This document shows positions 1 through 64,000 of a stretch of 64,000 nucleotides of DNA, one piece after another. The position numbers and the translations under genes were made by a program. The notes beneath the pieces are model-generated. The model was given only the letters and a program-made list of their open reading frames with translations, did no database searches and was not told the DNA's origin. Positions within the stretch are counted from its first letter, which is position 1; every line of letters starts with the position of its first letter. Source of the DNA: Acidobacteriota bacterium (GTDB lineage: Bacteria; Acidobacteriota; Polarisedimenticolia; Polarisedimenticolales; JBBIHH01); contig JBBIHH010000004.1 of assembly GCA_037447115.1 (NCBI GenBank), forward strand, positions 71,060-135,059, given 5' to 3'.

Positions 1-2
1 AC

Positions 3-452
3 GATTTCGAGATCCCCACCGGCACCGAGGGCGACGTCTACGACCGCTACCTGGTGCGCATCGAGGAGATGCGCCAGTCGGCGCGCATCCTGGACCAGGC
101 GATCCGGAACATTCCCGACGGCCCGGTGCACATCGACGATCCGAAGATCTTCATCCCTCCCAAGAAGCGCGTGCTCACGAGCATGGAGGAGCTGATCCAG
201 CAGTTCATGCTGATCACGGAAGGTTTCGAGTGCCCGGCGGGCGAAGTGTATCACTCCACGGAGGTGCCCAAGGGAGAACTCGGCTTTTACATCGTCTCCA
301 CGGGCGGCCGCAGCCCCTACCGGCTGCGCATTCGCTCGCCCAGCTTCAACAACCTCTCGACGTTGCCCAGGCTCGTCGAGGGGGGTCTCGTGGCGGACGT
401 GATCGCCAACATCGCGAGCCTCGATCCGGTGATGGGCGAGGTGGACCGGTAG
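3..452 (+). CDS. nuoD: NADH-quinone oxidoreductase subunit D, C-terminal part (5' end lies outside the window)
   Basis: The frame is open from the window edge. DFEIPTGTEGDVYDRYLVRIEEMRQS and the ...IANIASLDPVMGEVDR terminus match the conserved NuoD/Nqo4 C-terminus. nuoE follows directly. Confidence 0.9.
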   Translation, partial: DFEIPTGTEGDVYDRYLVRIEEMRQSARILDQAIRNIPDGPVHIDDPKIFIPPKKRVLTSMEELIQQFMLITEGFECPAGEVYHSTEVPKGELGFYIVSTGGRSPYRLRIRSPSFNNLSTLPRLVEGGLVADVIANIASLDPVMGEVDR

Positions 453-455
453 GGC

Positions 456-920
456 ATGTTCGGACCCGAGTTCGAGAAAAAGGTGGACGAGATCGTCGCG
501 CGCTACCCGCAGCCCAAGGCGGCCCTGATCCCGGTGTTGTGGGAGGTGCAGCGGCGCCAGGGCTGGGTGGACCTCGAGGCCGAAGCCTGGGTGGCGCGGC
601 GGCTGGGGGTGAGCCCGGCGCACGTCCACGGCTGCGTGACCTTCTACACCATGTTCAAGCGGCGCCCCGCGGCGCGTTACCACGTCCAGGTGTGCACGAA
701 CGTGTCCTGCATGTTGCGCGGGGCCGACGAGTTGCTGGCGCACCTGGAGCGCCGGTTCGGAATCCGCGCCGGGGAGGTCACCCCGGACGGGAGGTTCTCG
801 CTGGAGCGGGTGCAGTGCCTGGGCTCCTGCGGCACGGCGCCGATGTTCCAGCTCAACGACGACTATCACGAGAACCTCACGCTCGAGAAGGCGGACGCCC
901 TGCTGGACCGACTGCCGTGA
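456..920 (+). CDS. nuoE: NADH-quinone oxidoreductase subunit E (thioredoxin-like 2Fe-2S subunit)
   Basis: 154 aa. Carries the VTFYTMF, VCTNVSC and CLGSCGTAPM cysteine pattern typical of NuoE. Sits between nuoD and nuoF. Confidence 0.9.
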   Translation: MFGPEFEKKVDEIVARYPQPKAALIPVLWEVQRRQGWVDLEAEAWVARRLGVSPAHVHGCVTFYTMFKRRPAARYHVQVCTNVSCMLRGADELLAHLERRFGIRAGEVTPDGRFSLERVQCLGSCGTAPMFQLNDDYHENLTLEKADALLDRLP

Positions 921-1042
921 AGGGGACCGGCGTGGCCGCAGCGGACGGACGGGGGGCGGCCGCCCGGACGCCCGGGGTGGGGTGGAAAGCGGTTCGCGTG
1001 CCAGCCGCCGCCCGCGGGGTGGCGCGCGAGGGTCGCTGAGCG

Positions 1043-2305
1043 ATGGAAAGAGTCCTGACGCGCAACGTCGGCAAGGAGAACTCGCAGTCCGTCGAGGTGT
1101 ACGAGGCCGGCGGCGGTTACCAGGCGCTGCGCAAGGCGCTGCGCATGGACCCGGACGCAATCCAGGAAGAGGTCAAGCGCTCGGGCCTGCGCGGCCGGGG
1201 CGGGGCGGGCTTCCCGACGGGGCTCAAGTTCTCCTTCATGCCCAAGCAGTCGGACAAGCCCATGTACCTCGTCTGCAACGCGGACGAGTCGGAGCCGGGC
1301 ACCTTCAAGGACCGGCTGTTGATGGAGCACGATCCGCACCTGGTCCTCGAGGGTTGCCTCGTGTCGGCTTATGCCATCCGCGCCTCCGTGTGCTTCATCT
1401 ATATCCGCGGCGAGTTCGCCTACGCCGCCCGCGTGCTGGAGCGGGCGATCGCCGAGGCTTACGCCCGCGGCTACGCCGGCAAGAACATTCTCGGCAGCGG
1501 CTATTCCTGCGAGTTGGTGCTGCACCGCGGGGCGGGCGCCTACATCTGCGGCGAGGAGACGGGGCTCCTGTCGTCCCTCGAGGGCAACCGCGGTTACCCG
1601 CGCCTCAAGCCTCCCTTCCCCGCGCAGTCGGGGCTCTGGGGCTGCCCGACGACGGTCAACAATGTCGAGACCCTGGCGTGCGTCCCCTTCATCGTCGAGC
1701 GCGGCGCGGATTGGTTTCTCTCGATCGGCAAGCCACCGAAGAATACGGGGCCCAAGCTCTACTGCCTGAGCGGCCACGTCAAGCGGCCCGGGGTCTACGA
1801 GGCCCCGATGGGACTGCCGCTGGTGGAGCTGATCTACGAGCTGGGGGGCGGCATGCTTCGCGACGACCGCCCGCTCAAGGCGGTCATCCCGGGCGGCTCG
1901 TCGGTGCCCGTCCTGCGGGCCGACGAGTGCGAGGTGGACCTCGACTTCGATTCCCTCGCCGCCAAGGGCACGCTCCTCGGTTCGGCGGGCGTGATCGTCA
2001 TGGACAGCTCGACGTGCATGGTCAAGACGCTCGAGCGCATCGAGCATTTCTACGCCCACGAGTCGTGCGGACAGTGCACGCCGTGCCGCATGGGCTGCGG
2101 CTGGCTCGAGCGCATCTTGAGCCGCATCGAGCGGGGCGAGGGGCGGCCCGAGGACTTGGACCTCCTCTACGACGTGGCGGACAACATCGAGGGCAAGACG
2201 ATCTGCGCGCTGGGAGACGCGGCGGCGTGGCCCGCCAAGTCGTTCGTCACCAAGTTCCGCGAGGAGTTCCGGTACCATATCGACCATCGCCGGTGCATGG
2301 TGTGA
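1043..2305 (+). CDS. nuoF: NADH-quinone oxidoreductase subunit F (FMN/NADH-binding)
   Basis: 420 aa. Has the GLRGRGGAGFPTG and GAGAYICGEET motifs and the ESCGQCTPCR 4Fe-4S motif. Confidence 0.95.
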   Translation: MERVLTRNVGKENSQSVEVYEAGGGYQALRKALRMDPDAIQEEVKRSGLRGRGGAGFPTGLKFSFMPKQSDKPMYLVCNADESEPGTFKDRLLMEHDPHLVLEGCLVSAYAIRASVCFIYIRGEFAYAARVLERAIAEAYARGYAGKNILGSGYSCELVLHRGAGAYICGEETGLLSSLEGNRGYPRLKPPFPAQSGLWGCPTTVNNVETLACVPFIVERGADWFLSIGKPPKNTGPKLYCLSGHVKRPGVYEAPMGLPLVELIYELGGGMLRDDRPLKAVIPGGSSVPVLRADECEVDLDFDSLAAKGTLLGSAGVIVMDSSTCMVKTLERIEHFYAHESCGQCTPCRMGCGWLERILSRIERGEGRPEDLDLLYDVADNIEGKTICALGDAAAWPAKSFVTKFREEFRYHIDHRRCMV

Positions 2306-2306
2306 G

Positions 2307-3917
2307 ATGGCCAAGATCGTCGTAGACGGGCGCGAGCTCGAGGTCGAGGACGGGCAGACGATCCTCCAGGCGCTTCTCTCGGTCGGCCACGAGATCCCGC
2401 ACTACTGTTACCACCCGGGCCTTTCGATCGCCGGCAACTGCCGCATGTGCCTGGTGGAGGTGGAGAAGGCGCCCAAGCTCGTGATTTCCTGCTACCAGCC
2501 GGTGCAGGACGGGATGGTGATCCACACCGACAACGAGAAGGTGCGCAAGGCTCGGGAAGCGGTGATGGAGTTTTTGCTGATCCACCACCCCCTGGATTGC
2601 CCGATCTGCGACCAGGCCGGCGAGTGCCGGCTGCAGGAGTACGCCTTCGCCTACGGGCGCGGCAAGAGCCGCTACATCGAGCCCAAGGTCATCGCGGACA
2701 AGGCCGTGCCCATCGGACCTCACGTGCTGCTCGACCAGGAGCGCTGCATCCACTGCAGCCGCTGCGTGCGCTTTTGCGACGAGGTCACGGGGACGAGCGA
2801 GCTGGCCTTCTTCCAGCGCGGCGATCGCACGGTCATCGGCGTCTATCCGCAGCGGCCGTTGGACAACCCCTACTCGGGCAACGTGGTGGATCTCTGCCCC
2901 GTCGGTGCGCTGACCTTGCGCGAGTTCCGCTTCAAGACGCGCGTGTGGTACCTGAAGCACACGGCCACGGTGTGCGTGGCCTGCGCGCGGGGCTGCAACG
3001 TCGTCGTCGGCATCGGCCGGCAGCGGGAGCTGATGACGACGCCGGGGCAGCTCGACGAAAGGATCAAGCGCATCGTCCCGCGCTTCAACGAGGAGGTCAA
3101 CCAGCACTGGATCTGCGACGAGGGGCGGTTGAGCTACCAGCGCCTCTACGCCTCGGAGCGTCTGCGCTGGGCGGAGGCGCCGGCAGGCCAGCGCGCAGGG
3201 TGGGAGGAGGCGGTGCGCGTGGCGGCGGCGCACCTGGCCCAGGCCGCCTGCGCGGGAAGCCTCGGTGCCGTCGTCTCGCCGCGGTTGACCTCGGAGGACA
3301 TGCTGGCGTGGCGGCTGTTGCTCGAGGGACTCGGGGGGGTGCGCATCGGCGTGCGGCGGCTCTCGCGGGGCGAGGATGACCGGTTGCTGATCCGCGCCGA
3401 CAAAGGCGGCAACAGCAAGGGCGCCGAGTGGATCTTCGGGGCGGAGGCCGGCGAGGCCCAGATTTTGAACGCCATTGAGGCTCGTCAGGTGCGCACGCTG
3501 CTCGTCGTGGGCGACCCGCTCGACGGGTCGGACACCTTCGCGTTGCCGGAGGCTCTTGCCGGGCGGGTGGAGCAGGTCGTCTACGCCGGGCCGTTCCGGG
3601 CTGCGGTGGCCGAACGGGCGGCGGTGTGCCTGCCCACGGCCGCCTGGTCCGAGGAGGACGGGACGACGGTGAACTTCGAGGGGCGCATCCAGCGCCTCGC
3701 GCGCTGTCACCTGCCGCACGGGGAGGGGCGCCCCGGCTGGCGCGTCGTGCGGGACCTGGCCGAGGCCGCGGGCGTCGGCCTGCCCGCGTGGACCCGGACC
3801 GAGGACGTGCTGGCGAGTCTGGCCGAACGCGTGCCCGCCTACGAGGGGCTCGACTGGGATTCGATCGGCTGGCTGGGGGTGCCGGGCGGCACGGGTGCCG
3901 GCGCCCGCGTGGGCTGA
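2307..3917 (+). CDS. nuoG: NADH-quinone oxidoreductase subunit G (short form)
   Basis: 536 aa. N-terminal 2Fe-2S ferredoxin-like region (CYHPGLSIAGNCRMCLVEV), then HPLDCPICDQAGEC, CIHCSRCVRFC and CPVGAL cluster motifs. Confidence 0.9.
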   Translation: MAKIVVDGRELEVEDGQTILQALLSVGHEIPHYCYHPGLSIAGNCRMCLVEVEKAPKLVISCYQPVQDGMVIHTDNEKVRKAREAVMEFLLIHHPLDCPICDQAGECRLQEYAFAYGRGKSRYIEPKVIADKAVPIGPHVLLDQERCIHCSRCVRFCDEVTGTSELAFFQRGDRTVIGVYPQRPLDNPYSGNVVDLCPVGALTLREFRFKTRVWYLKHTATVCVACARGCNVVVGIGRQRELMTTPGQLDERIKRIVPRFNEEVNQHWICDEGRLSYQRLYASERLRWAEAPAGQRAGWEEAVRVAAAHLAQAACAGSLGAVVSPRLTSEDMLAWRLLLEGLGGVRIGVRRLSRGEDDRLLIRADKGGNSKGAEWIFGAEAGEAQILNAIEARQVRTLLVVGDPLDGSDTFALPEALAGRVEQVVYAGPFRAAVAERAAVCLPTAAWSEEDGTTVNFEGRIQRLARCHLPHGEGRPGWRVVRDLAEAAGVGLPAWTRTEDVLASLAERVPAYEGLDWDSIGWLGVPGGTGAGARVG

Positions 3918-3935
3918 GGCCGAATCGAGAGGGCC

Positions 3936-4976
3936 ATGAGCGGTTGGGACACCTTCGACCTCGCGGCGACGCTCGTGAAGGTGGTCGTCGTCGTCATGGG
4001 GCTGCAGGGCCTGGTGGCGGCGATGGTCTGGGTCGAGCGGAGGGTGTCGGCGTGGATGCAGTTCCGCTACGGCCCGAATCGCGTGGGACCCTTCGGCCTC
4101 CTGCAGCCCATCGCCGACGCGATCAAGTTCATCTTCAAGGAAGAGGTCGTCCCGGCCAACGCCCACGGACCGACGTACGTCCTGGCCCCTTGCGTGGCGC
4201 TGGTCACGGCGCTGACGGCCTTTGCCGTGATCCCTTTCGGTCCCACGATCGAGATCTTCGGCCGGCAGGTGCCGCTCGTGATCGCGGACGTGGATGGCGG
4301 GATCCTGCTCGCGCTCGCCGCCGGATCGCTCGGGGTCTATGCCATCGTCATGGCGGGCTGGTCCTCCCGCAGCAAGTACTCGCTGATGGGGGGACTGCGG
4401 TCCTCGGCGCAGATGATCTCCTACGAGCTGGCGCTAGCGCTATCGCTGATGGGGGTGCTCCTGGTGAGCGGCACGCTGCGGCCGACCGAGATCGTGGAGC
4501 AGCAGGCGGGTTGGTTCTGGAACTGGAACGTGTTCGCCGGAGGCTGGCAACTGCTGGGCTTTCTGATCTTCGTCATCGCCAGCTTCGCCGAGACGAACCG
4601 GTTGCCCTTCGATCTTCCCGAGGCGGAAAGCGAGCTCGTGGCGGGCTACCACACGGAGTACTCGGCGATGAAGTTCGCCATGTTTTTCATGGCCGAGTAC
4701 ATCAACATGACCACGGGTTCGGCCCTGGCGGTGACGCTTTTTCTCGGGGGCTGGCAGCTGGGCTTCCCGGTGCCGTGGACGGGCTGGCCGCTGTGGATCC
4801 TGCAGCTGCTCGCCTTCGCCGCCAAGGTGGGTTCGTTCCTGTTCCTTTTTGTCTGGGTGCGCTGGACGCTGCCGCGATTCCGCTACGATCAGTTGATGAA
4901 CCTCGGCTGGAAGGGGCTCCTGCCGCTGGGGCTGGCGAACGTGGTGTTCACGGCGCTGCTCGTGCTCTATCGCTGA
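3936..4976 (+). CDS. nuoH: NADH-quinone oxidoreductase subunit H
   Basis: 346 aa polytopic membrane protein. Carries the ND1/NuoH signature [26 protein letters not shown]. Confidence 0.95.
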
Positions 4977-4992
4977 GAGGCAAAGCGCGAAA

Positions 4993-5487
4993 ATGGAGAC
5001 GCTGGCGTTCTTCGTGCTCTCGGTGCTCGCGGTGGCCGCAGCGCTCGTCGTGCTCACGCACCGCAACGAGGTGATCTGCGCCCTGGGGCTCGCTTTCAAT
5101 CTCGTGGCGCTCGCGGGGTTCTACTTTCTGCTCGGGGCGCAGTTCATCGGATTGCTGCAGCTCATCGTCTACGCCGGCGCGATCATGGTGCTGATCCTGT
5201 TCGTGGTGATGCTCCTCAACCTGGGGGAGGAGCGCTACCCCCGGCGGCGGCAGTGGATCCATCCCTGGCTCGCTCCCGTGGCGACGCTTGTCTTCGCCGG
5301 TGTGCTCGGCGGCGTGCTGTGGCAGGTGGAGTTGGAACCGCTACCCGCGTCGGATCCTGCCTTCGGCACCGTCGAGCAGGTCGGGCTCGATCTTTTCGGC
5401 CGCTATTTCTATCCCTTCGAGGTGATTTCGCTGCTCCTGATCGTGGCGATGGTGGGCGCGGTCGTCATGGCGAAACGGAGGCTTTGA
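4993..5487 (+). CDS. nuoJ: NADH-quinone oxidoreductase subunit J
   Basis: 164 aa hydrophobic protein. Contains LGAQFIGLLQLIVYAGAIMVLILFVVML, typical of NuoJ/ND6. Starts 16 nt after the nuoH stop. Confidence 0.85.
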   Translation: METLAFFVLSVLAVAAALVVLTHRNEVICALGLAFNLVALAGFYFLLGAQFIGLLQLIVYAGAIMVLILFVVMLLNLGEERYPRRRQWIHPWLAPVATLVFAGVLGGVLWQVELEPLPASDPAFGTVEQVGLDLFGRYFYPFEVISLLLIVAMVGAVVMAKRRL

Positions 5488-5488
5488 C

Positions 5489-5788
5489 GTGGATCCGCGC
5501 ATGTACCTCCTCGTCTCCTCGGTGCTGTTCTCCCTCGGGGTGCTCAGCGTGTTGCTGCGGCGAGGCGCGATCGTGATCCTGATGGGTGTGGAGCTCATGC
5601 TCAACGCGGCGAATCTGGCCTTTCTCACGTTCGCGCGCATCCAGGGCACGGCGGAGGGGCAGATCTACGTGTTCTTCGTGATGACGCTCGCCGCCGCGGA
5701 GGCCGCAGTGGGCTTGGCGATTGTGATCGCCATCTTCCGCCTGCGGGAGACGACGGACGTGGACGAAGTCAGCCTGATGAAGTGGTGA
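5489..5788 (+). CDS. nuoK: NADH-quinone oxidoreductase subunit K
   Basis: 99 aa with three TM segments. [14 protein letters not shown] and [12 protein letters not shown] are typical of NuoK/ND4L. GTG start 1 nt after the nuoJ stop. Confidence 0.9.
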
Positions 5789-5792
5789 GGCG

Positions 5793-7760
5793 ATGCTCGA
5801 GCGCTTGTGGCTCATTCCGGCGCTGCCGCTGATCGGCGTGCTGGGGAACATGTTCTTCGGCTCGCGCATGTCGCGCCGGGCGGTGGGCTGGCTCGGGTGC
5901 GGGGTCGTCTTCGTCTCGTTCGTGCTGTCGGGCTGGGCGGTGGCGGAGCTGGCGCGGCTTCCCGAGGAGGCTCGGCTGGCGGTCACCGAGGTGGGCGCCT
6001 GGATGCCCTTCGCGACGCTCGGGGAGAACTCGCCCCTCGACGTGCGCTGGAGTTTCGCCCTCGACCCGCTGTCTGCCCTGATGATCCTGGTCGTCACGGG
6101 CGTAGGCTTCCTGATCCACGTCTACAGCCTCGGCTACATGGCCCACGAAGAGGGTTTCGCGCGGTTCTTCGTCTACCTCAACCTCTTCATGACGATGATG
6201 CTGACCCTCGTGCTGGCCGGCAACTTGCTCGTGATGTTCGTCGGCTGGGAAGGGGTCGGTCTGTGCTCCTACCTTTTGATCGGCTTTTTCTACGACCGGC
6301 CCTTCGACGAGCGCACGGGGATGAGCTGCGCCGACGCGGGGCGCAAGGCGTTCGTTGTCAACCGCATCGGCGACTACGCCTTCCTGCTGGGGATGCTCTA
6401 TCTGGCCGCGACCTTCGGCACGCTGGAGTTTTCGGAGATCGGCGAAGCCGTCGCGGCTTCCGGCGACGCGACCCACGCCCTGCTCGTGGGGGTGGGGCTG
6501 CTGCTCTTCTTCGGGGCCTGCGGCAAGTCGGCGCAGATCCCGCTCTATGTCTGGCTTCCCGACGCGATGGCAGGCCCCACGCCGGTGTCGGCCCTGATTC
6601 ACGCCGCGACGATGGTCACGGCGGGCGTCTACATGGTCTGCCGCATGAGCGCCCTCTATAGCGCGGCCCCGGAAGCGATGGGCGTGGTGGCGACGGTGGG
6701 CGCGCTCACGGCGCTGTTTGCCGCGACGATGGGCGTGACGGCCACCGACATCAAGAAGGTGCTGGCCTACTCCACGGTGAGCCAGCTCGGCTACATGTTC
6801 GCGGCGGCGGGGGTCGGGGCCTACGCGGCCGCCATGTTCCACCTGACGACCCACGCGTTCTTCAAAGCGCTGCTGTTTCTCGGGGCCGGTGCGGTGATCC
6901 ACGCCATGGGGGGCGTGCAGGACGTCCGCCGCATGGGGGCGCTACGGAACAAGCTCCCGACGACGCACGCGACGTTCGTCGTGGCCGCGCTGGCGATCGC
7001 GGGGGTCGTGCCCTTCGCCGGGTTCTTCTCCAAGGACGAGATCCTGTGGGGTGCCTGGTCGGCGGGGGAACGGCTCCTCTGGGGCGTGCTGCTCGTCGCC
7101 GCGGCGCTGACCGCGTTCTACATCTTCCGTCTGGTTTCCCTGGTTTTCTGGGGCCGCTGGCGCGGCAGTGCCGGAGCCTGGGAGCACGCCCACGAGGCGC
7201 CGCCCGCGATGGTCTGGCCGCTCGTCGTTCTCGCGGTGCTCTCGGCGGTCGGCGGCTGGATCCATATTCCCGAGGTCCTGAGCTTCGGCCGGGACTGGGC
7301 ATGGCTGCACCACTGGCTCGCCCCCGTCTTCGCCGGCGGCGGGCACGGCGAGGTCGCGGCCGCCGGGACTTCGGCGAGTGCGGCCGAAGAGCTGGGCTTG
7401 ATGGCCCTGGCCCTGGGGGTGGCGATGGCGGGGATCCTGACGGCGGTGGCGATCTACCGGCGCGAGGACTTGCCGGCGCGTCTCGCCGAGCGTTGCGGCT
7501 TGCTCTACCGCGCCGTGCGAAACCTGTACTGGGTGGACGAGCTGTACGACGCGGTCATCGTGCGCCCGTTCTACCGGGCGAGCCGTTTCTGCGGTGCCTT
7601 CGACCGCTGGGTCGTGGACGGCACGGTCAACGCGGCCGGGATCGCGGCGGATCTCGCGGGGCAGGCGATCAAGTTTTTCCAGACGGGGTACGTGCGCAAC
7701 TACGCGCTGCTGTTCCTGCTGGGGGTGGTGCTGATCCTCGGCTATCTGGCGAGTCTCTGA
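5793..7760 (+). CDS. nuoL: NADH-quinone oxidoreductase subunit L
   Basis: 655 aa antiporter-like subunit. N-terminus [25 protein letters not shown], and a C-terminal extension (lateral-helix region) characteristic of NuoL. Confidence 0.9.
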
Positions 7761-7761
7761 G

Positions 7762-9225
7762 ATGGTGGACTTTCAGCTGCCCGTCGTGATGCCCATCGTG
7801 GCGCTGGCCGTTTTCGGCCTCTACACCTTGCTGATGGTGCCGTTGTTCCGGGACCGGGCGAGGGTGCTGGCTTTCTTCGCGCTGCTCGGGATCGGATTGG
7901 CGGGCTTGTTCACGTGGAAGCTGTGGGGGGCATGGCGGGGGGTCGGGGCGCTGGAAACCGCACACGGCATGGTGCGGGTCGATGGTTTCGGGTTGCTCGT
8001 TTCGGGCGTGCTGCTGGGCGCCGGGGCGCTGACGGTGTTCGCGTCCGTGCGGTTTCTCCAGCGCGAGGATGCGGATTTCGGAGAGTTCTACGCGTTGCTG
8101 CCACTGGCCCTGGCGGGCATGCTCACCATGGTGAACACGACGCACCTGATGATGGTGCTCATCGGGCTCGAGGTCTTCTCGCTCGCCCTGTACGTGATGA
8201 CAGGGATGACCCGACAGCGTGCCCGCTCCGTCGAGGGGGCGCTCAAGTACTTTTTGCTGGGGGCCTTCGCCTCGGGGTTCTTCGTCTACGGGCTGGCCCT
8301 GCTCTATGGCGCCTGCGGGTCCCTCGACATGCGGGCGGTGGCGGATCAGGCCGTCCGCGCCCCGAGCCCGATGCTGTGGCTGGGGATGGGGTTGGTCCTC
8401 GTGGCCTTCGCCTTCAAGATCGCGGCCGTGCCGTTCCACCACTGGGTGCCGGATGCGTACATGGGGGCGCCGACGAACGTGACGGGCTTCATGGCGGCGG
8501 CGACGAAGACCGCGGCCTTCGCAGCCCTGCTGCGGTTTTTGCCGGGAGCCTTCGGCGAGCAGAGCAGCGTCTGGGTGCCGATCATCACGTGGCTCGCGAT
8601 CCTGACGATGACCGTGGCGAACCTCGTGGCGCTCGCGCAGCGCAACATCAAACGGCTCCTCGCGTTCTCCTCTATCTCGCACGCAGGCTATCTCTTGATC
8701 GCTCTCGTCTGCCGGCCCGAGCGCGCGGTGAGCGCGGTGCTGTACTACCTCGCCGCTTACGCCTTCATGACGATCGGCGCGTTCGCGGTGGCGGCCGCCG
8801 TGGGCCGCGGGGACGCCCGCAGCGAAGAAGGGTACGAGCTGGAGGACTGGGGCGGGCTCGGTTGGCAGCGCCCTGCGTTGAGCGTGGCGATGACGGTCTT
8901 CATGCTCTCGCTCGCGGGCATCCCCCCCACCGCCGGTTTCTTCGGCAAGTACGTCATCTTCCAGGCGGCCATCGAGGCCGAGCGCTACTTGCTCGCCATC
9001 GTGGGCGTGCTGAACGCGGTCATCGGCGCCTATTATTATCTGCGCGTCCTGGTCTACATCTGGATGCGCGAGCCCGAGGAAGAAGCGGTGCCCGCGCCCT
9101 GGTTCGGCGTGACTTTCTCGATGGCGGTCGTGCTGGTCGTGGCGGTGGTGGGCACCCTCTATCTCGGCATCGTCCCCGAGGTGCTGCTGCGCGCCACCCG
9201 TGGCCTCGCCGCCGTGCTTCTCTGA
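7762..9225 (+). CDS. nuoN: NADH-quinone oxidoreductase subunit N
   Basis: 487 aa. EGALKYFLLGAFASGFFVYG, KRLLAFSSISHAGY, GFFGKY and GAYYYLRV resemble Nqo14/NuoN rather than NuoM. Starts 1 nt after the nuoL stop. Confidence 0.85.
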   Translation: MVDFQLPVVMPIVALAVFGLYTLLMVPLFRDRARVLAFFALLGIGLAGLFTWKLWGAWRGVGALETAHGMVRVDGFGLLVSGVLLGAGALTVFASVRFLQREDADFGEFYALLPLALAGMLTMVNTTHLMMVLIGLEVFSLALYVMTGMTRQRARSVEGALKYFLLGAFASGFFVYGLALLYGACGSLDMRAVADQAVRAPSPMLWLGMGLVLVAFAFKIAAVPFHHWVPDAYMGAPTNVTGFMAAATKTAAFAALLRFLPGAFGEQSSVWVPIITWLAILTMTVANLVALAQRNIKRLLAFSSISHAGYLLIALVCRPERAVSAVLYYLAAYAFMTIGAFAVAAAVGRGDARSEEGYELEDWGGLGWQRPALSVAMTVFMLSLAGIPPTAGFFGKYVIFQAAIEAERYLLAIVGVLNAVIGAYYYLRVLVYIWMREPEEEAVPAPWFGVTFSMAVVLVVAVVGTLYLGIVPEVLLRATRGLAAVLL

Positions 9226-9282
9226 GTTCGCGCGCCCGACCGTGCAGCCTTCTCGGGCCGGCGGAGCGGCATCCGTAGGCTT

Positions 9283-9300
9283 GCGCCTCCTGCGAGGCGC
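9283..9300. terminator. GC-rich hairpin between convergent nuoN and the metalloenzyme gene (possible bidirectional terminator; no U-tract)
   Basis: GCGCCTC-CTGC-GAGGCGC forms a 7-bp stem with a 4-nt loop. There is no T-run on either side. Confidence 0.25.
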
Positions 9301-9395
9301 CGTCTCCGGAAGCGGGCGAGCCGTCCGAGAGCGCCGCGGCGCGCGCCGCAGCGGCGACCTGCCGGTCGCCCGCCGATCGCCAAGCTAGCTGGGAG

Positions 9396-10268
9396 TCAGC
9401 GGTCGTCGAGGGCGCGCAGGATGGCGGGTGTCACATCCTCGAGCGAGACGAGCCCCTCCGTGAGTTCCCTGGCGCTCTGGCCATAGGCGAGGCAGGGTAC
9501 GGGGGCCGCGGTGTGGCCGCGAGTGGCGGTGTCCTCCAGGTTGCCGTGGTCCGAAACGACCACCACCGTATGCCGATCCGGATCGATCGTCGCGGCGGTG
9601 GCCTGTACCAGAGCGTCGGCGCGACTGGCCTGCAGGCGCTGTTCCGCGGCGTCACCCCGGTGACCGGCCAGATCGGTCAGGAAATACTCGTAAAGCACGA
9701 GATCGTGTTCTTGCAGCAGCGTTCCCAGGATCTCGGCTGCCTCCCGGGCGCCTCTGTCCGGCACGGGATACCCGCGGCGGCGAAACCACTCCCCCGTGTA
9801 GTCGTGCGGGAGGCACGGCGGCGTGCGCGCACCGTCGAGGATCCGAGGGGCGACACCGGCGGAGAGCACCATCCGCGTCGTCACCGACCAGCGGGGGCGG
9901 CGGCTCTCGAGGTGCGCCCGGGTGTAGGCATTGGCGAAGGTGGGCTCGAGTCGCGCTTCCCGAAGGCGGCGAAACAGGGATTGCCCTCCGAGCACCTCGC
10001 AGAGCCGGGGTCCCGGGATCCCCGTCTGGTGATAGCCGAGCAGCCGGGCGGCGTTCACCCCGGTGAACAGAGTAGTCTGGCCGGTGGCCGACTGCGGAAG
10101 TCCGGGCACCCCGAGCGTCGCGTCCAAACGCGCCAGGTGCCAGCCCCTCGGCGGTCGGGCTCCGGCAAGCACCCGCAGGGGTCCTGAGGCCACCGCGGCG
10201 AAGGGATTGCGGACCGGGTCCGGCTCGCCGACGCCGATCCCGTCGAAGAAGAGCAGCAGGATCGCCAT
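9396..10268 (-). CDS. Alkaline-phosphatase-superfamily metalloenzyme domain protein (iPGM/phosphopentomutase-like)
   Basis: 290 aa. The N-terminal LLFFDGIGVG, the mid GQTTLFTG and the C-terminal VVVSDHGNLED resemble metal-ligand motifs of this superfamily. Substrate unknown. Confidence 0.55.
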   Translation of the reverse strand: MAILLLFFDGIGVGEPDPVRNPFAAVASGPLRVLAGARPPRGWHLARLDATLGVPGLPQSATGQTTLFTGVNAARLLGYHQTGIPGPRLCEVLGGQSLFRRLREARLEPTFANAYTRAHLESRRPRWSVTTRMVLSAGVAPRILDGARTPPCLPHDYTGEWFRRRGYPVPDRGAREAAEILGTLLQEHDLVLYEYFLTDLAGHRGDAAEQRLQASRADALVQATAATIDPDRHTVVVVSDHGNLEDTATRGHTAAPVPCLAYGQSARELTEGLVSLEDVTPAILRALDDR

Positions 10269-10420
10269 GCCCGCAGGATGGTAGCCGCAGGCCAGCGACG
10301 TGGCGAGGACTCGTTGCCCGCCGGGCGCCGCCTGGCCGAGCTGCCCGTGGGGGAGTACTATTAAGGCGGCGTCGCCAGCGCCGAGCTGCCGAAGCTGGCC
10401 CGAGATCCTGCAGCCCGCAT

Positions 10421-10772
10421 GGGGGCGAAATGGATTCGACGGGAAGGCAGAGGCGGGAGTAGCACGCCGAGGTCCACCGCCTCGTTAAACAGGTGGGCTT
10501 AAACATAGCTGGCAACGCTCAGCTTGCTCTCGCGGCTTAATTGACCGCGACGTCCGTCGGACGGCCCCGCCCGAGGCGGTCCGAACGGGCGCCGACAAAT
10601 CGGGCTGGTCCGGCGGCGACGCCCGTAGCCGCCGGGCGAGATGGACGGGCTGGCTGCACGACCGCCTGCCGCTCGGCGGTCGGGCAGCGAGACTGAACGG
10701 AGACGGCTAAGCGTGTAGAAGCTCCCGTGCGAACCTTTCCGGACGCGGGTTCGATTCCCGCCGCCTCCACCA
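10421..10772 (+). ncRNA. ssrA: tmRNA (transfer-messenger RNA)
   Basis: The 5' GGGGGCGAAATGGATTCGACGGG and the 3' GCGGGTTCGATTCCCGCCGCCTCCACCA give a 7-bp acceptor stem with G3:U70. The tag frame at 10508-10540, GCT GGC AAC GCT CAG CTT GCT CTC GCG GCT TAA, encodes AGNAQLALAA. Confidence 0.95.
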
Positions 10773-11249
10773 ACTTCGTCTGCTAGCGCCGGCGCCTGTG
10801 CTGCTACGGGCGTCGGCAGTAGCTCGGAGGCTGGCGGGACTCGCACCCGAGCGGAGCTCGCTGGCGCTCGGCTTCGAATCCCGCTCGCTTCGCTCGCGTC
10901 AGGGCGGGTTCGATTCCCGCCGCCTCCACCAACTTCGTCTGCTAGCGCCAGCGCCTGTGCTGCTACGGGCGTCGGCAGTAGCTCGGAGGCTGGCGGGACT
11001 CGCACCCGAGCGGAGCTCGCTGGCGCTCGGCTTCGAATCCCGCTCGCTTCGCTCGCGTCAGGGCGGGTTCGATTCCCGCCGCCTCCACCAACTTCGTCTG
11101 CTAGCGCCAGCGCCTGTGCTGCTACGGGCGTCGGCAGTAGCTCGGAGGCTGGCGGGACTCGCACCCGAGCGGAGCTCGCTGGCGCTCGGCTTCGAATCCC
11201 GCTCGCTTCGCTCGCGTCGGGGCGGGTTCGATTCCCGCCGCCTCCACCG
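10773..11249 (+). repeat. Three tandem 159-bp units abutting the ssrA 3' end; each ends with a copy of the last 28 nt of tmRNA (T-arm, acceptor 3' strand, ACCA)
   Basis: Units span 10773-10931, 10932-11090 and 11091-11249. They differ at only 3 positions (unit position 19 G/A; positions 129 and 159 A/G in unit 3). A degenerate further stretch runs to about 11330. Confidence 0.95.
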
Positions 11250-11389
11250 ACTTCTCTGCCCGCGCGAGCGCTCCGCCCGCTTCGATGCGGGTTCCCGCCT
11301 CCGCCACCCGCGGACCCACGGATTGGCTTCGATTCTCCCGGCGCCGCGCGGTTGTTGCGCGAACCTTCCCTGTGACACAATCTTGACCT

Positions 11390-12637
11390 GTGTCTCGACC
11401 CCGGCGCCGCCTCCCGATTCGCGAGCGCATCGACGCCCCGGACGCCCGCTGGGTGGTCTTTATCGCCGCCTGGGCCGCCCTCGGTCTTTGGCTCGCGGCC
11501 GATTTCCAGGCAAGCCTCGCCCAGACCCCTCCGGCGACCTCCGGGCCTGTCGCGATCCGGTTTTCCGTGGACAGTACCGACGGCTCGACCCGGGTCATCC
11601 TGACTCACGCGCGCGAGGTCTCCCGCTCCGTCGTCCCCGCGGGGGATCGGCTCCACGTCCTGTACAGCGACTCCGTCAGCCTCGATCCCGCCCAGGGCGA
11701 CATCGGTGACGGCCGCCTCCAGCGCTGGAAACAGGAAGATGCACGCACCGTGACGCTGTTCCTAGGTCCTGCCTTCGACCATTTCGAAAGTTTCGAGCTC
11801 AAGAACCCCTCGCGCCTCGTCTTGGACCTCATGGGCCGCCCGATCGGGACCCCCACGCCTGGCGCCCATCCTGCCCCCACGCCCGCGCGCCCGGAACCCA
11901 GCGCCGTGATCGTCATCGATCCCGGCCACGGCGGGGTCGAAGAGGGTGCGATCGGTCCCACGGGACTGCGGGAAAAAGAGGTCGCGCTCGATCTCGGGCG
12001 CCGCCTGCGCACTCTACTCGCGCGCGATTCGCGCCTCGGCGTCGTCCTCACGCGCGAGGACGACCGCTACGTGGACCTCGACGAGCGCACCGCCATCGCC
12101 AACTACAACCGCGCCGACCTCTTCATTTCCATCCATCTCAACGCTTCGCCGCGCCGCGACGCCTACGGGGCCGAAACCTACTTTCTTTCCCCCGAGGCCA
12201 CCGACGACGAGGCTCGCACGCTCGCCGCTCTCGAGAACCAGGCCTACCGCACGAGCCAGGCGCTGCGCGCCGCTACGGGCGAGGGGCAGCGCAGGACCCT
12301 GGAGCTGATCCTCTGGGACCTCGCGCAGAACCAGTACCTCGCGGAGAGCGGCCGCCTCGCGGAGGCCGTTCAGCGCGAGCTCGACGCGCTCACCGGCACC
12401 CGCGACCGGGGCGTGCGCCAGGCACCCTTCCGGGTGCTGATGGGCGCCACGATGCCCGCCATCCTCGTCGAAGCGGGCTTCATCTCCAACCCGGACGAGG
12501 AGGCGCGGCTGCGCACCGTGGCCTATCGGGAACGCATCGCCGAGGCCCTCGCGCGCGCCGTACGCGAGTTCCTGCGGCACCACGAAGTTCTCCGCGGCCG
12601 GGCCGATCCTGCTGCGGACGGGGCGGCGCACCGGTGA
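11390..12637 (+). CDS. N-acetylmuramoyl-L-alanine amidase (AmiC-like, with N-terminal AMIN-like region)
   Basis: 415 aa. VIVIDPGHGG, ANYNRADLFISIHLNA and GAETYFLS are amidase_3 motifs. An N-terminal signal/TM segment is present. Confidence 0.85.
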   Translation: MSRPRRRLPIRERIDAPDARWVVFIAAWAALGLWLAADFQASLAQTPPATSGPVAIRFSVDSTDGSTRVILTHAREVSRSVVPAGDRLHVLYSDSVSLDPAQGDIGDGRLQRWKQEDARTVTLFLGPAFDHFESFELKNPSRLVLDLMGRPIGTPTPGAHPAPTPARPEPSAVIVIDPGHGGVEEGAIGPTGLREKEVALDLGRRLRTLLARDSRLGVVLTREDDRYVDLDERTAIANYNRADLFISIHLNASPRRDAYGAETYFLSPEATDDEARTLAALENQAYRTSQALRAATGEGQRRTLELILWDLAQNQYLAESGRLAEAVQRELDALTGTRDRGVRQAPFRVLMGATMPAILVEAGFISNPDEEARLRTVAYRERIAEALARAVREFLRHHEVLRGRADPAADGAAHR

Positions 12638-13347
12638 GCGCCGACCCGCGGCCAGAGGCGCGTACCGACCGGTTGCGAGCCGCGGGGGCGGCCCTCGTTC
12701 TCGTGGGTTGCCTGGCGGTCGCCTGCGGCGGGTCTGCCAGGCAAAAGGTGGGCTCTTCTCCGGAAATCTCCGGGGCTTCCGCGGAACTCCCAGCGCTCCC
12801 GCCTTCCGCGGCCAGTCCGCAGCCGGCCTCCGCCACCGCACCCGCCGCCGCTCTCGCTTCGAGCGCCGGGAATCCCCAAGCCCCCGCCCCCCTCGCGCGC
12901 AGGCAGGTGCGTCTTTTCTTCCCGGCGGAGGATCGAGAGGGGCTGTGGCCCGAGGTGCACGAGATCTTCGACACCGCTTCGCCCGTGGACCGGGCCAAGC
13001 AGATCCTTTCCGACCTCATCTCCGGCCCGAACGAAGAAGGCTTGCTGCCCGTCTTGCCCCGCAACGCTCGCCTGCGGCAAGTTTTCGTTCTCGACGACGG
13101 TGTGGCCTGGGTCGATTTTTCCGAGGATCTGCGGACGAGCCTTCCCGGAGGGAGCGAGCAGGAGCTCCTCGCCGTTTATGCCATCGTCAACGGGCTGGCG
13201 CTCAACGTGCCCGAGATCGAGCGCGTGGGCATTCTCCTCGGCGGCCGGCCGTGCACGACGCTCAACGGGCACCTCGATCTGCGCCTTCCGCTCCCGCCAC
13301 GGCTAGATTTGCTCGCCACGCCCGCCGAGGAACCTGCCGTGCCCTGA
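12634..13347 (+). CDS. GerMN domain lipoprotein
   Basis: 237 aa. Lipobox LVGCLAVAC-GG. The C-terminal region (VRLFFP..., ILSDLISGP, AWVDFS, LAVYAIVN, GHLD) fits the GerMN pattern. The GTGA start overlaps the amidase stop. Confidence 0.65.
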   Translation: MSADPRPEARTDRLRAAGAALVLVGCLAVACGGSARQKVGSSPEISGASAELPALPPSAASPQPASATAPAAALASSAGNPQAPAPLARRQVRLFFPAEDREGLWPEVHEIFDTASPVDRAKQILSDLISGPNEEGLLPVLPRNARLRQVFVLDDGVAWVDFSEDLRTSLPGGSEQELLAVYAIVNGLALNVPEIERVGILLGGRPCTTLNGHLDLRLPLPPRLDLLATPAEEPAVP

Positions 13348-13425
13348 CTCTCGGCGACGTCGCGGCCCGGCCGTGCTACCATCTGCGCCGCGCACCGAAC
13401 CGGGAAAAGAAGGCACGCGCGGAGG

Positions 13426-14175
13426 ATGCTCGTGCGCCACGACGGCCGCCCCGACGATGCGCTGCGCCCCGTGCGCATCGAGCCCGACTACCTGTCGCAG
13501 CCGCTGGGCTCGGTACTCATCGCGCTCGGGGAAACGCGCGTTCTGTGCACCGCCTCCGTCGAAGAAAACGTTCCGACGTTCCTCCGCGAACTCAACGAAG
13601 GCTGGGTCACGAGCGAGTACGCCATGCTTCCCGCCGCCACCAACACCCGCAGCCCGCGCGAGGTCACTCGCGGCCGCCCCTCCGGCCGCACGATGGAGAT
13701 CCAGCGGCTCATCGGCCGCAGCCTGCGGGCCGTCGTCGATCGCAAAGCCCTCGGGCCGCGCACGCTCTGGGTGGACTGCGACGTCCTGCAGGCCGACGGG
13801 GGCACGCGTACCGCCGCCATCACCGGCGGTTTCGTGGCGCTGGCGCTCGCGCTTCGTCGCTTGCAGGAGCAGGGAGTGATCCAGGCTCCGGTGCTGACGG
13901 GACAGGTCGCGGCGGTGTCCGTGGGGATCCTGGAGAACCGGCCCGTCCTCGATCTCGACTATGTCGAGGACTCCGCGGCGGAGGTGGATATGAACGTCGT
14001 CGGCACCGACGACGGCCGCTACGTCGAGATCCAGGGCACGGCCGAGAGCACCCCTTTTGGCCGCGAACGCCTCCACGAGATGTTGCGGCTAGCCGACAAG
14101 GGGTTGGCCGAACTCCACAACGATCAGCGCGAAGCGTTGGGCGCGCGCCTGGAAACGCTGCTCGTCCCGCGCTGA
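13426..14175 (+). CDS. rph: Ribonuclease PH
   Basis: 249 aa. [48 protein letters not shown] and [14 protein letters not shown] are RNase PH signatures. Confidence 0.95.
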
Positions 14176-14193
14176 GCCGGTCGCGGTCCCTGG

Positions 14194-14799
14194 ATGAGCC
14201 GCCTCGTCGTGGCCACGCGCAATCCTGGCAAGCTGCGCGAGCTCGAGGGGGTGCTGCGCGGCGAAGGCATCGAGGTGTGGGGTCTCGATCGTTTCGCAGA
14301 AATCTCCCCTGCCGCGGAGACCGGCGCCACGTTCGAGGACAACGCCCGCCTCAAGGCGCTCCATGTCTCGCGCGCCGTTCCCTGGACCGTGCTCGCCGAC
14401 GACTCGGGCCTCGAAGTGGATGCCCTCGGCGGCGAGCCCGGGGTGCACTCGGCGCGCTACGGCGGCGAAGGTCTCGACGACCGAGCCCGCTGCGAGCGGC
14501 TGCTCCGAGCCCTTCGCGGCGTGCCCCCCGGGTGCCGCACCGCTCGCTTCCGCTGCGTCCTCGCCGTCGCGCGGGAAGGCGCGCTTCTCGCCACCTTCGA
14601 AGGCACCGCCGAAGGTCGCATTTTCGAGGAGCCCCGCGGCAGCGGCGGCTTCGGCTACGACCCTGTCTTTTTTCACGAAGAAGCAGGGTGCACCTTCGCC
14701 CAGCTCGCACCCGAGGAGAAGGCGCGCTACTCGCACCGCGGGCAGGCCCTGCGCCGGCTGCTCGAAGCGCTCCGCAGTGGCGCGCTGCGCGTCGGCTGA
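14194..14799 (+). CDS. rdgB: Non-canonical purine NTP pyrophosphatase (RdgB/HAM1 family)
   Basis: 201 aa. VATRNPGKLREL, ADDSGLEVDALGGEPGVHSARY, GGFGYDPVF and SHRG motifs. The rph-rdgB pairing is common. Confidence 0.9.
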   Translation: MSRLVVATRNPGKLRELEGVLRGEGIEVWGLDRFAEISPAAETGATFEDNARLKALHVSRAVPWTVLADDSGLEVDALGGEPGVHSARYGGEGLDDRARCERLLRALRGVPPGCRTARFRCVLAVAREGALLATFEGTAEGRIFEEPRGSGGFGYDPVFFHEEAGCTFAQLAPEEKARYSHRGQALRRLLEALRSGALRVG

Positions 14800-14951
14800 C
14801 GGTGCCTCCTCCGGTGGCCGCGTTTTGCGTGCCAGCCCGGGGGCGCGATGCTCTCCCGAAGCGCGCCCCTCCCCCTCGCCGGACCGCGCGCGGCTGCCGG
14901 CACGGACGCGGTTGCCGCGCGCAACCGCCGGACCCGCAAAGGCGCGCTCGG

Positions 14952-14981
14952 TTGACGCTCCGCGACAGCCGGTGGTAGATT
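14952..14981 (+). promoter_or_regulatory. Candidate sigma-70 promoter for tRNA-Asn
   Basis: TTGACG (14952-14957), an 18-nt spacer, then TAGATT (14976-14981), about 80 nt upstream of the tRNA. Confidence 0.4.
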
Positions 14982-15060
14982 CCGAGCGCTGCGAAGGGGA
15001 TGGACAGCCGCCCAAGGTGTCCCGAACCGCATGCGGCTCCCACACCCCACGAGCGGCTGC

Positions 15061-15135
<75 letters not shown>

Positions 15136-15417
15136 CATTTCGCGGCGTGCGAACCGATATTTGGAAGGACGTCCTCGGCGTCGTCGTCGAGGCCGTGGTC
15201 GGAAAGCTGAAGGTGGAAAGAAACGGGTCGAGGGGCGTGGCGAAGGCGGGGGCGTAGCCTCCCTCGTCCCCGAACTCGTCGACCTGCCTGCCGCGGCACA
15301 ATGGCTTGCGGCCCAGGCAGGGAAGGCCGGCACGACGCGGAGAACCGACGACCCACACGCCGGCGGGCCGCCGGGATCCGGCGGGTACCCCCAACCCCCG
15401 CCGCCCACGCCGGACCC

Positions 15418-15915
15418 CTCCGCGCCCTCTTCATCTTCGACCAAGACGCCCCCGTCTACGCGATCCTCAGCGAACTGCGCCGCGCCGGCTACCCCACCGA
15501 GCACCGCCGGGTCTGCACCGAGTCCGAACTCCAATCCGCCCTCACCTGCGCGCAGTGCGACATTGCCTTTCTCCCCGCCGCGCCGCAACGGATCGATCCC
15601 ACCGCCGCCCTGACCATCCTCCATGCCCGCGATCCCGATCTCCCGGCAATCGTGATCGGCGACGCCGCCCTCGCCGGCCACGCCATCCCCCTCGTCCGCG
15701 CCGGCGCGGCGGACTTCGTCACCATGGACAACTTGGCGCTCCCCCCCGGCGCCGTGGCCCGCGAACTGCGCACCTACCGCACGATCGCCGAACGCCGCCG
15801 CCTCCAGCAGGCCTTCCTCGAGGCCCGAAAACTCGAGGTCTTCGCCAGCCTCGCCGCCGGCATCAACCACGACTTCAACAACATCCTCATGGCCATCCCC
15901 GGCTTCGAGTCCATC
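15418..15915 (+). pseudogene. 3'-truncated sensor kinase fragment (degenerate receiver-like domain plus HisKA H-box only)
   Basis: LRALFIFDQDAP...PAIVIGD...GAADFV is receiver-like. It is followed by a coiled-coil and the H-box LAAGINHDFNNILMAIPGFES. Kinase homology stops near 15915, with no HATPase domain. Confidence 0.6.
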
Positions 15916-16400
15916 CGTTTCTGGCCGATCTCGGCAGGCGAGCGAGCGCAGGCGCCATTGGAGTTCGTGACCGTTGGGGTGCGTGTAGGGCTGTCGTGCG
16001 TGCAAGGGGTTGAGTTGATCGAAGCCGGCCTTGCGCTGCCACTCCGTCGCACGGACTGCACGCGCCGCTTGGAAAGCGGAGTCCGGACTGCGAACACAAG
16101 AGTGGGGCGCTGGGTTCCAGGCTCTGGCCTCGCTCGTTCTTGTACCGCCAGAACCGCCGCAGCTTTCGGACGAGCCGGTCGGGCAGGAAGAGGTCGGCTG
16201 CCCGGCGGCGCTTGGCGGTCTCGCGGCTGATCCAGACTCGGGTCTTGGGTGTTCCGTTGGGTGCGAAGATGTCGCCGACGTCGAGCGCGAAGAGCTCCGA
16301 CCCGCAACCCGGTCCGGAGGGCCATCGAGATGCTCCGGTGGTCGCGGGGGTGCTTGGCGGTCGCGCGGAAGATGAGGCATCGTTCGTCCGGGATCCGTGT
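15900..16400 (-). pseudogene. Tyrosine recombinase/integrase remnant (catalytic domain only, at least one frameshift)
   Basis: One minus frame reads ELFALDVGDIF...PKTRVWISRETAKRRRAADLFLPDRLVRKLRRFW...PLLCSQSG. A second minus frame continues AGFDQLNPLHARQPYTHPNGHELQWRLRSLA, a degenerate HxLRH...LGH region. No N-terminal core-binding domain. Confidence 0.5.
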
Positions 16401-16475
16401 TTCACTCTGCGGCGGGGCGGTTCCAATGGTACCCCTTTTTCCCGGATGGCTGGAGCGAGTGCCTGAGATAGAATC

Positions 16476-17432
16476 TTGCGTATGCGGTTTGACCGGAACA
16501 AGTTCATTCTAGCGGTCCGGTGGGCCGTGGCCGTGTTAATCGTTGGTGCCGTGGCCGGTCATTTTGCCCGCCTGCTCGCCCGTTCCGAATTATGGGAGAA
16601 CCCTTTCACGGTTCGACCCCTTTGGATCCTCGGTACGGTCGCTGGATATGGGCTCGCATTTGCGATTTGGGGGGCGTTCTGGGCGCGGTTGCTCCGAGGC
16701 AGGCGCGCCCGAGTTCCGTCTTGGCCAATTGCACGGGCGTACTTTGTGAGCCAGCTGGGAAAGTACGTGCCCGGGAAGGCCTTGGCCATCGTCCTTCGCG
16801 CTCTGTTGATACGCCCGGCGGGCGTGCCATTCCAAATCGCTGCGATCACAGCCGTTTATGAAACGCTCACGGTCATGGCATCGGGATCATTGCTCGCCGG
16901 CGGTCTGTTGCCGCTCGTCGAGATCGGATCGCCCGACCATCACTGGAGAAATCTGGGGCTGCTGGCCCTCGTGGGAATTCCTTTATTACCTGGTATCTTC
17001 AATCGACTCGCACCCCGTGCGGCTCGTCTTTTTATGTCGTCGGATGCCCCGCCGACACCCAGACTGGGATTCGGGGATCTGATCCTCGGACTTGTTCAAA
17101 CCGCCATAGGCTGGTGTTTCCTCGGCTTCAGCCTGCTCATGCTTCTTCGAGCATTCGGCGAGTGGCGATTCTCGCTCGTATCATGCACGGTATTCGTGGC
17201 TTGCTCGTATGTCGCCGGTTTTTTCACGCTCCCAGCCCCAGGAGGTCTTGGCATTCGTGAGGTGCTGTTGCAGCAGCTTCTTGCCGGCGGACTCGGTGAA
17301 TCGTGGGGCGAGGTGAGGGGAGAGGCATTGGCCGTACTCGTCGCACTGTCCCTTCGTTTCTGGTGGACCGTGACCGAAGTCGGGCTCGCGGGTCTGGTCT
17401 ATCTATTGCCACAAGGGACGCGACGACCATGA
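16476..17432 (+). CDS. Lysylphosphatidylglycerol-synthase-TM-region / flippase-like (UPF0104) membrane protein
   Basis: 318 aa polytopic protein with YFVSQLGKYVPGKA and PAPGGLGIRE motifs typical of this family. The sequence is visibly more A/T-rich than its flanks. Confidence 0.6.
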   Translation: MRMRFDRNKFILAVRWAVAVLIVGAVAGHFARLLARSELWENPFTVRPLWILGTVAGYGLAFAIWGAFWARLLRGRRARVPSWPIARAYFVSQLGKYVPGKALAIVLRALLIRPAGVPFQIAAITAVYETLTVMASGSLLAGGLLPLVEIGSPDHHWRNLGLLALVGIPLLPGIFNRLAPRAARLFMSSDAPPTPRLGFGDLILGLVQTAIGWCFLGFSLLMLLRAFGEWRFSLVSCTVFVACSYVAGFFTLPAPGGLGIREVLLQQLLAGGLGESWGEVRGEALAVLVALSLRFWWTVTEVGLAGLVYLLPQGTRRP

Positions 17433-17491
17433 GCCGGACGATCTCCCTTGTGGTCTCCGTCTTCAACGAACGCGAAAGCACGGGCCGCTGA
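17429..17491 (+). pseudogene. Family-2 glycosyltransferase stub (first about 20 codons only)
   Basis: MSRTISLVVSVFNERESTGR-stop. ISLVVxVFNE is the canonical GT2 N-terminus. An ATGA overlap with the upstream gene indicates a former coupled pair. Confidence 0.55.
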
Positions 17492-17776
17492 CTCGCCCGC
17501 CGTCAGCTGACCGAAGACCGGCCGCACAGCAAGCAGGAACAGCGCGCACGGTCGTGGACCGTGTTATGGAGGAGTTGGCGCGCCAGCTCGAGTCCCCTGC
17601 CCATGAACCCGGGCGCTCGACGCCCCCTCGCTCGCCGGGCTCGTCTTGCTCGCCCTGGCGCTGGTGGCCTGGCTGGCGTGGCTTTGGTATTCTCCGCTGG
17701 CCGGTGTCGGGGGCCGGGGCGCATCCGGAAAGGCCGCGATACCGTGGGGGTCGTCTCCGAAAGCGGGAGAGGAGCG

Positions 17777-18514
17777 ATGGTCAGGAAACGGAACCCGAGC
17801 GAAGCCTTGCCTCCGCCACTCGTGCTGCGCCCTGCGGCCGAGCGCGGCCATCGCCACTATGGGTGGCTCGACACGTGGCACACGTTCTCCTTCGGCGATT
17901 ACCACGACCCGCGGCACATGGGTTTTCGCGCTCTGCGGGTCCTCAACGACGATCGCGTGGCCCCTGGCGCAGGCTTTCCCGACCACCCGCACCGCGACAT
18001 GGAAATCGTCACATACGTTCTCGAAGGAGCGCTCCAGCACCGGGACAGTCTGGGGAACACCTCGGTGATCCGTGCCGGAGAGATGCAGCGCATGAGCGCA
18101 GGCACGGGCGTGGTCCACAGCGAGTACAACCCCTCGCAGGCGGAGCCGGTCCACTTCCTGCAGATCTGGATCGTGCCGGCACGGCAGGGGCTGCCGCCAA
18201 GTTACGAGCAGAGGGCGTTTGCCGAGGAAGAGCGCCGCGGGCGCTTCCGGCTCGTCGCCTCACCCGAGGGCGCCGAACGGTCCCTGATCGTCCATCAGGA
18301 TGCCCGCCTCTACGCCGCGCTGCTGCGCGCGGGCGAGAGAACGACCTACGCCGTCCGGCCCGGCCGCTACGCCTGGGTCCATATCGCCCGCGGGAGAACC
18401 GGTGTGGCAGGCCTGGAGCTATTCGAGGGCGACGGCGTGGCGGTCACGGGTCCGCTGGAGCTCGAGTTCGAAGGGGTCGGGGAGGGGGAAGTCCTGCTCT
18501 TCGACTTGAGCTGA
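17777..18514 (+). CDS. Pirin family protein
   Basis: GWLDTWHTFSFGDYHDP, FPDHPHRDMEIVTYVLEG, HRDSLGN and MSAGTGVVHSE. ATG at 17777 preceded by GGGAGAGGAG. The ORF-track start at 17561 looks over-extended. Confidence 0.9.
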   Translation: MVRKRNPSEALPPPLVLRPAAERGHRHYGWLDTWHTFSFGDYHDPRHMGFRALRVLNDDRVAPGAGFPDHPHRDMEIVTYVLEGALQHRDSLGNTSVIRAGEMQRMSAGTGVVHSEYNPSQAEPVHFLQIWIVPARQGLPPSYEQRAFAEEERRGRFRLVASPEGAERSLIVHQDARLYAALLRAGERTTYAVRPGRYAWVHIARGRTGVAGLELFEGDGVAVTGPLELEFEGVGEGEVLLFDLS

Positions 18515-18523
18515 GGAAGACCG

Positions 18524-19126
18524 ATGAGGAAACCTGCGCGCGCCGACTACGAGATCCACGAGCTGATCCGCGAGCGTTGGAGCCCGCGCGCGTTCTCGGA
18601 AAAGCCCATCGAGGAGCGCGCGCTGCGCTCTCTGCTCGAGGCGGCGCGCTGGGCGCCCTCGTCCTTCAACGAGCAGCCGTGGCGCTTCATCGTCGCCCGG
18701 CGCGAGGACGAAAGAGAGTTCGCGAGGTTGCTGTCGTGCCTGAGCGAGGGCAACCAGCGCTGGGCCCGACACGCGGCCGTTCTGCTGCTGTCCGTGGCCA
18801 GCACCGTCTTCGCGCGCAACGGCAAGCCGAACCGGCACGCCTTCCATGACGTGGGGCTCGCGGCCGCGCACCTCGCGCTGCAGGCCACCGCCCTCGGGAT
18901 CGCCGTGCACCCGATGGCGGGGTTTTCTTGCGAGCGAGCCCGCGAGCTCTACCGGATTCCCGAGGGGTTCGAGCCCGTAGCGGCGATCGCCGCGGGCTAC
19001 CCGGGCGAGCCCGCCGATCTGCCGGACGACCTGCGCGAGCTCGAGCTGCGCGAGCGGTCGCGAAGGCCGCAACCGGAGTTCGTGTTCCACGGCGTGTGGG
19101 GGGAACCCTGGAGGGAGGCTCTGTGA
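18524..19126 (+). CDS. Nitroreductase family protein
   Basis: 200 aa. RWSPRAFSEKPI, LLEAARWAPSSFNEQPWRF and HDVGLAAAHLALQA. Confidence 0.85.
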   Translation: MRKPARADYEIHELIRERWSPRAFSEKPIEERALRSLLEAARWAPSSFNEQPWRFIVARREDEREFARLLSCLSEGNQRWARHAAVLLLSVASTVFARNGKPNRHAFHDVGLAAAHLALQATALGIAVHPMAGFSCERARELYRIPEGFEPVAAIAAGYPGEPADLPDDLRELELRERSRRPQPEFVFHGVWGEPWREAL

Positions 19127-19282
19127 GACGAGCATGGCTTCGACAAGCGACCGTCGCGTGGGTGGGTCGCCCCCCGGTCAAGACCTTCGGCACGATGTAC
19201 GCGGGTACCGACCGGGTCTGCGCGACGCCTGCGGAGTCGCGGCCTACGGCACGATAGGACCTTCCGGCGGCCGTCGCGGGGA

Positions 19283-19489
19283 TCAGTCGGGGGTGTGGCG
19301 GCCGGCGGTTCGCATCGCCTGCGGAATCTTCATGCGCAGGCGAAAGCGGGCCCAGGCGACGATCGCCTCGCGCCAGTCGTCCGCTTCCTCGCGGCTCATC
19401 CGGCCCGCCGTTTCGAGGAGGTCGAGGAGCCGCAGTGCATCCGGGACCTCGACCGGCGTGAGGTACTGCAAGATCTCTTCGCGTCGCAT
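19283..19489 (-). CDS. Hypothetical small protein (68 aa)
   Basis: ORF with balanced, non-Arg-biased composition (MRREEILQYLTPVEVPDALRLLDLLETAGRMSREEADDWREAIVAW...). No recognisable family. Confidence 0.3.
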   Translation of the reverse strand: MRREEILQYLTPVEVPDALRLLDLLETAGRMSREEADDWREAIVAWARFRLRMKIPQAMRTAGRHTPD

Positions 19490-19578
19490 GGCTTAATCAT
19501 ACTACTCGGCGCGGGGCGGTGCGAGGCGAGTCGCTGGCCCATCGTGCCGAGTCGAGTTCCCTCGCTCCCGGCGTTCTT

Positions 19579-19608
19579 ATATTTGTCCGCATCCGGTATT
19601 ACAAATAT
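19579..19608. promoter_or_regulatory. AT-rich perfect inverted repeat (candidate operator) in a divergent intergenic region
   Basis: ATATTTGT (19579-19586), a 14-nt spacer, then ACAAATAT (19601-19608). Lies between the divergent 19489(-) gene and the DUF3311/symporter operon, in an otherwise GC-rich genome. Confidence 0.4.
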
Positions 19609-19718
19609 GCGAGCCGGCGGCCGGTAAGGCCAGGGGAGGAGCTGGCCGCTGGCGGAGGCCTCCCCTGGGCCGCTCGGGGTTGGCAAGGGGGGAGGCTTCG
19701 GGGAAGATGCCCTGCGCC

Positions 19719-19934
19719 ATGAGCGGACGGAGGTTGCGGGACGTGCTGTTCGCGCTCTATGTCGCGCTGTGCGCGCTCTCGCTCACCTGGCCCGGGTATG
19801 CATGGCTCGGCAGCGGCGTCGAGCCCTTCGTGCTGGGCCTGCCCTTCGGCTTCGCGTGGAACGTGGGCTGGAGCGTGGCCACCTTCGCGGCGCTGGTGCT
19901 CTACGAGGCCGCGCGGCGCCGAATGGGGGATTGA
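19719..19934 (+). CDS. DUF3311-like small membrane protein (symporter partner)
   Basis: The two-TM pattern ...LTWPGYAW...VEPFVLGLPFGFAWNVGW... matches DUF3311 proteins found upstream of SSF transporters. The start could be 19707 or 19719. Confidence 0.6.
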   Translation: MSGRRLRDVLFALYVALCALSLTWPGYAWLGSGVEPFVLGLPFGFAWNVGWSVATFAALVLYEAARRRMGD

Positions 19935-19937
19935 GCG

Positions 19938-21419
19938 GTGCCCGCTGCCAGTGCCGTCCTGGCGATCGTGCTGGCCTATCTGGCCCTGAGCCTCGTCGTG
20001 GGCCTCTGGCCGGGCCGGCGCGCGAGCGCCACGGCCGAGGGTTATGTGGCGGGGGACCGCAGTCTCGGTCTCCTGCTGATGTATTTCATCACGGGTGCCA
20101 CGATCTTCAGCGCCTTCGCCTTTCTCGGCGGGCCGGGTTGGGCTTACTCGCGCGGAGCCGCGGCCTTCTACATCCTCGGTTACGGTGTCCTGGGTTTCAT
20201 CCCCTTCTATTTCGTCGGCCCCCGCGCGGCGCGCCTCGGCCGCCGTTACGGTTTCCTCACGCAGGCCGAGATGGTGGCGGCGCGTTTCGACTCGCGCGCC
20301 ATGGCGCTGGCGATGGCGGCGGTGAGCGTCGTCGCTCTCGTGCCGTATCTGGCGCTCCAGATCAAGGGCGCGGGCTACGTGCTCGACACCGTGACGCGGG
20401 GCGCGATTCCGGAGGCGGCCGGCGGGGCGATCGTCTACGGTGTCGTGCTGGTCTACGTGCTCCGCAGCGGGGTTCTCGGCGTGGGGTGGACCAACGCGTT
20501 GCAGGGGATGCTGATGATGGGCCTGGCCTGGGGGCTCGGATTGTACCTTCCGCACCGGCTCTACGGCGGTGTGGGGGAGATGTTCCGGCGCATCGCCGAG
20601 ACACGGCCGGAGCTCCTGCAGCCGCCCGGCCTCGCCGCCGGCGGCGAGGTTTGGGGCTGGGGGGAGTATTCGACGGCCGTGCTCGTTTCCGCCGTCGGCT
20701 TCAGCTTTTGGCCCCATCTGTTCATGAAGGTCTTCACGGCGCGTGACGACGCGACGCTGCGGCGCACCGTCGTGCTCTACCCGACGTTCCAGATATTCCT
20801 CGTGCCGCTGTTCTTGATCGGTTTCTGCGGCGTCCTGTTCGACCCGCCCCCCGAGCGCCCCGATCAGGTGCTGCCCCACATGCTGATGCACATGGACCTG
20901 CCGGCCGTCCTGGTCGGGCTTTTCTGCGCGGGGGCGCTCGCGGCGTCCATGTCCACCGGCGACGCCATGGTCCACGCCGCCGCCGCGATCGCCATCCGGG
21001 ACGGCTGGGCGCGAGGGCTGGGGGCCGCAGTGGATCCCGCCTCGGAGCGCAGGCTGATCCGCTGGGCCGTCGTGGCGGTCATGGCCGCCTCGTATCTCGT
21101 GGCGGTCCTCTACCAGGGATCCCTCGTGCTTCTGCTGCTATCCGCCTACGGGGCGATCGTGCAGTTCGCCCCCGCGGTGCTGGCGGCGCTGTACTGGAAG
21201 CGCGCGCACGGGCGGGCGGTCCTGGCGGGGATGATCGCGGGGTCGGCGGCGACGCTGCTGCTTACCGCCCGCCCGGAGCTTCGGCCCTGGCCCCTGCACC
21301 CGGGTGCCTACGGTCTCGCCCTTAATGTCGGCGTGCTGCTGCTGGGCCGCGCGAAAGCGGCCGAGCCGCGGCGGGAGGTCTCGGAGTTCCTGCGCGTCGC
21401 CGCGGGAAGATTGGGCTAG
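19938..21419 (+). CDS. Sodium:solute symporter family (SSF) transporter
   Basis: 493 aa polytopic protein. N-terminal ...YVAGDRSLG..., GGPGWAYSRG, and about 13 hydrophobic segments. Starts 3 nt after the small partner gene. Confidence 0.8.
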   Translation: MPAASAVLAIVLAYLALSLVVGLWPGRRASATAEGYVAGDRSLGLLLMYFITGATIFSAFAFLGGPGWAYSRGAAAFYILGYGVLGFIPFYFVGPRAARLGRRYGFLTQAEMVAARFDSRAMALAMAAVSVVALVPYLALQIKGAGYVLDTVTRGAIPEAAGGAIVYGVVLVYVLRSGVLGVGWTNALQGMLMMGLAWGLGLYLPHRLYGGVGEMFRRIAETRPELLQPPGLAAGGEVWGWGEYSTAVLVSAVGFSFWPHLFMKVFTARDDATLRRTVVLYPTFQIFLVPLFLIGFCGVLFDPPPERPDQVLPHMLMHMDLPAVLVGLFCAGALAASMSTGDAMVHAAAAIAIRDGWARGLGAAVDPASERRLIRWAVVAVMAASYLVAVLYQGSLVLLLLSAYGAIVQFAPAVLAALYWKRAHGRAVLAGMIAGSAATLLLTARPELRPWPLHPGAYGLALNVGVLLLGRAKAAEPRREVSEFLRVAAGRLG

Positions 21420-21960
21420 GGGGGCTCGGAGCGAGGTGCGAGCCCGCGAGAAAGCGGCGGCCCGCGGGGGATCTCCACCGCGGCCAGATCCCCGTGCTGG
21501 CAGCGCTCGTCCGGGGTTCTGCCGCGCGGGGAAAGGGTTCCCCATACACCCCTGCGCCGCGGAGCCGCTGTCGCAGGAGGACCTCGAGGAGCTTCGGGTG
21601 TTCTGGCTCGGGCGCCGCGACTTCCAGGCGCGCTTCGTGCTGCGCCACCCCTGGAGCGGCGAGCCCCTCTGCCCGGAAGCCTGGGCCTACGCGAGGGAGC
21701 TCGGCGAGCGCTACGAGCGGCAGGCACGAACCCTCGCCAGCCTCACCGGCTGGAACATCGAGGCGATACGCCGCAAGATGCGGGAAGCGGGCGACGGCGC
21801 GGCCGGGGATTGCTTGCCCCCCCGCCCTGATGGCGGCCGCTGTGGCCCTTGGCCGGTCCCGGACCGGAGCGAGGCACCTCCCTTCGTGCTCGAGCTCTTC
21901 CGGGACCGAGGGCGATCCCCGTCCCAGCCCCCTCCTGCGCAGGAGCGGGGCGCAGGTGCC

Positions 21961-24675
21961 TCACGGGCAGGCCGCGGTGTTCTGCTGCGGCCTGCAAGCC
22001 GCCGTCGCGGCCGGTCGCTCCTGCCCTGCGCCGTCCGTGCCGTAGCTTCCTTCGAAGCTCGGGTCGTGGGCCACGACGAGGAAGTAGCGGTCGCCCCCCT
22101 GGGGCGTGATCGTCGCCGAGGGGGCCCCGCCGCTGGAGCAGAGGTTGGCCTCGTGGCTGTACCAGTTTCCCAGCGCGCCTTCGTACACCGCGTAGTCCGT
22201 CCCGTCGCCGCACGTCGGTCCCCAGCTCAGGTCGAGATCGATTCCGTTCGGGTTCTTGGCAACAGTCAGCCAGCCTGTGATTTTCCCTGGCGCGGCGCTC
22301 GGTGGGAGGGGGGAATTCGTGCGCATGCCGAGGCGCAGGTTGGCGAGCGGTGCTTGAGGCGCGAAGGCCGCGTAACCGAACAGCCACGAACTCCCGGCGG
22401 CGCTCACCGCTGGGGTATCCTCGGGCTCGCTCGTCTCCGCGACCGCGAAGTTCTCGGGATCCGTCACGCTCCCGTCCGCCGCCACGCGCGCCGCGAAGAG
22501 ATCGCCCCGGTGCTGCTTGGGATAGGGTTCGTTGCGGTGGTCCACCCAGGTGACCACCCACTGCGTGCCGTCCCAGCCCGCGGCGGGAAGCGCTTCCCGC
22601 ACGGTGCCGGAGGAGATCCGGATGCCTGCCGCGCTGTCGAGGAGGGTTCCGTCGGCGAGCACGCGGCGCCCGAAAATGCGGTCGTGTTGCCAGACCACCA
22701 GGGCCGTGTCGCCGCCGACGGCGAGATGCGGCCGGTCCCGATGGCCGCCATCGCAGCAAGCCGAGATATCGAACTTGGTCTGCAGCAACCCGTCCTGGCC
22801 GATGAAGGCGCCGACGATCCTCGAGCGCGGGTTGTCGTGGGTGACGTTTTGCTCCCACACGGCGAACCAGCGGCTGCCGAAGGCGGTCACCCGCGGCCAC
22901 ACGTCGAAGTTCTGCCCGATGCGCTGGCGAGGCCCCAGGACGTTGCCGCTCGTGTCCACGCGGATGGCGTAGGCGTAGCGGATGTCGAGGCTGACGTCGT
23001 TGTCCGTGCCGACCACGAGGAACATCCCGTCGAGGCCCGCGACGTCGGGCATCTGTCCCGGCATGATCGGAAAAGGCGCCGCGTCGAGACGCGCGCCATC
23101 CGCCCCGAGGCGCCGGCCGTAGATCGTGCCGCGGCCCTCGCGCGTGCGCTCCCACACCACGAGATAGCGCGAACCGTCCCAGCCCGCAGCCGGGGTCGTG
23201 AGATCGGTCTCGCCGTTGCCCCCGGCGACGAGGATCGGTTCCGGGTCGATCGGGTCGCCGTTGGCGTCGAGCCGCTGGGCCATCACGAAGGTTTCTTCCG
23301 ACGCCTCGCGCACGAAAACGACCAGGTGGTTCGTGCCGTCGAAGGCGAAGCGGGGGCGGCTCTGGCGGGGCGCCCCAAGACTCACCGCGGCGGGGGTTCC
23401 AGCCTGGCCATCGGCGCCGACCACGATGCGCTGGATGTCGTCGCGGTCGCGCTGCGTCAGGACGACGCCGGAGGGGGCGCCCGGGGCGAGCGCCACTTCG
23501 GCACCGGAGTCGGCGACCTTGTGGGGCTGGCGTTCCGCCAGCGTCCCGTTGGTGCGCACGCGCCTGACGAACACGTCCGCGTCCACGGGGGCGAGGCTCA
23601 GTTGCTGCGCGTAGCCCACGAAGTAGTAGGACCCGTCCCACGCCACGTCGGGCTCGAACGTCGTGTAGCCACCGTCCTCGACGAGGGCGATCCCGCCCGG
23701 ATCGAGCACCGCGCCCTCGGCGCTGACCCGGGAGCCGTAGAGCTGGGAGAATCCGAAGTAGCGACCCTCGTGCCAGGCGACGAAGAACGCGCTGCCGTTC
23801 GAGGCGACCGCAGGGTTGTCGGGATCGCTCGGGCTGTAGAGGTTGATGGTGAACGGTTCGCCGATCGGGTCGAGCGCCGTGTCGAGCAGCTGTCCCCGAA
23901 TCACCTTGTCCAGGGAAAGGTCCGCCTCTCGCCACACCATGAGGTAGCGTCCCGCGGCGAAGGCCAAATCCGCTTTCTGCGGATCCGAGTTCCAGGTGTC
24001 GCGCCTGAGTGGCCGGCCCCCGGGATCGAGGACGGTACCGTCGGCGGCCACCCGGGCGCCCTCGATCGTGTAGACCGACGTCGCGGCGTCCAGGTCGCGC
24101 CAGGCGACGATCCAGCGGGTCCCGTCGCTGGCCGCGCTCCAGGGCCGCGAGTCTGCGGAGGGCTGGTCCCCTCGATGGACCAGGATCGGCGTGCCGTCGA
24201 GCACCGCGCCGTTCGGCGCCACGCGCAGGCCCAGGACGTCCACGAAGTTGCCGTGCTCGCGCTCCGCGGCCCAAACGACGAGCCAGTTCTGGCCGTTCCA
24301 GGCCGCCTGGGGCGCGTACTGGTGATAGTCCTCCCGGGAGAGAAGGATCGGTGTCGTGTCGAGCAGGTTGCCTTCGTTGTCGAGGCGCGCCGCGTAAACG
24401 TCCGTCATCGTGCCCCGGCCCTCGCCTTCGTAGGTCGTCCCCGGGCCGCCGGGCACCACGAGCGACGACCGCCGGTCGGCCCAGACCACGAGGTAGCCGT
24501 TGGCGCCGCGCGAGATGCGCGGCCGTTCCTGCGTTTGAGCGGCTGCGCGCGGCGTGCTGTCTCCCGGAAGGAAGAAAGGATCCGCGAGTGGAGGGGACTC
24601 GGCGATGGCCGGCCCGGCGCTCCCGAGGATCTCGATCGCGACGGCGAGACCCGAACCCGACCGGCCGACGGCCAT
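21961..24675 (-). CDS. Secreted repeat protein: about 14 repeats of about 55 aa (likely beta-propeller) plus a Cys-containing C-terminal beta-sandwich-like domain
   Basis: The recurrent unit fits the pattern P.vA.dG..(Y/W)LVVW......(D/E)(V/I)YG.RV..dG..LD. Examples are GYLVVWADRR...DVYAARLDNEGNLLD, NWLVVWAAE...LGLRVAPNGAVLD and RYLVVWERT...IYGRRLGADGARLD. N-terminus ...GLAVAIEILGSAGPAIA/ESPP. Alternative GTG start at 24711. The ORF-track start at 25770 is over-extended. Confidence 0.7.
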   Translation of the reverse strand: MAVGRSGSGLAVAIEILGSAGPAIAESPPLADPFFLPGDSTPRAAAQTQERPRISRGANGYLVVWADRRSSLVVPGGPGTTYEGEGRGTMTDVYAARLDNEGNLLDTTPILLSREDYHQYAPQAAWNGQNWLVVWAAEREHGNFVDVLGLRVAPNGAVLDGTPILVHRGDQPSADSRPWSAASDGTRWIVAWRDLDAATSVYTIEGARVAADGTVLDPGGRPLRRDTWNSDPQKADLAFAAGRYLMVWREADLSLDKVIRGQLLDTALDPIGEPFTINLYSPSDPDNPAVASNGSAFFVAWHEGRYFGFSQLYGSRVSAEGAVLDPGGIALVEDGGYTTFEPDVAWDGSYYFVGYAQQLSLAPVDADVFVRRVRTNGTLAERQPHKVADSGAEVALAPGAPSGVVLTQRDRDDIQRIVVGADGQAGTPAAVSLGAPRQSRPRFAFDGTNHLVVFVREASEETFVMAQRLDANGDPIDPEPILVAGGNGETDLTTPAAGWDGSRYLVVWERTREGRGTIYGRRLGADGARLDAAPFPIMPGQMPDVAGLDGMFLVVGTDNDVSLDIRYAYAIRVDTSGNVLGPRQRIGQNFDVWPRVTAFGSRWFAVWEQNVTHDNPRSRIVGAFIGQDGLLQTKFDISACCDGGHRDRPHLAVGGDTALVVWQHDRIFGRRVLADGTLLDSAAGIRISSGTVREALPAAGWDGTQWVVTWVDHRNEPYPKQHRGDLFAARVAADGSVTDPENFAVAETSEPEDTPAVSAAGSSWLFGYAAFAPQAPLANLRLGMRTNSPLPPSAAPGKITGWLTVAKNPNGIDLDLSWGPTCGDGTDYAVYEGALGNWYSHEANLCSSGGAPSATITPQGGDRYFLVVAHDPSFEGSYGTDGAGQERPAATAACRPQQNTAACP

Positions 24676-24938
24676 GCGGATTTTCTCGAGAAAAGAAGCT
24701 CTGCCCCTCACAACGGCACCCCCCGCTTCACCCGGCGGAAGAGAAAAGAGCTTCCTCGTGCCGCTTTGATACCTGGGGGCGAGGCTTTCCGGACGCCTGC
24801 CGGGTTCGCGCTCCCCGCGGAGCGTCCCCCTCCCAGGCAAGCTGTCCTCGCGTCGCGCACTCGAGCGCCCGAACCCCGCTTCCGGGACCCGGGCGCGCCA
24901 TGCGGGACGAAAGAAGAAAACCCCTGGCGCCGCCGGCT

Positions 24939-25676
24939 TCAGTTGGCTTCGACGACCAGGTAGAACGCCAGATCGGGAGAGGTCGTGTCCGTCAAGCTCG
25001 TCGCGGTCGTCGCCGGGGCGAGGTTGGTCGGTACGGGCATGGCGGGGGTCGTGTCGCGAAACACGTTCCACGGTCCGACGCCGCCCGTCCACTGGAGCAC
25101 GGGGTTCAAGTTCGCGTCCTTGTTGAGTAGAAGCTGGATCGGGCTCACGACCGTCAGCGTGCCGTTCATCGTGTCGAAGGGCGGGTTGTGGTGGAGCCGG
25201 CAGATGAAAGGATAGGCCGCCGGTGCGACGGCGGCGTAGTGGCACACGCTCCACTCCAGAGGGCTGTCGATGTTCCCCGTCTCCCAGTCGCACGGTGGCG
25301 TGATATTGGTGCTGGTGCAGGCGTCCGCTTGGTTGCATCCGCTCCCTGTGGTCACCTCCGTCGAGGAGTGCCACGGCGTGATGTCGCTCTTGTGCCAGCG
25401 GATGCACTGGAAATTCCAGGGAACCCCGGGTGTTGCGCTCTCGCCTTCGATGCGCGGGTTTTGAGGGACGAACGCCGTCGGGTTCGTCATCTCGACCGTG
25501 ATGAATCGCGGCGAGGCGATGTTCTGGCACTGGACCGGAAGATTGGGGTTGCCGGCGGCGTCCTTGCCCACGGCGCAGTTGCTGGTCTTGCAGGTCGTCG
25601 TCTGAGCGAGCGCGGCGGGCGAGCCGAGCCCGCCGGCAAGGTAGAGACCGAAGAGAACGATCGCGGCACGGCGCAT
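24939..25676 (-). CDS. Secreted cupredoxin-like (putative type-1 copper) protein with C-terminal extra domain
   Basis: Signal peptide MRRAAIVLFGLYLAGGLGSPAALA/Q. YPFICRLHHNPPFDTMNGTLTVV fits the cupredoxin ligand-loop pattern Y.F.C..H...M.G.L.V. Many Cys in the N-terminal half. Confidence 0.6.
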   Translation of the reverse strand: MRRAAIVLFGLYLAGGLGSPAALAQTTTCKTSNCAVGKDAAGNPNLPVQCQNIASPRFITVEMTNPTAFVPQNPRIEGESATPGVPWNFQCIRWHKSDITPWHSSTEVTTGSGCNQADACTSTNITPPCDWETGNIDSPLEWSVCHYAAVAPAAYPFICRLHHNPPFDTMNGTLTVVSPIQLLLNKDANLNPVLQWTGGVGPWNVFRDTTPAMPVPTNLAPATTATSLTDTTSPDLAFYLVVEAN

Positions 25677-25833
25677 GGGACCCCTCCCGGTAGCGGAAAC
25701 CGATCTCGACAACCGACCCTATACCCCCCCGATTCCCTCCCCGGGTGCGAGAGGGGGGACAGTGATGCACCTGAGAGGCGTGCGTTCCCGCCGCGGGCCT
25801 AGCGCGGGCTCGGGTCGGGTGAGATAAGGATCC

Positions 25834-27156
25834 TCAGGCAGGCAGGCCGTCCCGCAACACCGCCGTTACGGCCTCCGAGAAGCGGTCGAGCTCTTCGGGT
25901 GTGGTGTAGACGCTCGGGCTCACGCGTACCCCTCGCACCTCCTCGTGTTGGATGGCGGTGGTGAGGATGCGGTGCCGGTGCCACAGATGCTCCACCAGGG
26001 CGACCTCGTCCACGCCTTCGATGTGGAACGTGGCGATGCCGCAGGAAAAGCGCGGATCGAGGCTCGTGAGCAGGCGCACCCGATCGTGCTCCCGCAAGCG
26101 TCGCGCCCACAAGTCCCGCAGGTAGCGCAACCGGGCCGCCTTGCGCTCCGCCCCGAGACCCTCGTGGAACGTCAGGGCGTCGGCGATGGCCAGCGCCGGA
26201 GCGGCTGGGTGCGTGCCGATCTCCTCGAACTTGCGGATGTCCTCCTCCATCCCCTCGGGCGGGGGCATCAGGGCCCACAGATCGCGGATCTTCTCCCGCC
26301 GCACGTAGAGCATCCCCGTTCCCACGGGTGCGAACAGCCACTTGTGCAGGCTCGTGGCGAAGTACTCGCAGTCGAGATCGTCTCGGGTGAAGGGAAAGTG
26401 CGCGAAGGAATGCGCCCCGTCGACGATCACCGGGATCCCGTGCCGGCGCGCCATCTGCACGATCTCGCGCACGGGGAGGATCTGCCCGGTGAGGTTGATC
26501 ACGTGGCTCGCGAGGATCGTGCGCGTGCGCGGGGTGATGGCCTCCTCGAAGCGGCGCACGACCTCGGCCGGATCCTCGGCGGGTACGGGGATCTGGATCG
26601 TGCGCAGGACGGCTCCCTCGCGCCGCTCCCGCTGGCGCCACGCCTGCACCATGCGCGGGTAGTCCTGGGTCGTCGTCAACAGCTCGTCGCCGCGGCGGAC
26701 GTCGAAGCCGAGCTGGCAGATGTGGAGACCTTCCGAGGCGTTGCGGGTGATGGCGACCTCCTCGGCCTCGCAACCCAACAGGCGCGCGAGCCGGGCGCGG
26801 ACGGTTTCCTTCTGGGGCTCCAGGATCTTCCACATCGTGTGGGCGGGGGCAAGGTTCGAGATGTCGAAGTAGCGCTTGAAGGCCTCGGCGGCGCCGCGCG
26901 GGCAGGGCGACACGCCGCCGTTATTGAGGTTGACGATCGAGCGGTCCACCGGGAAGGCCTGCTGCGCGTGGCTCCAGAACGCCTCGTCGCGGGCGATCGT
27001 GTCCGGGTCGCCCGGTGTGGCGGCGAGCTCGCGGGCGATCGCCGCGGCGCGCGGCACGAGCCACGGCCCGACCGCCGCCGCCAGCACGGGGTAGTGCAGG
27101 TGCGCGAGGAAGGCCCGCCGCGTCGGGACGGCGATCTCAGCGGATGGGCGTTTCAT
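25834..27156 (-). CDS. Class-V aminotransferase-fold PLP-dependent enzyme (isopenicillin-N-epimerase/cysteine-desulfurase-like) with Tat-type signal
   Basis: 440 aa. N-terminus ...VPTRRAFLAHL + hydrophobic stretch + AIA. Body has ITRNASEG, DGAHSF and ATSLHKWLFAPVGTGMLY (PLP lysine context). Confidence 0.75.
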   Translation of the reverse strand: MKRPSAEIAVPTRRAFLAHLHYPVLAAAVGPWLVPRAAAIARELAATPGDPDTIARDEAFWSHAQQAFPVDRSIVNLNNGGVSPCPRGAAEAFKRYFDISNLAPAHTMWKILEPQKETVRARLARLLGCEAEEVAITRNASEGLHICQLGFDVRRGDELLTTTQDYPRMVQAWRQRERREGAVLRTIQIPVPAEDPAEVVRRFEEAITPRTRTILASHVINLTGQILPVREIVQMARRHGIPVIVDGAHSFAHFPFTRDDLDCEYFATSLHKWLFAPVGTGMLYVRREKIRDLWALMPPPEGMEEDIRKFEEIGTHPAAPALAIADALTFHEGLGAERKAARLRYLRDLWARRLREHDRVRLLTSLDPRFSCGIATFHIEGVDEVALVEHLWHRHRILTTAIQHEEVRGVRVSPSVYTTPEELDRFSEAVTAVLRDGLPA

Positions 27157-28609
27157 TCGGGACCTCCCCGGGCCGCGAGCCCGGCGTGGCGAGACTCACG
27201 ATCACGACCATCGCCGCGCTGATCGCAGCGCTCGCGGCCTTGATGTCCAGGATCGCGTTCAGTCCCGGCGCATGCCGCCAGGCAATCGCCGAGACCATGC
27301 CGCCCAACATCCCCGCCAGCACCCCCCAGCGGCTCGTCCCGCGCCACCAGAGGGCGAACAGCAGCGGCGGTCCGAAAGACGACCCGAGCCCCGACCAGGC
27401 ATAGGCCACCATCGTGTCGATCAGCTCGGAGCCCTCGAGGGCGAGCCAGGCGAGCCACAGCGCCACCCCTGCGATCGCCAGCGTGGCGAGGCGCGAGAGC
27501 AGCACCAGCCGCTCCGGCCGCTCCCGCGGCCGGAAAAGCCGAACATAGATGTCCTCCACCAGCGTCGAGGTCGCGACGAGGAGCTGGCTATCCGCCGTGG
27601 ACATCATCGCCGCGGTCGCTCCGGAGATCATCACGCCCGCGAGCCAGCCGGGCAGCAGCGTCTTCGCGAGCAGGGGCATCACCTGCTCGTGGTCCGGGAG
27701 GTCGGGCCCCAGGACCGCCACGCCCACGATGCCGATGAAGGGTGCGCCCCAGTAGGAAAGAAGCACCCAGCCCATGGCGATCAGGCCCGCCTGCCGGAGT
27801 TCCGAGGTGCGGCGGATGGCCATGTAGCGGGTCAGCAGATGGGGCTGGCCGAGGTAGCCCAGGCCCCAGGAAAGCCCGCCCACCGCGACGCCCAGGAGGA
27901 ACGCGGAGCCGGTCTTGCCGCCGTCCATCGCCAGAAAGCCGGGCCCCCTCGCGGCCATGGCCTGCGCCAGCGCGTCGAAACCGCCCAGGTGGGCGAGGCC
28001 CACGAGCGGCAGCACGACGGCCACGAAGGTCATCAGCAGACCCTGGATCAGGTCGGTGAAGGCCACCGCCAGGAAGCCCCCCATCAGCGTGTAGAGCACG
28101 ACCACGCCCGCGCCGACGAGAATCCCGTAGCGAGGGTCGAGGCCGAACGTGGCATGCAGGATCTTGCCTCCCCCGTGGAACTGGGCCGCGACATAGGCGG
28201 TATAGAAGACGAGAATCGCGACCATCGACACGAGCCGCAGCAGGCGCGTGCGGTCGCCGAACTTGAGCTCGAAGTAATCGGGCAGGGTCAGCGCACCGAG
28301 CCGCCCGCTCTCGCGCCGCAGCGGGATGGCGATGAAGGTCCACGAGGCGAGAATCCCGAAGCCGATCCCGATGACGGACCAGAACTCCGTGAACCCCAAA
28401 CCGTAGGCCGCTCCAGGCAGCCCCAGCAGAAACCAGGCGGACTCGCCTGAGGCGCGCTCGGAGATCGCCGAAACCCAGGGGCCGAGCCGCCGCCCGCCGA
28501 GGACGAAGTCGTCGAGGGATTTCATGGAGCGCCAGCAGAACAGCCCCACGCCCAGCATGACGCCCAGGTAGATCAGCAAGCCCGCGACGATCTGGGGATC
28601 GGCGCTCAA
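27137..28609 (-). CDS. Sodium:solute symporter (PutP-like)
   Basis: DFVLGGRRLGPWVSAISERASGESAWFLLGLPGAAY is the SSF/PutP N-terminal signature. A TTG start at 28609 overlaps the stop of the upstream micro-ORF. The 3' end overlaps the PLP gene start by 20 nt. Confidence 0.85.
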   Translation of the reverse strand: MSADPQIVAGLLIYLGVMLGVGLFCWRSMKSLDDFVLGGRRLGPWVSAISERASGESAWFLLGLPGAAYGLGFTEFWSVIGIGFGILASWTFIAIPLRRESGRLGALTLPDYFELKFGDRTRLLRLVSMVAILVFYTAYVAAQFHGGGKILHATFGLDPRYGILVGAGVVVLYTLMGGFLAVAFTDLIQGLLMTFVAVVLPLVGLAHLGGFDALAQAMAARGPGFLAMDGGKTGSAFLLGVAVGGLSWGLGYLGQPHLLTRYMAIRRTSELRQAGLIAMGWVLLSYWGAPFIGIVGVAVLGPDLPDHEQVMPLLAKTLLPGWLAGVMISGATAAMMSTADSQLLVATSTLVEDIYVRLFRPRERPERLVLLSRLATLAIAGVALWLAWLALEGSELIDTMVAYAWSGLGSSFGPPLLFALWWRGTSRWGVLAGMLGGMVSAIAWRHAPGLNAILDIKAASAAISAAMVVIVSLATPGSRPGEVPNETPIR

Positions 28610-28707
28610 TCGTTCCCCCGACCGCGGTTGAAGCGGTAGGCGACGAGGGTCAGGACCGCCAGGAGGAGCCACGAACCCACGACCAGGAGCGATGTCATGG
28701 CCGGCAT
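28606..28707 (-). CDS. Symporter small accessory membrane protein (33 aa; below the ORF-track cutoff)
   Basis: MPAMTSLLVVGSWLLLAVLTLVAYRFNRGRGND has one TM helix plus a basic tail. Its stop overlaps the symporter TTG start (ATTGA). Confidence 0.5.
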   Translation of the reverse strand: MPAMTSLLVVGSWLLLAVLTLVAYRFNRGRGND

Positions 28708-28846
28708 GGAACGCGGATTATACGGGAGGAAGCGCCCACTCCGTCAGGGCTGGCGGGAGGCCGGCCGCCGCGCTAACCTGTCGGGGACCGGCGGGCTCGC
28801 TCCGAGCGAGCCCGGTCCTCGAGACTGCGAAAAAGGAGGGTTGGCC

Positions 28847-29224
28847 ATGAGGAAAATGCTGGGGAGCGCCTTGGCGCTACTGCTCGTGGCGGGGCTGGTC
28901 GTGGCCGCGCCCGGCGGCCAGGAGAAGAAGGAGGGCAGCGAGCAGGCGTCGTCGCCGCAGACGGTCTGGGAGGCTTCCGAGCTTCCCGAAGGCCAGGCGA
29001 AGGCCGTCATCGCCGTTTCGGGCATGACGTGCGGGAAGTGCTGCGTGTCGGTGGAGCAGGCTGTCACGAAGCTCGAGGGCGTGGTCGCCGTGAAGGCGGA
29101 CTACGAGAAGGGCATCGCGAAGGTCATCTACCAGACGGACAAGGTCAAAGTCGAGGACATCGTCAAGACCATCAACGAGAAGACGAGCTTCAAGGCTTCG
29201 CTGCCGCAGAAGCAGGTCGGCTGA
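28847..29224 (+). CDS. Periplasmic heavy-metal-associated (HMA) domain protein (MerP/CopZ-like with signal peptide)
   Basis: ATG at 28847 follows AAAAGGAGGG. Signal peptide MRKMLGSALALLLVAGLVVAAPG. HMA motif SGMTCGKCCVSVEQAV with the beta-alpha-beta-beta-alpha-beta remainder. Confidence 0.85.
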   Translation: MRKMLGSALALLLVAGLVVAAPGGQEKKEGSEQASSPQTVWEASELPEGQAKAVIAVSGMTCGKCCVSVEQAVTKLEGVVAVKADYEKGIAKVIYQTDKVKVEDIVKTINEKTSFKASLPQKQVG

Positions 29225-29256
29225 GCGGCCCCGCCGGCAGCCGTCCTGAAGCGTGA

Positions 29257-29282
29257 GGGCCGGCCGCGCGCCGGCCCTTTTT
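29257..29282 (+). terminator. Rho-independent terminator after the HMA gene
   Basis: GGGCCGGC-CGCGC-GCCGGCCC (8-bp GC stem) followed by TTTTT. Confidence 0.8.
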
Positions 29283-29502
29283 GTCTCGTGCCGGGACCAG
29301 AACGGGCCCGTTTTTCCCGGCGGAACCGGCCCCGGCTTTGCTCGCGACGGGAGGCCACCCGCGCGGCGGAGGCTCGCGGCCCCCGGCTCGCCCTGCGGGA
29401 GAGGGGAGCGCTTGCCGCCCCCCGGGCGGCGCGGCAAGCGAGGGTGAGGCGCCGCCGCGCATGCCGTGGTAGAATCGAGACCAGGCAAGCCGAGGATCGG
29501 GG

Positions 29503-30123
29503 ATGCGCCGCGTGCTCGCACTGATGGCCGTCGGTTGCGCCGTCCTCGCGGCGCAGGCCGCGACCGAGCTCAGCGTGGAGGAGCTGATCGCGCTTCACCG
29601 CGCGGGCCTGAGCGAAGAGACGATCCTCCAGTACGTGGACAAGTACGACATCTGCGTTCCCCTGGGCCCGGCAGACCTGGTGGCGATGGCCGACGCCGGG
29701 GTTCCCGAGACGCTGATCCAGGCGCTCGTGGGAAAGATGGCGGGCTGCGAGGCGGGCGAATCGAGCGCGGGCAAGCGAGCGGGCCGCGGCCGCACCTATG
29801 GGTTCGCTCGGCCCGGTTACTACTACGGCCCGGTCTGCTGCCCAACTCCGTACTACGTGTACGATCCCTTTTTCTACGACCCGTTCTTCTTCAGCTTCGG
29901 CTTCGCCGTCGTCCACGATCCATTCTTCTTGCATCCCCATCGTCACCACCACGGGTTCTTCCATCACCACCACGGGTTCGGTGTGCACCCGCGCCGGGTC
30001 GGGACGGGGGGCCCGGCGCTGAGGACGCGCCCGCCCGGCGGCAGTCCGGCCGGTGGCGCGAGGCTAGCCCCCGGGGCTTCCGGCTCGCGTACCGCCCGCT
30101 CCGCCCGCCCGCGCGGACGCTGA
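29503..30123 (+). CDS. Secreted hypothetical protein with tandem helical motif and aromatic/His-rich C-terminal half
   Basis: Signal peptide MRRVLALMAVGCAVLAAQA. Two copies of an L..aG(l/v)(s/p)EE/ET(i/l)(l/i)q motif. Then YYYGPVCCPTPYYVYDPFFYDPFFFSFGFAVVHDPFFLHPHRHHHGFFHHHHGFGVHP. Confidence 0.6.
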   Translation: MRRVLALMAVGCAVLAAQAATELSVEELIALHRAGLSEETILQYVDKYDICVPLGPADLVAMADAGVPETLIQALVGKMAGCEAGESSAGKRAGRGRTYGFARPGYYYGPVCCPTPYYVYDPFFYDPFFFSFGFAVVHDPFFLHPHRHHHGFFHHHHGFGVHPRRVGTGGPALRTRPPGGSPAGGARLAPGASGSRTARSARPRGR

Positions 30124-31593
30124 CGCGTCCGGCTCCGCAACTCCCCCTCCGGACAGAGCCGCTTGGCGCCGGCCCGGCGCCGGCAGCATCTCCACCTCGG
30201 TCGTCAGCTTGAGCGGGGGCTCTTCCGGAGCGGACCCGGCATAGGTGACCTCCACCAGGAAAGCCCGGCAGCCCGCAGCGGGCGGCGGGACGCGCACTCG
30301 AACCTGCCCTCCAGGTTCGGCTTTCAGAAGTCGGCTCTCCCACCGGGGTCCCAGCGTCTCCAGGCGGAAATCGCAACCGGCGGGATTCGTCGCCTGCCAG
30401 AGCTGGATCTGTGCGGGCGGCTCCGGCAGGCGCACTTCGAGCACACCCGGCGCGGGCCGGACCCAGGTGGGCTCCGCGGGGAGCCGGCCGTCGAGCAGGC
30501 GCCGGTAGAAGGCCGCGATGCTCTCGTGCGCGTCGGAACCGTCGAGCGAATGGTCCGCGTTCGGGACGTAGCGCAGGTACTTGGGGCTGGGCAGGTCCGC
30601 GAAGTAGAAGCGGGAGGAATCGGGCAGGAAATAGGCGTCGCCCGTGGCGTTCACGACGTACTTGGGCATCGTGTAGCGCGCTCGGTAGGCATAGGGATCC
30701 ACGATCGCGCGCAGGCGGGCGAAGGCTTGCGTGCCGAACCAGTCGGGGATGCCCAAGGCGACGTACTCCTCGATGGCGGGCGACCAGAAGCCGTAGACCT
30801 CGCGATGGTGGCGGAAGGAGACCTCGAGGTTGAGACAGTCGATGACCACGGGGATGAGGGCCGCGACGCGCCGGTCCGCGGCCGCCGCGGTCCACGCCGT
30901 CCAGCCGCGCTTGGAGCTGCCGGTGACGACGAAGCGCTCCACCGCGATCCCGAGCGTGTCGCGCGCGTAGATCTCGATGGCGTCCATGGCGCGCACGGCG
31001 GCCTTCGTCATGGGCAGGCGCGGCAGCCAGGTGGCGTCGCCGGTGCGCAGGAAGCGGTCCCAAGCGTAGGCGATCAGCTCGTCTTCCCGGCGGGGCCGGC
31101 CCTCGCCGGCGAACTCGAGCGGCTGGTTGGGCACCATGCGCAACTCCGCCACCAGGCTGCCCGTGACTCGCGCGATCCCGGCCAGAAGCGGGTGCGGCGG
31201 CGGGGCCGGCTGCCCGCGGTCGCCCCCGGCGATGCGCAGCAGCGCCGTGGAATGGCGTACCGCGGAGGGCACGTACAGGACGAGCCAGTGAGTCCAGAGC
31301 GTCCGCTGCACCTCGTGCGATTCGCGCCAGCGCTGGGAGTCCATCTCCAGCCAGTGGACCGCGACGTCGCCGAGCGAGCGTGTCTCGAGGGCCGCGAAGC
31401 GGAACTCGGGGTCGGGACGAGCGACGTAATCGTCGAGCGGCGTCCGCTCCTGTGGCGCGTTCGTGGGCAGCGGCCCGCCGGCACACGCGGCGAGCACGAC
31501 GCCCAGCGCGACGCGACATGCCGCTTTTCCTTTCCGGATCCGGCGGGCCGACGACCCTGGGCCCGCGCCGCGTGGCGCGAGAAAACGGGGCAT
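30064..31593 (-). CDS. PhoPQ-activated pathogenicity-related (PqaA) family lipoprotein
   Basis: Start ATG at 31593; the ORF-track start at 32175 is over-extended. Lipobox VVLAAC. WTHWLVLYVP, VTGSSKRGWTAWTAAA, VIDCLNL and YVPNADHSL resemble the PhoPQ_related family. Confidence 0.7.
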   Translation of the reverse strand: MPRFLAPRGAGPGSSARRIRKGKAACRVALGVVLAACAGGPLPTNAPQERTPLDDYVARPDPEFRFAALETRSLGDVAVHWLEMDSQRWRESHEVQRTLWTHWLVLYVPSAVRHSTALLRIAGGDRGQPAPPPHPLLAGIARVTGSLVAELRMVPNQPLEFAGEGRPRREDELIAYAWDRFLRTGDATWLPRLPMTKAAVRAMDAIEIYARDTLGIAVERFVVTGSSKRGWTAWTAAAADRRVAALIPVVIDCLNLEVSFRHHREVYGFWSPAIEEYVALGIPDWFGTQAFARLRAIVDPYAYRARYTMPKYVVNATGDAYFLPDSSRFYFADLPSPKYLRYVPNADHSLDGSDAHESIAAFYRRLLDGRLPAEPTWVRPAPGVLEVRLPEPPAQIQLWQATNPAGCDFRLETLGPRWESRLLKAEPGGQVRVRVPPPAAGCRAFLVEVTYAGSAPEEPPLKLTTEVEMLPAPGRRQAALSGGGVAEPDASASARAGGAGGTRAGSPGG

Positions 31594-31598
31594 GTCCT

Positions 31599-32981
31599 CT
31601 ATATCGTGGCATGCCTCCGGGCCTGCGCCAGCGCGCGCTCGGGACGGTCCCATCCGGGGGCGATGCGCAAAGCTCGCGCGAGGGGCTCGATCGCCTCCTC
31701 GGTTCGCCCGACTTCCAGGAGCAGCTCGCCGCAGCCGCACCATGCCCAGGGATCGGCCGGGTCGCGCCGCAGCCCCTGGGCGTAGGCCCGCAGGGCTTCC
31801 AGCGGTCGTCCCCGCCTGCGCGCCAAAGCCGCGGCGACGATCCACGGGGCCGCGCCTCCTTCGTCCGCCGCGAGGGCTTTTTGCAGCGCTCGCTCCGCGC
31901 GTTCGAGCTTTCCCAGCGCGAGCAAGAACTCCGCCGCTCGCGCCGGGGCGATCGTGGTCACGAGACCCGGCTCGCTGACCAAGCCCCCGTCCCGTGCGGG
32001 GCGCTCGGCGCACGCCAGCGCCCGCGCCGCCGCGCGCTCCAGGCCTGGCCTCCCGCCTTGCGCTTCGAGGTCCGAGCGCAGCAACTCCAGCGCCGCCCCG
32101 CGGTCGTCCGAGGTTCCGAGAAGCCGGCGCGCCAGCTCCAGCCGCCCTTCGCCCAGACGCGCCGCCGCGCACCAACGCACCGCCTCGACCGCCAGCGGCG
32201 GGGACAGCCGGAGGAGGCCCTCCTCGAGCGCCTGAAGCTCTCCAGCGGCGTCGCGCAGGCGCAGGCCCGGCACCGCCCGATTCCCCACGAGCGGCACGAG
32301 CTCGCGAACGACGAAGAAGCGGAGCGCTGGATCGGCCGGTCGGGCGCGCAAAGCATCGCGCAAGAGCTTCAGGTTGCGCTCCCGCTTCGCTGCCAACCGC
32401 TCCGTGCGCGGGTCGTAGCCGTCATGGCCGACGACGAGCCCGGAAGCGCGCGGCGCGATCGACGCCGCGCCGAGCCGAGCGGCGATAGCCGGGACGATCT
32501 GCTCGTGGATCGCGCCGCGATAGCGGTACTCTGGGCGGCATCGAAACAGGCGCACGAGCGGGTAGCGGCGGCACGGCCGTCCGCCCGCCCGGTCCACGAT
32601 CTCCACCGTCAACGCCTCTTCGCCACAGCGGGCGAGCCAACGCCGAAAAGCCTCCGGCGGCGGCGCCTCTTCGAGCCATTCGTCCGCGTCCACAACGAGC
32701 GCGTACGCCCCCCGAGCGGCCCGAAGCGCCGCATTGCGAGCTTCGGCGAAGTCGTCCCGCCAGGGATGGCTGAAGACACGCGCCCCGAGCCGCCGCGCGA
32801 CGGCGGCCGTGGCGTCGCGCGAACCGGTGTCCGCCACGACGATCTCGTCCACGTAAGCCCGCACGGACTCGATGCAGCGCGGGAGGTTCGTTTCTTCGTC
32901 GCGGACGATCATGCACAGGCTGAGCAAGGGCTGCGGCACAGGACGAGCCGGCAGCAACGGGGATGCCAAGCGACCCTCCAC
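31599..32981 (-). CDS. Family-2 glycosyltransferase with C-terminal TPR-like region
   Basis: LSLCMIVRDEETNLPRCIESV...IVVADTGSRDAT...DDFAEARNAAL...LVVDADE is a GT2 domain. The C-terminal half is Ala/Leu/Arg-rich helical repeats. The exact start is uncertain (GTG at 32981 or internal). Confidence 0.75.
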   Translation of the reverse strand: MEGRLASPLLPARPVPQPLLSLCMIVRDEETNLPRCIESVRAYVDEIVVADTGSRDATAAVARRLGARVFSHPWRDDFAEARNAALRAARGAYALVVDADEWLEEAPPPEAFRRWLARCGEEALTVEIVDRAGGRPCRRYPLVRLFRCRPEYRYRGAIHEQIVPAIAARLGAASIAPRASGLVVGHDGYDPRTERLAAKRERNLKLLRDALRARPADPALRFFVVRELVPLVGNRAVPGLRLRDAAGELQALEEGLLRLSPPLAVEAVRWCAAARLGEGRLELARRLLGTSDDRGAALELLRSDLEAQGGRPGLERAAARALACAERPARDGGLVSEPGLVTTIAPARAAEFLLALGKLERAERALQKALAADEGGAAPWIVAAALARRRGRPLEALRAYAQGLRRDPADPWAWCGCGELLLEVGRTEEAIEPLARALRIAPGWDRPERALAQARRHATI

Positions 32982-33100
32982 GGCGACCGCGGGTTCGGGT
33001 CGAGATCTCGACGGCGCCGGCCGCTTCGTGTCAGCGGCCCGTCGCGCGGCCCGCCGTGCGCGCGGGCGACGCTGGCAATGACCTTGCAGAACGTGCGCCC

Positions 33101-34294
33101 GTGCACTCGCTGGAACAACGACCGGGTAGCCCGCCGTCGTGCCGCGTCCTGGGCGTCATCGGCGAGCCGCCCAACGGGGTGAGCTACGCCCGCTTTTACC
33201 TACCCTTCGGCCACCTCGCCCGCTACGGCTACGCGCTGCGCACCCTGGGACGAGAGATCCGGTTGCGGCGCACCCCGCGCGGCTGGGAGCCGGTGCCGGA
33301 GCTGCTGGAGGGAGTCCGCGCCGTCCTTTTCCCGCAGCTCGTGGCCGAGCCCGTGCTGCGGGACGGTGTGCCGGTACGGCTCGTCGAGCCCCTATGCGAG
33401 ATGGCGCGAACGCGCGGCATCCCTGTGATCTACTCGGCGGACGACCACCTGCGCGCCATCGAGCCCACGAATCCCAACTACCTCCAGGTCCAGGCGGGGC
33501 TGCCGCAGCTCGAGGTGCTGCGGCGCGAGGCGCAGGCAGTCTTCGTCACGACGCCATCGCTGGCGCAGGCGCTGCACGATTGGGGGGCACCGCTTTTCGT
33601 GCTTCCCAACGCGGTGGATCCGGCCCGCGCGCGCCCGAGACCGCGCCGGGCCTTCAAGCCTCGGATCGGTTGGGCGGGATCGAGCGCGCATTTGGACAAC
33701 CTGCTTTTGGTGCTCCCGGCCCTGGAACGCCTCCGGCGGCGGCGAGATTTCGAGCTGGCCATCTTCGGCCTCTGCCCGCACGAGCTCGAGGTCCAGGAAG
33801 CCATGCTGCGATCGCAGCGTCTGCGATGGAGCGGGCCCGAGCGGACCGCCGGCGAGCTTTTCCTGGAGGTCGCCTCCCGCCTGCGAGGGCTCGGGGCGCG
33901 CCACGTTCCCTTCGGACCCCCGGACGCCTACTTCGCGAACCTCGCGGCGCTCGATCTGGATCTCGGGATCTGTCCCCTGCGGGATAGCCCGTTTTCGCGC
34001 TGCAAGTCGGCGCTCAAGTTCTACGAGTACGCCGCCGTGGGAACGATGACCGTCGCCAGCGATGTCGAGCCCTATCGCGGCGAGGTCTCGGTGACGGTGC
34101 CCGAGGACACCGATGCGTGGTGCGACACGCTGGAACGTTACCTGCTGGATCCCTGCGGTCGCGAGCGGGAGCTCGAGGTCCAGCGGGAGTTCGTGTGGCG
34201 AGAGCGCACGATCGAGCGCGTGCTGCCACTGTGGCGAGAGGCTCTTGCCGCAGTCGCCGCCGTGCCGCGCTCGTGCGCGCGGAGTCGGCCATGA
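33101..34294 (+). CDS. Putative glycosyltransferase (GT-B-like; weak assignment)
   Basis: ...RIGWAGSSAHLDNLLLVLPAL...FELAIFG...KSALKFYEYAAVGTMTVASD... resembles GT-B C-terminal nucleotide-sugar domains. The start is uncertain: GTG at 33101 was chosen, and the ORF-track ATG at 32963 overlaps the divergent gene. Confidence 0.4.
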   Translation: MHSLEQRPGSPPSCRVLGVIGEPPNGVSYARFYLPFGHLARYGYALRTLGREIRLRRTPRGWEPVPELLEGVRAVLFPQLVAEPVLRDGVPVRLVEPLCEMARTRGIPVIYSADDHLRAIEPTNPNYLQVQAGLPQLEVLRREAQAVFVTTPSLAQALHDWGAPLFVLPNAVDPARARPRPRRAFKPRIGWAGSSAHLDNLLLVLPALERLRRRRDFELAIFGLCPHELEVQEAMLRSQRLRWSGPERTAGELFLEVASRLRGLGARHVPFGPPDAYFANLAALDLDLGICPLRDSPFSRCKSALKFYEYAAVGTMTVASDVEPYRGEVSVTVPEDTDAWCDTLERYLLDPCGRERELEVQREFVWRERTIERVLPLWREALAAVAAVPRSCARSRP

Positions 34295-37086
34295 ACTTCC
34301 CGAGTCGTGTGAGTCTCGTCACCCCGGTTTACGGCGCGTGGGATTGCCTGCAACGTTGCTGGGAAAGCCTCGCGGCGGATCTCCGGCCTGGCATCGAGTG
34401 GATCCTCGTGAACAACGGTTCCCCGCAGCCGCCGCCGGAGCCTTTGCGGTGCGCGCTGGTCGGCTCGTCCTGGGCGCGTTGGATCGAAAGCCCCGTCAAC
34501 TTGGGCTTCCCGCGGGCGTGCAACCTGGGCGCGCGCGCTGCCACGGGGCACATCGTCGTTTTCCTCGCCAGCGACGTCGTCGTCGCGCCGGGGGGTCTGT
34601 CGCGGCTGCTCGCCCACTTCGGCGCGAAGCGGGTCGGCGCCGTGGGCCCGCGGTCGAACCGCATCGTCGGTACCCAGGGTCTCGAGCGCGTCCCCTACGA
34701 CGAGGAAACCCTGGAGGGCTTCCAGGCTTACGCGGCAGAGCGGGCCGCCTGTCACGAGGGGCGGGCGACTCCCGTGGGAAGGCTCAGCGGTTTTTGCCTC
34801 GCCGTGAAGCGAGAGGTGCTGGAACGCATCGGCGGCTTCGATCCCGCCTTCGGCGTGGGTAACTTCGAGGACGACGACTTCTGCCTGCGCGCGCGTTTGG
34901 CGGGTTTCGAGTTGCTGCAGGCGGAAGACGTGGTGGTTCACCACTTCGGCGGCCGCAGCTTCGCCGCCGCCGGTGTGGACCGGCAAGCGGCGATTCGCGA
35001 GGCGTGGGCCGTCTTCAAGCGCAAATGGCGTCTGCCCCCCGAGCGACCCCTGGAGGGCGGCTACGACGACGCGGAGCTCCTACAGGGAGACTTCGATCCG
35101 GCGCGCCACTTCGTCGCCCTCGACTTGCCCTCGATCTGGCAGCCGTTGCGCGCGGCAGCCGAGGAGGCGCTCGGCCGGGGAGAGCGCGCGCGGGCCTGGG
35201 CGCTGTTTTCCGCGCTGGCGGATCTGGACCCCGACGACGACGATGCGGCGATGTTCGCCGCGGCCCTCGCGCTGGAACGGGGGGACGAGGCGGGCGCGGC
35301 GGCGTCGGCGCTCGGCGTGTTGCAGCGGCGTCCCTTCCACCCCGCGGCGGCGAACCTGCTAGGGGTGGCCTGCTTGGACTCCGGTCGCGCCGGCCTCGCA
35401 CGCCGGGTGTTCGCGCGGGTCCTGGAGCGTGCGCCGAAGTTCGCCACGGCCAAGAAAAACCTGGAGCTCGCCCGCCGCGCGCACGACGGGGCCGCGGCGG
35501 ATGTCGCCGAATTTCCCGAAAGCGGCGTCCGGGCCTGGTGCCGCGAACATCCCCCCGTGCTCGGTGTGTGCGTCGTGGTGCGGTGCGACGTCCGCGAAGC
35601 CTGTGCGCTTTTCGAGGCTGCGGGCTCGGCCCATGCGAAACGGATCGCCGTCGACGCGACCCGCAACGGCGATCTCGCCCGCCGGCTCCCCGAAGCCCAG
35701 GTCGTGCGGGTCAGCCCCGCCGCTTCCGACGACGAGGCGTGGGATGCGGGCCGGCGAGGAGCGCGGACCGACTGGTTGCTGATGCTCGCCGAAGGCGAGC
35801 GTCTCTCCACGGAGGGTCCCCTTCCCTGGAACCGGTGGCTCGCGCGGCGAGGCGTCCTCGCCTATGCGCTGGAGATCGAGACACCCGGAGCCGGCGTGCA
35901 TCGGGAAGTGCGGCTCTTCCGCAATGCCCCTGACGTGCGCCACGATCCGCGCTGCGAGGAAAGCCTGGAGCTGCTGGCCCGCCGCTGGTCGCTGCGGATC
36001 GCGTCGCTTCCCCTGCGCGTGCGGCGCGCGGGGGGAGAGGTGCCGCGCCTTCCGGCCGGCCGGCCGCTTTCTGCCTTCGAGACGGCGCGCGCCGCATGCG
36101 AGCGGGGGGATTGGGAGGCCTGTCTCGAGGCACTGGCCCGCGTGGCCCCGCCCGCCAGCCGCGCCCGGGCGGAAGCGATCGCAACGATCCGGGCCCGCTG
36201 CCTGGTCCGCCTGGAGCGTCACGGAGACACGCGTCAGGCTCTCGCCACGCACCACGAGGCGTGGGGTCCCACGGCGAACACGAGATTCTTCGAGGCCCTA
36301 GCACTCCGGGCCCTCGGTGTGGTCGACGGGGCCCTCGCGGCAGCGGAGGATGCGGCCCGCCGGCTGGCCGAACCGAGTTTCGAGCCTCCGCTGCCGGAAC
36401 TCGTACGGGGCGATCTCGAGGCGTTGTGCGGGTCGTTGCGACTCGAGACGGGCGATCTCGAAGGAGCGTCGCGCGATTTCGCGGCGGCTCGCGCGAAAAC
36501 GCCGGATCATCTCGATGCCACGATGGGGCAGTTGGCGGTGCGCCTCGCGCACGGCGAGGCGGATGTGGTGGGAGAGCTCGGGCCTGTCCTCGAGCGCCAC
36601 GCCCACGTGCCGCGTGCATGGCTCTACGCCGCGGCGCTGCTCGGTTGCGTCCCCCGCGACGAGGAGGCGATCGAAACTTGGGTCGCCGGGGCCCGCACCC
36701 GTCTCGAGGATGCGGATCGGCGGCGGATGGGTCTCGCGGTGCTGCGCGGCGGGCATGCCCGCGCGGCGCGGACGGCCTGGGCGGGCTGCGAGCCGCTGGA
36801 TGCGCCGAGCCGGGCCGCGTGGCTGGCAGCGGCCCTGGCGGTGGGCGCCGCCGACGAGGTCGACGCGCACGCCCACAGCGCAGGGGTCGAGGAAACGCTC
36901 GATTGGTTCCGCCAGTGGTGGGCGGCGGGGGCGTATGCCGCCCTGGACTGCGCGCTGTGCACGCTGGGGGCTTGCGCGGAGAGGCTGCGCGAGCTCGCGC
37001 AGTCCACCGCCGTCTGGCTCGAGCGTATCGGCCAGCTCGAAGCGGCGGCGCAGTTGCGCGGGGAAGTCCGGCCCACGCCGGCGTGA
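34291..37086 (+). CDS. Large family-2 glycosyltransferase with TPR-rich C-terminal two-thirds
   Basis: ATG at 34291 overlaps the previous stop (ATGA). VSLVTPVYGAWDCLQRC...LVNNGS...NLGFPRACNLG...FLASDVVV...GNFEDDDFCLRARLAGF is a GT2 domain. It is followed by about 600 aa of helical repeats. Confidence 0.8.
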   Translation: MNFPSRVSLVTPVYGAWDCLQRCWESLAADLRPGIEWILVNNGSPQPPPEPLRCALVGSSWARWIESPVNLGFPRACNLGARAATGHIVVFLASDVVVAPGGLSRLLAHFGAKRVGAVGPRSNRIVGTQGLERVPYDEETLEGFQAYAAERAACHEGRATPVGRLSGFCLAVKREVLERIGGFDPAFGVGNFEDDDFCLRARLAGFELLQAEDVVVHHFGGRSFAAAGVDRQAAIREAWAVFKRKWRLPPERPLEGGYDDAELLQGDFDPARHFVALDLPSIWQPLRAAAEEALGRGERARAWALFSALADLDPDDDDAAMFAAALALERGDEAGAAASALGVLQRRPFHPAAANLLGVACLDSGRAGLARRVFARVLERAPKFATAKKNLELARRAHDGAAADVAEFPESGVRAWCREHPPVLGVCVVVRCDVREACALFEAAGSAHAKRIAVDATRNGDLARRLPEAQVVRVSPAASDDEAWDAGRRGARTDWLLMLAEGERLSTEGPLPWNRWLARRGVLAYALEIETPGAGVHREVRLFRNAPDVRHDPRCEESLELLARRWSLRIASLPLRVRRAGGEVPRLPAGRPLSAFETARAACERGDWEACLEALARVAPPASRARAEAIATIRARCLVRLERHGDTRQALATHHEAWGPTANTRFFEALALRALGVVDGALAAAEDAARRLAEPSFEPPLPELVRGDLEALCGSLRLETGDLEGASRDFAAARAKTPDHLDATMGQLAVRLAHGEADVVGELGPVLERHAHVPRAWLYAAALLGCVPRDEEAIETWVAGARTRLEDADRRRMGLAVLRGGHARAARTAWAGCEPLDAPSRAAWLAAALAVGAADEVDAHAHSAGVEETLDWFRQWWAAGAYAALDCALCTLGACAERLRELAQSTAVWLERIGQLEAAAQLRGEVRPTPA

Positions 37087-37107
37087 TTCGGCGACGGCGC
37101 TCACGGC

Positions 37108-38073
37108 TCAGCCGGGTGCCCTGCCGAGCAAGAGCATCAGTTCTTCCTCGAGCTCCCGCAGGCGGCGCTCCCGTTCGAGCAGCGCCGCCTCGCGGTCTTC
37201 GAGCTCCGCGTGGCGGCGGCGCGCGCGAACGGCTTCGAGGTAGTCCCTCCAGCCGGGGTAAGGCGCCACGGCACTGGGATCCACGGAGACATCGCTCGCG
37301 CAGCGCGCCGCTTCGGCGAGAGCGCGCCACAACGCCCGCTGATCCTCGGTGGCAAGAGGTTCGTCTTCGAAGGGCCGCGCCGCGCGCTGGCGGTGGAGCT
37401 TCGGGTCCACCGCCCGTGCCATCTCGTTCCGGGTTCCCTCCGAGCTCGGTTCACCGTGCAGATCGTCGAGCCAGGCCGCGAGCCGCCGCACTTCCCGTGC
37501 GGGATCGCGCAGCAACGCGTCGTGGTCCACGAAATAGCAGGGACGCCCCCGGGTGCTCTCCAGCAGGCGGAGCATGGACAGCTGCCACAGGAGGAGTCCG
37601 GCAGTGAGCGGGATCCGGTCTCGGTGCCAGAGCGATCGTGCGCTCTCCAGTGGGTGGCGGATGGGGACGAGGTACGACGCGTCGTGAAGCCAGCGTTGCC
37701 AGAACGGCATTAGCAAGGCGAATCGGGGATCCTTCCACACCCACCGCTCGGCCCGCCGGTCCATGGAGGCCACCTCGCGCCGCGCCCACGACGCCAGGGT
37801 CGGATCGTCCGCCAGAGCGCGCACGGCCGCGGCATCGCGCGGCGGGCAGTCCCAGCTCCCTTCCGCGGCGTCGAGCAGCGCGTCGTTGAGTCGCATCAGG
37901 GGCCAGCGCTCCCAGTAACCTCGCGGATTGATCTCGTCCGCGTCCATCAACTCCTGGGGGTCCCCCGCGTCCGCGCCCCAGCGGTGCACGAGCTCGGCGA
38001 CGAGCGAGGTCCCGCTGCGGTGCATCCCGGTGACGATGACGCGCAGCGGCCGCGCCGCTCCAGGGCTGGCCAT
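37108..38073 (-). CDS. Sulfotransferase family protein
   Basis: 321 aa. VIVTGMHRSGTSLVA (5'-PSB loop GxxRSGTS), WVWKDPRFALLMPFW (3'-PB-like), and a C-terminal coiled-coil tail. Confidence 0.75.
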   Translation of the reverse strand: MASPGAARPLRVIVTGMHRSGTSLVAELVHRWGADAGDPQELMDADEINPRGYWERWPLMRLNDALLDAAEGSWDCPPRDAAAVRALADDPTLASWARREVASMDRRAERWVWKDPRFALLMPFWQRWLHDASYLVPIRHPLESARSLWHRDRIPLTAGLLLWQLSMLRLLESTRGRPCYFVDHDALLRDPAREVRRLAAWLDDLHGEPSSEGTRNEMARAVDPKLHRQRAARPFEDEPLATEDQRALWRALAEAARCASDVSVDPSAVAPYPGWRDYLEAVRARRRHAELEDREAALLERERRLRELEEELMLLLGRAPG

Positions 38074-38074
38074 C

Positions 38075-39793
38075 TCAGGCGGGCTCGAGCACGCGGGGGC
38101 CGACGGCCGCGGAGCCGGGCCTCAGCTCCGGGAGTGCGAGGACGAGCCAGCTTTCGCGCTCGGCAAGGCGCACGAAATCTTCGGGCCAGCGCCCCCCACC
38201 GCAGGCGGCGAGCCTCTCCAGCGCTTCAGGCCGCAGCCAGCAAACCTCTCCCTCCGGTGCGGCGAGCGTACGCGCCACTCCCGAGGCTCCCTCGCGCACC
38301 TCCGCGCAGAGCGCTGCCACCCGCGGGAGCCGCTCGAACACGCGCTCCGCCACCCGCCACTGACGCGGACTGGGCAGCGGGGCGCCCGCGGCCAGGAGGA
38401 TCGTCAGTTGCCGGGGTCCTTGCGCGAGGGCTTGCGCGATGCCCCGCTCGGTGTTCTCCACGATCACATCCGCGACGGCGCGCAGGCGTTCGACCTGCGG
38501 GGCGCGCAGGCTTCCCGGCGTGCAGACCAAGCTGACCTGCCACCCGCAGACGCGCCCCGGCGGATCCTGGAAGGCTTCCAGACAATCGAGGGCTTCCCGG
38601 TAGCTTGCCACGCCGTGCAGCACGAGCCGCGCCTGAGCGGGGGCGACCCGTGCGAGGTCCGCCGGCAGCCCGAGCTGAGCGAGACGCGCCTGGACGGTCC
38701 GCCACGCGGGGTGGGAGAGTTGGTACTTGTGCAGCCGGGCACCGATGCGCCGCGCCGCGGCGTCGCGGCCGTGGCGCTCGCCCAGGGTCTCGAGATAACC
38801 CCGAGCCCAGTGAAAGCTGAGGATCCTGTGGTACGCGCCGAACAGGCGCTCGGTCTGGGCCAGGAGCGTGCGTGCCTCCGCGTCGAGATCGGCAAGCGCG
38901 GCTCCATCGGACAAGGCTCGCTCCCAGAGCTCGCGGTACTCGGGACGGGCCCTCAGGAGCGGCTCGAGTTCGGCGATGCGCGCCTCGTCCCGGTCGCGGT
39001 CGGTGTCGGCGTAGGCCAGGCAGCCGCGCAGCGCCAAATCCAGCGTGCCCAGGCCGCCCTCGAACTCCGGGTGTTTCTCCTCCAGCAGCACCATCGCGCG
39101 CCCCGCGAGCTCCTGGCGCCGCAGGTAGCCCTCGAGGCTCACCGGATGGTGGTGGTAACCGATGGCCCACGGGTCGTAGACGATGCGCGCGCCGGCTCGG
39201 ACGAGCCGGATGCCGAGATCGGTATCCTGGCAGCCGAAGGGAAAGCGCTCGTCGAAGGCGCCGACCTGGAGCAACAGATCGCGGCGCACGGAGAAGTTCG
39301 GGGCATAGAGAAAGTTCGGCGGCACGCGTTGCGGATCCCGAATTTGGTGGTAGGCGAACTGGTATCCCCCGTGCACGAGATAGAACATGAAGGGCGTCAC
39401 GTCCAGCCGCTCGTCGTAAGGGAGGGCGCCGAGCACGACCAGGCGTTCCTCCGGATGCGATTCGTGCCAGCCCACGTGGCGCGCGATCATCTGGGGATCG
39501 AAGACGATGTCGGCGCCGGAACCGAGGACGTAAGTTCCCCGCGCTCTGTGGATGGCGGCGTTCGTCGCCGCCGACTGATTGGCCCACTGCCCGCGCGTCA
39601 CCTCCAGGCGGAAGGGGAAGCGACGTCCCGCGAGCGCCTCGAACGTGCCGTCCGTGGAGCCGTCGTCCGCCACGATGGTCTCCAGGCGCTCCAGATCGAA
39701 CGCGCTGCGGGCGATGGAGGCGAGGGTTTGTTCCAGTCGCGCGCGGTTGTCGCGCGAGGGAATCACGATGGAGACGAGGGGCGCCGGGCTCAT
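38075..39793 (-). CDS. Family-2 glycosyltransferase with long C-terminal extension
   Basis: ATG at 39793 overlaps the rmlD stop. VSIVIPSRDNRARLEQTL...IVADDGSTDGT...VLGSGADIVF is a GT2 domain. The ORF-track start at 40126 is over-extended. Confidence 0.8.
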   Translation of the reverse strand: MSPAPLVSIVIPSRDNRARLEQTLASIARSAFDLERLETIVADDGSTDGTFEALAGRRFPFRLEVTRGQWANQSAATNAAIHRARGTYVLGSGADIVFDPQMIARHVGWHESHPEERLVVLGALPYDERLDVTPFMFYLVHGGYQFAYHQIRDPQRVPPNFLYAPNFSVRRDLLLQVGAFDERFPFGCQDTDLGIRLVRAGARIVYDPWAIGYHHHPVSLEGYLRRQELAGRAMVLLEEKHPEFEGGLGTLDLALRGCLAYADTDRDRDEARIAELEPLLRARPEYRELWERALSDGAALADLDAEARTLLAQTERLFGAYHRILSFHWARGYLETLGERHGRDAAARRIGARLHKYQLSHPAWRTVQARLAQLGLPADLARVAPAQARLVLHGVASYREALDCLEAFQDPPGRVCGWQVSLVCTPGSLRAPQVERLRAVADVIVENTERGIAQALAQGPRQLTILLAAGAPLPSPRQWRVAERVFERLPRVAALCAEVREGASGVARTLAAPEGEVCWLRPEALERLAACGGGRWPEDFVRLAERESWLVLALPELRPGSAAVGPRVLEPA

Positions 39794-40653
39794 GCGGCCG
39801 CCCTCAGGGCCAGGTAATCGTGCAGGGCCTCGCGCCAGGGCCGCATGCGATCGAGCCCGAGGCGCCGGAGGGCGACGTTGTCGAGCACCGAGTACTTGGG
39901 GCGCCGCACCTCGCCGGCGAACTGGCCGGGCCGGGCGCGCTCGAGCTGGACCGGCACGCCGGTGCGGGCGAAGATCTCCTCCGCGAAGTCGTACCAGGAG
40001 CAGGCCCCCTGCGCCGTGGCGTGGAAGACTCCGAAGGCCCCGCGCTCGCAGAGCACCGCGATCTGCTCGGCCAGGTCGGCGGTGTAGGTGGGACTCAAAA
40101 GCTCGTCGTCCACGACCTGCACGCATCCCCGCTCGCGCGCGAGCTGGAGCATGCGCTCGACGAAGTTAGCCCCCTTGCCGCGACAGGGATACCGGCCGTA
40201 CAGCCCGGAGGTGCGCACGATGGCGTGGCGCGGGTTGGCCTGGCGCACGAGGTGCTCGCCGCAGAGCTTGGTCAGCCCGTAAACATTGAGCGGCCCCGGC
40301 GCGTCCGTTTCCTCGTAGGGCCGCCCTTTGCGGCCGTCGAAAACGTAGTCCGTGCTCACATAGAGGACGCTCGCGCCGAGCTCCGCGCTGACCTGCGCCA
40401 CGTGCTTCGCCCCCAGGGCGTTCACCGCGAAGGCATCGAGGGGCCGCCGCTCGCAGGCCGGCACGTCGTGCAGCGCCGCCGTGAGCAGCACCCAGTCCGG
40501 AGCCGCCCGGTGGAGCGCGGCGGCCACCGACTCCAGGCGGCGCACCTCGATCGCCTCGTGCCCCAAGGCGATCACTTCCTGCCCGTGGCGTGCCAGGGCC
40601 TCGCAGCAGTCTCGGCCGAGCTGGCCCGTGGCACCGATGACCGCGACCCGCAT
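39790..40653 (-). CDS. rmlD: dTDP-4-dehydrorhamnose reductase
   Basis: 287 aa. MRVAVIGATGQLG, VSTDYVFDG, YGLTKLCGE and LLSPTYTADLA are RmlD signatures. Confidence 0.85.
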   Translation of the reverse strand: MRVAVIGATGQLGRDCCEALARHGQEVIALGHEAIEVRRLESVAAALHRAAPDWVLLTAALHDVPACERRPLDAFAVNALGAKHVAQVSAELGASVLYVSTDYVFDGRKGRPYEETDAPGPLNVYGLTKLCGEHLVRQANPRHAIVRTSGLYGRYPCRGKGANFVERMLQLARERGCVQVVDDELLSPTYTADLAEQIAVLCERGAFGVFHATAQGACSWYDFAEEIFARTGVPVQLERARPGQFAGEVRRPKYSVLDNVALRRLGLDRMRPWREALHDYLALRAAA

Positions 40654-40678
40654 GATGCCCCTCCCCAGCGAAAGCCGT

Positions 40679-41659
40679 TCAAGCCACTTGCATCAGCTCC
40701 GGCTTGGGATTCAGCTCGCGGAAAACCCGGATGTTGTAGTAGCGGGGGTTGTCGAAGTCGCGGAAATGCTCCAGGTGGTCCGCCAGGTCGTCCACGATCG
40801 TCTCGACGTCGCAGCGTGGTTTGAAGCTCAACACGTTGCGCGCCCGCTCGATGCTGACCTTGTAGTTGCGGTAGTCCTCGCGGTGCTCGATCTGGAGGCG
40901 GATCGGCCGGCCCAATCGGCGCTCGACGCCCTGTTTTACCAGGTCGGCGATCTCCCCGACGGTGTAGTTGCCCGAGGCGACGTTGAAGATGCCCGAGACG
41001 GAGGCGTGGGCCTCGATGGCGCGGATGTAGGCGGCGGCGGCGTCCTGGATGCCGAGGATGGGGCGCCAGATGGCCGGGTTGTGGACGACGATCTTGCCTT
41101 CGGCCACCGCCGAGCGGAACATCGCGTTCACCACGAGATCGAGCCGCATCCGCGGGCTGTAGCCGCAGACCGTGCCCTGCCGCAGCGTGATCACGGAAAA
41201 GCGCTCCGAGGCCAGCTGCATCACGGCTCGCTCGCCCTGAAGCTTCGAGATTCCGTACGGGTAGTGGCAGACGGCCGGCGCGTCTTCGTCGTAGAGCTCG
41301 TTGAGCGTATAGCCGTAGACGGAGCAGGACCCGGCGTAGATCAGCCGCCGCACGCCGGCGCGCGCGGCGACGTAGCCCAGGTAGGCCGGGGCCGAGGCGT
41401 TGTAGATGAAGTTCAGGGCCGGGGAAAACTCCGCCATCGGGTCGTTCGACAGACCGGCGAGGAACAGGACCTGGTCGTAGCCGGCCAGGTCCTTCTCGTG
41501 GAGGGCGAAGATGTCCTTGTGGAGCACGCCCGCCTCGCGCGGCAGGTGGTTGCCGAACCAGAAGAGGTCGAGCACATCCACGCGGTAGCCGCGCTCGAGC
41601 AAGCGCGGGATGAGGTAGGAGCCGATGTAACCGGCCCCGCCCGCGATCAACAGCTTCAT
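40679..41659 (-). CDS. NAD-dependent epimerase/dehydratase (extended SDR)
   Basis: ATG at 41659. MKLLIAGGAGYIGS (Rossmann motif) and YPYGISK (YxxxK). Overlaps the rmlC stop by 4 nt. The ORF-track start at 42673 is over-extended. Confidence 0.75.
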   Translation of the reverse strand: MKLLIAGGAGYIGSYLIPRLLERGYRVDVLDLFWFGNHLPREAGVLHKDIFALHEKDLAGYDQVLFLAGLSNDPMAEFSPALNFIYNASAPAYLGYVAARAGVRRLIYAGSCSVYGYTLNELYDEDAPAVCHYPYGISKLQGERAVMQLASERFSVITLRQGTVCGYSPRMRLDLVVNAMFRSAVAEGKIVVHNPAIWRPILGIQDAAAAYIRAIEAHASVSGIFNVASGNYTVGEIADLVKQGVERRLGRPIRLQIEHREDYRNYKVSIERARNVLSFKPRCDVETIVDDLADHLEHFRDFDNPRYYNIRVFRELNPKPELMQVA

Positions 41660-42270
41660 GGTCTCGCACCCTCCATGGCAGGCGCCACGCGCGCCTGCGG
41701 CGCCGTCCAGCGGAGGGCTTGCGCCTCGGGGCGCGCCAACCACTCGCGCAAGCTGGGGGCGTCGCGGTCCTTGTCCGAGAGAATGGGCCGCGCCACCGGC
41801 CACTCGATGCCGATCTCGGGATCGTCCCAGCGGATCCCGCCCTCGCCGCGCGGGTTGTAGAGCGCTGTGCACTTGTACTGGATTTCCGCCCAGTCGGAGA
41901 GCGCACAGAAACCCCGCGCGAAACCGGCGGGAGCCCAGATCTGCCGCCGGTCGCGCTCGGAGACCACCGCGCCGTGCCAGCGGCCGAAGGTGGGCGAGCC
42001 GAGCCGCAGATCCACGGCGACCAGAAACGCCTCGCCGTGCGTCACCCGCATCAGCTTTCCCATCGGCGGGTCCCACTGGAAATGAAGCCCCCGCACCACG
42101 TGGCGCCGCGAGCCCGAGTGGTTGTCCTGGACGAAATGGTCGGGAAGCCCCAGCGCCGCGAACCGATCGCTCCGGAAGCTCTCGTAGAAGAAACCGCGTG
42201 CGTCCTCGAAGATCTCGGGGACGAACACGACCACGTCGCCCAACGCCACCTCGTGGATCTGCGTCCGCAT
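41656..42270 (-). CDS. rmlC: dTDP-4-dehydrorhamnose 3,5-epimerase
   Basis: ATG at 42270. FEDARGFFYESF, QDNHSGSRRHVVRGLHFQ, GKLMRVTHGEAFLVAVDLR and GFARGF are RmlC cupin motifs. Confidence 0.9.
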   Translation of the reverse strand: MRTQIHEVALGDVVVFVPEIFEDARGFFYESFRSDRFAALGLPDHFVQDNHSGSRRHVVRGLHFQWDPPMGKLMRVTHGEAFLVAVDLRLGSPTFGRWHGAVVSERDRRQIWAPAGFARGFCALSDWAEIQYKCTALYNPRGEGGIRWDDPEIGIEWPVARPILSDKDRDAPSLREWLARPEAQALRWTAPQARVAPAMEGARP

Positions 42271-42483
42271 CGCATCCCTCCGCCGTGTCGCGGCGGCCTG
42301 CACCGATGCAACCGGTCTGCCAGGCGGAAGCCCGCGGCGTCGCGGCCTGGGTAGCCCGGTCCGGCGGCGAAAGCCTGCCGCCGCGCGGAAATCTGCCGCC
42401 GGCGGGAAGTCGCGCGTGGCCGGACTTGCACATCGCGCGCGCGGCCCCCACGTTGCTTCGGGGAGACCCGAGGAGGAAACGCG

Positions 42484-43062
42484 ATGGAACCCGATCCGGC
42501 CTCGGAACGCGAGTTCGCGCGCATCCCGGTGGAGCTCGCGGCCCGCATCCGCCTGTTGGAAAGCGACGGCGAGGCGCAAGTGCTGGCCCGCGAGCTCCAG
42601 GAGCGCCCGAGCGTTTGGAGCGTGCAGGAGGAAACGGAGTTGCAGCGGCTGGCCACGAGCAGTGCCTCGGCACCCGAAGCGGTGCTGGCCCGGGCGCTGC
42701 TCGAGGTGGCCGCCCAGCTCCAACGGCTTCGCTACCGGGTACTCCGGCCAGGCCCGCCCATGGAGCCGGCGCGCGTGACCGAGATTTCCGGCTCGGGCCT
42801 GCGCCTGAGCACCGAGCGCCTATTGCAACCCGGAACGCGGCTCGAGATTCAGCTCGAGGACGACGAGAACGGCGCGCCCCCGTTGCGGCTGCTCGGCGAG
42901 GTGGTCCACGCTTCGGGCAGGGCGCCGGCGTTCTACGGGGTACGGTTCGTGGCGGCCCATCCGGCCGACGCGCGGCGTCTGCTCCGTTTCATTTATGAAA
43001 TCCAGCGGCGCGCTCTGCGAGGCGCGGGCCGCCGGGGCCCTCAGCAAGCACCTTCCGGCTGA
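42484..43062 (+). CDS. PilZ domain protein
   Basis: 192 aa. REFARIP (RxxxR-type) at the N-terminus. EISGSGLRLS plus a beta-barrel-like remainder (TRLEIQLEDD...LLGEVVHAS...YGVRFV) in the C-terminal half. Confidence 0.6.
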   Translation: MEPDPASEREFARIPVELAARIRLLESDGEAQVLARELQERPSVWSVQEETELQRLATSSASAPEAVLARALLEVAAQLQRLRYRVLRPGPPMEPARVTEISGSGLRLSTERLLQPGTRLEIQLEDDENGAPPLRLLGEVVHASGRAPAFYGVRFVAAHPADARRLLRFIYEIQRRALRGAGRRGPQQAPSG

Positions 43063-43069
43063 GCCCGCC

Positions 43070-43096
43070 TCAAGATTCTCCCGCCCGGCCCGATAG
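43070..43096 (+). promoter_or_regulatory. Candidate sigma-28 (FliA-type) promoter for fliC
   Basis: TCAA (43070-43073), a 15-nt spacer, then CCCGATAG (43089-43096), against the consensus TAAA-N15-GCCGATAA. Lies 116 nt upstream of the fliC ATG. No fliA gene in the window. Confidence 0.45.
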
Positions 43097-43211
43097 ATCT
43101 CCGTGCCCGCGGGAGCCATGGGGGCTCCGCGACGGGTATGGGTCAGGGCCGCCCGCAGGGCGGCGGCCGCGGCAGGGACGCCGCGGTCAACGAAATCAGG
43201 GAGGATCGGGT

Positions 43212-44096
43212 ATGCCAAGCGGTTTCTCCGTGGTCAACAACGTCCAGTCGCTCAACGCGCTCAATCGGCTGGCCCGCACGAACATCGGCCTGTCGAAGAC
43301 GCTGGAGCGGCTGTCTTCCGGCTTGCGGATCAACTCCGCGGCCGATGACGCGTCGGGCCTGGCCATCGCCGACAGCCTGCGGGCCGACGTCGCCGCGCTC
43401 AACCAGGCGGTGCGCAACGCCAACGACGGCATCAGCGTCGTGCAGGTGGCGGACGGCGCCCTGGCGGAGATCTCGAACCTGTTGCAGCGGGCGATGGCGC
43501 TCGCGGAGCAGGCAGCGTCCGACACCTCGGGCGAGGACAGCAGCGACGAGAAGAACGCCCTGAACGACGAGTACCAGTCGATCCTGCGCGAGATCAACCG
43601 CATCAGCCTCACGGTGGACTTCAACGGCCGCGTGCTGTTCGGCACCTCCGGCGCCACCTTCGACGTCCAGGTCGGTGCCTCGGCCACGCAGGCGAACAAC
43701 GTGATCACGCTGACGACCTCGGCCCTCGAGGCGGTCGGCACCGGCACGGGCGGGCTGGGACTGACCGGGTCGGGCAGCGGCATCACCGTGACGACGACCG
43801 CGCTGCAGACCAAGGCTGGGGCGCAGACCGAGCTGGCCAAAATCCGTGCCGCCATCGACGACATCTCCAGCCGGCGGGGCGATCTCGGCGCGGCACTCAA
43901 CCGGCTCGAGGCCACGGTGAGCGTCGTCTCCATCCAGGCCCAGAACCTCCAGGCCGCCGAGAGCCGCATCCGGGACGCGGACGTGGCGGCGGAGGTGGTC
44001 AACCTGGTCAAGTTCCAGGTCCTGAACCAGACGGGACTCTCCGCCCTGGCGCAGGCCAACGCCAGCGCTCAGAGCGTGCTGTCCCTGTTGCGGTAA
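43212..44096 (+). CDS. fliC: Flagellin
   Basis: 294 aa. N-terminal LERLSSGLRINSAADDASGLAIADSLRA...NANDGISVVQVADGAL and C-terminal ...QVLNQTGLSALAQANASAQSVLSLLR. Short Ser/Thr/Gly-rich central region. Confidence 0.95.
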   Translation: MPSGFSVVNNVQSLNALNRLARTNIGLSKTLERLSSGLRINSAADDASGLAIADSLRADVAALNQAVRNANDGISVVQVADGALAEISNLLQRAMALAEQAASDTSGEDSSDEKNALNDEYQSILREINRISLTVDFNGRVLFGTSGATFDVQVGASATQANNVITLTTSALEAVGTGTGGLGLTGSGSGITVTTTALQTKAGAQTELAKIRAAIDDISSRRGDLGAALNRLEATVSVVSIQAQNLQAAESRIRDADVAAEVVNLVKFQVLNQTGLSALAQANASAQSVLSLLR

Positions 44097-44118
44097 GCGC
44101 GTGAAAGGGCGCGGGGTC

Positions 44119-44137
44119 GGGGGCGCACGCCGCCCCC
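44119..44137 (+). terminator. GC hairpin after fliC (possible attenuator/terminator; no U-tract)
   Basis: GGGGGCG-CACGC-CGCCCCC forms a 7-bp stem 23 nt after the fliC stop. No following T-run. Confidence 0.25.
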
Positions 44138-44149
44138 GGCCCCGCCGGA

Positions 44150-44506
44150 GTGCGGACCGTGGCCACCCCGCTGTCCTTGAACCCCGCACCCGCGCCACCC
44201 GCTCCGGACGCTTCGCGCCCCGCGGGGGCGGGCGCGCGATCCCGCGGGGTTCGGCCGGCCGGGCACCCTTCGCCGCCGCTGCCCGAGGCGGTGGAGGCGG
44301 CGCTGCGCTCGATCGGCCACCGCTTGATCGTCGGCGACCGGATGGCCGAGTTCTCCTTCGATCGCGAGCTGGGGCGGGTCGTCATCCGTGTCTACTCGGA
44401 GACCCAACCCCCGGAGGTGATCCGGCAAATTCCGCCCGAAGAGTTCCTGCGCTTCGCCGCGAAGTTCCGGGAGCTGGTCGGCGTGCTGTTCGAGGGCGTG
44501 GCCTGA
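44150..44506 (+). CDS. flaG: FlaG family flagellar protein
   Basis: The C-terminus EFSFDRELGRVVIRVYSETQPPEVIRQIPPEEFLRFA fits the FlaG pattern. The start codon is uncertain (GTG at 44150). Confidence 0.7.
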   Translation: MRTVATPLSLNPAPAPPAPDASRPAGAGARSRGVRPAGHPSPPLPEAVEAALRSIGHRLIVGDRMAEFSFDRELGRVVIRVYSETQPPEVIRQIPPEEFLRFAAKFRELVGVLFEGVA

Positions 44507-44514
44507 GGCATCCC

Positions 44515-46428
44515 ATGGCACCCATCGGTTCGCTCAACTTCAGCGGTCTGGCGAGCGGCCTGGACACGAAGGCCATCATCGAGGCGATCCTGCGGGCGGA
44601 GCGCAAGCCCGTCGAACGCCTCGAGCTGCGTCAGAGCCGTCTCGGCGCGAGGCAATCGGCGCTGGAAGAGTTGCGCGCGAAACTCCTCGCCTTCCGCGAC
44701 ACGCTGCGCGATCTTTCCAGCCAGCGAACGTTCGCCGGTCGCACGACGGCACTGAGCCAGGAGGGTTTCCTGACGGCCTCCGCCCGGCCGGGGGCGGAAG
44801 TCGGCCTGTTCGCGATCGAGGTGCTCCAGCTCGCGGCGGCGCACAAGGTGAAAAGCGACGGGTTTTTCGCCGACGACCAGGGCCTCGTGAGCGACGGCAC
44901 GATCACGATCCAGTCGGGGGACAACGACCCGATCACGATCGAGGTCTCGGCCGCGAACGGGAACAACTCCCTCGAGGCGGTGCGCGACGCCATCAACGGC
45001 GCCCAGGCCGGGGTCCAGGCCTCGATCCTCTTCGACGGTGCTGAGTACCGCCTGATCGTGCGGGCCGAGGAGACCGGGCTGGCCAACGCGCTGGCGATCG
45101 CGGACACGACGAACCTCGACCTGGACGATCCGGCCAACGAGGTCGCGGCGGCAGCGGACGCGCTACTGCGCGTGGAGGGCGTGGAGATCACCTCTGCGAG
45201 CAACAAGCTCACCCGCGCCATCGACGGCGTCACGCTGAATCTCCTCGCCACCACGAACGGCTCTCCCCTCACGCTGCAGGTCGAAGCCGACGTGGAGGGC
45301 GTCATCGAAGGCGTGCGAAAACTCGTCCAGGCCTACAACGAAGTCATCGAGTTCCTCGCCGAGCAGTTCGATCCCGACGACCCCGGACCGCTGGGGAGCG
45401 ACGCCACGAGCCGGCGCATCCAGCTCCGGTTGCAGAGCCTCGTCACGGCGGGGCTGGCGGGCGTGCCGGTGGGCGCGATCCGGTCGCTGTCCTCCGTCGG
45501 TGTCTCCTTCGATGGCCGCACCGGGAAGATGTCGCTCGACACGGGCCGCCTCCAGGAGCTGCTGGAGGAGCGCTTCGACGACGTGAGCCGCCTGTTCGTG
45601 GCCTCGGCGACGGCGACCGATCCGAAGGTGAGCTTCGCCAGCTCCACCATCCAGACGCAGGCCGGCGACTACGCCGTGCAGATCACGCAGGCCGCAGAGC
45701 GCGCCACCGTCGTGGGCAGCGCCCCGATCCAACCCTCGGGCCTGGAGCAAGACGAGACCCTCACGATCGCTGCCAACGGGAGCTCCGCGACGGTCGCCCT
45801 CGCCGCGGGCATGGACATCGCGGCGGTGGTGAATGCGGTGAACGCCGCCCTGCGCGAGCAGGGCGTTGAGGCTTTCGCCAGCGACGACGACGGTTCCTTG
45901 CGGATTTCCACGACCCGTTACGGGGCCAACCAGGACCTCGCGGTCTTTTCGGATCTTGCGGACCGTGCCGACGGCAAGCAGAGCGGTTTCGACACCACGC
46001 CGGCCACCGATACGGGGGCGGACGTGGCAGGAACGATCGACGGGGTGGCCGCCAGCGGTGCCGGCCAGTTCCTCGCGGCGGGCGAGGGGACGCCCGCGCA
46101 GGGGCTCAAGCTCCGCGTCACGGCCACCTCTCAGGACGTGACGGATCGGGGGGGCGACTTCGGCACGATCAGCTTCAGCCCCGGCCTGATGCAGGCTCTG
46201 ATGGCGGAGCTCGAGACAACGACGCGCTTCGGGGACGGGACGATCGACCGTGCCGAGGATCGGATCGAAGCCGACCTGGAGCGGATCGCGGACGAGATCG
46301 AACGCTTCGAAGCCCGACTGGTGGCGCGCGAGGCGCAGCTCGTGCGCATGTTCGCCGAGGCCGAGCGCGCGATCCAGGCGCTCCAGGCGCAGCAATCGGC
46401 CCTGGCGGGCTTCCTTGCGTCGTTCTGA
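44515..46428 (+). CDS. fliD: Flagellar filament cap protein (hook-associated protein 2)
   Basis: ATG at 44515. MAPIGSLNFSGLASGLDTKAIIEAILRAERKP is the FliD N-terminus. C-terminal coiled-coil ...RFEARLVAREAQLVRMFAEAERAIQALQ. Confidence 0.9.
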   Translation: MAPIGSLNFSGLASGLDTKAIIEAILRAERKPVERLELRQSRLGARQSALEELRAKLLAFRDTLRDLSSQRTFAGRTTALSQEGFLTASARPGAEVGLFAIEVLQLAAAHKVKSDGFFADDQGLVSDGTITIQSGDNDPITIEVSAANGNNSLEAVRDAINGAQAGVQASILFDGAEYRLIVRAEETGLANALAIADTTNLDLDDPANEVAAAADALLRVEGVEITSASNKLTRAIDGVTLNLLATTNGSPLTLQVEADVEGVIEGVRKLVQAYNEVIEFLAEQFDPDDPGPLGSDATSRRIQLRLQSLVTAGLAGVPVGAIRSLSSVGVSFDGRTGKMSLDTGRLQELLEERFDDVSRLFVASATATDPKVSFASSTIQTQAGDYAVQITQAAERATVVGSAPIQPSGLEQDETLTIAANGSSATVALAAGMDIAAVVNAVNAALREQGVEAFASDDDGSLRISTTRYGANQDLAVFSDLADRADGKQSGFDTTPATDTGADVAGTIDGVAASGAGQFLAAGEGTPAQGLKLRVTATSQDVTDRGGDFGTISFSPGLMQALMAELETTTRFGDGTIDRAEDRIEADLERIADEIERFEARLVAREAQLVRMFAEAERAIQALQAQQSALAGFLASF

Positions 46429-46450
46429 TCGTCCGAAGAGGGAGGAGCCG

Positions 46451-46852
46451 GTGGAGCAGACGAGCCGTGACGCCGCCCGTCGCTACGAGACGCAGGAGAT
46501 CGAGACCGCCGACCCGCTGCGGCGCATCGTGCGCGTCTACGAGCTGGCCTGTCTGCACGGCCGCCGCGCCCGGGCGGCGCTGCAACGCGGGGATGCCGCC
46601 GCCAAGGGCCGGGCCGTGCACCGCCTCTCTCGCTGCCTCGGCCTGCTGCGGGAGGTGCTCGATTTCAAGCGGGGCGGAGAGGTGGCCCGCCAGCTCGACC
46701 GTGTCTACGAGTATCTCCAGTTCCGTCTCGCCCAAGCCCACCTCCGCAACGACGCCGCTGCCTTCGAGGAGATCTTGGCCCACCTGACGAGCCTGGCGCA
46801 GGCCTGGCAAGAGGCCGCAAGCCGGCCGGCTGGGCTGGAGCGCACGCGGTGA
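46451..46852 (+). CDS. fliS: Flagellar export chaperone FliS
   Basis: GTG at 46451 follows GAGGGAGGAG. YETQEIETADPLRRIVRVYE...KGRAVHRLSRCLGLLREVLDFKRGGEVARQLDRVYEYL matches the FliS four-helix pattern. Confidence 0.85.
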   Translation: MEQTSRDAARRYETQEIETADPLRRIVRVYELACLHGRRARAALQRGDAAAKGRAVHRLSRCLGLLREVLDFKRGGEVARQLDRVYEYLQFRLAQAHLRNDAAAFEEILAHLTSLAQAWQEAASRPAGLERTR

Positions 46853-47220
46853 GGTCTCGAGGCTCGATGCTGGAGCAGGCGCTGCGCGCCGTCGAGGAGG
46901 CCGGTGAGGGACTCGCTCGAGCCATCGACTCCGGCGATCCCGGCGCGCTCGGCGCGGCCGTCGAGGCGCGCGGCCTGCGGGTGGCGGAGCTCGCGGGCGT
47001 GCTGGGGGAGGTGGCGCGCTCCGCGGACGCGGAGCTGCGGCGCCGGGCCGCCGAGGGTTGCCGGCGCATCGAAGCCCAGGCGGAAGAGCTGCGCCGCGCC
47101 CTGGAGCGACACCTCGCGCGCTGCCGCATGGATCTGCAGCAGAACCGGAGCGTGGGCCGCGCGCTGCGCCGCTACGCGGCGCTCGAGCCCGAGAAGCTCG
47201 CGTTCGACCGCTCCGGGTGA
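46849..47220 (+). CDS. Hypothetical helical protein in the FliT position (putative flagellar chaperone/regulator)
   Basis: 123 aa, Ala/Arg/Glu-rich and helical. The GTGA start overlaps the fliS stop. The assignment rests on position only. Confidence 0.4.
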
Positions 47221-48293
47221 GCCGGCTCGAGCCAGCCCTCCCGCTCGAGCTTCCGCAGCTTTTCCAGGAACGTCGTACGCTTGAGCTGCAACAGCTCGGC
47301 GGCGCGAGCTTTGTTGCCCTTGCTGATGCGCAACGACTGCAGGATCAGCTCGCGCTCCAGGTGGCTGACCGCCGCTCGCAGGGACAGCCCCTCCTCGGTG
47401 AGCACCATCGCGGCGAGCCCTCCCGGCCGTTCCTCCGCGCCCGAGATCTCGCGCGGCAGATGCTGAGGGCCGATCGCCTCCGCCGCCCCGGCCATGATCG
47501 TCGCGAACTCGACGGCGTTCTCCAGCTCCCGGACGTTGCCGGGCCAGGAATAATGCAAGAGCGCGCGCAGCGAAGCCGAGGAGAAAACCTTCGGCCCCCG
47601 CAGCCCGAGCCGGGCTGCCACGCGCCGGGCGAAGTGCTCCGCGAGCGGCGGGATCTCCTCCGGCCGCTCGCGCAGTGGCGGCAGGGTCACGGGAAACGTG
47701 CTCAGGCGATAGTAGAGGTCCAAGCGGAAGAGCCCTTCGTCGACGCGCCGACGGAGGTCCTCGTTCGTGGCGACGACGATACGAACGTCCACCCTCCGCC
47801 CCTGGTTGGCCCCGACGCGGATCACGTGACGGTCCTGCAGGACCCGCAGCAACTTGACTTGCGCGGCGGCGCTCATCGTGGCGATCTCGTCCAGAAGCAG
47901 CGTCCCGCCGTCGGCCTCCTCGAAGCGTCCCATGCGGTCGCGCTCGGCCCCGGTGAAGGCGCCGCGGACGTGACCGAAAAGCTCGCTCTCCAGCAAATTC
48001 TCGGGGATCGCGCCGCAGTGCACCCGCACGAACGGCCCGCGCCGGCGCGCGGGATGGCGTTCATGGAGCAGGCGCGCCGCGAGCTCCTTGCCCACCCCGC
48101 TCTCGCCCATCAGCAGCACCGTCGTGTCGAGCGGAGCCGCCCGCTCGAGCTGCTCCACGACGAGCCGCATGGGCTCGCTGGCGACGATCATCGAGGTCGG
48201 GGTTTCGGTTTCTAGCGGATGCGATGCGTCCCAGGTCCGCGCTCCATCGCTCGTGCGTTCGCTGCCCGGACGAAGGCCACCCGATCCTTCCAT
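47172..48293 (-). CDS. Sigma-54-dependent transcriptional activator lacking an N-terminal sensory/receiver domain (AAA+ plus Fis-type HTH only)
   Basis: ATG at 48293. [12 protein letters not shown] (Walker A), [15 protein letters not shown] (GAFTGA), GGTLLLDEI (Walker B), RVVATN, NVRELEN, and a C-terminal HTH ...[24 protein letters not shown]. Only about 35 aa precede the AAA+ core. Confidence 0.85.
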
Positions 48294-48363
48294 CGCCAAC
48301 CCCCTCCGCTTCCCACGGTTCCCCTTTCGCAGGTGCGTGTCGCTGGAGCATCCAGAGTTGTGG

Positions 48364-48391
48364 AATATTGCCGCGGCGAGGGAGAAGTCAA
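48364..48391 (-). promoter_or_regulatory. Candidate sigma-70 promoter for the sigma-54 activator gene
   Basis: On the minus strand: TTGACT (48391-48386), a 16-nt spacer, then AATATT (48369-48364). About 70 nt upstream of the ATG at 48293. Confidence 0.3.
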
Positions 48392-48512
48392 GTCGGAAAA
48401 ATTTATACCCGCGCGAGTCTACCTGCCGCGCGGTTTCCCGTGGAACCGACGCCCGAGCTGCTCCTGGCGTCGGATCCCCGTCACCTGCCGCGCGCCGCTC
48501 GGGGATTTTCGC

Positions 48513-48528
48513 GGGCAAGCGCTTTGCT
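48513..48528 (+). promoter_or_regulatory. Sigma-54 promoter-like site upstream of the TPR/kinase/regulator operon
   Basis: GGGCAAGCGCTTTGCT. GG at 48514-15 and GC at 48526-27 give exact GG-N10-GC spacing. Consensus is TGGCACG-N4-TTGCW. Confidence 0.5.
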
Positions 48529-48543
48529 CCGGAGCGCGCGGCG

Positions 48544-50184
48544 ATGCGGATCGGTTCACTTTCGCTCGCGCTTTGCTTGCTGTCCGCAGGCGCAGGCGCG
48601 GACACCGCGCCGGGTTCGAGCGCGGACGCAAAGCTTCTGGCGGAGCGGCTGGATTGCCGGGACTGCCCGCCCGAGGCGATCGCCGAAGCGCGGCGCTCGC
48701 TGCGCCAGCTCGCTGCGGGGCCGACCGAGGCGCCCGAGACGCGCGCCGCCGTCCTGGCCCTGGCCGAAGCGGCCGCGAGAGGCGAGCCCAACCCGGAGGG
48801 CGTGGCCGATTTGATGGCGGCCGTCACGCTCTATCCTGAAGAGCCCGCAGCGGCGCGGTGGCTGCCCGTGCTGGCGCAGGCGCAGCTCGCCACAGGCGAC
48901 GCCCTGGGCGCGCACTTTACCTTCGTGCGCTGGCTGGAACGGGGGGGCGATCTCGATCCGCAGACGCGGCTCCTCGCGGCGGAGAACGCCGTCGGCGTGG
49001 GGGACGAAGCTGCGGCTTTCCGCTGGATCGGCGATCTCGACGCGGCGTCGCTGCCCGAGGAGGCGCGCCACCGTCTGGCCCGCGTGCGCCTGAGAGCGGC
49101 GACCGCCCTGGGGCGGGACGAGCTGGCGCGGCAGGCGCTGCACGAGCTGAGCGCGGGGGAGCTCGCGCGGGATGCAGAGGCTCTGCTCGCCGCGGCCCAG
49201 TTGCTGGAGCGTGCCGGCGAGAGCCAGCAAGCCGCATCGTTGTACGAGCGGTTCGCGAATGTCTATTTGGATCACGCGCGCTGGGCCGAGGCGGCGGTCG
49301 CGCTCGGGCGCGTGCGAGCTGCGCTGGGGCAGCCCCAGGCAGCGCGGGCGAGCTTCGAGTGGGTTCTGGAGCGGGCGCCCGGGACCCTGGCAGCGGATCG
49401 GGCGCGTTTCGCCCTGGCCCGGCTCGACGCGGGCGGCGACCCTCGCGGGCTTCTGGCCCGGGGGCTGGCGGTGGCGGCGGGCGCGGCGACCGCCCGAGGC
49501 GCGGAGGAGATCTGCTGCGCGCTGCTCGACGCGGCCGCCGAACAGCTCGGCCCACTGGCGGCCGCCGAGGTCGCCGGACGGCTCGCTGCGAAAGAAGGAT
49601 TCGCGGGCCTCGCGGCTCGCAAGTGCGCTGCTGCCAGGATTCAAGGCTGGGCCGCGGGGCTGCTCGAGGGGGCGGACACCGTGCGGGCAGCCGCGCTCGC
49701 CCGTGTCCTGGCCGATGGCGGCTTCAAGGTGCCGCGGCAGACGCGGACGCTTCTGGATCGTGCGCGGGCCTCCCTGGGGCTTGTGCCCCTGTGGGATCCG
49801 GCGCGCGAGACGCTGCTCGCCGAGGCCCGAGCGGAGGCCGCTGCGGGCCGCTGGGAAGGAGTCCACACCCGGCTCGCCCCGGCGCTGGCCTCGCTCGACC
49901 CCACAGCTCCGGAGTGGGCCGTCATGGCGCGCCTCGCTGCCGAGGCCCGCTGGCGCCTCGGCGAGCGAGCCGAAGCGCTCGCACAACTGGAGCAGGCGCT
50001 GTCGCGGGTACCGGAGACTTCGCGCCGGCCGCTGCTCGTGCTGCGGGCCGATCTGCTGTTTGCCTCCCGGGCCTTCGACGGAGCGTGCGCCGCCTACGCC
50101 GAGGCGGCGCGGCTCGATCGCTCCCCCTGGGTGGACGCCCAGCTCGCGCGCTGCCACGCGCGAGCCTCGGGGCAGGTGCCGTGA
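48544..50184 (+). CDS. Secreted TPR-like repeat protein
   Basis: ATG at 48544. Signal peptide [19 protein letters not shown], then about 520 aa of Ala/Leu/Arg-rich helical hairpin repeats. The stop overlaps the kinase GTG start (GTGA). The ORF-track start at 48088 is over-extended. Confidence 0.7.
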
Positions 50185-51314
50185 GTACGCAGACGCTGTC
50201 CCGCGAGAGCTTGCTTCACGAAGCGTTCGCGCGGTTCGAGCGCGCCGCCGTGCACTTGCGGGAAGAGCACGAGCGGCTGCGGCGCAGGGTCGCACGCCTC
50301 GAGGCACGTCTCGTCGGCGCGCACCGTCGCCTGCGTGCCGTCCTCGACGCCCTCGATACGGGGGTGGCGGTCGTCGCGGCGGACGGGACGATCGCCGAGA
50401 CCAACCCCGCCTTCGATCGCCTGGGCCTGGCCCGGAGGGGGGAGCGGCCCGGGGGCGTGCTGGGGGAGCTGATCGCCGGGGCCGGCCGCCGCCGCGCCGC
50501 CCGCTGCACCCACGCCGTCGGCGGGCAGGAACGGCATTTGTGCGCCTCGCTGCTGCCGGTAGGAGGCGAGAGCCAGGGATGGGTGCTCGCGGTGAAAGAT
50601 GTCACCGACCTCAGGCGCGAAGACGAAGAGGGCGAACGCCGGCAGCGGCTGGAGGCCCTGGGCCGCCTGGCGGCAGAGATCGCTCACGAGGTGCGCAACC
50701 CCCTCGGGAGCATGCGGCTTTTCGCGGGCATGCTGGGCCGGGATCCCGATCCGTCCACGGTGCGCGAGGCGGCGCAGCAACTGCTGGCGGCGGTGGCCTC
50801 GCTCGAGCGCACCGTCTCCAACTTGCTCGCCTTCGCCCGGCCGCCGAGAACGCGCCGCGTCGAGGTGGAACTCGTCGCGCTGGCGAGGGAGATCTGCGGT
50901 TGGCTCGCGCCCGCGGCGGCGTTGCGCGGCGTGTGCCTGGAGGGCCCCGAAGGGGGGCCCGCGACCGTGCACGCCGACGGGGAAGCGCTGCGGCAGGTGC
51001 TGCTCAACCTGGTGGGCAATGCCTTGGCCGCCTGCCGCCGGGGTGATCGGATTCGGGTGGCGCTCCGCGGCGGGTCTCGGGACGTCGAGCTCATCGTGCA
51101 GGACACCGGGTGCGGCATCGCGCCCGAGGATCTGCCGCGCGTGTTCGATCCCTTTTTCAGCAGACGAGAGGGCGGGACGGGTCTCGGGCTCTCCATCGTC
51201 CATCGCGTCGTCGAGGATCACGGGGGATGGGTCGGCATCGAGAGCCGGGCGGGAGCGGGCACGACCGTGACGGTGCGGCTGCCGCGCCGCGGCAGCGGAG
51301 GGAGATCTCGGTGA
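50181..51314 (+). CDS. Cytoplasmic PAS/HisKA/HATPase sensor histidine kinase (FlrB/FleS-like)
   Basis: GTG at 50181. No TM segments. PAS-like LRAVLDALDTGVAVVAADGTIAETNPAF. H-box LAAEIAHEVRNPLGSM. N-box LLNLVGNALAA. G-boxes VQDTGCGI and GTGLGLSIV. Confidence 0.9.
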   Translation: MSTQTLSRESLLHEAFARFERAAVHLREEHERLRRRVARLEARLVGAHRRLRAVLDALDTGVAVVAADGTIAETNPAFDRLGLARRGERPGGVLGELIAGAGRRRAARCTHAVGGQERHLCASLLPVGGESQGWVLAVKDVTDLRREDEEGERRQRLEALGRLAAEIAHEVRNPLGSMRLFAGMLGRDPDPSTVREAAQQLLAAVASLERTVSNLLAFARPPRTRRVEVELVALAREICGWLAPAAALRGVCLEGPEGGPATVHADGEALRQVLLNLVGNALAACRRGDRIRVALRGGSRDVELIVQDTGCGIAPEDLPRVFDPFFSRREGGTGLGLSIVHRVVEDHGGWVGIESRAGAGTTVTVRLPRRGSGGRSR

Positions 51315-52627
51315 GTGGGACGGTATTGATCGTGGACGACGAGCCCCCCATGGCCCGGGCCATGGCCGTGGTCCTGGAGCGGGCGGGCTACCGCGCTGTG
51401 ACGGCGTCGAGCGCGGAGGCCGGGCTGGAGCGACTGGCCCGGGGCCGCTTCGACCTGGTCATCACGGACCTACGCCTGCCCGGGGGCGATGGGTGCAGTC
51501 TCCTGGAACGGTGCCGTTTGCTCTATCCCAGGCTGCCCGTCGTGGTCGTCACCGCCTACGCCTCGGTGGACTCGGCGGTGGCGTGCATGCGCGCGGGCGC
51601 GGGGGAGTACCTGCAGAAGCCTTTCGCGCCCGAGGCGCTCGAGCAAGTGGTGGCTCGGCTGCTCCGCGAGCGCAGAAGCGCGCAGCCGCAGGACGTCGAG
51701 GCGATCGTCGCGGAGGACCCTGCGACGCGGGCGGCGCTCGAGCTGGCGCTGCGGGCGGCCCGTGCCGAGGCCACGGTCCTGCTCGAGGCGGAGTCGGGCG
51801 CGGGCAAAGAGGTCTTCGCCCGGCTGATCCACCGGGAGAGCGCGCGGGCCAAGGGACCGTTCGTGGCTGTCAACTGCGCGGCGTTGCCGCGCGAACTCCT
51901 GGAGGCGGAGCTGTTCGGCTACTGCCGAGGCGCTTTCACGGGGGCGGTGCGGGACCGGCGCGGCTACTTCCAGCTCGCCGACGGGGGGACGCTGCTGCTC
52001 GACGAGATCGGCGAGATGTCGCCGGAGTTGCAGGCTCGACTGCTGCGCGTCCTTCAGGACCGCTCCGTGCAACCTGTCGGAGCCGAGGCCCCGGTGCAGG
52101 TGGACGTGCGCGTCGTCGCGGCCACGAACCGCAACCTCAAGCGCGAGGTCGCGGAGGGTCGCTTTCGGGAGGACCTCTACTACCGGTTGTGCGTGCTGCG
52201 GGTGACGATCCCGCCGCTGCGGGAGCGTCCGGCGGACATCGCACCGCTCGCCTGGGCTTTCGCCCGCCGCTTCGCCGGCCCCCAGGCCACGCTGACCGCG
52301 GCCGCCCTGGCCAAGCTCGAGGGGCACCGCTGGCCGGGCAACGTGCGAGAGCTCGAGAACGTGATCCAGCGCGCGGCGGTGCTCAGTGGCGGCGCCCGCA
52401 TCGACGCCGAGCACCTGGAGCTCGACATGCCCCGCGCCGAGCCTGCTCCGAGTGCGCCGCGCTCGCTCGAGGAGGCGGAGCGCGAGGCGATCCGCCTCAC
52501 CCTGCTCGAGGTGGGAGGCAACCGCACCAAGGCGGCGGAGCGCCTCGGAATCTCGCCGCGCACGCTGCGGCACAAGCTCAAGCGTTACCGCGACCTGGGG
52601 GTGCCCGTCGTGGAGGCGTACCGGTGA
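51311..52627 (+). CDS. Sigma-54-dependent response regulator (NtrC family; FlrC/FleR-like)
   Basis: GTG at 51311 overlaps the kinase stop. Receiver VLIVDDEP...DLVITDLRLPGGDG...TAY...LQKP. AAA+ [50 protein letters not shown]. Confidence 0.9.
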   Translation: MSGTVLIVDDEPPMARAMAVVLERAGYRAVTASSAEAGLERLARGRFDLVITDLRLPGGDGCSLLERCRLLYPRLPVVVVTAYASVDSAVACMRAGAGEYLQKPFAPEALEQVVARLLRERRSAQPQDVEAIVAEDPATRAALELALRAARAEATVLLEAESGAGKEVFARLIHRESARAKGPFVAVNCAALPRELLEAELFGYCRGAFTGAVRDRRGYFQLADGGTLLLDEIGEMSPELQARLLRVLQDRSVQPVGAEAPVQVDVRVVAATNRNLKREVAEGRFREDLYYRLCVLRVTIPPLRERPADIAPLAWAFARRFAGPQATLTAAALAKLEGHRWPGNVRELENVIQRAAVLSGGARIDAEHLELDMPRAEPAPSAPRSLEEAEREAIRLTLLEVGGNRTKAAERLGISPRTLRHKLKRYRDLGVPVVEAYR

Positions 52628-52705
52628 GCGCACCTCTTCGGCAGGTCCTGGCCGCCTTCCGGCAAGAGCTGGCCGCCCTGCTCTGCCAAGAGGGGGCGTT
52701 CGGGC

Positions 52706-52720
52706 GGGCACGGGGTTTGC
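52706..52720 (+). promoter_or_regulatory. Sigma-54 promoter-like site upstream of flgB
   Basis: GGGCACGGGGTTTGC. GG at 52707-08 and GC at 52719-20 (GG-N10-GC). It lies 16 nt upstream of the flgB ATG, so the predicted TSS leaves only about a 5-nt leader. Confidence 0.5.
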
Positions 52721-52736
52721 CCCCGAGGAAGCGACG

Positions 52737-53132
52737 ATGAGGGTTCTCGGCGATCGCACGTTGGAGGCCATGGGCCGCCTGCTCGACCGCCTCGTACGGA
52801 GCGCGGCCGTGACGGCCTCCAACCTGGCGAACGCGGAAACACCCGGCTACCGCGCTCTCGAGGTGCGCTTTCCCGACCTGCTCCGGATGCACCGCGCCGA
52901 CGTGGAGCGGACCCATCCGCGCCATCTGCAGCCTCCGGGGTCTATCGAGGAGGGTCGGGTGCAGTTCGCGCCGGTGACGCGCGCCCGTCCCGACGGTAAC
53001 ACGGTGGACGTGGAGCGCGAGATGATGCGCCTCGGTGAGCTCCAGGGGCGCTACCGCGCGACGACCGAGATGCTGCGCAAGCGCTTCGCTTTGTTCCTCT
53101 ATGCCGCGACCGACGGGAGGTTCCAACGATGA
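52737..53132 (+). CDS. flgB: Flagellar basal-body rod protein FlgB
   Basis: ATG at 52737 follows GAGGAAG. SNLANAETPGYRA and DGNTVDVEREMMRLGELQGRY are FlgB motifs. An alternative ATG lies at 52770. Confidence 0.85.
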   Translation: MRVLGDRTLEAMGRLLDRLVRSAAVTASNLANAETPGYRALEVRFPDLLRMHRADVERTHPRHLQPPGSIEEGRVQFAPVTRARPDGNTVDVEREMMRLGELQGRYRATTEMLRKRFALFLYAATDGRFQR

Positions 53133-53554
53133 GCCTCAAACGGGCCATGGCGATCGCAGCCTCGGCTCTTTCCGCGCAGCGGACGAGGCTGGAACTCGTG
53201 GCGTCCAATCTCGCCAACGCGCGCACGACCCGCACGCCGGGGGGCGGTCCCTACCGGCGGCGTCTGCCCGTCTTCGTCGCCCAGCCCCTGGCCGCCTCGC
53301 CCGCCCAGCCCCTCGCCGCATCGCTGCAGGCGGTGCGCGTGGCGCGTGTGGTCGAGGATCCCTCCCCCTTCCTCCGACGCTACGAGCCGGGGCACCCCGA
53401 CGCGGACGAGGCGGGGTTCGTGGCCTACCCCAACGTGGACCCTTTGGCCGAGATGGTGGACCTGCTCACCGCCGCCCGCTCCTACGAGGCCAACGTGACG
53501 CTCGTGCGGGCGGCCAGGGAGATGCTGCGCAACACGCTGCAGATTCTGGTGTGA
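53129..53554 (+). CDS. flgC: Flagellar basal-body rod protein FlgC
   Basis: 141 aa. LSAQRTRLELVASNLANARTTRTPGGGPYRR and YPNVDPLAEMVDLLTAARSYEANV. Confidence 0.95.
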   Translation: MSLKRAMAIAASALSAQRTRLELVASNLANARTTRTPGGGPYRRRLPVFVAQPLAASPAQPLAASLQAVRVARVVEDPSPFLRRYEPGHPDADEAGFVAYPNVDPLAEMVDLLTAARSYEANVTLVRAAREMLRNTLQILV

Positions 53555-53567
53555 GGGAGGGTGCACG

Positions 53568-53861
53568 ATGGATCCCATCCGCGGGCTCCCCGAGATCGGC
53601 GGGATCGAGGCCCTGCGGCCGGCGCCAGGCCGTGGGGCGGCCGAGGGTTTCGCCGAGATGCTGGCCGAGGCGATGCGCGCGGTGGATCGCCTGCAACGGG
53701 AAAGCGACGCCGCGCAGCAGGCCCTGGCCGCGGGCGACGACGTCGAGCTGCACGAAGTGCTGATCAAGATCGAGGAAGCGGAGGTGGCGTTCAAGATCAT
53801 GATGGAAGTGCGCAACAAGCTGGTCGACGCCTACCGCGAGATCATGCGCATGGGCGGCTGA
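53568..53861 (+). CDS. fliE: Flagellar hook-basal body complex protein FliE
   Basis: 97 aa. FAEMLAEAMRAVDRLQ...DVELHEVLIKIEEAEVAFKIMMEVRNKLVDAYREIMRM. Confidence 0.9.
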   Translation: MDPIRGLPEIGGIEALRPAPGRGAAEGFAEMLAEAMRAVDRLQRESDAAQQALAAGDDVELHEVLIKIEEAEVAFKIMMEVRNKLVDAYREIMRMGG

Positions 53862-53879
53862 TTCGGGTAGGGATGGCCG

Positions 53880-55469
53880 ATGCCAGCGTTGCTCGCTCCG
53901 TTGCGCGAGGCGTGGGACAGGCTGAGCGGGGCGCAGAGGGTGCGCCTCGTGCTGGCCGTCGTGGGGCTCGTAGGGCTCGTGTGGGGCGTGAGCCTCTACG
54001 CCACTCGCGTGCGCTACGGCGTGCTGTTCAGTCACCTCGACACGGACGACGCGGCACAAGTGATGGCGGCGCTCAGGGAGCGGCAGGTGCCCTATCGCGT
54101 GGCAGCCGGCGGGACGGTGATCGAGGTGCCCGCGCCGCGCGTGGACGAGTTGCGCATCGAGCTTGCCGGGGAGGGGTTGCCCCGCGGCGGGGGTGTCGGT
54201 TTCGAGATCTTCGACAAGCCGGCCTTCGGCATGTCCGATTTCGTGCAGAACGTCAACTACCGCCGCGCGCTGGAGCGGGAGCTCGCGCGCTCGATCCAGA
54301 CCCTGGAAGCTGTCGAGTCCGCGCGGGTCCATCTGGCGTTGCCGCGGCCGAGCGTGTTCGCCGACGAAGCGCGCGAGCCGAGCGCCTCGGTGATCGTTCG
54401 CTTGCGCGGCGGGTCCGCCCTGCCCTCGGAGCAGGCGCGCGCCATCGCGCACCTCGTGGCGAGCGGTGTGGACGGATTGGAGCCGCGGCACGTGAGCATC
54501 GTGGACGCCCAGGGCCGGATGCTCCACGCCGGCGGCGAGGCGGAACCGCTGGGTCTGAGCGGTTCCCAGCTCGAAGCCAAGCGACAGAGGGAGCGCGAGA
54601 TCGAGCGCACGCTGGTGTCGATTCTCGAGCCCGTCGTCGGCCGGGGCCGCGTGCGCGCCAGCGCCACCGTGGAGCTCGATTACCGGCGCGTGGAGCGCGT
54701 CGAGGAAACCTTCGACCCCGAGAGCGCGGTCGTGCGCAGCGAGGTGCGTACGAAAACACGCAGCGAAAGCGCCGGTACGGGCGGCGTGCCGGGCACGGCC
54801 AGCAACCTGCCCGACGAAGCAGGCGGCCCCGCGGCCGCGGCCCTCGGGGGTCAGGAGAGTCAATCCACGACGACGAATTTCGAGGTGGCCAAGACCGTGG
54901 AGACGATCGAGGAGCCGGTGGGCCGGATGGTGCGGCAATCGGTGGCGGTGATCGTGGACCACGCGCTCGTGACGCGCACCGACGCCCAGGGCGCCACGGT
55001 GCGCGAGATGGCGCCGAGATCCGAGGAGGAGATGAACCGCATTCGGGACATCGTGCGCGCCGCGGTGGGCTACGATGCCGCGCGGGGGGACGTGCTGATC
55101 GTCGAGAACGTCCCCTTCGAAGCCCCGCCGGAGGAGCCCGTCCCCGGGAGCGCCTCCGGTGCGTGGCTCGATCTCGTGCCGCGCGTGGCCCGTTACGCCG
55201 CGCTTCCCGCGGCGGTGCTGTTGATCATCTTGCTCGTGGTCCGGCCCGGGATCGCCGTTCTGCGCGAGCTGCGTTCCCGCGCGAGCTCGGGCACGGCATT
55301 GCCGGCCACGGTGGCCGAGCTGCAGGCGCGGCTCTCCCGGGGCGAGCTTTCGACTGGAGCGCCGGGAGCGCCCGGACTGAGGGGCCGACTGATCCAGGCT
55401 GCGGCGGAGGACCCGCAGGCGGCGGCGCTCGTCGTGCGCAGCTGGCTGCGGGAGGATCGCTCGGCCTGA
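53880..55469 (+). CDS. fliF: Flagellar M-ring protein FliF
   Basis: 529 aa. N-terminal TM segment. YGVLFSHLDTDDAAQVMAAL, GFEIFDKPAFGMSDFVQNVNYRRALERELARSI, and a second TM segment near the C-terminus. Confidence 0.95.
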   Translation: MPALLAPLREAWDRLSGAQRVRLVLAVVGLVGLVWGVSLYATRVRYGVLFSHLDTDDAAQVMAALRERQVPYRVAAGGTVIEVPAPRVDELRIELAGEGLPRGGGVGFEIFDKPAFGMSDFVQNVNYRRALERELARSIQTLEAVESARVHLALPRPSVFADEAREPSASVIVRLRGGSALPSEQARAIAHLVASGVDGLEPRHVSIVDAQGRMLHAGGEAEPLGLSGSQLEAKRQREREIERTLVSILEPVVGRGRVRASATVELDYRRVERVEETFDPESAVVRSEVRTKTRSESAGTGGVPGTASNLPDEAGGPAAAALGGQESQSTTTNFEVAKTVETIEEPVGRMVRQSVAVIVDHALVTRTDAQGATVREMAPRSEEEMNRIRDIVRAAVGYDAARGDVLIVENVPFEAPPEEPVPGSASGAWLDLVPRVARYAALPAAVLLIILLVVRPGIAVLRELRSRASSGTALPATVAELQARLSRGELSTGAPGAPGLRGRLIQAAAEDPQAAALVVRSWLREDRSA

Positions 55470-55500
55470 GGGCCGGGCAGGTCGGATCGAGGGAGTCGCG

Positions 55501-56511
55501 ATGCAGCCACAGCTTGCCGGGCCCCGCAAGGCGGCGGTCCTGATGGTGCTCATGGGGGAGGAGGTGGCGGCGAAGCTGATGCGCCATCTCCAGGAAGACG
55601 AGATCGCAGCGATCACCCGCGAGGTCGCCTCGCTGGAGGTCATCCCTCCCGAGGTCGCTCAGCAGGTGCTCGAGGCCTACTTCCTCGACGCCGTGCGCCC
55701 TCCCGAGGACCGTGGGGGCCCCGAGGTCGCGGAGCGCATCCTCGCCAAGCTCGCCCTGCCGGAAGCGTTGCGCCGCCGCTGGCTGCGCGGCGACACGGGG
55801 GAACTCGTCGAAGCGCTCGGGCCGCTGCTGGAGAGCCCGCCCCGGGCGCTGGCCAAGGCGCTGGAGGAGGAGCACCCCCAGACGCGTGCCCTGGTCGTGC
55901 TGCACCTGCCCCCGCGGCGGGGCGCGGCGGTGCTGCGCGCGCTGCCCGAGGCCGCGCGGGCGGAGACGGTGTTGCGCATGAGCGCCCTCCGGCGCGTGCG
56001 CGAGGAGGTTCTGGGCGAGGTGGCCGCGTCGCTGCGCGAGCGGCTCGGCGGTGCGGAAGCTCCAGGGGCGGAGGAGGAGGCAAGCGGCCAGAGCACCGAG
56101 CGCACCGTCGAAATCCTGCGCCGCATGCCGCGGGCCGAGGTGCGGGATCTGCTCGCGGCGCTCGAGTCGGTGGACCCGGAGCGCGCCGAGGCTTTGCGCC
56201 GCAAGCTCTTCACCTTCGAGTCTCTCGTGCAGGCGGACGACCGGGGCATCCAGGAGCTGCTGCGCAAGGTGGAGACGAAGACGCTCGCCGTGGCGTTGCA
56301 GGGAGCCGGCGAGACCCTGACGGGCAAGTTCCTGAAGAACTTGTCGGAGCGTGCCGCGGGCATGCTGCGCGAGGAAATGGAATACTCCGCCAAGGCCCGC
56401 CCCGCGGACATCGAGAGCACCCGGCAGGCGATCCTGAAGCAGGCCCTCGAGCTGGAGCAGGAAGACAAGCTTCGCTTCGAGGAGGAAGCCGAGGACGGAG
56501 CGGGATCGTGA
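55501..56511 (+). CDS. fliG: Flagellar motor switch protein FliG
   Basis: 336 aa. GPRKAAVLMVLMGEEVAAKLMRHL, EHPQTRALVVLHL, and MLREEMEYSAKARPADIESTRQAI (C-terminal torque helix region). Confidence 0.95.
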   Translation: MQPQLAGPRKAAVLMVLMGEEVAAKLMRHLQEDEIAAITREVASLEVIPPEVAQQVLEAYFLDAVRPPEDRGGPEVAERILAKLALPEALRRRWLRGDTGELVEALGPLLESPPRALAKALEEEHPQTRALVVLHLPPRRGAAVLRALPEAARAETVLRMSALRRVREEVLGEVAASLRERLGGAEAPGAEEEASGQSTERTVEILRRMPRAEVRDLLAALESVDPERAEALRRKLFTFESLVQADDRGIQELLRKVETKTLAVALQGAGETLTGKFLKNLSERAAGMLREEMEYSAKARPADIESTRQAILKQALELEQEDKLRFEEEAEDGAGS

Positions 56512-57113
56512 GCTCGCAGCTCCGCCGGGCCCGCATCATCGCCGCCCCCGAGGCGGCGGTGCGCCCGTTTCCCTCGGCCGGAAGCGCCGACGACACCCGT
56601 GGGAGCGACGGGGTGGCGTCGCTGCGCGAGCAGGCGCGCCGGGAGGGTTTCGAGCAGGGGTGGCGGCAGGCGCAGGAGACCTTCGAGGCGGAGACGCGGG
56701 CGTTCCGCCAGCAGATGGCGGCGAGCCTGGAGCGCATGGCGGGGATGCTGGAGGCCATGATCTCCGAGTACCGGGAGCGCCTGCTCGCTCTGGCCGTGGA
56801 CGTGGGCGCGCGCATCGCGCGGGCGCGCATCGCCGCGGGCGATCCGGTGGCTGCGCGCGCGCTGGAGGAGGCGCTGGCGCTGCTGCCCCGGGACTGCACC
56901 GCGCGCGTGCGGGCGCATCCCGAGGACGCGGCGGCGCTGCGCGAGCACTTCGCCGGGGTCCTCGGGGAGGGGCGCGTCGAGCTCGTGGAGGACGCGACGG
57001 TCTCGCGCGGCGGCTGCCGTGTCGAGAGCGAGGCGGGCGTGGTGGACGCCACGTTCGAGACGGCGCTGGAGCTCGCGCGCCAGGCGGTCCTCGGCGAGGG
57101 GCAGGCGCCTTGA
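56508..57113 (+). CDS. fliH: Flagellar assembly protein FliH
   Basis: 201 aa. The GTGA start overlaps the fliG stop. REGFEQGWRQA... central coiled-coil and C-terminal GGCRVESEAGVVDATFET. Confidence 0.85.
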   Translation: MSSQLRRARIIAAPEAAVRPFPSAGSADDTRGSDGVASLREQARREGFEQGWRQAQETFEAETRAFRQQMAASLERMAGMLEAMISEYRERLLALAVDVGARIARARIAAGDPVAARALEEALALLPRDCTARVRAHPEDAAALREHFAGVLGEGRVELVEDATVSRGGCRVESEAGVVDATFETALELARQAVLGEGQAP

Positions 57114-58453
57114 ACGACCTGGGCGCTCGCATCGAAGCGGCGCGCGCGCGCCTGCGCGAGGCGCGGTTGTTCCGTGCCGAGGGCAGGGTCGTGCGCGTGG
57201 CCGGCCTGGCCGTCGAAAGCCAAGGACCGCCGGCGGCGGTGGGCGAGGCGTGCCTGCTGCTCTATCCGGACGGCAAGCTCGCAGCTCGGGGTGAGGTGGT
57301 CGGCTTCCACGGCCACCGGGTCTTCTCCATGCCCACCGACAGGCTCCACGGGCTGAGCGTCGGAGCGCGGGTCGTGGCGCTCGGCGCACGGCCCAGGGTG
57401 CCGGTGGGCGAGGCACTGCTCGGGCGCGTCCTCGACGCCGACGGCCGGCCTCTCGACGGCAAGCCCGCTCCCCACGCACCGGACAGCCGCGCCCTCGAGG
57501 CCGAAGCGCCGCGCGCCCTCAGGCGCCGCAGGATTCGCGAGCCGTTCGTGACGGGGGTCCGGGCGGTGGACGCGTTCCTGACGCTCGGCCGCGGTCAGCG
57601 CGTGGGGATCTTCGCCGGCAGCGGTGTGGGGAAAAGCACGCTGCTGGGCATGATCGCTCGCCACGCCAGAGCCGACGTGGCGGTGGTGGCGCTCGTGGGC
57701 GAGCGGGGCCGCGAGGTGCGAGACTTCATCGAGGGCGAGCTCGGCGCGCGCGGCCTGGAGCACAGCGTGGTCCTCGTGGCCACCTCCGACGAGCCGGCCC
57801 TCAGGCGCATCCGCGCGGCCCACACGGCGATGGCGGTGGCGGAGTACTTCCGCGACCAGGGGCGCCACGTGGTGTTCCTCATGGACTCGCTCACCCGGGT
57901 CGCCATGGCTCAGCGCGAAGTCGGACTTTCTCTCGGGGAGCCTCCTTCGAGCAAGGGATACCCCCCTTCCGTGTTCTCCCTGCTCGCGCGGCTCGTGGAG
58001 CGCGCCGGTGCGGTGGAAGGCGGCGGCGCGATCACCGGGATCTACGCGGTCTACGTCGAGGGGGACGACCTGGCCGATCCCATCGCCGACGCGGCGAGGA
58101 GTCTTCTCGACGGTCACCTCGTTCTGTCCCGCGACCTCGCCTCGCGCGGGCACTACCCTGCGGTGGACGTGCTGGCCAGCATCAGCCGCCTCATGCCGCG
58201 CGTGGTCGGGCAGGACCACGCCCGCGCCGCCGAGACCGCGCGCCGGTGGCTGGCGGCCTACCGCGCCGCGGAGGATCTCGTGTTGCTCGGGGCCTACAAA
58301 GAAGGCACGGACCCCGACGTGGACCGCGCGTTGAGGGCGCGCGCGGCCATGGAGCGCTTGCTGCGCCAGGGGGCGGAGGACGGGGCCAGCTTCGAAGAGA
58401 CCCTGGAGCGCCTGAGCGAGCTCCTCGCCGCCGGCGAGGGAGGCAAGGCGTGA
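57110..58453 (+). CDS. fliI: Flagellum-specific ATPase FliI
   Basis: TTG at 57110 overlaps the fliH stop. GQRVGIFAGSGVGKSTLLGMI (Walker A), VVFLMDSLTRVA (Walker B), GSITGIY-like AITGIYAVYVEGDD, and HYPAVDVLASISR. Confidence 0.9.
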   Translation: MNDLGARIEAARARLREARLFRAEGRVVRVAGLAVESQGPPAAVGEACLLLYPDGKLAARGEVVGFHGHRVFSMPTDRLHGLSVGARVVALGARPRVPVGEALLGRVLDADGRPLDGKPAPHAPDSRALEAEAPRALRRRRIREPFVTGVRAVDAFLTLGRGQRVGIFAGSGVGKSTLLGMIARHARADVAVVALVGERGREVRDFIEGELGARGLEHSVVLVATSDEPALRRIRAAHTAMAVAEYFRDQGRHVVFLMDSLTRVAMAQREVGLSLGEPPSSKGYPPSVFSLLARLVERAGAVEGGGAITGIYAVYVEGDDLADPIADAARSLLDGHLVLSRDLASRGHYPAVDVLASISRLMPRVVGQDHARAAETARRWLAAYRAAEDLVLLGAYKEGTDPDVDRALRARAAMERLLRQGAEDGASFEETLERLSELLAAGEGGKA

Positions 58454-58905
58454 GCGCGCGGCACGAGAGGCTAGGGCGCCTCGTGCGACTGCGCCGCGCG
58501 ACTCACCGCCTGGCGCGCACGGAGCTGGCGGCGCGGCTCGCGGACGAGCGAGCGGCAGAGGCCGGGCTCGAACGGGCATCCGAGACGACCTCCGCCTGGG
58601 CGCGGACGCTTCTCCGTGAAGGGGAGGTGCTGGAGGGGCAGGGGCTGAGGGACGGCGCGGCGTGGCTCGGCGAACTCCAGCGCTGGCGGGAGGCGGCCGA
58701 AGCGGCGCGAGAAAGGGCCGCCCAGGAGGCGGGGCGGGCGGCGGCGCGCTACGGCGAGGCGCGGCGGCAGTTGCACGTGGTAGAGCGGCTGCAGGCGCGC
58801 TGGCGGGCGGTTTGGCTGGGCGAGCGGGACCGCCGAGAGCAACGCTGGCTCGACGATCTGTACCTGTCGGGTTGGTCGGGCGGCGGGAGAGGAGAACGGC
58901 GATGA
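58450..58905 (+). CDS. fliJ: Flagellar export protein FliJ
   Basis: 151 aa coiled-coil protein. The GTGA start overlaps the fliI stop. Positional and compositional match to FliJ (…RYGEARRQLHVVERLQARW…). Confidence 0.7.
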   Translation: MSARHERLGRLVRLRRATHRLARTELAARLADERAAEAGLERASETTSAWARTLLREGEVLEGQGLRDGAAWLGELQRWREAAEAARERAAQEAGRAAARYGEARRQLHVVERLQARWRAVWLGERDRREQRWLDDLYLSGWSGGGRGERR

Positions 58906-59540
58906 AAGCTTGCGCGAGAGCGTTGCTGGCGTCGGTGCTGGTGGCCGATCTCGTGGTGGTCGTCGGTTTGGCGGGCGGCGCGGTTTCGGGGCTGGGCGTG
59001 TGGGCGGACGAGGCGGCGACGGAAAGCACGGGCACGCTGTCCGACGAAAACGCGCGAGAAGGCCCCCTCCCCCAGGAGGCCGAATCACTTGCCCGCCTGG
59101 GGCGGGAGTTGGCCGAACGCCTGCGCGAGCTGGAGCGACGGGAAGCGGAGCTGGCGGAGCTCGGGCGCGCGGAGGAGGTGCTGCGCCGCGCCGGCATCGT
59201 TCCCGTTCCGGATGGGCCCGATGCCGGCGAGGACGCTTCTTCCGAGGTCGCACGGACGGAGGCTGCGCAAGCACACGCTGCCGGTCCCAGCGCGTTCGAT
59301 CGGCTCCGCCGCGCCTACGAGAACATGGAACCCGACACCGCCGCCCAGGCGCTTTCGGCCCTCGCCCGGAGGGACCGCGAAGCGGTCATCGCGCTGCTTG
59401 CCGCGTGGAACCCCCGCGTCTCGGGAGCCATTCTCGATGCGCTGACGCGTGCCGATGCGGCCCTCGCCGCGGAGCTGTCCTACGAAGTCTGGAAGCGAAG
59501 CGGCAAACCCGTGCCCGAGCTGGCCAAAGCCGGCCGCTGA
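58902..59540 (+). CDS. MotE/MgtE-N-domain flagellar protein (FlbB/YlxF-like)
   Basis: 212 aa. N-terminal TM segment, then a coiled-coil. YENMEPDTAAQALSALARRDREAVIALLAAWNPRVSGAILDAL is the MgtE_N-type motif. The ATGA start overlaps the fliJ stop. Confidence 0.7.
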   Translation: MKACARALLASVLVADLVVVVGLAGGAVSGLGVWADEAATESTGTLSDENAREGPLPQEAESLARLGRELAERLRELERREAELAELGRAEEVLRRAGIVPVPDGPDAGEDASSEVARTEAAQAHAAGPSAFDRLRRAYENMEPDTAAQALSALARRDREAVIALLAAWNPRVSGAILDALTRADAALAAELSYEVWKRSGKPVPELAKAGR

Positions 59541-59591
59541 CGATCGGCCGCCCTGGAGCGAAGCCGGCGGGTCCGAGCCGACGCCGATCCT

Positions 59592-59607
59592 TGGCACGCC
59601 TCCTGCT
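59592..59607 (+). promoter_or_regulatory. Sigma-54 promoter-like site upstream of fliK
   Basis: TGGCACGCCTCCTGCT. GG at 59593-94 and GC at 59605-06 (GG-N10-GC). A GGAGG Shine-Dalgarno sits at 59621-25 and the ATG at 59630. Confidence 0.6.
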
Positions 59608-59629
59608 GCCCACGGGCCGCGGAGGTTCC

Positions 59630-61660
59630 ATGGGCGACTTTTTCGCGTGGCTGCTCCGACCCTTCGCCCCGACCGGCGGCGGCGCGCGACCCGACCCGGA
59701 GAGGATGCACCGATTTCTCCCTGAACCCGAGGGTTACGCCCCGTTCGCCGCTTGGCTCGAACACCGTGTCGGGGTGCAGAGGCTCTCGCCCGGTGCCGGA
59801 GCGCCGCTCGTCTCGCCGGCCCGGTCCGCTTCCGCAAACCTCCACGCTACGGGCGCCCGTGAGGAGGAGCGACCCGAGCGCTCATCCGCGGGCGAGCTCT
59901 CTTTCCCGGCGGATCTGCTCGCGCGTCCGCTCGTGCCGCCGCGGGTCGGGGCGCCCGCCACCGGTGCGGCTGTTCCGCCTGCGGGGCAACCTCCGGAGCA
60001 CAGCGCCGGGGTTCTCGAGAATAGCCCGTTCTTCCCTGAGGCGAACAGCACCTCCGGCCCGGTGCCTCGCGAGATGGGTACGAGTGCTCCGGCTGCGCCT
60101 GGAACTTCCGTTTCTCTTCCGGGAGCGGCGGTCCCTGGGCAGCCGGCGCTCGAGCGAGACCTCGGGGTCCGCGCGTTCGAGAACGACAGCGAGGGTGGCG
60201 GAACGCAAGAGGCCACTTTCGCACGGGCGCTGGCGATGGCGCATACCTTTCCGGCCCCCGCGCCCATGGAGGCTCTTGCGCAAGGGGCCCGCGGTGCCGA
60301 AGCGGCGTTTCCGGCTCGCGAAGCGAGCGTGAACGGTCCAGGTGCGGCAGGCCGCCGCGAGGGGGCGGATCGCGCCGCGCGGGGGCAGGACCGCCCTGCG
60401 GCACTGGCGCCGAGCGTGCCCTCCCCACCCGAACCGTCCGCTCCGGCGATGGACGGTCTCGGGATGTTCCCGGGGTTGAAGCCCGACGCTCTCGCCAGCC
60501 TGTCCCCCGAAGCTTTGCCTCCCGAAAGGACCGCTCGGGCGGATGCGCCGCAGGAAGAGCGCATCGTGAATGCCGCGTCGCGGGGCCCCGCCCTGGGGGT
60601 CGATCGCTTTTCTGCGCTGCCGGAGCGGGCGACCGCAGCTCCCCACACCGAAGCGCTCGGAGGCGAAGGGCTCCGCGAACGCACGGACCGACCCCGGGAG
60701 ACTTCCGCAGAGGACTCCGGCCCCGACAGCCGGGCCGCCGCGTCGGCTTTTCTTGGCCATCGCATGCACCCGAACCGGCGGACCTCGCGATCGCTCGCTC
60801 TGGAGCCGTTCGGGGAGGCCGCGGAGGCCGTTTGGCGCGGGCAGGGGACGGACGCGACCGAGGCTCGCTCCTTTCTGGCCGATGCGCGGCACGTCGCGAG
60901 GTCTTCCGAAGCAGGCGAACCCGCGAGCGCCCTCGAGGCGCCTGCGCGCCCCAGGCCGCGCTTCACGCCGGCTCCACCGGAGCTGGCGAAGCCGGGGCCG
61001 CCGCGCGCCGCCGAGCGCGAGGCTCCCTCGCCGGAAAGCGTTCCCGAGAACGAGCCGCCCGCCGCCAGCGCTCCGGAGCGGAGAGAAGCGGGCGCGCAGG
61101 ACAGGGCGCGAGCCGTCTCGGCGGTGCGCGCCACGCCCGCCGGCCCGGAGCCCGTGAGCGGGTCGTCCGCGGCGCGTTCGATGCCGCCCCCCTTCTGGGC
61201 GGGGGAGCCTTCGGCGCCGGTTCTCGCGAGCGGTCACGAAGCGCTGATCCGGACGATTCTCTCCCGAGCGCGGCTGCTTCTACCCGAAGGGGCGGTGGAG
61301 CTCCGCTTCCGGCTCGAGCCCCCGGAGTTCGGCGCGCTGCGGGTGCGGCTTCGAGCGCGAGGCGAGCGCCTGCGCGTCGAGATCGTGGCGCAGCATTCGG
61401 GGGCCCTCGAGGGCCTGCGCGCCGCCGCATCGCGTTTGGAGCAACAGCTTCAGGCGGCGGGCTTTCGGGACACCGAAGTGTGGCTCGCCCACGGCGACCA
61501 GCAGGAACCGCGCGAGCGGCACGCCGCCGGCGACGAGAATCCCGCACGAGTCTCGCGCCTCGGCCGAGGCCGGTGGCCGCCGGCGACGGGCGCTGCGGCG
61601 TCCGCCGAGCGCGGCTCCGAGGCGCTCCATGAGCGCTCGCGCCTGAACCGTCTCGTCTGA
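59630..61660 (+). CDS. fliK: Flagellar hook-length control protein FliK (long Pro/Ala-rich N-terminal region)
   Basis: ATG at 59630. The C-terminal Flg_hook-type domain ELRFRLEPPEFGALRVRLRARGERLRVEIVAQHSGALEGLRAAASRLEQQLQAAGF. The ORF-track start at 58910 is over-extended. Confidence 0.75.
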   Translation: MGDFFAWLLRPFAPTGGGARPDPERMHRFLPEPEGYAPFAAWLEHRVGVQRLSPGAGAPLVSPARSASANLHATGAREEERPERSSAGELSFPADLLARPLVPPRVGAPATGAAVPPAGQPPEHSAGVLENSPFFPEANSTSGPVPREMGTSAPAAPGTSVSLPGAAVPGQPALERDLGVRAFENDSEGGGTQEATFARALAMAHTFPAPAPMEALAQGARGAEAAFPAREASVNGPGAAGRREGADRAARGQDRPAALAPSVPSPPEPSAPAMDGLGMFPGLKPDALASLSPEALPPERTARADAPQEERIVNAASRGPALGVDRFSALPERATAAPHTEALGGEGLRERTDRPRETSAEDSGPDSRAAASAFLGHRMHPNRRTSRSLALEPFGEAAEAVWRGQGTDATEARSFLADARHVARSSEAGEPASALEAPARPRPRFTPAPPELAKPGPPRAAEREAPSPESVPENEPPAASAPERREAGAQDRARAVSAVRATPAGPEPVSGSSAARSMPPPFWAGEPSAPVLASGHEALIRTILSRARLLLPEGAVELRFRLEPPEFGALRVRLRARGERLRVEIVAQHSGALEGLRAAASRLEQQLQAAGFRDTEVWLAHGDQQEPRERHAAGDENPARVSRLGRGRWPPATGAAASAERGSEALHERSRLNRLV

Positions 61661-61820
61661 ACCCGAGCTCGTCCCCTAGCGAGCCCCGCCATCGACAGCC
61701 ACGGTTCTCGCGGTGTGCGCGCTCAGGGTTGCGGAGGTCGCTTGCCGCGCCGCGGCAAGCGGATGCCGATCGCAAGAGGCGAGCCGGGGAGCATGGCCCA
61801 GCGTGGCGCGAGCGCGCCCT

Positions 61821-61836
61821 TGGCACCAAAGCTGCT
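61821..61836 (+). promoter_or_regulatory. Sigma-54 promoter-like site upstream of flgD
   Basis: TGGCACCAAAGCTGCT. GG at 61822-23 and GC at 61834-35 (GG-N10-GC). AGGGAGGA lies at about 61855 and the ATG at 61870. Confidence 0.6.
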
Positions 61837-61869
61837 CTTCGCACTGCGCGAGCTAGGGAGGATGACGCG

Positions 61870-62559
61870 ATGCTCGACCCGTTGAATGGCAGCGTCGCCG
61901 GCTCGGCGCCGCAGCCGAGCGCGAGCGCGCCCCCATCGCTCGGCGAGCTCGGCCGGAGCGATTTTCTCCGATTGCTCATCGCCCAACTGGAACATCAGGA
62001 TCCCCTCCAACCTGCCCGCGACCGCGAGTTCGTCGCCGAGCTCGCCACGTTCTCGAGCCTCGAGCAGTTGATCGGCGTGAATCAGAATTTGCGCCAGCTG
62101 GCCCTGGCCCAGGCCACCTTGGTCAACGCGCAGGCGCTCAATCTGATCGGCAAGGAGGCGCTGGTGGAAAGCGGGGACACGATCGAGGTACGCCGCGGGC
62201 TGCCGAGCCGCCTCGTTTACGCCTTGCCCAGGCCGGCGGCGCGAGCGACGCTCACCATTCTCCGGCCCGACGGCAGCCCGCTGCGCGTCTTCGAGCTGGA
62301 GCGCACGCCCGGGGGGCGTTTCGTGCTTCCGTGGGACGGCACCGATGCGGACGGGCGACCGGTTCCCGACGGGAGCTACCGCTTCGAGGTCCACGCGACG
62401 GATCTTCAGGGCGAGCCGATGGCGCTCGCCCTGTTCCAGGCGCTTCCCATCGACGGCGTCCAGTTCGGCGCCGAGGGGGTGACGCTGGTCTCCGGCACGC
62501 AGGAGATCCCGTTCGATCGCATCGTCGAGATCCGCGCCGAAAGCGGCGCGCAAGACTGA
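61870..62559 (+). CDS. flgD: Flagellar hook assembly (capping) protein FlgD
   Basis: ATG at 61870. LGRSDFLRLLIAQLEHQDPLQP, FVAELATFSSLEQL, and the FlgD Ig-like part WDGTDADGRPVPDGSYRFEV. Confidence 0.9.
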   Translation: MLDPLNGSVAGSAPQPSASAPPSLGELGRSDFLRLLIAQLEHQDPLQPARDREFVAELATFSSLEQLIGVNQNLRQLALAQATLVNAQALNLIGKEALVESGDTIEVRRGLPSRLVYALPRPAARATLTILRPDGSPLRVFELERTPGGRFVLPWDGTDADGRPVPDGSYRFEVHATDLQGEPMALALFQALPIDGVQFGAEGVTLVSGTQEIPFDRIVEIRAESGAQD

Positions 62560-62571
62560 GGAGGGACGGCC

Positions 62572-63882
62572 ATGGCATTCGGATCGTTTTTCGCCGGGCT
62601 CTCGGGACTGCAGGCCAACAGCAGCCGCCTGAGCGTCATCGGCAACAATCTGGCCAACATCAACACCATCGGCTTCAAGGGAAGCCGCGTGACCTTCCAG
62701 GACATCTTCAGCCAGCCCGGGGGCGGGGCCGGCATCAACGGCGCCGGCAATCCCCTGCAGGTGGGCCTGGGCTCCCAGGTGGCGAGCATCGATCAGATTT
62801 TCACCCAGGGTTCGCTGCAGACGACGGGACTCGTCACCGATGTCGCGATCCAGGGCAACGGCTTCTTCGTGCTCGCGAGCCTCGCCGGCGGGCAGGCCTT
62901 CACCCGCGCGGGCAACTTCACCTTCGACAAGGACGGCTTTCTCGTGACCCCCAGCGGCTTCTTCGTCCAGGGGTACACCACGCGCGACGCCAACGGCAAC
63001 ATCGTCACCTCGGGGGCGATCACGAACATTCGGATTCCCGCGGGACTCACCGCGCCTCCCAGGGCCACGAGCTTCATCACGAACGTGATCAACCTCAGCG
63101 CGGACGCGCGCGTGGACGATCCCCTCACCGCGATCGACGAGGCGGAGGTGTTCTCCACCAGCTTGGCCATCTTCGATTCCCTCGGGGCGCGCCACAACCT
63201 CACGTTCAACTTCCGCCCCGTCGACAGCGACGGCGACGGTTTTCTCGACGAGTGGAGCTACGAGGTCACGGCTCCGGGCGAGGAGGTGGCGGGCGGCACG
63301 GCCGGAACGCCGTTCGTCATCGCCTCGGGGACCATCGCCTTCGACGCCAACGGACGGCTGGTGCAGCCGAGCGGCAATGTGGCCTTGAGCGTCCCGGGAT
63401 GGACCAACGGTGCCGCGGCGCAGGCCATCGAGTGGCGCCTGTTCGACGACAACGGCGAGGGCATCCTTACGGGCTTTTCCGGGCCCTCCTCCACCTCGGC
63501 CACGAACCAGGACGGCTTCAGCGTCGGGCAGCTCAGGACGCTGACGATCGACCAGGACGGCCTCATCTCGGGGATTTTCACCAACGGCGTGACGCTCCAG
63601 CTCGCCCGCTTCGCCCTGGCCACGTTCAACAACAACAATGGCTTGCTCACGGCAGGGCAGAACCTGTTCCTGGAGACGAACGCCTCGGGGCCGCCCACCA
63701 TCGGCGGCGCCAACTCGGGCGGCCGCGGCGTGACGCGCGCGAGCAGCCTGGAGCTGGCGAACGTGGACATCACGCAGGAGTTCACCGATTTGATCATCAG
63801 CCAGCGGGGTTACCAGGCGAACAGCCGCATCATCACCACCACCGACGAAGTGATCCAGGAGGCGTTGAACCTCAAGCGCTGA
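62572..63882 (+). CDS. flgE: Flagellar hook protein FlgE
   Basis: 436 aa. MAFGSFFAGLSGLQANSSRLSVIGNNLANINTIGFK, GNGFFV, and C-terminal LANVDITQEFTDLIISQRGYQANSRIITTTDEVIQEALNLKR. Confidence 0.95.
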   Translation: MAFGSFFAGLSGLQANSSRLSVIGNNLANINTIGFKGSRVTFQDIFSQPGGGAGINGAGNPLQVGLGSQVASIDQIFTQGSLQTTGLVTDVAIQGNGFFVLASLAGGQAFTRAGNFTFDKDGFLVTPSGFFVQGYTTRDANGNIVTSGAITNIRIPAGLTAPPRATSFITNVINLSADARVDDPLTAIDEAEVFSTSLAIFDSLGARHNLTFNFRPVDSDGDGFLDEWSYEVTAPGEEVAGGTAGTPFVIASGTIAFDANGRLVQPSGNVALSVPGWTNGAAAQAIEWRLFDDNGEGILTGFSGPSSTSATNQDGFSVGQLRTLTIDQDGLISGIFTNGVTLQLARFALATFNNNNGLLTAGQNLFLETNASGPPTIGGANSGGRGVTRASSLELANVDITQEFTDLIISQRGYQANSRIITTTDEVIQEALNLKR

Positions 63883-63911
63883 CGCTCCTGGTTTGGCAAG
63901 TCCCTGCGGTG

Positions 63912-63940
63912 CGGGCCGCCGACCCGGCGGCCCGTTTTTT
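63912..63940 (+). terminator. Rho-independent terminator after flgE
   Basis: CGGGCCGCC-GACCC-GGCGGCCCG stem-loop followed by TTTTTT. Confidence 0.8.
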
Positions 63941-64000
63941 CCATTCGCCTCGAGAGCGGCGGCTGGCTCCCGGCGAACGGGTCGCGCCGGCCCCTAGCGA

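Follow-up and report, generated by a model that had tools for sequence, protein, structure and literature searches.

The window (the whole stretch of DNA that was analysed, 64 kb in length) derives from a short-read MAG contig of 136,775 bp from an uncultured, Acidobacteriota-like bacterium and carries the tmRNA gene ssrA at positions 10421–10772 of the forward strand. The gene is called by both ARAGORN and Rfam, specifies the tag peptide GNAQLALAA, and is covered by the Rfam tmRNA family RF00023 over the full model (193.4 bits, E 1e-78). Its acceptor stem contains the G3:U70 pair, which the pair table gives as nt 3 with nt 346 (G3:U346). The only other ARAGORN call in the window is a tRNA-Asn (15061–15135). 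Upstream of ssrA, on the reverse strand, Pfam identifies a metalloenzyme-superfamily protein (PF01676; 9396–10268), and the order nuoN-metalloenzyme-ssrA is kept in relatives. The downstream neighbour, on the forward strand, is an N-acetylmuramoyl-L-alanine amidase gene (PF01520; 11453–12637), which in relatives lies away from ssrA and is here followed by Germane, RNase PH and Ham1 genes. The amidase operon has the same strand as ssrA, at a distance of 680 bp. Position 11453 is the recorded start of the amidase, and a possible GTG lies upstream of it at 11390.

Between ssrA and the amidase gene stand three head-to-tail units of 159 bp on the forward strand, at 10773–10931, 10932–11090 and 11091–11249. 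Tandem Repeats Finder, the repeat search and the unit alignment delimit units 1 and 2, and the unit alignment delimits unit 3. Tandem Repeats Finder reports 10745–11271 at a period of 159 (3.3 copies, 98% matches, 0 indels, score 1005), and the repeat search returns three 192-nt copies at 159-nt spacing and 98–100% identity. The units differ only at unit positions 19 (G/A/A in units 1/2/3), 129 (A/A/G) and 159 (A/A/G), so that all three differences are A/G transitions and the units carry the combinations G-A-A, A-A-A and A-G-G. The three near-identical units with three differing positions, first described in the sequence-only reading, are confirmed.

Every unit closes on the 3′ end of ssrA. 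The repeated 28-nt block, GCGGGTTCGATTCCCGCCGCCTCCACCA (10745–10772, forward strand), begins exactly at base 1 of the T-stem and comprises the whole T-arm, the acceptor 3′ strand and ACCA. It recurs exactly at the ends of units 1 and 2 (10904–10931 and 11063–11090, forward strand) and at 27/28 in unit 3 (11222–11249). The earlier statement that the ssrA end is rebuilt in all three units therefore stands for units 1 and 2 but not for unit 3, which ends in CCACCG and thus does not rebuild the CCA. No further copy of the 28-mer is found in the 64-kb window. The repeat runs about 23 nt past the 28-mer, and the 131-nt intervals between successive blocks, here called filler, are alike except for two of the three differences in the array. 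Work by Williams from 2002 is said to support the reading of the ssrA 3′ block as an attachment site. If an integrase has its crossover in the T-loop, an identity block that starts at the T-stem is what would be expected. A block with this start agrees with the T-loop/junction class described for tDNA attachment sites (PMC4383910; PMC3146451).

The filler itself contains further ssrA sequence. Unit nt 54–83 (10826–10855, 10985–11014 and 11144–11173, reverse strand) are an inverted copy of ssrA nt ~318–349, that is, of the acceptor 3′ strand, the T-arm and the upstream CGGA. The copy agrees with ssrA at 27 of 30 aligned positions, with a score of 17 against 8.2 ± 1.3 in shuffles (none of 2000 as high). 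A decayed direct copy of ssrA nt 300–347 occupies unit nt 70–119 (10842–10891, 11001–11050 and 11160–11209, forward strand) and holds the 3′ strand of helix 2, a broken T-arm CGGCTTCGAATCCCGC and the acceptor-like CGCTTC; its score of 18 compares with 8.3 ± 1.3 in shuffles, and again none of 2000 reached it. On these alignments the 131-nt filler is a patchwork of decayed pieces of the ssrA 3′ end, of which one lies in inverted and the other in direct orientation. From the comparison of filler and ssrA these two robust sub-alignments alone were retained. An alignment of the filler over its full length with ssrA nt 232–347 (score 21, reached by 3 of 1000 shuffles) was discarded, an unrelated GC-rich flank from the related locus L002 having scored equally. 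Also rejected was a relationship of the left end of the filler, as an island arm, to the attL side of L002: the two have ACTTC... in common, yet 60–139 of 2000 shuffles reach the match.

Beyond unit 3 the array decays, as the sequence-only reading had noticed, and this decay is real. Positions 11250–11308 (forward strand) form an old, deletion-ridden fourth unit, in which ACTTCTCTGCCCGCGCGAGCGC corresponds to unit nt 1–23 and is followed by pieces of nt 107–121, 131–138 and 147–159 (GCGGGTTC..CCGCCTCCGCCA). Its gapped alignment to the unit scores 57 against 25 ± 4.6, a value that none of 1000 mononucleotide shuffles attained. When the 150 nt past unit 3 (11250–11399, fourth unit included) are compared with the ssrA 3′ end instead, 34 of 2000 shuffles reach the score. 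The CCA is consequently missing from two of the four units, being CCG in unit 3 and degraded in unit 4.

Two structural features are predicted for each unit by RNAfold. Hairpin 1 (unit nt 10–51; 10782–10823 in unit 1, with equivalents at 10941–10982 and 11100–11141, forward strand) begins 9 nt beyond the CCA of ssrA. With the G19 of unit 1 its stem is an uninterrupted 13 bp, and with the A19 of units 2 and 3 it contains a bulge. The remainder includes the motifs from which a tRNA-like RNA had been proposed, namely GGAGGC (unit nt 54–59), GCCTCC (nt 150–155) and CGGG-ACTCGCA-CCCG (nt 63–77), all of which are found as described. Within nt 54–155 the 6-bp GGAGGC/GCCTCC helix stacks on a 7-bp GGCGGGA/TCCCGCC helix and is followed by single-stranded ACCA. 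The third position of GGAGGC is an A opposite U, so that the unit has the anticipated A3:U70 in place of the alanine-identity pair and G3:U70 is absent. The fold favoured for the whole unit is a long hairpin of −62.5 kcal/mol, with the decayed direct ssrA copy at its apex; enforcing the pairs of the proposed tRNA-like form yields −48.8 kcal/mol, a gap of 13.7. Units fold well below shuffles, at z −3.8, and the reverse strand does so at z −3.6. As the two strands fold about equally, the palindrome is a feature of the DNA.

Nor do covariance models recognise a tRNA or tmRNA in the unit. ARAGORN gives no tRNA and reports no tag reading frame. Within the tRNA clan of Rfam, tRNA-Sec matches best, but its 17.5 bits (E 5.6) fall short of the gathering score of 47. 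The tmRNA_permuted family likewise remains below its gathering score of 47, with 25–27.4 bits and only the T-arm/CCA piece matched; the match covers model positions 36–68 alone, and that of RF00023 the last 12 nt alone. The part read earlier as an acceptor 5′ strand with a D-arm (unit nt 54–83) is instead the reverse-complement copy of ssrA described above. With a 5′ strand that repeats the ssrA end in inverted orientation, complementarity extends across the T-arm, more than the design of a tRNA would call for. The tRNA-like traits are best explained as by-products: duplication of the ssrA end would have supplied the T-arm and acceptor, and the inverted copy the complementary 5′ strand. The native tRNA-like domain is intact in the minimum-energy fold of tmRNA joined to the first 95 nt of unit 1, and the idea that the array disturbs tmRNA folding was rejected on this account.

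Several other classes of repeat were considered. The open reading frames through the array have GC3 of 0.66–0.75 and GC2 of 0.66–0.76, compared with 0.80–0.95 and at most 0.61 for genes of the window, and they contain no Pfam families. A protein-coding tandem repeat of 53-aa units was rejected on this non-coding composition and the lack of Pfam matches, and the frames are phantoms, as had been supposed. A CRISPR array is contradicted by 131-nt "spacers" that are identical save for two differences and by the absence of cas-family domains from Pfam scans of the window ORFs. A diversity-generating retroelement was suggested by differences that are all A/G, but the repeats lie outside genes and Pfam finds no reverse-transcriptase domain in the window ORFs. 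An integron attC was dismissed for want of a GTTRRRY core, as judged by eye. A scan for sigma-70-like promoters and intrinsic terminators in the array gave none, and hairpin 1, which lacks a T-run, is not a canonical intrinsic terminator. A same-orientation 28-nt 3′ fragment downstream of an intact ssrA, present three times, fits that part of the Islander definition of an island. Islander also looks for an integrase within an interval of 2–200 kb; the intervals of the array measure 131 nt. Neither Pfam scans nor tblastn detect an integrase or other mobile-element gene among the ORFs scanned across the 64-kb window, in agreement with the earlier remark that no integrase is adjacent. With neither such a gene nor a 28-mer outside the array, the history of any element has to be reconstructed rather than seen.

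Three is the number of units as assembled. An artefact of assembly, whereby a repeat loop was traversed or strain variants were merged and the real locus holds one unit or some other number, is unlikely. The source is a MAG contig, and the independent Logan assembly (k=31, run SRR11582143) breaks at each edge of the array, at 10765 and 11219. Assembly k-mers are usually shorter than the period of 159, and the middle A/A/A unit could then be traversed any number of times. The breaks also differ from the 10774 and 11189 predicted from the MAG sequence alone, which suggests reads with variants that the assembly does not represent. However, an assembler can join one unit to the next (filler end, 28-mer, filler start) only if the junction is present in reads, and at least two units should therefore be real. 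The three variant combinations are distinct and, if they are variants within one genome, need at least three units. The right-hand Logan contig begins exactly at the unit-3-specific G, which confirms the unit-3 variant and the junction of unit 3 with the fourth unit, and the two assemblies are 100% identical wherever they overlap.

Comparison with relatives places the array at a break in gene order. Through the neighbouring metalloenzyme gene 80 loci were collected, ARAGORN was run on 32, and ssrA was found beside the metalloenzyme gene in four (L002, L004, L007 and L008). Relatives whose ssrA is identical over its last 33 nt keep the order nuoN-metalloenzyme-ssrA, but the DNA downstream is different in each, so that synteny stops exactly at the ssrA 3′ end. 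In L002 a tyrosine integrase gene (PF00589, E 4.6e-10) on the opposite strand ends about 60 nt past an ssrA with identical 3′ end; the ssrA locus is thus used by an integrase-bearing element in a relative, as an attachment-site scar would have it. Past ssrA, L004 has HTH, AHSA1 and kinase genes, and L007 has a GIY-YIG gene. Two GC-rich palindromes are seen by eye directly past ssrA in L007. Neither the filler nor a second ssrA 3′ end occurs within the flanks examined, which extend 543 nt to 3.6 kb past ssrA in L002, L004 and L007 and 28 nt in L008.

Wider searches returned no parallel. Further copies, as a dispersed REP/MITE-like repeat would have, were sought in the window and in viral, phage and plasmid sequences. 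Three pieces of the filler have no exact match in IMG/VR viral contigs, blastn finds no filler in phage or plasmid records, and the 64-kb window has no copy elsewhere. Duplicates of the tmRNA 3′ end at 110–140 nt spacing numbered 0 in JGI metagenome contigs, both with the exact 3′ end of the clade and with a degenerate all-tmRNA pattern, and 0 in viral contigs; the search pattern does match the window itself. Short relic arrays may be either rare or lost in assembly.

Together, these observations favour, at a probability of about 0.7, a relic of an attachment site that was amplified by unequal recombination and is now most likely an inert scar with no dedicated function. A minimal att-att relic amplified by unequal crossover was one of the two options offered by the sequence-only reading, and it fits the ssrA-derived filler, the decayed distal unit, and the synteny break and integrase in a relative. 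The region past ssrA would be a graveyard of displaced ssrA 3′ fragments, left by the integration and later loss of mobile elements, of which one 159-bp piece was recently amplified in tandem. Elements with tyrosine integrases would have entered the T-arm/3′ end of ssrA, each leaving a direct copy of the 3′ end downstream. Deletions would then have removed the elements and left the 131-nt filler, with its older direct and inverted ssrA fragments, between two copies of the 28-nt block, each with the ~23 nt that follow it. The tandem units could finally have been produced by slippage during replication or by unequal recombination between these direct repeats, whose anatomy is visible in the array; RecA-dependent exchange could bring this about, and so could an integrase that works in trans on attL x attR of two sister chromosomes. 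Continued exchange would hold the proximal units at ~99% identity, and the distal unit would have escaped homogenisation and decayed; edge decay is the usual pattern in an array homogenised by unequal exchange. With read-through from ssrA, each unit would give a small hairpin and an imperfect hairpin of ~100 nt.

Besides the lack of mobile-element genes among the scanned ORFs and of a further 28-mer in the window, four points count against the relic. To our knowledge, integrase-mediated integration alone gives no inverted site copy, and it would not account for the inverted fragment. The fold of the unit, at z about −3.8, is compatible with selected structure. The JGI metagenome contigs offer no parallel at the spacing searched. 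Lastly, the databases searched hold no close relative, the best homologue of the neighbouring protein being 60% identical, and the ancestral single-copy state is thus unseen.

Other explanations assign a function to the array. The hairpins might be a selected termination, insulation or 3′-processing module for ssrA, whose triplication would make a firmer barrier to read-through into the co-oriented amidase operon, 680 bp away. Hairpin 1 does lie 9 nt past the CCA and is most perfect in the gene-proximal unit 1 (G19, 13-bp stem), and the two palindromes of L007 occupy a like position. The array nevertheless lacks T-runs and terminator-scan matches, the arms of hairpin 1 are not significantly palindromic (178 of 2000 shuffles), and no comparable hairpins are seen by eye past ssrA in L002 and L004. 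A single nucleotide difference is, moreover, too slight to speak for selection, and the ssrA-derived content of the unit is left unaccounted for. This explanation is quite improbable. Slightly less probable again is that each unit serves as a gene, or as a site of processing, from which a CCA-tailed mimic of the tRNA-like domain of tmRNA is made. Read-through from the strong ssrA promoter, RNase P cleavage 5′ of G54 and trimming to CCA would release an uncharged hairpin of ~106 nt, which with A3:U70 would be no substrate for AlaRS and could titrate SmpB, RNases or the CCA-adding enzyme. No canonical terminator separates the array from the highly expressed gene directly upstream of it, the stacked 6-bp and 7-bp helices followed by ACCA resemble an acceptor/T minihelix, and nt 54–159 fold well below shuffles (z −4.0).

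The complementarity, however, stems from the inverted duplication and runs through the T-arm, and the reverse strand folds almost as well. All tRNA and tmRNA models score below threshold, the long hairpin is better by 13.7 kcal/mol, and the CCA is lost from units 3 and 4; the other earlier option, in which tRNA-like RNAs ending in CCA form a selected array, finds no support in the Rfam and RNAfold checks that had been proposed for it. Nothing comparable follows ssrA in the available flanks of L002, L004, L007 and L008, JGI contigs show no such duplicate at 110–140 nt spacing, and the units are too nearly identical for any covariation to be read. That the ~106-nt CCA-tailed, non-alanylatable hairpins serve as genome-encoded decoys of the tmRNA end, acting on SmpB, the CCA-adding enzyme, RNases or site-recognising integrases, is the least probable proposal of all. 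A new biological question would arise only if the units prove to be expressed and processed.

The amplified relic has counterparts among described systems, each of which it resembles in part. Williams reportedly described, in 2002 and 2003, displaced tDNA fragments that are attR copies from islands and prophages in tRNA and tmRNA genes. Like these, the array has same-orientation copies of the ssrA 3′ end past an intact gene, a block that starts from the T-stem, and an ssrA that marks the synteny break in relatives, one of them with an adjacent tyrosine integrase. Unlike them, it has an interval of 131 nt with no integrase or cargo, present in three repeats that are ~99% identical. Candidates that are shorter than 2 kb, lack an integrase or contain inverted fragments are discarded by Islander (PMC4383910), and such relics consequently drop out of standard catalogues. 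The ssrA islands of Dehalococcoides (McMurdie et al. 2011; PMC3146451) similarly have multiple direct ssrA 3′ repeats downstream and insertion in the T-loop region. Their 20-bp repeats bound kb-scale islands, many with a serine-recombinase module, and no island is duplicated within a strain (PMC3146451), whereas the repeats described here bound identical, gene-free 131-nt fillers. Remnants of the tycheposon type also recall the array, in that degenerate partial copies of the target gene pile up beside it through successive integration and decay (10.1101/2020.12.28.424599). Those remnants are scattered and unique, and no homogenised tandem array such as this one is described in that study (10.1101/2020.12.28.424599). 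Direct-repeat arrays at ssrA and decayed element remnants beside tRNA and tmRNA genes are both documented (PMC3146451; 10.1101/2020.12.28.424599).

The units share with tRNA-like domains, minihelices and two-piece tmRNA the T-arm, acceptor 3′ strand and ACCA (in units 1 and 2) and a complementary 5′ strand upstream. They differ from tRNA-like domains and permuted tmRNA in lacking a cloverleaf and G3:U70, and in a 5′ strand that is an inverted copy of the 3′ end. For annotation this advises caution, as tRNA-like ends and long ORFs in such regions would be by-products of the repeat rather than genes. Unequal crossing-over between flanking direct repeats is a general mechanism of tandem amplification, and the array has the expected form, being head-to-tail and in perfect register, with 0 indels, near-identical inner units and a diverged edge unit. 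If the array is real, attachment-site scars can hold nested direct and inverted fragments of a gene end, and tandem attB-like copies would offer elements that target ssrA several landing sites. What distinguishes it from generic arrays of this origin is that an essential RNA gene supplies the seed repeat, in the form of its attachment-site block. Since this repeat belongs to ssrA, one end of the array is under purifying selection, and a real array would mean that such a block can seed a small homogenised satellite.

The tmRNA gene ssrA, identified by ARAGORN at 10421-10772 on the plus strand with the tag GNAQLALAA, matches the Rfam tmRNA model end to end at 193 bits. Directly 3' of it, as the sequence-only reading had described, lie three near-identical head-to-tail units of 159 bp (10773-10931, 10932-11090 and 11091-11249). 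Tandem Repeats Finder delimits 3.3 copies over 10745-11271 with a period of 159 nt, 98% matches and no indels, and a repeat search of the window returns three 192-nt copies spaced by exactly 159 nt. The units differ only at the three positions counted earlier, namely unit nt 19 (G, A and A in units 1 to 3), 129 (A, A and G) and 159 (A, A and G). The claim that every unit rebuilds the CCA end of ssrA holds for units 1 and 2, at the ends of which the last 28 nt of the gene recur exactly, but not for unit 3, which terminates in CCACCG. This 28-nt block has no further occurrence in the window beyond ssrA and the array. Its 5' end coincides with that of the T-stem, which fits, as expected, an integrase with its crossover in the T-loop or junction region.

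Decay of the array 3' of unit 3, also anticipated by that reading, takes the form of a fourth unit at 11250-11308, which shares 19/23 identity with unit nt 1-23 and thereafter retains only fragments of unit nt 107-159, among them a T-arm that carries a deletion and a CCA that has mutated. Three young copies with an older, decayed one at the distal edge are the usual pattern of an array homogenised by unequal exchange. Past the fourth unit, 11325-11341 and 11357-11369 appear to hold additional ssrA-like scraps in the wrong relative order; in this 11325-11369 region, GGCTTCGATTCTCCCGG has the look of a T-arm and GCGCGAACCTTCC is similar to ssrA GTGCGAACCTTTCC.

Judging by sequence comparison, the 131-nt filler that precedes the 28-nt block in each unit is not arbitrary. 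Unit nt 54-83 align to the reverse complement of ssrA nt ~318-349, with 27 of 30 aligned positions matching (GGAGGCTGGCGGGACTCGCACCCGAG--CGGA against GGAGGC-GGCGGGAATCGAACCCGCGTCCGGA), a score reached by none of 2000 dinucleotide shuffles. Unit nt 70-119 align in direct orientation to ssrA nt 300-347 as a decayed copy with a broken T-arm (CGGCTTCGAATCCCGC), and this score, too, was reached in 0/2000 shuffles. Together with the perfect direct 28-mer, each unit therefore holds three ssrA-derived pieces. The best-supported explanation, to which we assign a probability of about 0.7, is an attachment-site scar of displaced ssrA 3' fragments, amplified by unequal recombination and without dedicated function. 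The displaced fragments would make up the scar, and unequal exchange between the direct repeats that flank it would have expanded it into the array. The origin of the inverted copy, which integration by itself does not produce, is the unexplained feature of this account; a candidate source would be foldback, or a template switch, at the palindromic T-arm.

The array is flanked by housekeeping genes, with nuo genes and a metalloenzyme-family gene upstream and amidase, Germane, RNase PH and Ham1 genes downstream. No integrase or other gene of a mobile element emerged when the genes predicted across the window were scanned with Pfam, in line with the earlier remark that no integrase is adjacent. 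For the neighbour protein, 5.8 billion clusters contain no homologue that is more than 60% identical; the genomes closest to the host, an uncultured bacterium, are MAGs of Acidobacteriota. In four relatives ssrA also adjoins the metalloenzyme gene, its last 33 nt being identical to those in the window, and three of the four (loci L002, L004 and L008) keep nuoN upstream as well. This conserved upstream synteny breaks exactly at the 3' end of ssrA (L004:1-3596, L007:1-1729 and L002:1-543 compared with window 10773-14800), and the DNA beyond differs in each relative and the window: the amidase operon in the window, HTH (HTH_20), AHSA1 and kinase genes in L004, a GIY-YIG gene in L007, and in L002 a tyrosine integrase gene (PF00589, E 4.6e-10) on the opposite strand that ends ~60 nt past ssrA. 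Such divergent DNA after ssrA, with the integrase of L002, marks the gene as a hot spot for integration within this clade. The L002 recombinase, from the uncultured Acidobacteriota MAG contig CAZVOE010000146.1, has visible HxxR and Y motifs; its gene runs off the end of the contig, and the arrangement resembles that of a prophage or island inserted at ssrA. In L007, nt 69-94 past ssrA (1636-1661, minus strand; GCGAGCGAAGCGAGCGCGTCGAAG) match reverse-complemented unit nt ~100-125 in 24/26 positions, a similarity reached by 25/2000 shuffles that may reflect chance or low complexity; it sits in one of two long GC-rich palindromes directly 3' of ssrA, upstream of the GIY-YIG gene.

Elsewhere in the window, a tRNA-Asn (GTT) gene at 15061-15135 is followed by ~1.3 kb without a recognisable gene, the ORFs of which have no Pfam matches, and then by a stretch of lower GC (0.58-0.64 against ~0.70) carrying an LPG_synthase_TM ORF of atypical GC3 (0.63). 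No repeated tRNA-Asn fragment was found in this region (15061-17450), and evidence for an island is lacking there. Within the amidase gene, 12247-12292 form a weak tandem repeat with a period of 24 nt (2 copies, 78% match, score 55). An ORF of 1269 aa at 21961-25770 on the minus strand has gene-like composition (GC3 0.80) and no Pfam match at E <= 0.001, and 43212-63882 holds a flagellar cluster (flagellin, FliD, FliT-like, FlgC-like rod protein, FliF, FliG, FliI ATPase, FlgD and FlgE) that includes two sigma-54 activators, at 47172-48827 (minus strand) and 51110-52627 (plus strand).

An artefact of assembly or copy number is an unlikely source of the array. Both flanks recur with no mismatches in an independent assembly, the k=31 Logan contigs of run SRR11582143; the left contig stops at 10765 and the right contig begins at 11219, the unit-3-specific G. 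Since the breaks expected from a k=31 graph of the MAG sequence by itself lie at 10774 and 11189, the reads probably contain variants absent from the MAG, such as a unit with G129 and A159, or other strains. The unit-to-unit junction was assembled, so at least two units must be real, and the count of three, a minimum-path solution, is provisional. A selected terminator or insulator module is very improbable; scanning the array found neither a sigma-70-like promoter nor an intrinsic terminator. In ORFs that cross the array, GC3 is 0.66-0.75 and GC2 is 0.66-0.76, compared with 0.80-0.95 and <=0.61 in the window's real genes, and the two long ones lack Pfam matches and translate into what resembles off-frame GC-rich sequence.

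A processed RNA that mimics the tRNA-like domain is also very improbable. In the sequence-only reading each unit could encode a CCA-ending tRNA-like RNA, with GGAGGC as the 5' strand of an acceptor-like helix and CGGG-ACTCGCA-CCCG as a D-arm-like hairpin, yet both elements are simply acceptor and T-arm sequence copied in inverse orientation, and complementarity therefore extends over >20 nt and continues into the T-arm, where it is superfluous for a tRNA design. In RNAfold a unit folds into a small hairpin at nt 10-51 and a long imperfect one at nt 54-155, with ACCA left as a tail; enforcing the proposed fold yields -48.8 kcal/mol, compared with a minimum of -62.5 kcal/mol. Both strands fold below shuffles to about the same extent (z -3.8 and -3.6), which points to a DNA-level palindrome rather than RNA-specific structure. 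The units contain no tRNA according to ARAGORN, and the best tRNA-clan Rfam match there scores 17.5 bits against 47. Run with permissive filters on one unit, Rfam recovers nothing beyond the T-arm/CCA piece (tmRNA_permuted at 27 bits, the gathering score being 47) and matches to miRNA hairpins, which were dismissed as meaningless. In the predicted fold of ssrA with unit 1 appended, the native tRNA-like domain is undisturbed. The G at 10791 (unit 1 nt 19), unique to unit 1, gives hairpin 1 an unbroken stem of 13 bp (GCCGGCGCCTGTG/TACGGGCGTCGGC, three G-U pairs included), and the A of units 2 and 3 introduces a bulge; from this single nucleotide, the ssrA-proximal copy may be the constrained one.

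For the probable amplified attachment-site scar, comparable cases were sought more widely. Pieces of the filler had no match in IMG/VR, phage records or plasmid records. A tmRNA 3' end with a second one 110-140 nt later, run with the clade's exact 3' end and in a degenerate form, gave no matches in 241 million JGI metagenome records, nor did the duplicated-end pattern in viral contigs; it matches the window three times. Pipelines of the Islander type reject any interval that is shorter than 2 kb or has no integrase, and they also reject inverted fragments (PMC4383910). Relics like this array would be missing from the catalogues; short-read assemblies also tend to break on them. The ssrA hot spot seen here agrees with published reports that tmRNA genes serve as island targets (PMC4383910, PMC3146451) and that remnants of partial tRNAs, in a state of decay, lie next to such targets (10.1101/2020.12.28.424599).

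Follow-up and report, generated by a model that had tools for sequence, protein, structure and literature searches.

Type-1 (blue) copper sites are defined by two His, one Cys and one Met (PMC517927). In plastocyanin, amicyanin and auracyanin, the domain that bears them is a Greek-key beta-sandwich, with one His lying upstream of the C-terminal ligand loop. A two-propeller architecture with 14 four-stranded blades is found in a different setting, in the GH74 xyloglucanases, which use the cleft between the propellers, and in Elp2. Many unrelated secreted proteins end in a common module, of which the T9SS CTD, a beta domain of ~100 aa, is one example and the SLH and dockerin modules are others. 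Here we compare these systems with a two-gene locus of an Acidobacteriota bacterium (GCA_037447115.1, JBBIHH010000004.1:71060-135059), analysed within a window that comprises the whole stretch of 64,000 nt. The best explanation of our results, which we hold to be fairly likely, is that the two genes encode independent exported proteins, a blue copper protein (A) and a surface propeller (B), which are adjacent by happenstance.

Gene organization and coding evidence

The features of the locus are as follows:

24939..25676, minus: gene A, 245-aa secreted cupredoxin-FN3 protein, as predicted (ORF, translation, third-position GC, homologues)
25605..25676, minus: predicted signal peptide of A, residues 1-24, with predicted cleavage between ALA and QTTTC (read from sequence)
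25146..25604, minus: cupredoxin domain of A, residues 25-177 (AF2, Foldseek, invariant residues)
25146..25214, minus: predicted type-1 copper ligand loop of A, YPFICRLHHNPPFDTMNGTLTVV, with C159, H162 and M170 (hhalign, PDB profile, spacing survey)
24942..25145, minus: divergent fibronectin type III (FN3) domain of A, residues 178-245 (AF2, profile search)
24676..24938, minus: spacer between A and B, 263 nt
21961..24675, minus: gene B, 904-aa secreted 14-blade propeller protein, as predicted (ORF, third-position GC, homologues, AF2)
24601..24675, minus: putative, atypical signal peptide of B, residues 1-25 (clear Sec signals at this position in orthologues)
22300..24567, minus: 14 repeats of B, residues 37-792, tandem beta-propeller core (repeat alignment, HMM, AF2, PDB matches)
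21964..22293, minus: four-Cys domain of B, residues 795-904 (conserved in orthologues)

The two genes lie on the same strand, 263 nt apart, as the initial annotation had described. Both are real genes, given that the GC content by codon position indicates coding (third-position GC of 0.87 in A and 0.89 in B) and that an independent gene call on a second assembly of the same DNA yielded identical products and an identical gap. The long ORFs that overlap A and B in other frames or on the opposite strand do not show such a codon-position pattern. The motifs that had been quoted are all present, namely, YPFICRLHHNPPFDTMNGTLTVV at residues 155-177 of A, the LVVW and RV..dG..LD repeats of B and the C-terminal motif DLDLSWGPTCGDG...EGSYGTDGAGQERP. 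No Rfam match and no terminator-like or sigma-70-like site were found in the spacer, and the fold just past the stop codon of A is nothing unusual.

Protein A

The export signal reported for A is, by its sequence, a canonical Sec signal, probably cleaved at ALA-Q. The hydrophobic N-terminal segment followed by A-x-A-Q is kept in 22 of 22 aligned homologues, with Q25 invariant. A total of 29 homologues were found; so far, the family is known from Acidobacteriota MAGs and metagenomes, some of them from soil. Pfam and NCBIfam, cupredoxin models included, gave no match to A at E<=1.

The fold of residues 25-177 was identified from a predicted structure. The AF2 model of A has a moderate overall pLDDT of 78.7, with values of 61-73 in the Cys-rich inserts, and its top Foldseek matches in the PDB are auracyanin (2aan), plastocyanin (2w88, TMt 0.67) and amicyanin (1aaj, TMt 0.66), with a probability of 1.00. 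All of the 14 best matches have the cupredoxin fold, including CuA domains, which are also cupredoxins. Like plastocyanin, amicyanin and auracyanin, A combines a Greek-key beta-sandwich with a Sec signal and an invariant upstream His, a candidate ligand. Its domain is ~50 residues larger than theirs, being extended at the N-terminus and interrupted by an insert. These two additions contain eight conserved Cys (29, 34, 50, 91, 114, 120, 129 and 145), presumably forming four disulfides. Unlike the three reference proteins, A has an FN3 domain fused at the C-terminus.

Four residues, H103, C159, H162 and M170, are invariant across 22 homologues with 48-60% identity. Alignment to poplar plastocyanin with hhalign (probability 78%) equates C159, H162 and M170 with C84, H87 and M92, and a profile search of the PDB with A returned nearly exclusively plastocyanins, pseudoazurin and auracyanin (E about 0.04), aligned on the plastocyanin ligand loop. 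H103, which starts a strand after a five-residue loop in the manner of plastocyanin FPH37N, is the candidate N-terminal ligand; H146, which is also invariant, may be the fourth ligand in its place. The cupredoxin-like nature and the type-1 ligand set that had been proposed for the upstream protein are supported by the fold match, the four invariant residues and the alignment to plastocyanin. PROSITE pattern PS00196 (pattern from PMC517927) matches none of 22 family members, and it fails on A because the C-R-L-H stretch has no Pro or Gly before the His.

The loop was initially annotated as unusually long, which holds for A itself, with seven residues between His and Met, but overstates the case for the family. 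In 18 of 22 homologues, the loop is C-x2-H-x4-M, the spacing of plastocyanin, followed, as in plastocyanin (YSFYCSPHQGAGMVGKVTV), by M.G.lTV. Compared with most homologues, A has a three-residue insertion; its x7 spacing recurs in one homologue (P0003), and x6 is found in two others. In cupredoxins, the length of this loop may tune the redox potential.

In the AF2 model, residues 178-245 form a six-strand beta-sandwich with pLDDT >90. An exhaustive profile search with this region reached giant tandem-repeat proteins (P0287, P0290, P0283 and P0312), in which the matching stretches are Pfam fn3 segments, so that, by transitive homology, the C-terminus of A can be classified as a divergent FN3 domain. 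It resembles PF00041 as a small beta-sandwich linked through these segments, but is shorter (about 68 aa), falls below Pfam detection on its own and has conserved motifs of its own, GGVGPW and FYLV.E.N.

Protein B

The N-terminus of B gives a weak signal, and its signal peptide is putative because a Glu interrupts its own hydrophobic core; the export signal attributed to B is, however, clear in its orthologues. The core that follows consists of 14 repeats of ~47-70 aa (about 53), with the consensus P.va.dG..yLVVW......diyg.Rv.adG.vLD. An HMM built from the repeats detects 14 significant copies in B and 13 in orthologues (14-15 counted in all). The AF2 model (pLDDT 88.8, pTM 0.84) is all-beta, with four strands per repeat, and its best global matches in the PDB are 7+7 propellers, the GH74 enzymes 6p2k and 2cn3 and Elp2 (6qk7_B), with TMq of 0.42-0.46. 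The double seven-bladed propeller suggested in the initial annotation for about 14 repeats is consistent with the alignment, the model and these matches but not proven by them, as comparison with known double propellers gives TM-scores no higher than 0.42-0.52 (6p2k, 0.46/0.52; 2cn3, 0.44/0.51).

B shares its probable architecture with GH74 and Elp2 at 8-11% identity and shows no relationship to them at the sequence level; unlike these, it is bacterial, extracellular and provided with a C-terminal accessory domain. Its blade motif sets it apart as a family of its own, which we take to be closer in logic to PD40/TolB-type blades. B could not be placed in glycoside hydrolase family 74, which is marked by a catalytic Asp pair in the inter-propeller cleft: Pfam and the PDB gave no match by sequence, and identity over the structural alignment is 11%. 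More than 1,658 homologues were found across phyla, in which annotation is confined to FlgD_ig/T9SS, SLH, dockerin, BACON, FN3 and FG-GAP modules. The propeller core itself has no Pfam or NCBIfam model. In keeping with the initial annotation, neither A nor B could be assigned to a curated family.

In B, the C-terminal position is taken by a domain with four invariant Cys and the motif DYAVYEG..G.W..H....C...RYFLVV....EGSYG.d..G.eRP....C......CP-end, without a match in Pfam, NCBIfam or PDB. A search with this domain gave 437 short matches. It lies at the extreme C-terminus (<=5 residues from the end) in 81 of 85 metagenomic ORFs, and its passengers comprise, among the matches listed, 25 families, including M36, M10, sulfatase, Kelch, Laminin_G_3 and FG-GAP; peptidases, a sulfatase and lectin-like and propeller proteins are among these passengers. 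Since it is terminal on such diverse passengers, it may act in anchoring or sorting. The T9SS CTD, SLH and dockerin modules of distant B homologues occupy the same position, and, like the T9SS CTD, it is a ~100-aa beta domain that ends many unrelated secreted proteins. In contrast to known sorting domains, it has no homology to PF18962, PF13860 or the NCBIfam sorting-domain models, and no sortase-like or secretion gene recurs beside it in 80 loci, so that no associated machinery was identified. We tentatively propose, as one possibility and not the leading one, that it is a previously undescribed sorting or surface-anchoring domain of Acidobacteriota-related soil bacteria, a counterpart of those modules.

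Genomic context and alternative explanations

The initial annotation had suggested an extracellular redox or binding pair. On this view, electrons would pass, in one direction or the other, between the cupredoxin and a substrate or partner bound by the propeller. The same-strand arrangement with a 263-nt gap and no terminator-like site, the predicted export of both proteins and the co-occurrence of their families in one or more further Acidobacteriota MAGs are in keeping with this. However, no B-like ORF was detected, even by family or repeat HMM, in the 10 A-homologue loci (L001-L005, L010-L012, L093 and L094), and A was absent from the six B-orthologue loci (L006-L009, L095 and L096). Adjacency within 2-10 kb was accordingly found in 0/10 and 0/6 loci, which represent about seven independent contexts for A and five for B, about 12 in all. 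In the MAG that contains both (GCA_037446795.1), the A orthologue is on contig JBBIHW010000051 and the B orthologue on JBBIHW010000088. The B family, moreover, exceeds the A family about 50-fold in size and has a far wider distribution, and B has no recognizable redox cofactor motif. A lack of conservation as neighbours had itself been named as evidence against the pair, and it is what we observed. Because their relatives elsewhere are never neighbours, A and B are probably not a working pair; synteny already largely refutes this reading, which we regard as very improbable. As a pair, the two would also be co-transcribed and perhaps co-localized through related C-terminal modules; co-transcription taken by itself may occur in this organism, given the shared strand and the lack of a recognizable terminator between the genes. 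A module shared by both C-termini had been suspected, and hhalign does find a weak similarity (probability 46%, E 2e-4), but the HMMs of the two modules do not cross-match, and the divergent FN3 domain of A differs from the four-Cys domain of B.

For each protein taken singly, another role has to be weighed. A could be a copper-handling cupredoxin (resistance or chaperone), comparable to CopI-type periplasmic proteins and working with envelope efflux systems. At three A-homologue loci, the gene immediately follows, in the same orientation, three membrane-fusion genes and a MacB/FtsX permease, and an ORF with an HMA domain lies 3 kb away within the window. The CzcB_C/HlyD matches of those membrane-fusion genes are weak, though, and neither the window nor L001-L005 shows this arrangement; A contains no His- or Met-rich metal-scavenging stretch, and its conserved residues coincide exactly with the classic type-1 set for electron transfer, which makes copper handling unlikely. 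As for B, an enzyme such as a glycoside hydrolase or lyase, acting in the inter-propeller cleft like the GH74 xyloglucanases instead of binding passively, is a more serious candidate, if still doubtful. The GH74 enzymes are its highest-scoring structural matches, non-repeat residues such as R69, D92, Q119 and H613-D614 (THDNP) are invariant or nearly so in 59 diverse homologues, and relatives bear modules (BACON and dockerin) that typify carbohydrate-active proteins. Nevertheless, the sequence of B resembles neither GH74 nor any chain in the PDB, and the non-enzymatic double propellers of Elp2 and WD40 type match about equally well.

Conclusions

Under the preferred reading, two independent exported proteins, A would be a type-1 (blue) copper protein composed of a Sec signal, a plastocyanin-like cupredoxin domain and a short FN3 domain, with copper held by H103 and by C159, H162 and M170 of the C-terminal loop. 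It would most likely act in the periplasm or cell envelope, carrying one electron at a time, with the FN3 domain as a spacer or docking element. B would be a member of a large unnamed extracellular family, with its 14 four-stranded blades arranged as two seven-bladed propellers. Since cores of this type are fused across phyla to interchangeable C-terminal modules for surface attachment or secretion, a slot taken in the B lineage by the beta domain of roughly 100 residues with four Cys, B is most likely a surface-displayed ligand-binding propeller, possibly glycan-binding or glycan-processing, whose C-terminal domain may mediate retention or export.

The redox/binding pair is not worth pursuing as a system. 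Protein A widens the blue-copper family with an architecture, probably rich in disulfides and fused to FN3, that escapes the present Pfam and PROSITE models, and its homologues offer a natural variation in His-Met loop length (x4, x6 and x7). Protein B points to two gaps in domain databases: a double-propeller core of 750 residues present in >1,600 extracellular proteins, and a terminal module that recurs on secreted proteins of diverse kinds. If the sorting role of the latter is true, the four-Cys domain apparently serves dozens of secreted proteins, enzymes as well as binding proteins, that are unrelated to one another. Once defined, both domains would improve the annotation of secretomes in poorly studied soil phyla.

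Gene calls and genomic context

The high GC content of the window (~70%) produces long spurious ORFs that overlap on both strands, and codon-position GC separates the real genes from them. It supports two minus-strand genes, encoding an upstream protein of 245 aa (here, protein A) and a downstream protein of 904 aa (protein B), which are separated by a spacer of 263 nt. An independent gene call on the same DNA in a Logan assembly gave the same 245-aa and 904-aa products, also 263 nt apart, and all the peptides quoted in the initial annotation were found in the sequence, so that both genes can be taken as real at this location. Coding-type codon-position GC is absent from the overlapping 1,219-aa plus-strand and 843-aa minus-strand ORFs. 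An apparent 1,269-aa ORF (21961-25770) consists of gene B plus the open frame upstream of it, and gene A lies in a different reading frame.

Genes of the window in and around the A–B region (coordinates, strand where assigned, product)
1-9225, NADH:quinone oxidoreductase genes (NuoG-like, NuoL/M-like), left end
16476-17432, LPG_synthase_TM ORF, about 4.5 kb from gene B
19938-21419, plus, sodium:solute symporter (SSF), flanking A–B
21961-24675, minus, protein B, 904 aa, third-position GC 0.89
24939-25676, minus, protein A, 245 aa, third-position GC 0.87
25834-27156, minus, class-V aminotransferase, immediately upstream of A
27137-28672, minus, sodium:solute symporter (SSF), flanking A–B
28697-29224, plus, 175-aa ORF with a heavy-metal-associated (HMA) domain, 3 kb from A
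31599-37086, GT2 glycosyltransferases
44026-63882, flagellar cluster (FliD, sigma-54 activator, FliF, FlgE), right end

The chromosomal context of the window is one of housekeeping genes. No Pfam match was obtained for the ORFs at 47974-50184 (plus), 29891-31612 (minus), 17554-18849 (plus) and 29503-30123 (plus); the first and the last of these show a coding-like GC3 pattern.

Protein A, a predicted type-1 copper protein

Protein A had no match in Pfam or NCBIfam, and a search of 5.8 billion proteins returned only 29 relatives, mostly of 240–270 aa and mostly with 49–60% identity, one of which carries the JGI label 'plastocyanin'. All the family members aligned (22 relatives) have a hydrophobic N-terminus ending in A-x-A|Q. 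Their invariant residues include H103, C159, H162 and M170, as well as the cysteines at positions 29, 34, 50, 91, 120, 129 and 145, with C114 nearly invariant.

Searched against PDB sequences, the family profile retrieved almost only plastocyanins, pseudoazurin and auracyanin, with weak E-values (0.04–1.2), and all these matches align at the loop PgtYtFyCtpHksanMkGtLtV. Using hhalign, A aligned to poplar plastocyanin with a probability of 78%, C159, H162 and M170 corresponding to C84, H87 and M92, and the NPP of the window protein appearing as an insertion. The AlphaFold2 model of A (pLDDT 78.7, pTM 0.69) gave only cupredoxins as top Foldseek matches in the PDB, namely auracyanin A, plastocyanin (TMt 0.67), amicyanins (TMt up to 0.66), pseudoazurin, rusticyanin and CuA domains. 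The proposal that the upstream product is cupredoxin-like is thus upheld by the structural matches, the invariant ligand residues and the plastocyanin alignment.

In the model, H103 lies where strand 102-107 begins, separated from strand 91-96 by a loop of five residues, a placement that parallels KIVFKNNAGFPH37NIVF of plastocyanin. Judging from this placement, H103 would most likely be the fourth copper ligand; H146 is likewise invariant. The PROSITE type-1 copper pattern, as quoted in PMC517927, matches none of the 22 A-family proteins because C-R-L-H has no Pro or Gly before the His.

The loop between the His and Met ligands had been described as unusually long. The spacing of seven residues is indeed present in the window protein, but it is found in only 2 of the 22 aligned proteins, the others having four (18/22) or six residues (2/22), and the long loop is therefore a minority variant rather than a family property. 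This natural x4/x6/x7 series (residues 162-170) could serve the study of redox tuning.

The C-terminal segment of A (residues 178-245) is modelled by AlphaFold2 as a six-strand sandwich with pLDDT above 90. When 1.84 billion representatives were searched exhaustively by HMMER for this segment, 102 proteins matched, many of them giant proteins with 5–34 tandem copies, and the matched segments in four of the proteins (P0283, P0287, P0290 and P0312) are annotated as Pfam fn3. The C-terminal domain of A is a divergent FN3. As a whole, A is predicted to be a type-1 copper protein, a well-known kind, with a new architecture, of which the literature searched gave no account.

Protein B, a member of a large propeller family

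Protein B comprises 14 repeats of 47–70 residues with the consensus P.va.dG..yLVVW......diyg.Rv.adG.vLD. With the repeat HMM, significant copies number 14 in B and 13 in its orthologs, in which 14–15 repeats are counted in all. The AlphaFold2 model, built with 59 homologues (pLDDT 88.8, pTM 0.84), is all-beta up to residue 792, with about four strands per repeat, followed by a smaller beta domain of lower confidence at 803-870. Its best global PDB matches are proteins of two seven-bladed propellers, among them the GH74 xyloglucanases 6p2k (TMq 0.46, TMt 0.52) and 2cn3, and Elp2 6qk7_B (TMq 0.42, TMt 0.48), with 8–11% identity to B. Together with the repeat count, these matches are consistent with the double propeller suggested by the initial annotation.

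No match was found for B in Pfam or NCBIfam, and its family profile gave no meaningful match in a PDB sequence search and thus no sequence-level relative. Among 8,000 candidates scored, more than 1,658 proteins were related to B at E ≤ 1e-3. Only about a dozen are full-length orthologs (51–58% identity), while the others have the core of ~750 residues alone in common (36–47% identity). The annotated parts of these relatives are all accessory (FlgD_ig/T9SS tails, SLH, dockerin, BACON, FN3, FG-GAP, Calx-beta and TIG), and none has a Pfam family recorded on the core. Their named sources include Pyrinomonadaceae, Chloroflexia/Chloroflexota, Candidatus Eisenbacteria and Chthoniobacterales. Sec signal peptides are clear in the B orthologs and atypical in window B. 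The propeller family to which B belongs is large and uncharacterised.

Relationship between A and B

A redox or binding pair had been proposed for the two products, with the proviso that genes not conserved as neighbours would refute it. We surveyed the A-homologue loci (L001, L002-L005 as one context, L010, L011, L012, L093 and L094), with 6–10 kb flanks where the contig allows, and detected no B-like ORF by tblastn, family HMM or repeat HMM. Conversely, the B-ortholog loci (L006/L007, L008, L009, L095 and L096) contain no A homologue. In one genome and one metagenome that contain both, they are apart: in the Acidobacteriota MAG GCA_037446795.1, the A ortholog is on contig JBBIHW010000051 (L011), the B ortholog being on JBBIHW010000088 (L009), and metagenome 3300035183 has A and B homologues on separate 13-kb and 16-kb contigs. 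The 511-, 438- and 922-aa ORFs around the A ortholog of L011 resembled the gene order of the window, yet they do not represent synteny, because Pfam identifies them as pieces of MacB/FtsX permease and the codon-position GC of the 922-aa ORF is wrong for a gene.

The neighbours of A vary between loci, and those of B are all different. In L011 (2001-5813), L093 (887-5860) and L094 (1066-5867), the A homologue immediately follows three membrane-fusion genes (HlyD/CzcB_C-like) and a MacB/FtsX permease encoded on its own strand, a context absent from the window. An HMA neighbour was seen in none of the other A-homologue loci with annotated genes, and its proximity to A in the window is therefore probably coincidental. 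In L096, the B ortholog is found just downstream of a COX1/COX3/COX4/COX2-like cytochrome oxidase cluster and near an LPG_synthase gene (901-4877 and 9690-12212); the presence of LPG_synthase near B both there and in the window may be remnant synteny or chance.

The A–B spacer contains no terminator-like or promoter-like site, no Rfam match was found at 19000-30000 of the window, and RNA folding just past the A stop is unremarkable (z-score 0.65). The two genes may be co-transcribed in the window, but this would not make them a conserved system. There is no evidence for the A–B pairing and considerable evidence against it, and the proposal fails the refutation test that came with it.

A common C-terminal module had also been suggested. 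The B C-terminus (795-904) has four invariant Cys, the motifs DY.VYEG, RYFLVV, EGSYG and ERP, and the ending C......CP. Profile–profile comparison of the A and B C-termini gave a probability of 46%, but when the ORFs from all six frames of the window were scanned, the HMM of each module matched its own protein alone. A sandwich fold may be common to both domains, but support for one shared module is weak and does not establish it.

The C-terminal domain of B as a recurrent module

The C-terminal domain of B had no match in Pfam, NCBIfam or the PDB, the Csy1 match of its profile in the latter being at chance level. The profile search retrieved 437 short proteins or fragments, and the example fusions, with GlxA/galactose-oxidase-like, FG-GAP and InhA/M36-like segments, always end in CP. 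In a metagenome scan, 286 relatives were confirmed and the best 80 loci (L013-L092) retained; in these, 81 of 85 domain-carrying ORFs stop within 5 residues of the domain end. Among the top 25 Pfam families on 42 domain-carrying ORFs, many are unrelated passenger domains, including Laminin_G_3, FG-GAP, GLUG, M36 and M10 peptidases, Kelch, sulfatase, YHYH, GSDH, LDL-B propeller, SpoIID, BNR and NosD, and none of the families extends over the terminal domain. In L071, L021 and L028, two or three consecutive genes each end in this domain.

When the neighbours in the 80 loci were clustered, recurrence was limited to Ser/Thr kinases and a Reg_prop histidine kinase/LuxR pair, neither of which is plausible as machinery for the module, and no recurrent machinery-like neighbour was found. 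The terminal four-Cys domain is the most novel element left. Considering that T9SS, SLH and dockerin modules sit at the same position in B homologues of other phyla, it is reasonable to suggest that this domain may have a role in surface retention or export.

Follow-up and report, generated by a model that had tools for sequence, protein, structure and literature searches.

A possible sulfated-flagellin glycosylation island at the outer edge of an acidobacterial flagellar regulon

GmaR, the flagellin O-GlcNAc transferase of Listeria, combines a glycosyltransferase domain with TPRs (PMC9638930). In Clostridioides difficile, type B flagellin carries a GlcNAc-Rha-Rha-Fuc3N glycan whose cap is sulfonated; rml genes adjoin fliC on its upstream side (PMC5207245), in line with the usual location of flagellin glycosylation islands next to fliC. 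A first-pass annotation of the locus described here knew of no well-characterised sulfated bacterial flagellin glycan; consistent with this, the literature that we searched contained no such glycan made with a PAPS-type sulfotransferase and no description of such an enzyme in a bacterial flagellin island. Here we analyse a window of 64 kb, the whole stretch of DNA studied, from an uncultured acidobacterium (Acidobacteriota; Polarisedimenticolia; Polarisedimenticolales; JBBIHH01; assembly GCA_037447115.1, contig JBBIHH010000004.1, positions 71,060–135,059 of the forward strand). We give a probability of roughly 0.4 to the reading that the region at 31.6–42.3 kb of this window is a lineage-specific protein-glycosylation island, whose product is a short sulfated glycan that contains rhamnose (6-deoxyhexose) and is built, O-linked, on FliC in the cytoplasm before export.

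Organization of the locus

All ten genes were confirmed with Pfam and NCBIfam at the coordinates given below, and five gene calls match proteins on record exactly. The minus-strand operon opens with rmlC (41656–42270), encoding dTDP-4-dehydrorhamnose 3,5-epimerase (TIGR01221, 222 bits against a cut-off of 156; Pfam 3e-63). Its second gene (40679–41659) encodes a nucleotide-sugar SDR epimerase, dehydratase or oxidoreductase (Pfam Epimerase, 2e-27) with 6vo6 as best PDB match (3.9e-22); RmlB was rejected as its identity, since the RmlB model scores 24 bits, far under its cut-off of 365. There follow rmlD (39790–40653), encoding dTDP-4-dehydrorhamnose reductase (TIGR01214, 291 bits against a cut-off of 224; Pfam RmlD_sub_bind, 3e-83), the 572-residue glycosyltransferase GT2_C (38075–39793) and, as the last gene, a PAPS-dependent sulfotransferase (37108–38073; Sulfotransfer_3, Pfam 1e-10). 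Read directly, the junctions comprise ATGA overlaps at 41656–41659 and 39790–39793 and a 1-nt gap at 38074, between GT2_C and the sulfotransferase start codon. On the plus strand, a glycosyltransferase of GT-B type (32963–34294) is translationally coupled to the 931-residue GT2-TPR B (34291–37086) through a third ATGA overlap (34291–34294), and the gene sets of the two strands converge at 37086/37108. Beyond the pair lies GT2-TPR A, hereafter gene A (31599–32981, minus strand), in which GT2 (Pfam 7e-20) and several TPR families were found and whose start codon is uncertain. A gene for an exported PqaA-like lipoprotein (30064–31593, minus strand) begins 5 nt after gene A and may belong to the same operon.

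At the other end, 214 nt separate the rmlC start from that of a divergent PilZ-domain gene (42484–43062, plus strand; Pfam PilZ, 1.5e-9), which is followed immediately by fliC (43212–44096, plus strand; 294 residues; Flagellin_N 5e-36, Flagellin_C 2e-23). The arrangement of both strands and the position relative to fliC are thus as the first-pass annotation had described them. From fliC an unbroken flagellar regulon runs to the window end (flaG, fliD, fliS, fleQ-like, fleS/fleR-like, flgC, fliE, fliF, fliG, fliH, fliI, fliJ, fliK, flgD and flgE) and includes two sigma-54 activators, FleQ-like and FleR-like, 5–10 kb from the island. The island forms the outer edge of this regulon, with housekeeping, non-flagellar genes beyond it on the left. 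Comparison of fliC neighbourhoods in relatives had been proposed earlier as a check. The fliC product is 78–89% identical to many Acidobacteriota flagellins, and a PilZ ortholog (39% identity) stands at the corresponding place in the relative L174; the PilZ gene marks the left limit of the flagellar locus, and this limit is conserved. A close relative with 84% FliC identity and the same PilZ–fliC–flaG–fliD order lacks the island at its fliC locus; there synteny ends at PilZ. The Ser/Thr-rich centre of FliC to which attention had been drawn is present (Ser/Thr/Gly-rich, 16 Ser/Thr in 50 residues) but does not discriminate: because it is conserved throughout the acidobacterial flagellin family, including the relative without the island, it is not specific evidence.

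The three operons of the island each have a correctly oriented sigma-54-like element matching 10 of 11 consensus positions: TGGCATCCCCGTTGCT (32953–32968, minus strand) toward gene A, TGGCAATGACCTTGCA (33073–33088, plus strand) toward the GT-B/GT2-TPR B operon, and the intergenic TGGCAGACCGGTTGCA (42307–42322, minus strand) 37 nt upstream of the rmlC start. They make up three of the window's six best sites of this type; shuffling leads one to expect 0.93 in the whole window. Promoters for sigma-54 also serve non-flagellar genes. The element TGGCAATGACCTTGCA lies inside a low-complexity N-terminal extension of the GT-B reading frame as first read. With the start codons first assigned to the two divergent genes (GTG 32981, minus strand; ATG 32963, plus strand), their 5′ ends share 19 nt and take in two sigma-54-like sites. 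The real start codons are therefore probably internal: GTG 32939 or TTG 32927 for gene A, if its sigma-54 site is real, and GTG 33101 or 33179 for GT-B. The only sigma-28-like match in the window (TCAAG-N15-CCGATAG; 43070–43096, plus strand) lies upstream of fliC, 116 nt before its ATG.

The glycosyltransferases and the sulfotransferase

Gene A encodes a GmaR/SunS-type protein glycosyltransferase module (residues ~15–230) followed by C-terminal TPRs. Its likeness to GmaR, noted in the first-pass annotation, proved to be true homology: the best PDB match outside the TPRs is the GmaR catalytic domain (22ao; E 2e-22; residues 15–211, nearly full length), the DxD motif is intact, and DTGS, DADE, HEQ and H..G are invariant among seven family members. 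After GmaR, the nearest solved relatives are SunS/ThuS-type peptide glycosyltransferases (7msk, 7msp). Among 80 metagenomic loci with a GmaR-like module, 20 have flagellar genes in the available flank (flagellin in 17), and among the 40 loci that span 8 kb or more the count is 12; the non-flagellar share is put at about 70%, and the flagellar fraction is a lower bound, as many of the 60 loci without a flagellar gene are short contigs (median 8 kb). The enrichment over the sulfotransferase family, in which none of 87 loci has flagellar genes within 10 kb, is strong (Fisher p about 1e-7). No sulfotransferase lies beside the module in any of the 80 loci, so the combination has been seen only once and gains no support from recurrence. 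We propose that gene A encodes the initiating, flagellin-docking enzyme.

GT2-TPR B (Pfam GT2 6.5e-19, weak TPR) has a canonical GT2 domain (residues 1–260), TPRs (~270–400) that match those of eukaryotic O-GlcNAc transferase (OGT) in the PDB (4e-5), and a helical-repeat C terminus. A second module of GmaR type, degenerate in that AEGE replaces DADE, spans residues ~420–560, and BLASTP aligns residues 482–551 with gene A (E 3e-4). Three of five loci with relatives of GT2-TPR B are flagellar, all five also hold a GmaR-like module, and the best-coverage homologs are in flagellar loci (L088, L089 and L091). We propose that GT2-TPR B is both an elongating enzyme and a flagellin-binding scaffold. 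Its partner GT-B is a weak, GT4-like match (Glyco_trans_1_4, 1e-5, just under the cut-off), and a profile of GT-B and its homologs finds the GT4 enzymes MshA, PimA and BshA in the PDB at 1e-5 to 1e-4. GT2_C joins an N-terminal GT2 domain (Pfam 3.5e-16) to an uncharacterised C-terminal half of about 330 residues; it resembles the exopolysaccharide enzyme EpsD (NCBIfam 3.6e-41, a score under the cut-off) and in the PDB matches chondroitin synthase and PglI-type enzymes.

The sulfotransferase contains the GMHRSGTS loop, and both PAPS-binding motifs are kept on alignment, as had been claimed for the loop: across 27 homologs, G16, R19, S20, G21, T22 and S23 of the 5′-PSB loop and R139 and S147 of the 3′-PB element are invariant, as are E55, K114 and D115. 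Its AlphaFold model (pLDDT 95.4) has the sulfotransferase fold, the top 29 Foldseek matches in the PDB all being sulfotransferases. From alignment and model, the enzyme is predicted to be active, with an intact PAPS site. Its relatives neighbour rml genes (adjoining in L040, L057 and L093), GT2 genes and sometimes Wza/Wzc/CpsB or Bac_transf; an APS kinase is near 7 of the 87 homolog loci. In L057, which also has a Wzc-like gene, a homolog of the island SDR (39.5% identical) lies beside rmlC, rmlD and the sulfotransferase. In three other genomes (L042, L075 and L093), sulfotransferase, B-type GT2, GT1 and GT-B-like domains are fused in single proteins, with GT-B homologs as the C-terminal part in L042 and L075; giant ST-GT2-GT1-GT1 fusions occur with rmlACD and APS kinase. 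These fusions argue that the sulfotransferase, GT2 and GT-B share one pathway.

No island protein has a membrane-like segment (highest 19-residue hydropathy 1.65, against 2.45 in the FliF control), and by this measure all look soluble. Among the reading frames annotated across the 64 kb there is no Wzx, Wzy, ABC, Wza, Wzc or Bac_transf/initiating transferase, nor are there lipid-carrier, flippase or export genes. PAPS-synthesis genes are likewise absent from the window, as are rmlA and rmlB, in agreement with the first-pass annotation.

A model for flagellin glycosylation and its alternatives

In the flagellin reading, RmlC and RmlD, both identified above their model cut-offs, would finish dTDP-L-rhamnose from a 4-keto intermediate supplied by RmlA and RmlB encoded elsewhere, and the extra SDR may divert or modify a sugar of this pathway. 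GT2-TPR A would dock on flagellin through its TPRs and place the first sugar on serine or threonine residues in the exposed centre of FliC. The GT2 domain of GT2-TPR B, GT-B and GT2_C could then extend the chain, with the TPRs and degenerate GmaR-like module of GT2-TPR B acting as a putative scaffold. The soluble PAPS-dependent sulfotransferase, which the gene fusions link functionally to the GT2 and GT-B, would esterify a hydroxyl of the glycan. The three operons might be read from their sigma-54-type promoters, possibly with FleQ-like or FleR-like activation, and expressed ahead of the sigma-28-type fliC promoter.

We counted for this reading the GmaR-type gene A, the relatives of GT2-TPR B, the soluble enzymes, the missing export genes, the place beside PilZ–fliC, the overlaps and fusions, the sigma-54 sites and the C. 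difficile precedent. Counted against it were the sulfotransferase relatives (0/87 flagellar, some with Wza/Wzc/CpsB or Bac_transf), the EpsD-like GT2_C, the 0/80 GmaR-like loci with a sulfotransferase, the relative lacking the island, the non-flagellar left flank, the apparent co-transcription of the PqaA-like gene with gene A, the wider use of sigma-54, the roughly 70% of GmaR-like modules not visibly flagellar, and the missing PAPS-synthesis genes, rmlA and rmlB. The earlier proposal of deoxyhexose plus sulfate on flagellin is partly supported, with FliC as a putative carrier of the sulfate.

Unlikely, yet the most serious competitor, is a sulfated rhamnose-containing surface polysaccharide or glycolipid (EPS, capsule or LPS-like), with initiation and export genes elsewhere and a coincidental adjacency to fliC. 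This role, already raised as an alternative, would suit a sulfotransferase family that is never flagellar in the 87 loci and has relatives with Wza/Wzc/CpsB, with Bac_transf and GT2s or with a Wzc-like gene, as well as fusions resembling polymer synthases, GT2_C, the island's absence from the close relative and its left flank. Against it stand the lack of any initiating transferase, flippase, polymerase, ABC transporter or OPX/PCP among the reading frames of the 64 kb, the soluble look of the enzymes, two proteins with TPR protein-docking domains (one a GmaR homolog) and the strong flagellar enrichment of both their families. The first-pass annotation had held that orthologous clusters away from flagella and linked to polysaccharide would speak against flagellin; this applies in part, as Wza/Wzc or Bac_transf genes lie beside some sulfotransferase relatives, but these are paralogs of about 40% identity, not orthologous clusters.

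It is improbable that two systems adjoin, with gene A, GT-B and GT2-TPR B acting on flagellin and the minus-strand rmlC–SDR–rmlD–GT2_C–sulfotransferase operon making a separate, non-flagellar sulfated glycan. The convergent gene sets on opposite strands, a flagellar link confined to the families of A and B, and the 0/80 count would fit, but the fusions in three genomes connect the sulfotransferase with the plus-strand pair, the glycosyltransferases of the plus strand require a sugar donor for which the island's sole pathway is encoded on the minus strand, and the promoters of the three operons share one sigma-54 type.

Quite improbable is glycosylation and sulfation of a protein other than flagellin, such as another flagellar or surface protein, a pilin or a secreted peptide (as with SunS). 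The peptide S-glycosyltransferases SunS and ThuS as next relatives of gene A, the 60 GmaR-like loci without a visible flagellar gene and two non-flagellar relatives of GT2-TPR B point that way; yet no candidate peptide or other target gene is evident in the island, fliC, 940 nt away, is the nearest plausible substrate gene, and the short contigs make the flagellar count a minimum. Finally, it is barely credible that the sulfotransferase modifies a protein side chain (tyrosine O-sulfation, as by RaxST and TPSTs) and not a sugar: in structure it comes closest to tyrosylprotein sulfotransferases (8w5z, 3ap3, 5wrj), but the similarity is remote (TM about 0.45, 15% identity) and hardly exceeds that to Stf9, CurM and cytosolic SULTs, members of its family carry fused GT2/GT1 domains and neighbour rml genes, and the one tyrosine of FliC (Y121) occupies an invariant site of the conserved helical domain at the N terminus.

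Comparison with known systems

Taken together, our data make this a plausible flagellin glycosylation island of unusual composition. If the flagellin reading is true, a PAPS-type sulfated flagellin glycan would be new for bacteria, as far as the literature searched extends. The island shares with Listeria a catalytic module homologous to that of the flagellin glycosyltransferase GmaR. In C. difficile the rml genes lie upstream of fliC, whereas the island described here flanks the flagellar regulon on its outer side and borders on housekeeping genes.

Gene content, promoters and setting of the island

In this window of about 70% GC, coding frames were chosen by third-position GC, and the ORFs proposed in the first-pass annotation were then tested directly against Pfam and NCBIfam. 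These searches bore out the gene set and coordinates for all ten ORFs, and five of the gene calls exactly match proteins on record. On the minus strand lie RmlC (41656–42270), an additional SDR (40679–41659), RmlD (39790–40653), the GT2 glycosyltransferase GT2_C (38075–39793), a Sulfotransfer_3 protein (37108–38073) and a GT2 protein with TPRs (gene A, 31599–32981). The plus strand encodes a weakly matching GT-B protein (32963–34294), a 931-aa GT2 protein with weak TPR matches (protein B, 34291–37086) and, by Pfam, PilZ (42484–43062) and the 294-aa flagellin FliC (43212–44096). The putative GT-B assignment gained support from a profile of the protein and its homologs, which recovers the GT4 enzymes MshA, PimA and BshA at about 1e-5. 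Reading the junctions gave exactly what had been claimed, with ATGA overlaps at 41656, 39790 and 34291, a 1-nt gap at 38074 and 214 nt to PilZ. In the divergent gene pair, the proposed 5′ ends at 32981 and 32963, which overlap by 19 nt, are probably too long.

RmlC and RmlD both score above their equivalog cut-offs (TIGR01221, 222 bits against 156; TIGR01214, 291 bits against 224). The best solved relative of the SDR encoded between them is 6vo6, a ‘putative sugar-nucleotide epimerase/dehydratase’ (E 3.9e-22); it was rejected as RmlB, scoring 24 bits with the NCBIfam RmlB model against a cut-off of 365. With no tblastn match to RmlA in the window either, rmlA and rmlB lie outside it, as had been noted, and may be encoded elsewhere in the genome.

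The four glycosyltransferase genes, rmlC, rmlD and the SDR gene lie 0.9–11.6 kb upstream of fliC and are divergent from PilZ–fliC, so that glycosyltransferase and sugar-biosynthesis genes adjoin the flagellin gene as in a flagellin O-glycosylation island. To the right, an unbroken flagellar regulon extends up to the window end, in the order flaG, fliD, fliS, a FleQ-like sigma-54 activator, a FleS-like kinase, a FleR-like sigma-54 response regulator, flgC, fliE, fliF, fliG, fliH, fliI, fliJ, fliK, flgD and flgE. The ORF at 44101–46428 (plus) called fliD comprises a FlaG-like gene (about 44150–44506, in another frame) and fliD (44515–46428, plus), which probably starts at ATG 44515. To the left are a PqaA-like gene, genes for an HMA protein, a symporter and an aminotransferase, a 1290-aa ORF, and housekeeping genes (nuo, amidase, RNase PH and tmRNA). 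With flagellar genes to the right and non-flagellar genes to the left, the island sits at the outer edge of the regulon, not within it.

The PqaA-like gene (30064–31593, minus) encodes a PhoPQ-activated pathogenicity-related protein (PF10142, E 7e-113) with the lipobox VLAAC. Its likely ATG at 31593, preceded by a GAGG Shine–Dalgarno sequence, lies only 5 nt past the stop codon of gene A, and an exported lipoprotein thus appears to be co-transcribed with a cytoplasmic glycosyltransferase. We found no solved homolog of the PqaA-like protein and no useful literature on it.

Six sigma-54-like sites in the window agree with the consensus at 10 or more of its 11 positions, where shuffled sequence would yield 0.93. 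The island's three promoter regions account for three of the six, all correctly oriented: 42322 to 42307 (minus, 37 nt ahead of the rmlC start codon), 33073–33088 (plus) and 32968 to 32953 (minus). The only sigma-28-like site in the window, at 43070–43096, belongs to fliC. This pattern of sigma-54-like sites at the island beside a sigma-28-like site at fliC fits a programme in which the enzymes would be produced before their substrate, although flagellar genes are not alone in having sigma-54 promoters. Two further sites (10/11; 59592–59607 and 61821–61836, both plus) fall within the fliK and flgD ORFs and could be internal promoters for downstream hook genes. Another of the six (23760–23775, minus) lies inside the 1290-aa ORF (21961–25833, minus), which has coding-type third-position GC and zero Pfam matches.

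Recent horizontal transfer of the island is not supported: no tRNA gene adjoins it, the tmRNA and tRNA-Asn genes being more than 16 kb away, its GC content equals that of the flanks, and the repeats present are weak, GC-rich and chance-like. The tmRNA gene (10421–10772, plus; Rfam 193 bits), which encodes the tag peptide GNAQLALAA, reaches into the 5′ end of a minus-strand ORF at 9396–10484, whose start is therefore probably called too long, and the tRNA-Asn(GTT) gene is at 15061–15135 (plus). The nuo (complex I) cluster at 3–9225 (plus) encodes subunits D, E, F, G, H, J, K, L and M; nuoH and nuoJ leave no space for a nuoI between them, and past nuoM we recognised no nuoN.

The sulfotransferase and its relatives

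The sulfotransferase matches Sulfotransfer_3 at 42.8 bits (Pfam cut-off 27), and the GMHRSGTS loop reported at first pass is present in its sequence. The PAPS-binding residues are retained on alignment: across 27 homologs, both the 5′-PSB loop (G16, R19, S20, G21, T22 and S23 of the GxxRSGTS/T motif) and the 3′-PB element (R139 and S147 of RHPLESARS, spaced as Rx7S) are invariant, as are E55, K114 and D115. An AlphaFold model of high confidence (pLDDT 95.4, pTM 0.91) makes the predicted alpha/beta fold secure, and the top 29 Foldseek matches in the PDB are all PAPS sulfotransferases at probability 1.00, with TM scores of only about 0.45, which makes them distant; the acceptor class is not readable from the fold. 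A sequence search of the PDB yielded no relative, only spurious matches at E 0.2, and the nearest homolog is only 47% identical. We consider the protein likely to be an active carbohydrate sulfotransferase.

Relatives were surveyed in 87 loci (80 from genomes, most of about 20 kb), with neighbours detected by tblastn and with a genome-scan pattern that leaves out the window's own loop, VTGMHRSGTS. Across these loci tblastn found no fliC, fliD, fliS, fliF, fliG or flgE. GT2 genes are present in 31 of the 87 and an APS kinase gene in seven, an indirect sign of sulfuryl transfer from PAPS; rmlC and rmlD occur together in L040 and L057. In L057, from a Solirubrobacteraceae MAG, a homolog of the island's SDR (39.5% identical) adjoins rmlC, rmlD and the sulfotransferase gene. 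Other relatives lie in one natural-product-like cluster or next to a GT–TPR protein. Judged by such neighbourhoods, the family as a whole is not a flagellar one; its members are predicted to build sulfated glycans, often linked to rhamnose.

In three genomes, the sulfotransferase, a B-type GT2, a GT1 and a domain like the island's GT-B are fused in a single protein of 1436–1629 aa (L093, 10001–14890; L042, 10001–14311; L075, 3457–7830). The L093 fusion gene is flanked by rmlA, rmlC, rmlD, an RmlB-like SDR gene and an APS kinase gene, and the three proteins appear to form a family, as yet uncharacterised, in which one chain would suffice to synthesise sulfated rhamnose glycans. By Rosetta-stone logic, these fusions place the sulfotransferase, the GT2 of protein B and the GT-B in one pathway despite their opposite strands, and we hold it very likely that the island encodes a single pathway that includes the sulfotransferase.

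The main rival is that this pathway makes a rhamnose polysaccharide bearing sulfate, whose initiation and export would be encoded elsewhere in the genome. The first-pass annotation had named orthologous clusters away from flagellar genes and tied to polysaccharide export as evidence against a flagellin role, and paralogs in such settings do occur: 0 of the 87 loci showed a flagellar gene, one relative (P0003) adjoins a GT2 gene about 5 kb from Wza/Wzc/CpsB, and another (P0015) is found together with Bac_transf and GT2s. Among the ORFs annotated across the 64-kb window, we found no Wzx, Wzy, ABC, Wza, Wzc or Bac_transf, that is, no initiating phosphoglycosyl transferase, lipid-carrier gene, flippase, polymerase, ABC transporter or OPX/PCP protein, and none of the island proteins has a membrane-like segment. 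Within the window the gene set is thus that of a cytoplasmic, carrier-independent system; genes elsewhere in the genome are possible. We regard the polysaccharide reading as doubtful; if it were true, the island would be an ordinary polysaccharide-modification cluster that lies beside fliC by chance.

GmaR-like enzymes and the proposed link to flagellin

The likeness of the GT2–TPR architecture to the Listeria flagellin glycosyltransferase GmaR, noted at first pass, held up on comparison with solved structures. The best non-TPR match of the gene A catalytic module in the PDB is GmaR (22ao, E 2e-22; residues 15–211 against GmaR 6–199), with ThuS and SunS, both peptide glycosyltransferases, as the next matches. 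The module keeps the motifs DTGS, DADE and HEQ, D98, A99, D100 and E101 (the DxD element) are invariant in the family, and C-terminal TPRs (TPR_19, TPR_1, TPR_16 and others at aa 349–453 in Pfam) also have matches in the PDB. GmaR is a GT–TPR enzyme that O-GlcNAcylates flagellin, with TPRs proposed to recognise flagellin (PMC9638930). The linker and antirepressor (MogR-binding) domains of GmaR were not found in gene A, for which only the GmaR catalytic-domain chain was matched and whose product, 460 aa long where GmaR has 637, stops after the TPRs. We therefore expect no MogR-type regulatory role and regard gene A, from its sequence, as a counterpart of the transferase half of GmaR and not as a GmaR ortholog.

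In protein B, a canonical GT2 is followed by TPRs and, beyond them, by a second, degenerate GmaR-like module (35550–35970, aa ~420–560), with DATRNG in place of DTGS, AEGE for DADE and CEE for HEQ. This second module has probably lost its catalytic activity and been retained as a pseudo-glycosyltransferase scaffold; two relatives of protein B (L088 and L089) have an intact equivalent. A GmaR-like module occurs in all five loci with protein B relatives, often within the same giant protein, and three of the five are flagellar. In L088, fliW, csrA and flagellin are followed by modification enzymes; in L089, a glycosyltransferase block leads into fliD, fliS, fliT, flgB, flgC, fliE, fliF and fliG; and in L091, from Geobacter sp. 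M21, such a block adjoins flaF and flbT.

A scan of metagenomes for the GmaR-like module returned 80 loci. Flagellar genes are present in 20 of them, with flagellin in 17; among the 40 loci that reach 8 kb, 12 have flagellar genes. The sulfotransferase family, with 0 of 87, differs strongly from this (Fisher p ~1e-7), even though its loci span more DNA in total. None of the 80 GmaR-like loci contains a sulfotransferase, and the combination found in the window, in which gene A lies 10 kb from fliC, is unique in both samples (0 of 80 and 0 of 87). Two independent systems lying side by side would produce the same separation between families; the fusions that tie the GT2 of protein B to the sulfotransferase and the GT-B speak for one pathway, and we consider two systems unlikely.

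The close relatives of FliC that bear names (78–89% identical) are from Acidobacteriota, and an uncultured member of that phylum is the most likely source of the window. The Ser/Thr-rich central segment of FliC, noted at first pass, is present; because it is conserved across the whole flagellin family, it is not specific evidence for glycosylation. The central ‘variable’ segment (aa 157–205, 43680–43830; ITLTTSAL...GLGLTGSGSGITVTTTAL) is unusually conserved among Acidobacteriota flagellins of 69–89% identity, which is atypical for an exposed flagellin region and may reflect a conserved modification or structural role.

The comparison of fliC neighbourhoods proposed at first pass gave no linkage in L174, a close relative (FliC 84% identical) and the sole one inspected. 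L174 retains PilZ, fliC, flaG, fliD, fliS, the sigma-54 activator, kinase and response regulator, flgB, flgC, fliE and fliF, with the order fliC–flaG–fliD–fliS as in the window; upstream of PilZ it has signalling genes, with zero island genes within 10 kb. The island is thus lineage-specific, which is typical for flagellin glycosylation islands, known to vary between strains, and equally compatible with a chance neighbour. A Sulfotransfer_1-type gene in L174 (2230–3168, plus), 7 kb upstream of fliC and directly after a hybrid histidine kinase gene, was rejected as a recurrence, being unrelated to the window's enzyme (E 0.22).

A single pathway might also modify a protein other than flagellin. 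We judge such a target quite unlikely. Flagellin itself we favour at somewhat better than even odds. Direct tyrosine sulfation of FliC is highly improbable: its single Tyr is invariant in the conserved N-terminal helical domain, and members of the sulfotransferase family are fused to glycosyltransferases.

A proposed sulfated flagellin glycan and known systems

We propose cytoplasmic O-glycosylation of FliC in five steps, for which we infer the acceptor protein, the order of the sugars, the sulfation site and the regulator. RmlC and RmlD, with RmlA and RmlB encoded elsewhere, would supply dTDP-L-rhamnose, which the extra SDR may modify; gene A would initiate on flagellin Ser/Thr; the GT2 of protein B, the GT-B and GT2_C would extend the chain; the sulfotransferase would add a sulfate ester from PAPS; and the modified flagellin would exit via the flagellar export apparatus. 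The proposal builds on observed features: the identities of the enzymes and their intact catalytic motifs, the coupling of genes in operons, the fusions, the enrichment of the A and B families beside flagellar genes, the window's lack of polysaccharide machinery and the promoter motifs. A sulfated flagellin glycosylation island is plausible but unproven: taken together, a single pathway, an active enzyme and a flagellin target have a probability of about 0.4. FliC would then be the first bacterial flagellin predicted to carry an O-sulfate-ester glycan, made in the cytoplasm by a GmaR-type initiator and a recruited ‘sulfated-rhamnan’ module (rml genes, GT2, GT-B and PAPS sulfotransferase), with sigma-54 expression ahead of sigma-28.

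Filament assembly, motility, phage adsorption and immune recognition are all influenced by flagellin glycans; the bacterial ones known carry neutral, acidic (nonulosonic), phosphorylated or sulfonated groups. If the proposal is true, sulfation would join the range of bacterial flagellar modifications, as a bacterial parallel to the sulfated glycans of archaellins, and would provide a new way of making the filament surface polyanionic. It would show a generic sulfated-glycan module coupled to a protein-targeting GmaR/TPR enzyme, give a first function to a widespread, uncharacterised Sulfotransfer_3 branch that includes the giant ST–GT2–GT1 fusions, and offer an entry into the surface biology of the poorly studied Acidobacteriota.

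Flagellin glycosylation islands with rml genes and GT2–TPR enzymes are already known. The first-pass annotation was aware of no well-characterised sulfated bacterial flagellin glycan, and in the literature we likewise found no report of a PAPS-dependent sulfate ester on such a glycan or of a PAPS-type sulfotransferase in a bacterial flagellin island. A paper on Alteromonas macleodii that covers both flagellin glycosylation and sulfotransferases was set aside, as its sulfotransferases lie in O-chain islands and not in the flagellar island.

The giant fusions share with the island the same sulfotransferase family, the B-type GT2, the GT-B-like domain and adjoining dTDP-rhamnose genes; unlike the island, they are single polypeptides without TPR or GmaR-like parts, in non-flagellar neighbourhoods. 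Listeria monocytogenes GmaR has in common with gene A the catalytic module and the TPRs that follow it, and both flagellins are short (about 290 aa). Whereas GmaR adds a single GlcNAc, the window has three further glycosyltransferases, rml genes and a sulfotransferase, which implies an extended, modified chain.

Pseudomonas (P. aeruginosa a-type and b-type, and P. syringae) has the regulon layout fliC–flaG–fliD–fliS–fleQ–fleSR–fliEFG in common with the window, and its islands make deoxyhexose- or rhamnose-based glycans and vary between strains. Those islands sit between flgL and fliC, inside the regulon, whereas the island described here lies outside it, to the left of PilZ, and we know of no GmaR-type enzyme in Pseudomonas islands. 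The b-type glycan of P. aeruginosa is reported to carry an anionic phosphate group (PMC11833859).

In the type B locus of Clostridioides difficile, rml genes and several glycosyltransferase genes adjoin fliC, as in the window, and the flagellin (RT027) carries GlcNAc-Ser, two rhamnoses and a sulfur-oxyanion cap (PMC5207245). The anionic group there is a taurine sulfonate on a peptidyl-amido cap, made by dedicated biosynthetic genes, and the paper mentions no sulfotransferase (PMC5207245). By contrast, the window's PAPS-dependent O-sulfotransferase would make a sulfate ester, and the phylum and enzymes also differ. In Halobacterium salinarum, archaellin N-glycans are sulfated, and the sulfotransferases VNG1056C and VNG1057C have been shown genetically to act in this (PMC11980604). 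Like the system proposed here, that of H. salinarum places a sulfated glycan on a motility-filament protein by means of dedicated sulfotransferases. However, the archaeal glycan is N-linked, built and sulfated on dolichol phosphate and transferred by AglB to an unrelated filament, whereas the system proposed for the window would be bacterial, O-linked, cytoplasmic and carrier-free.
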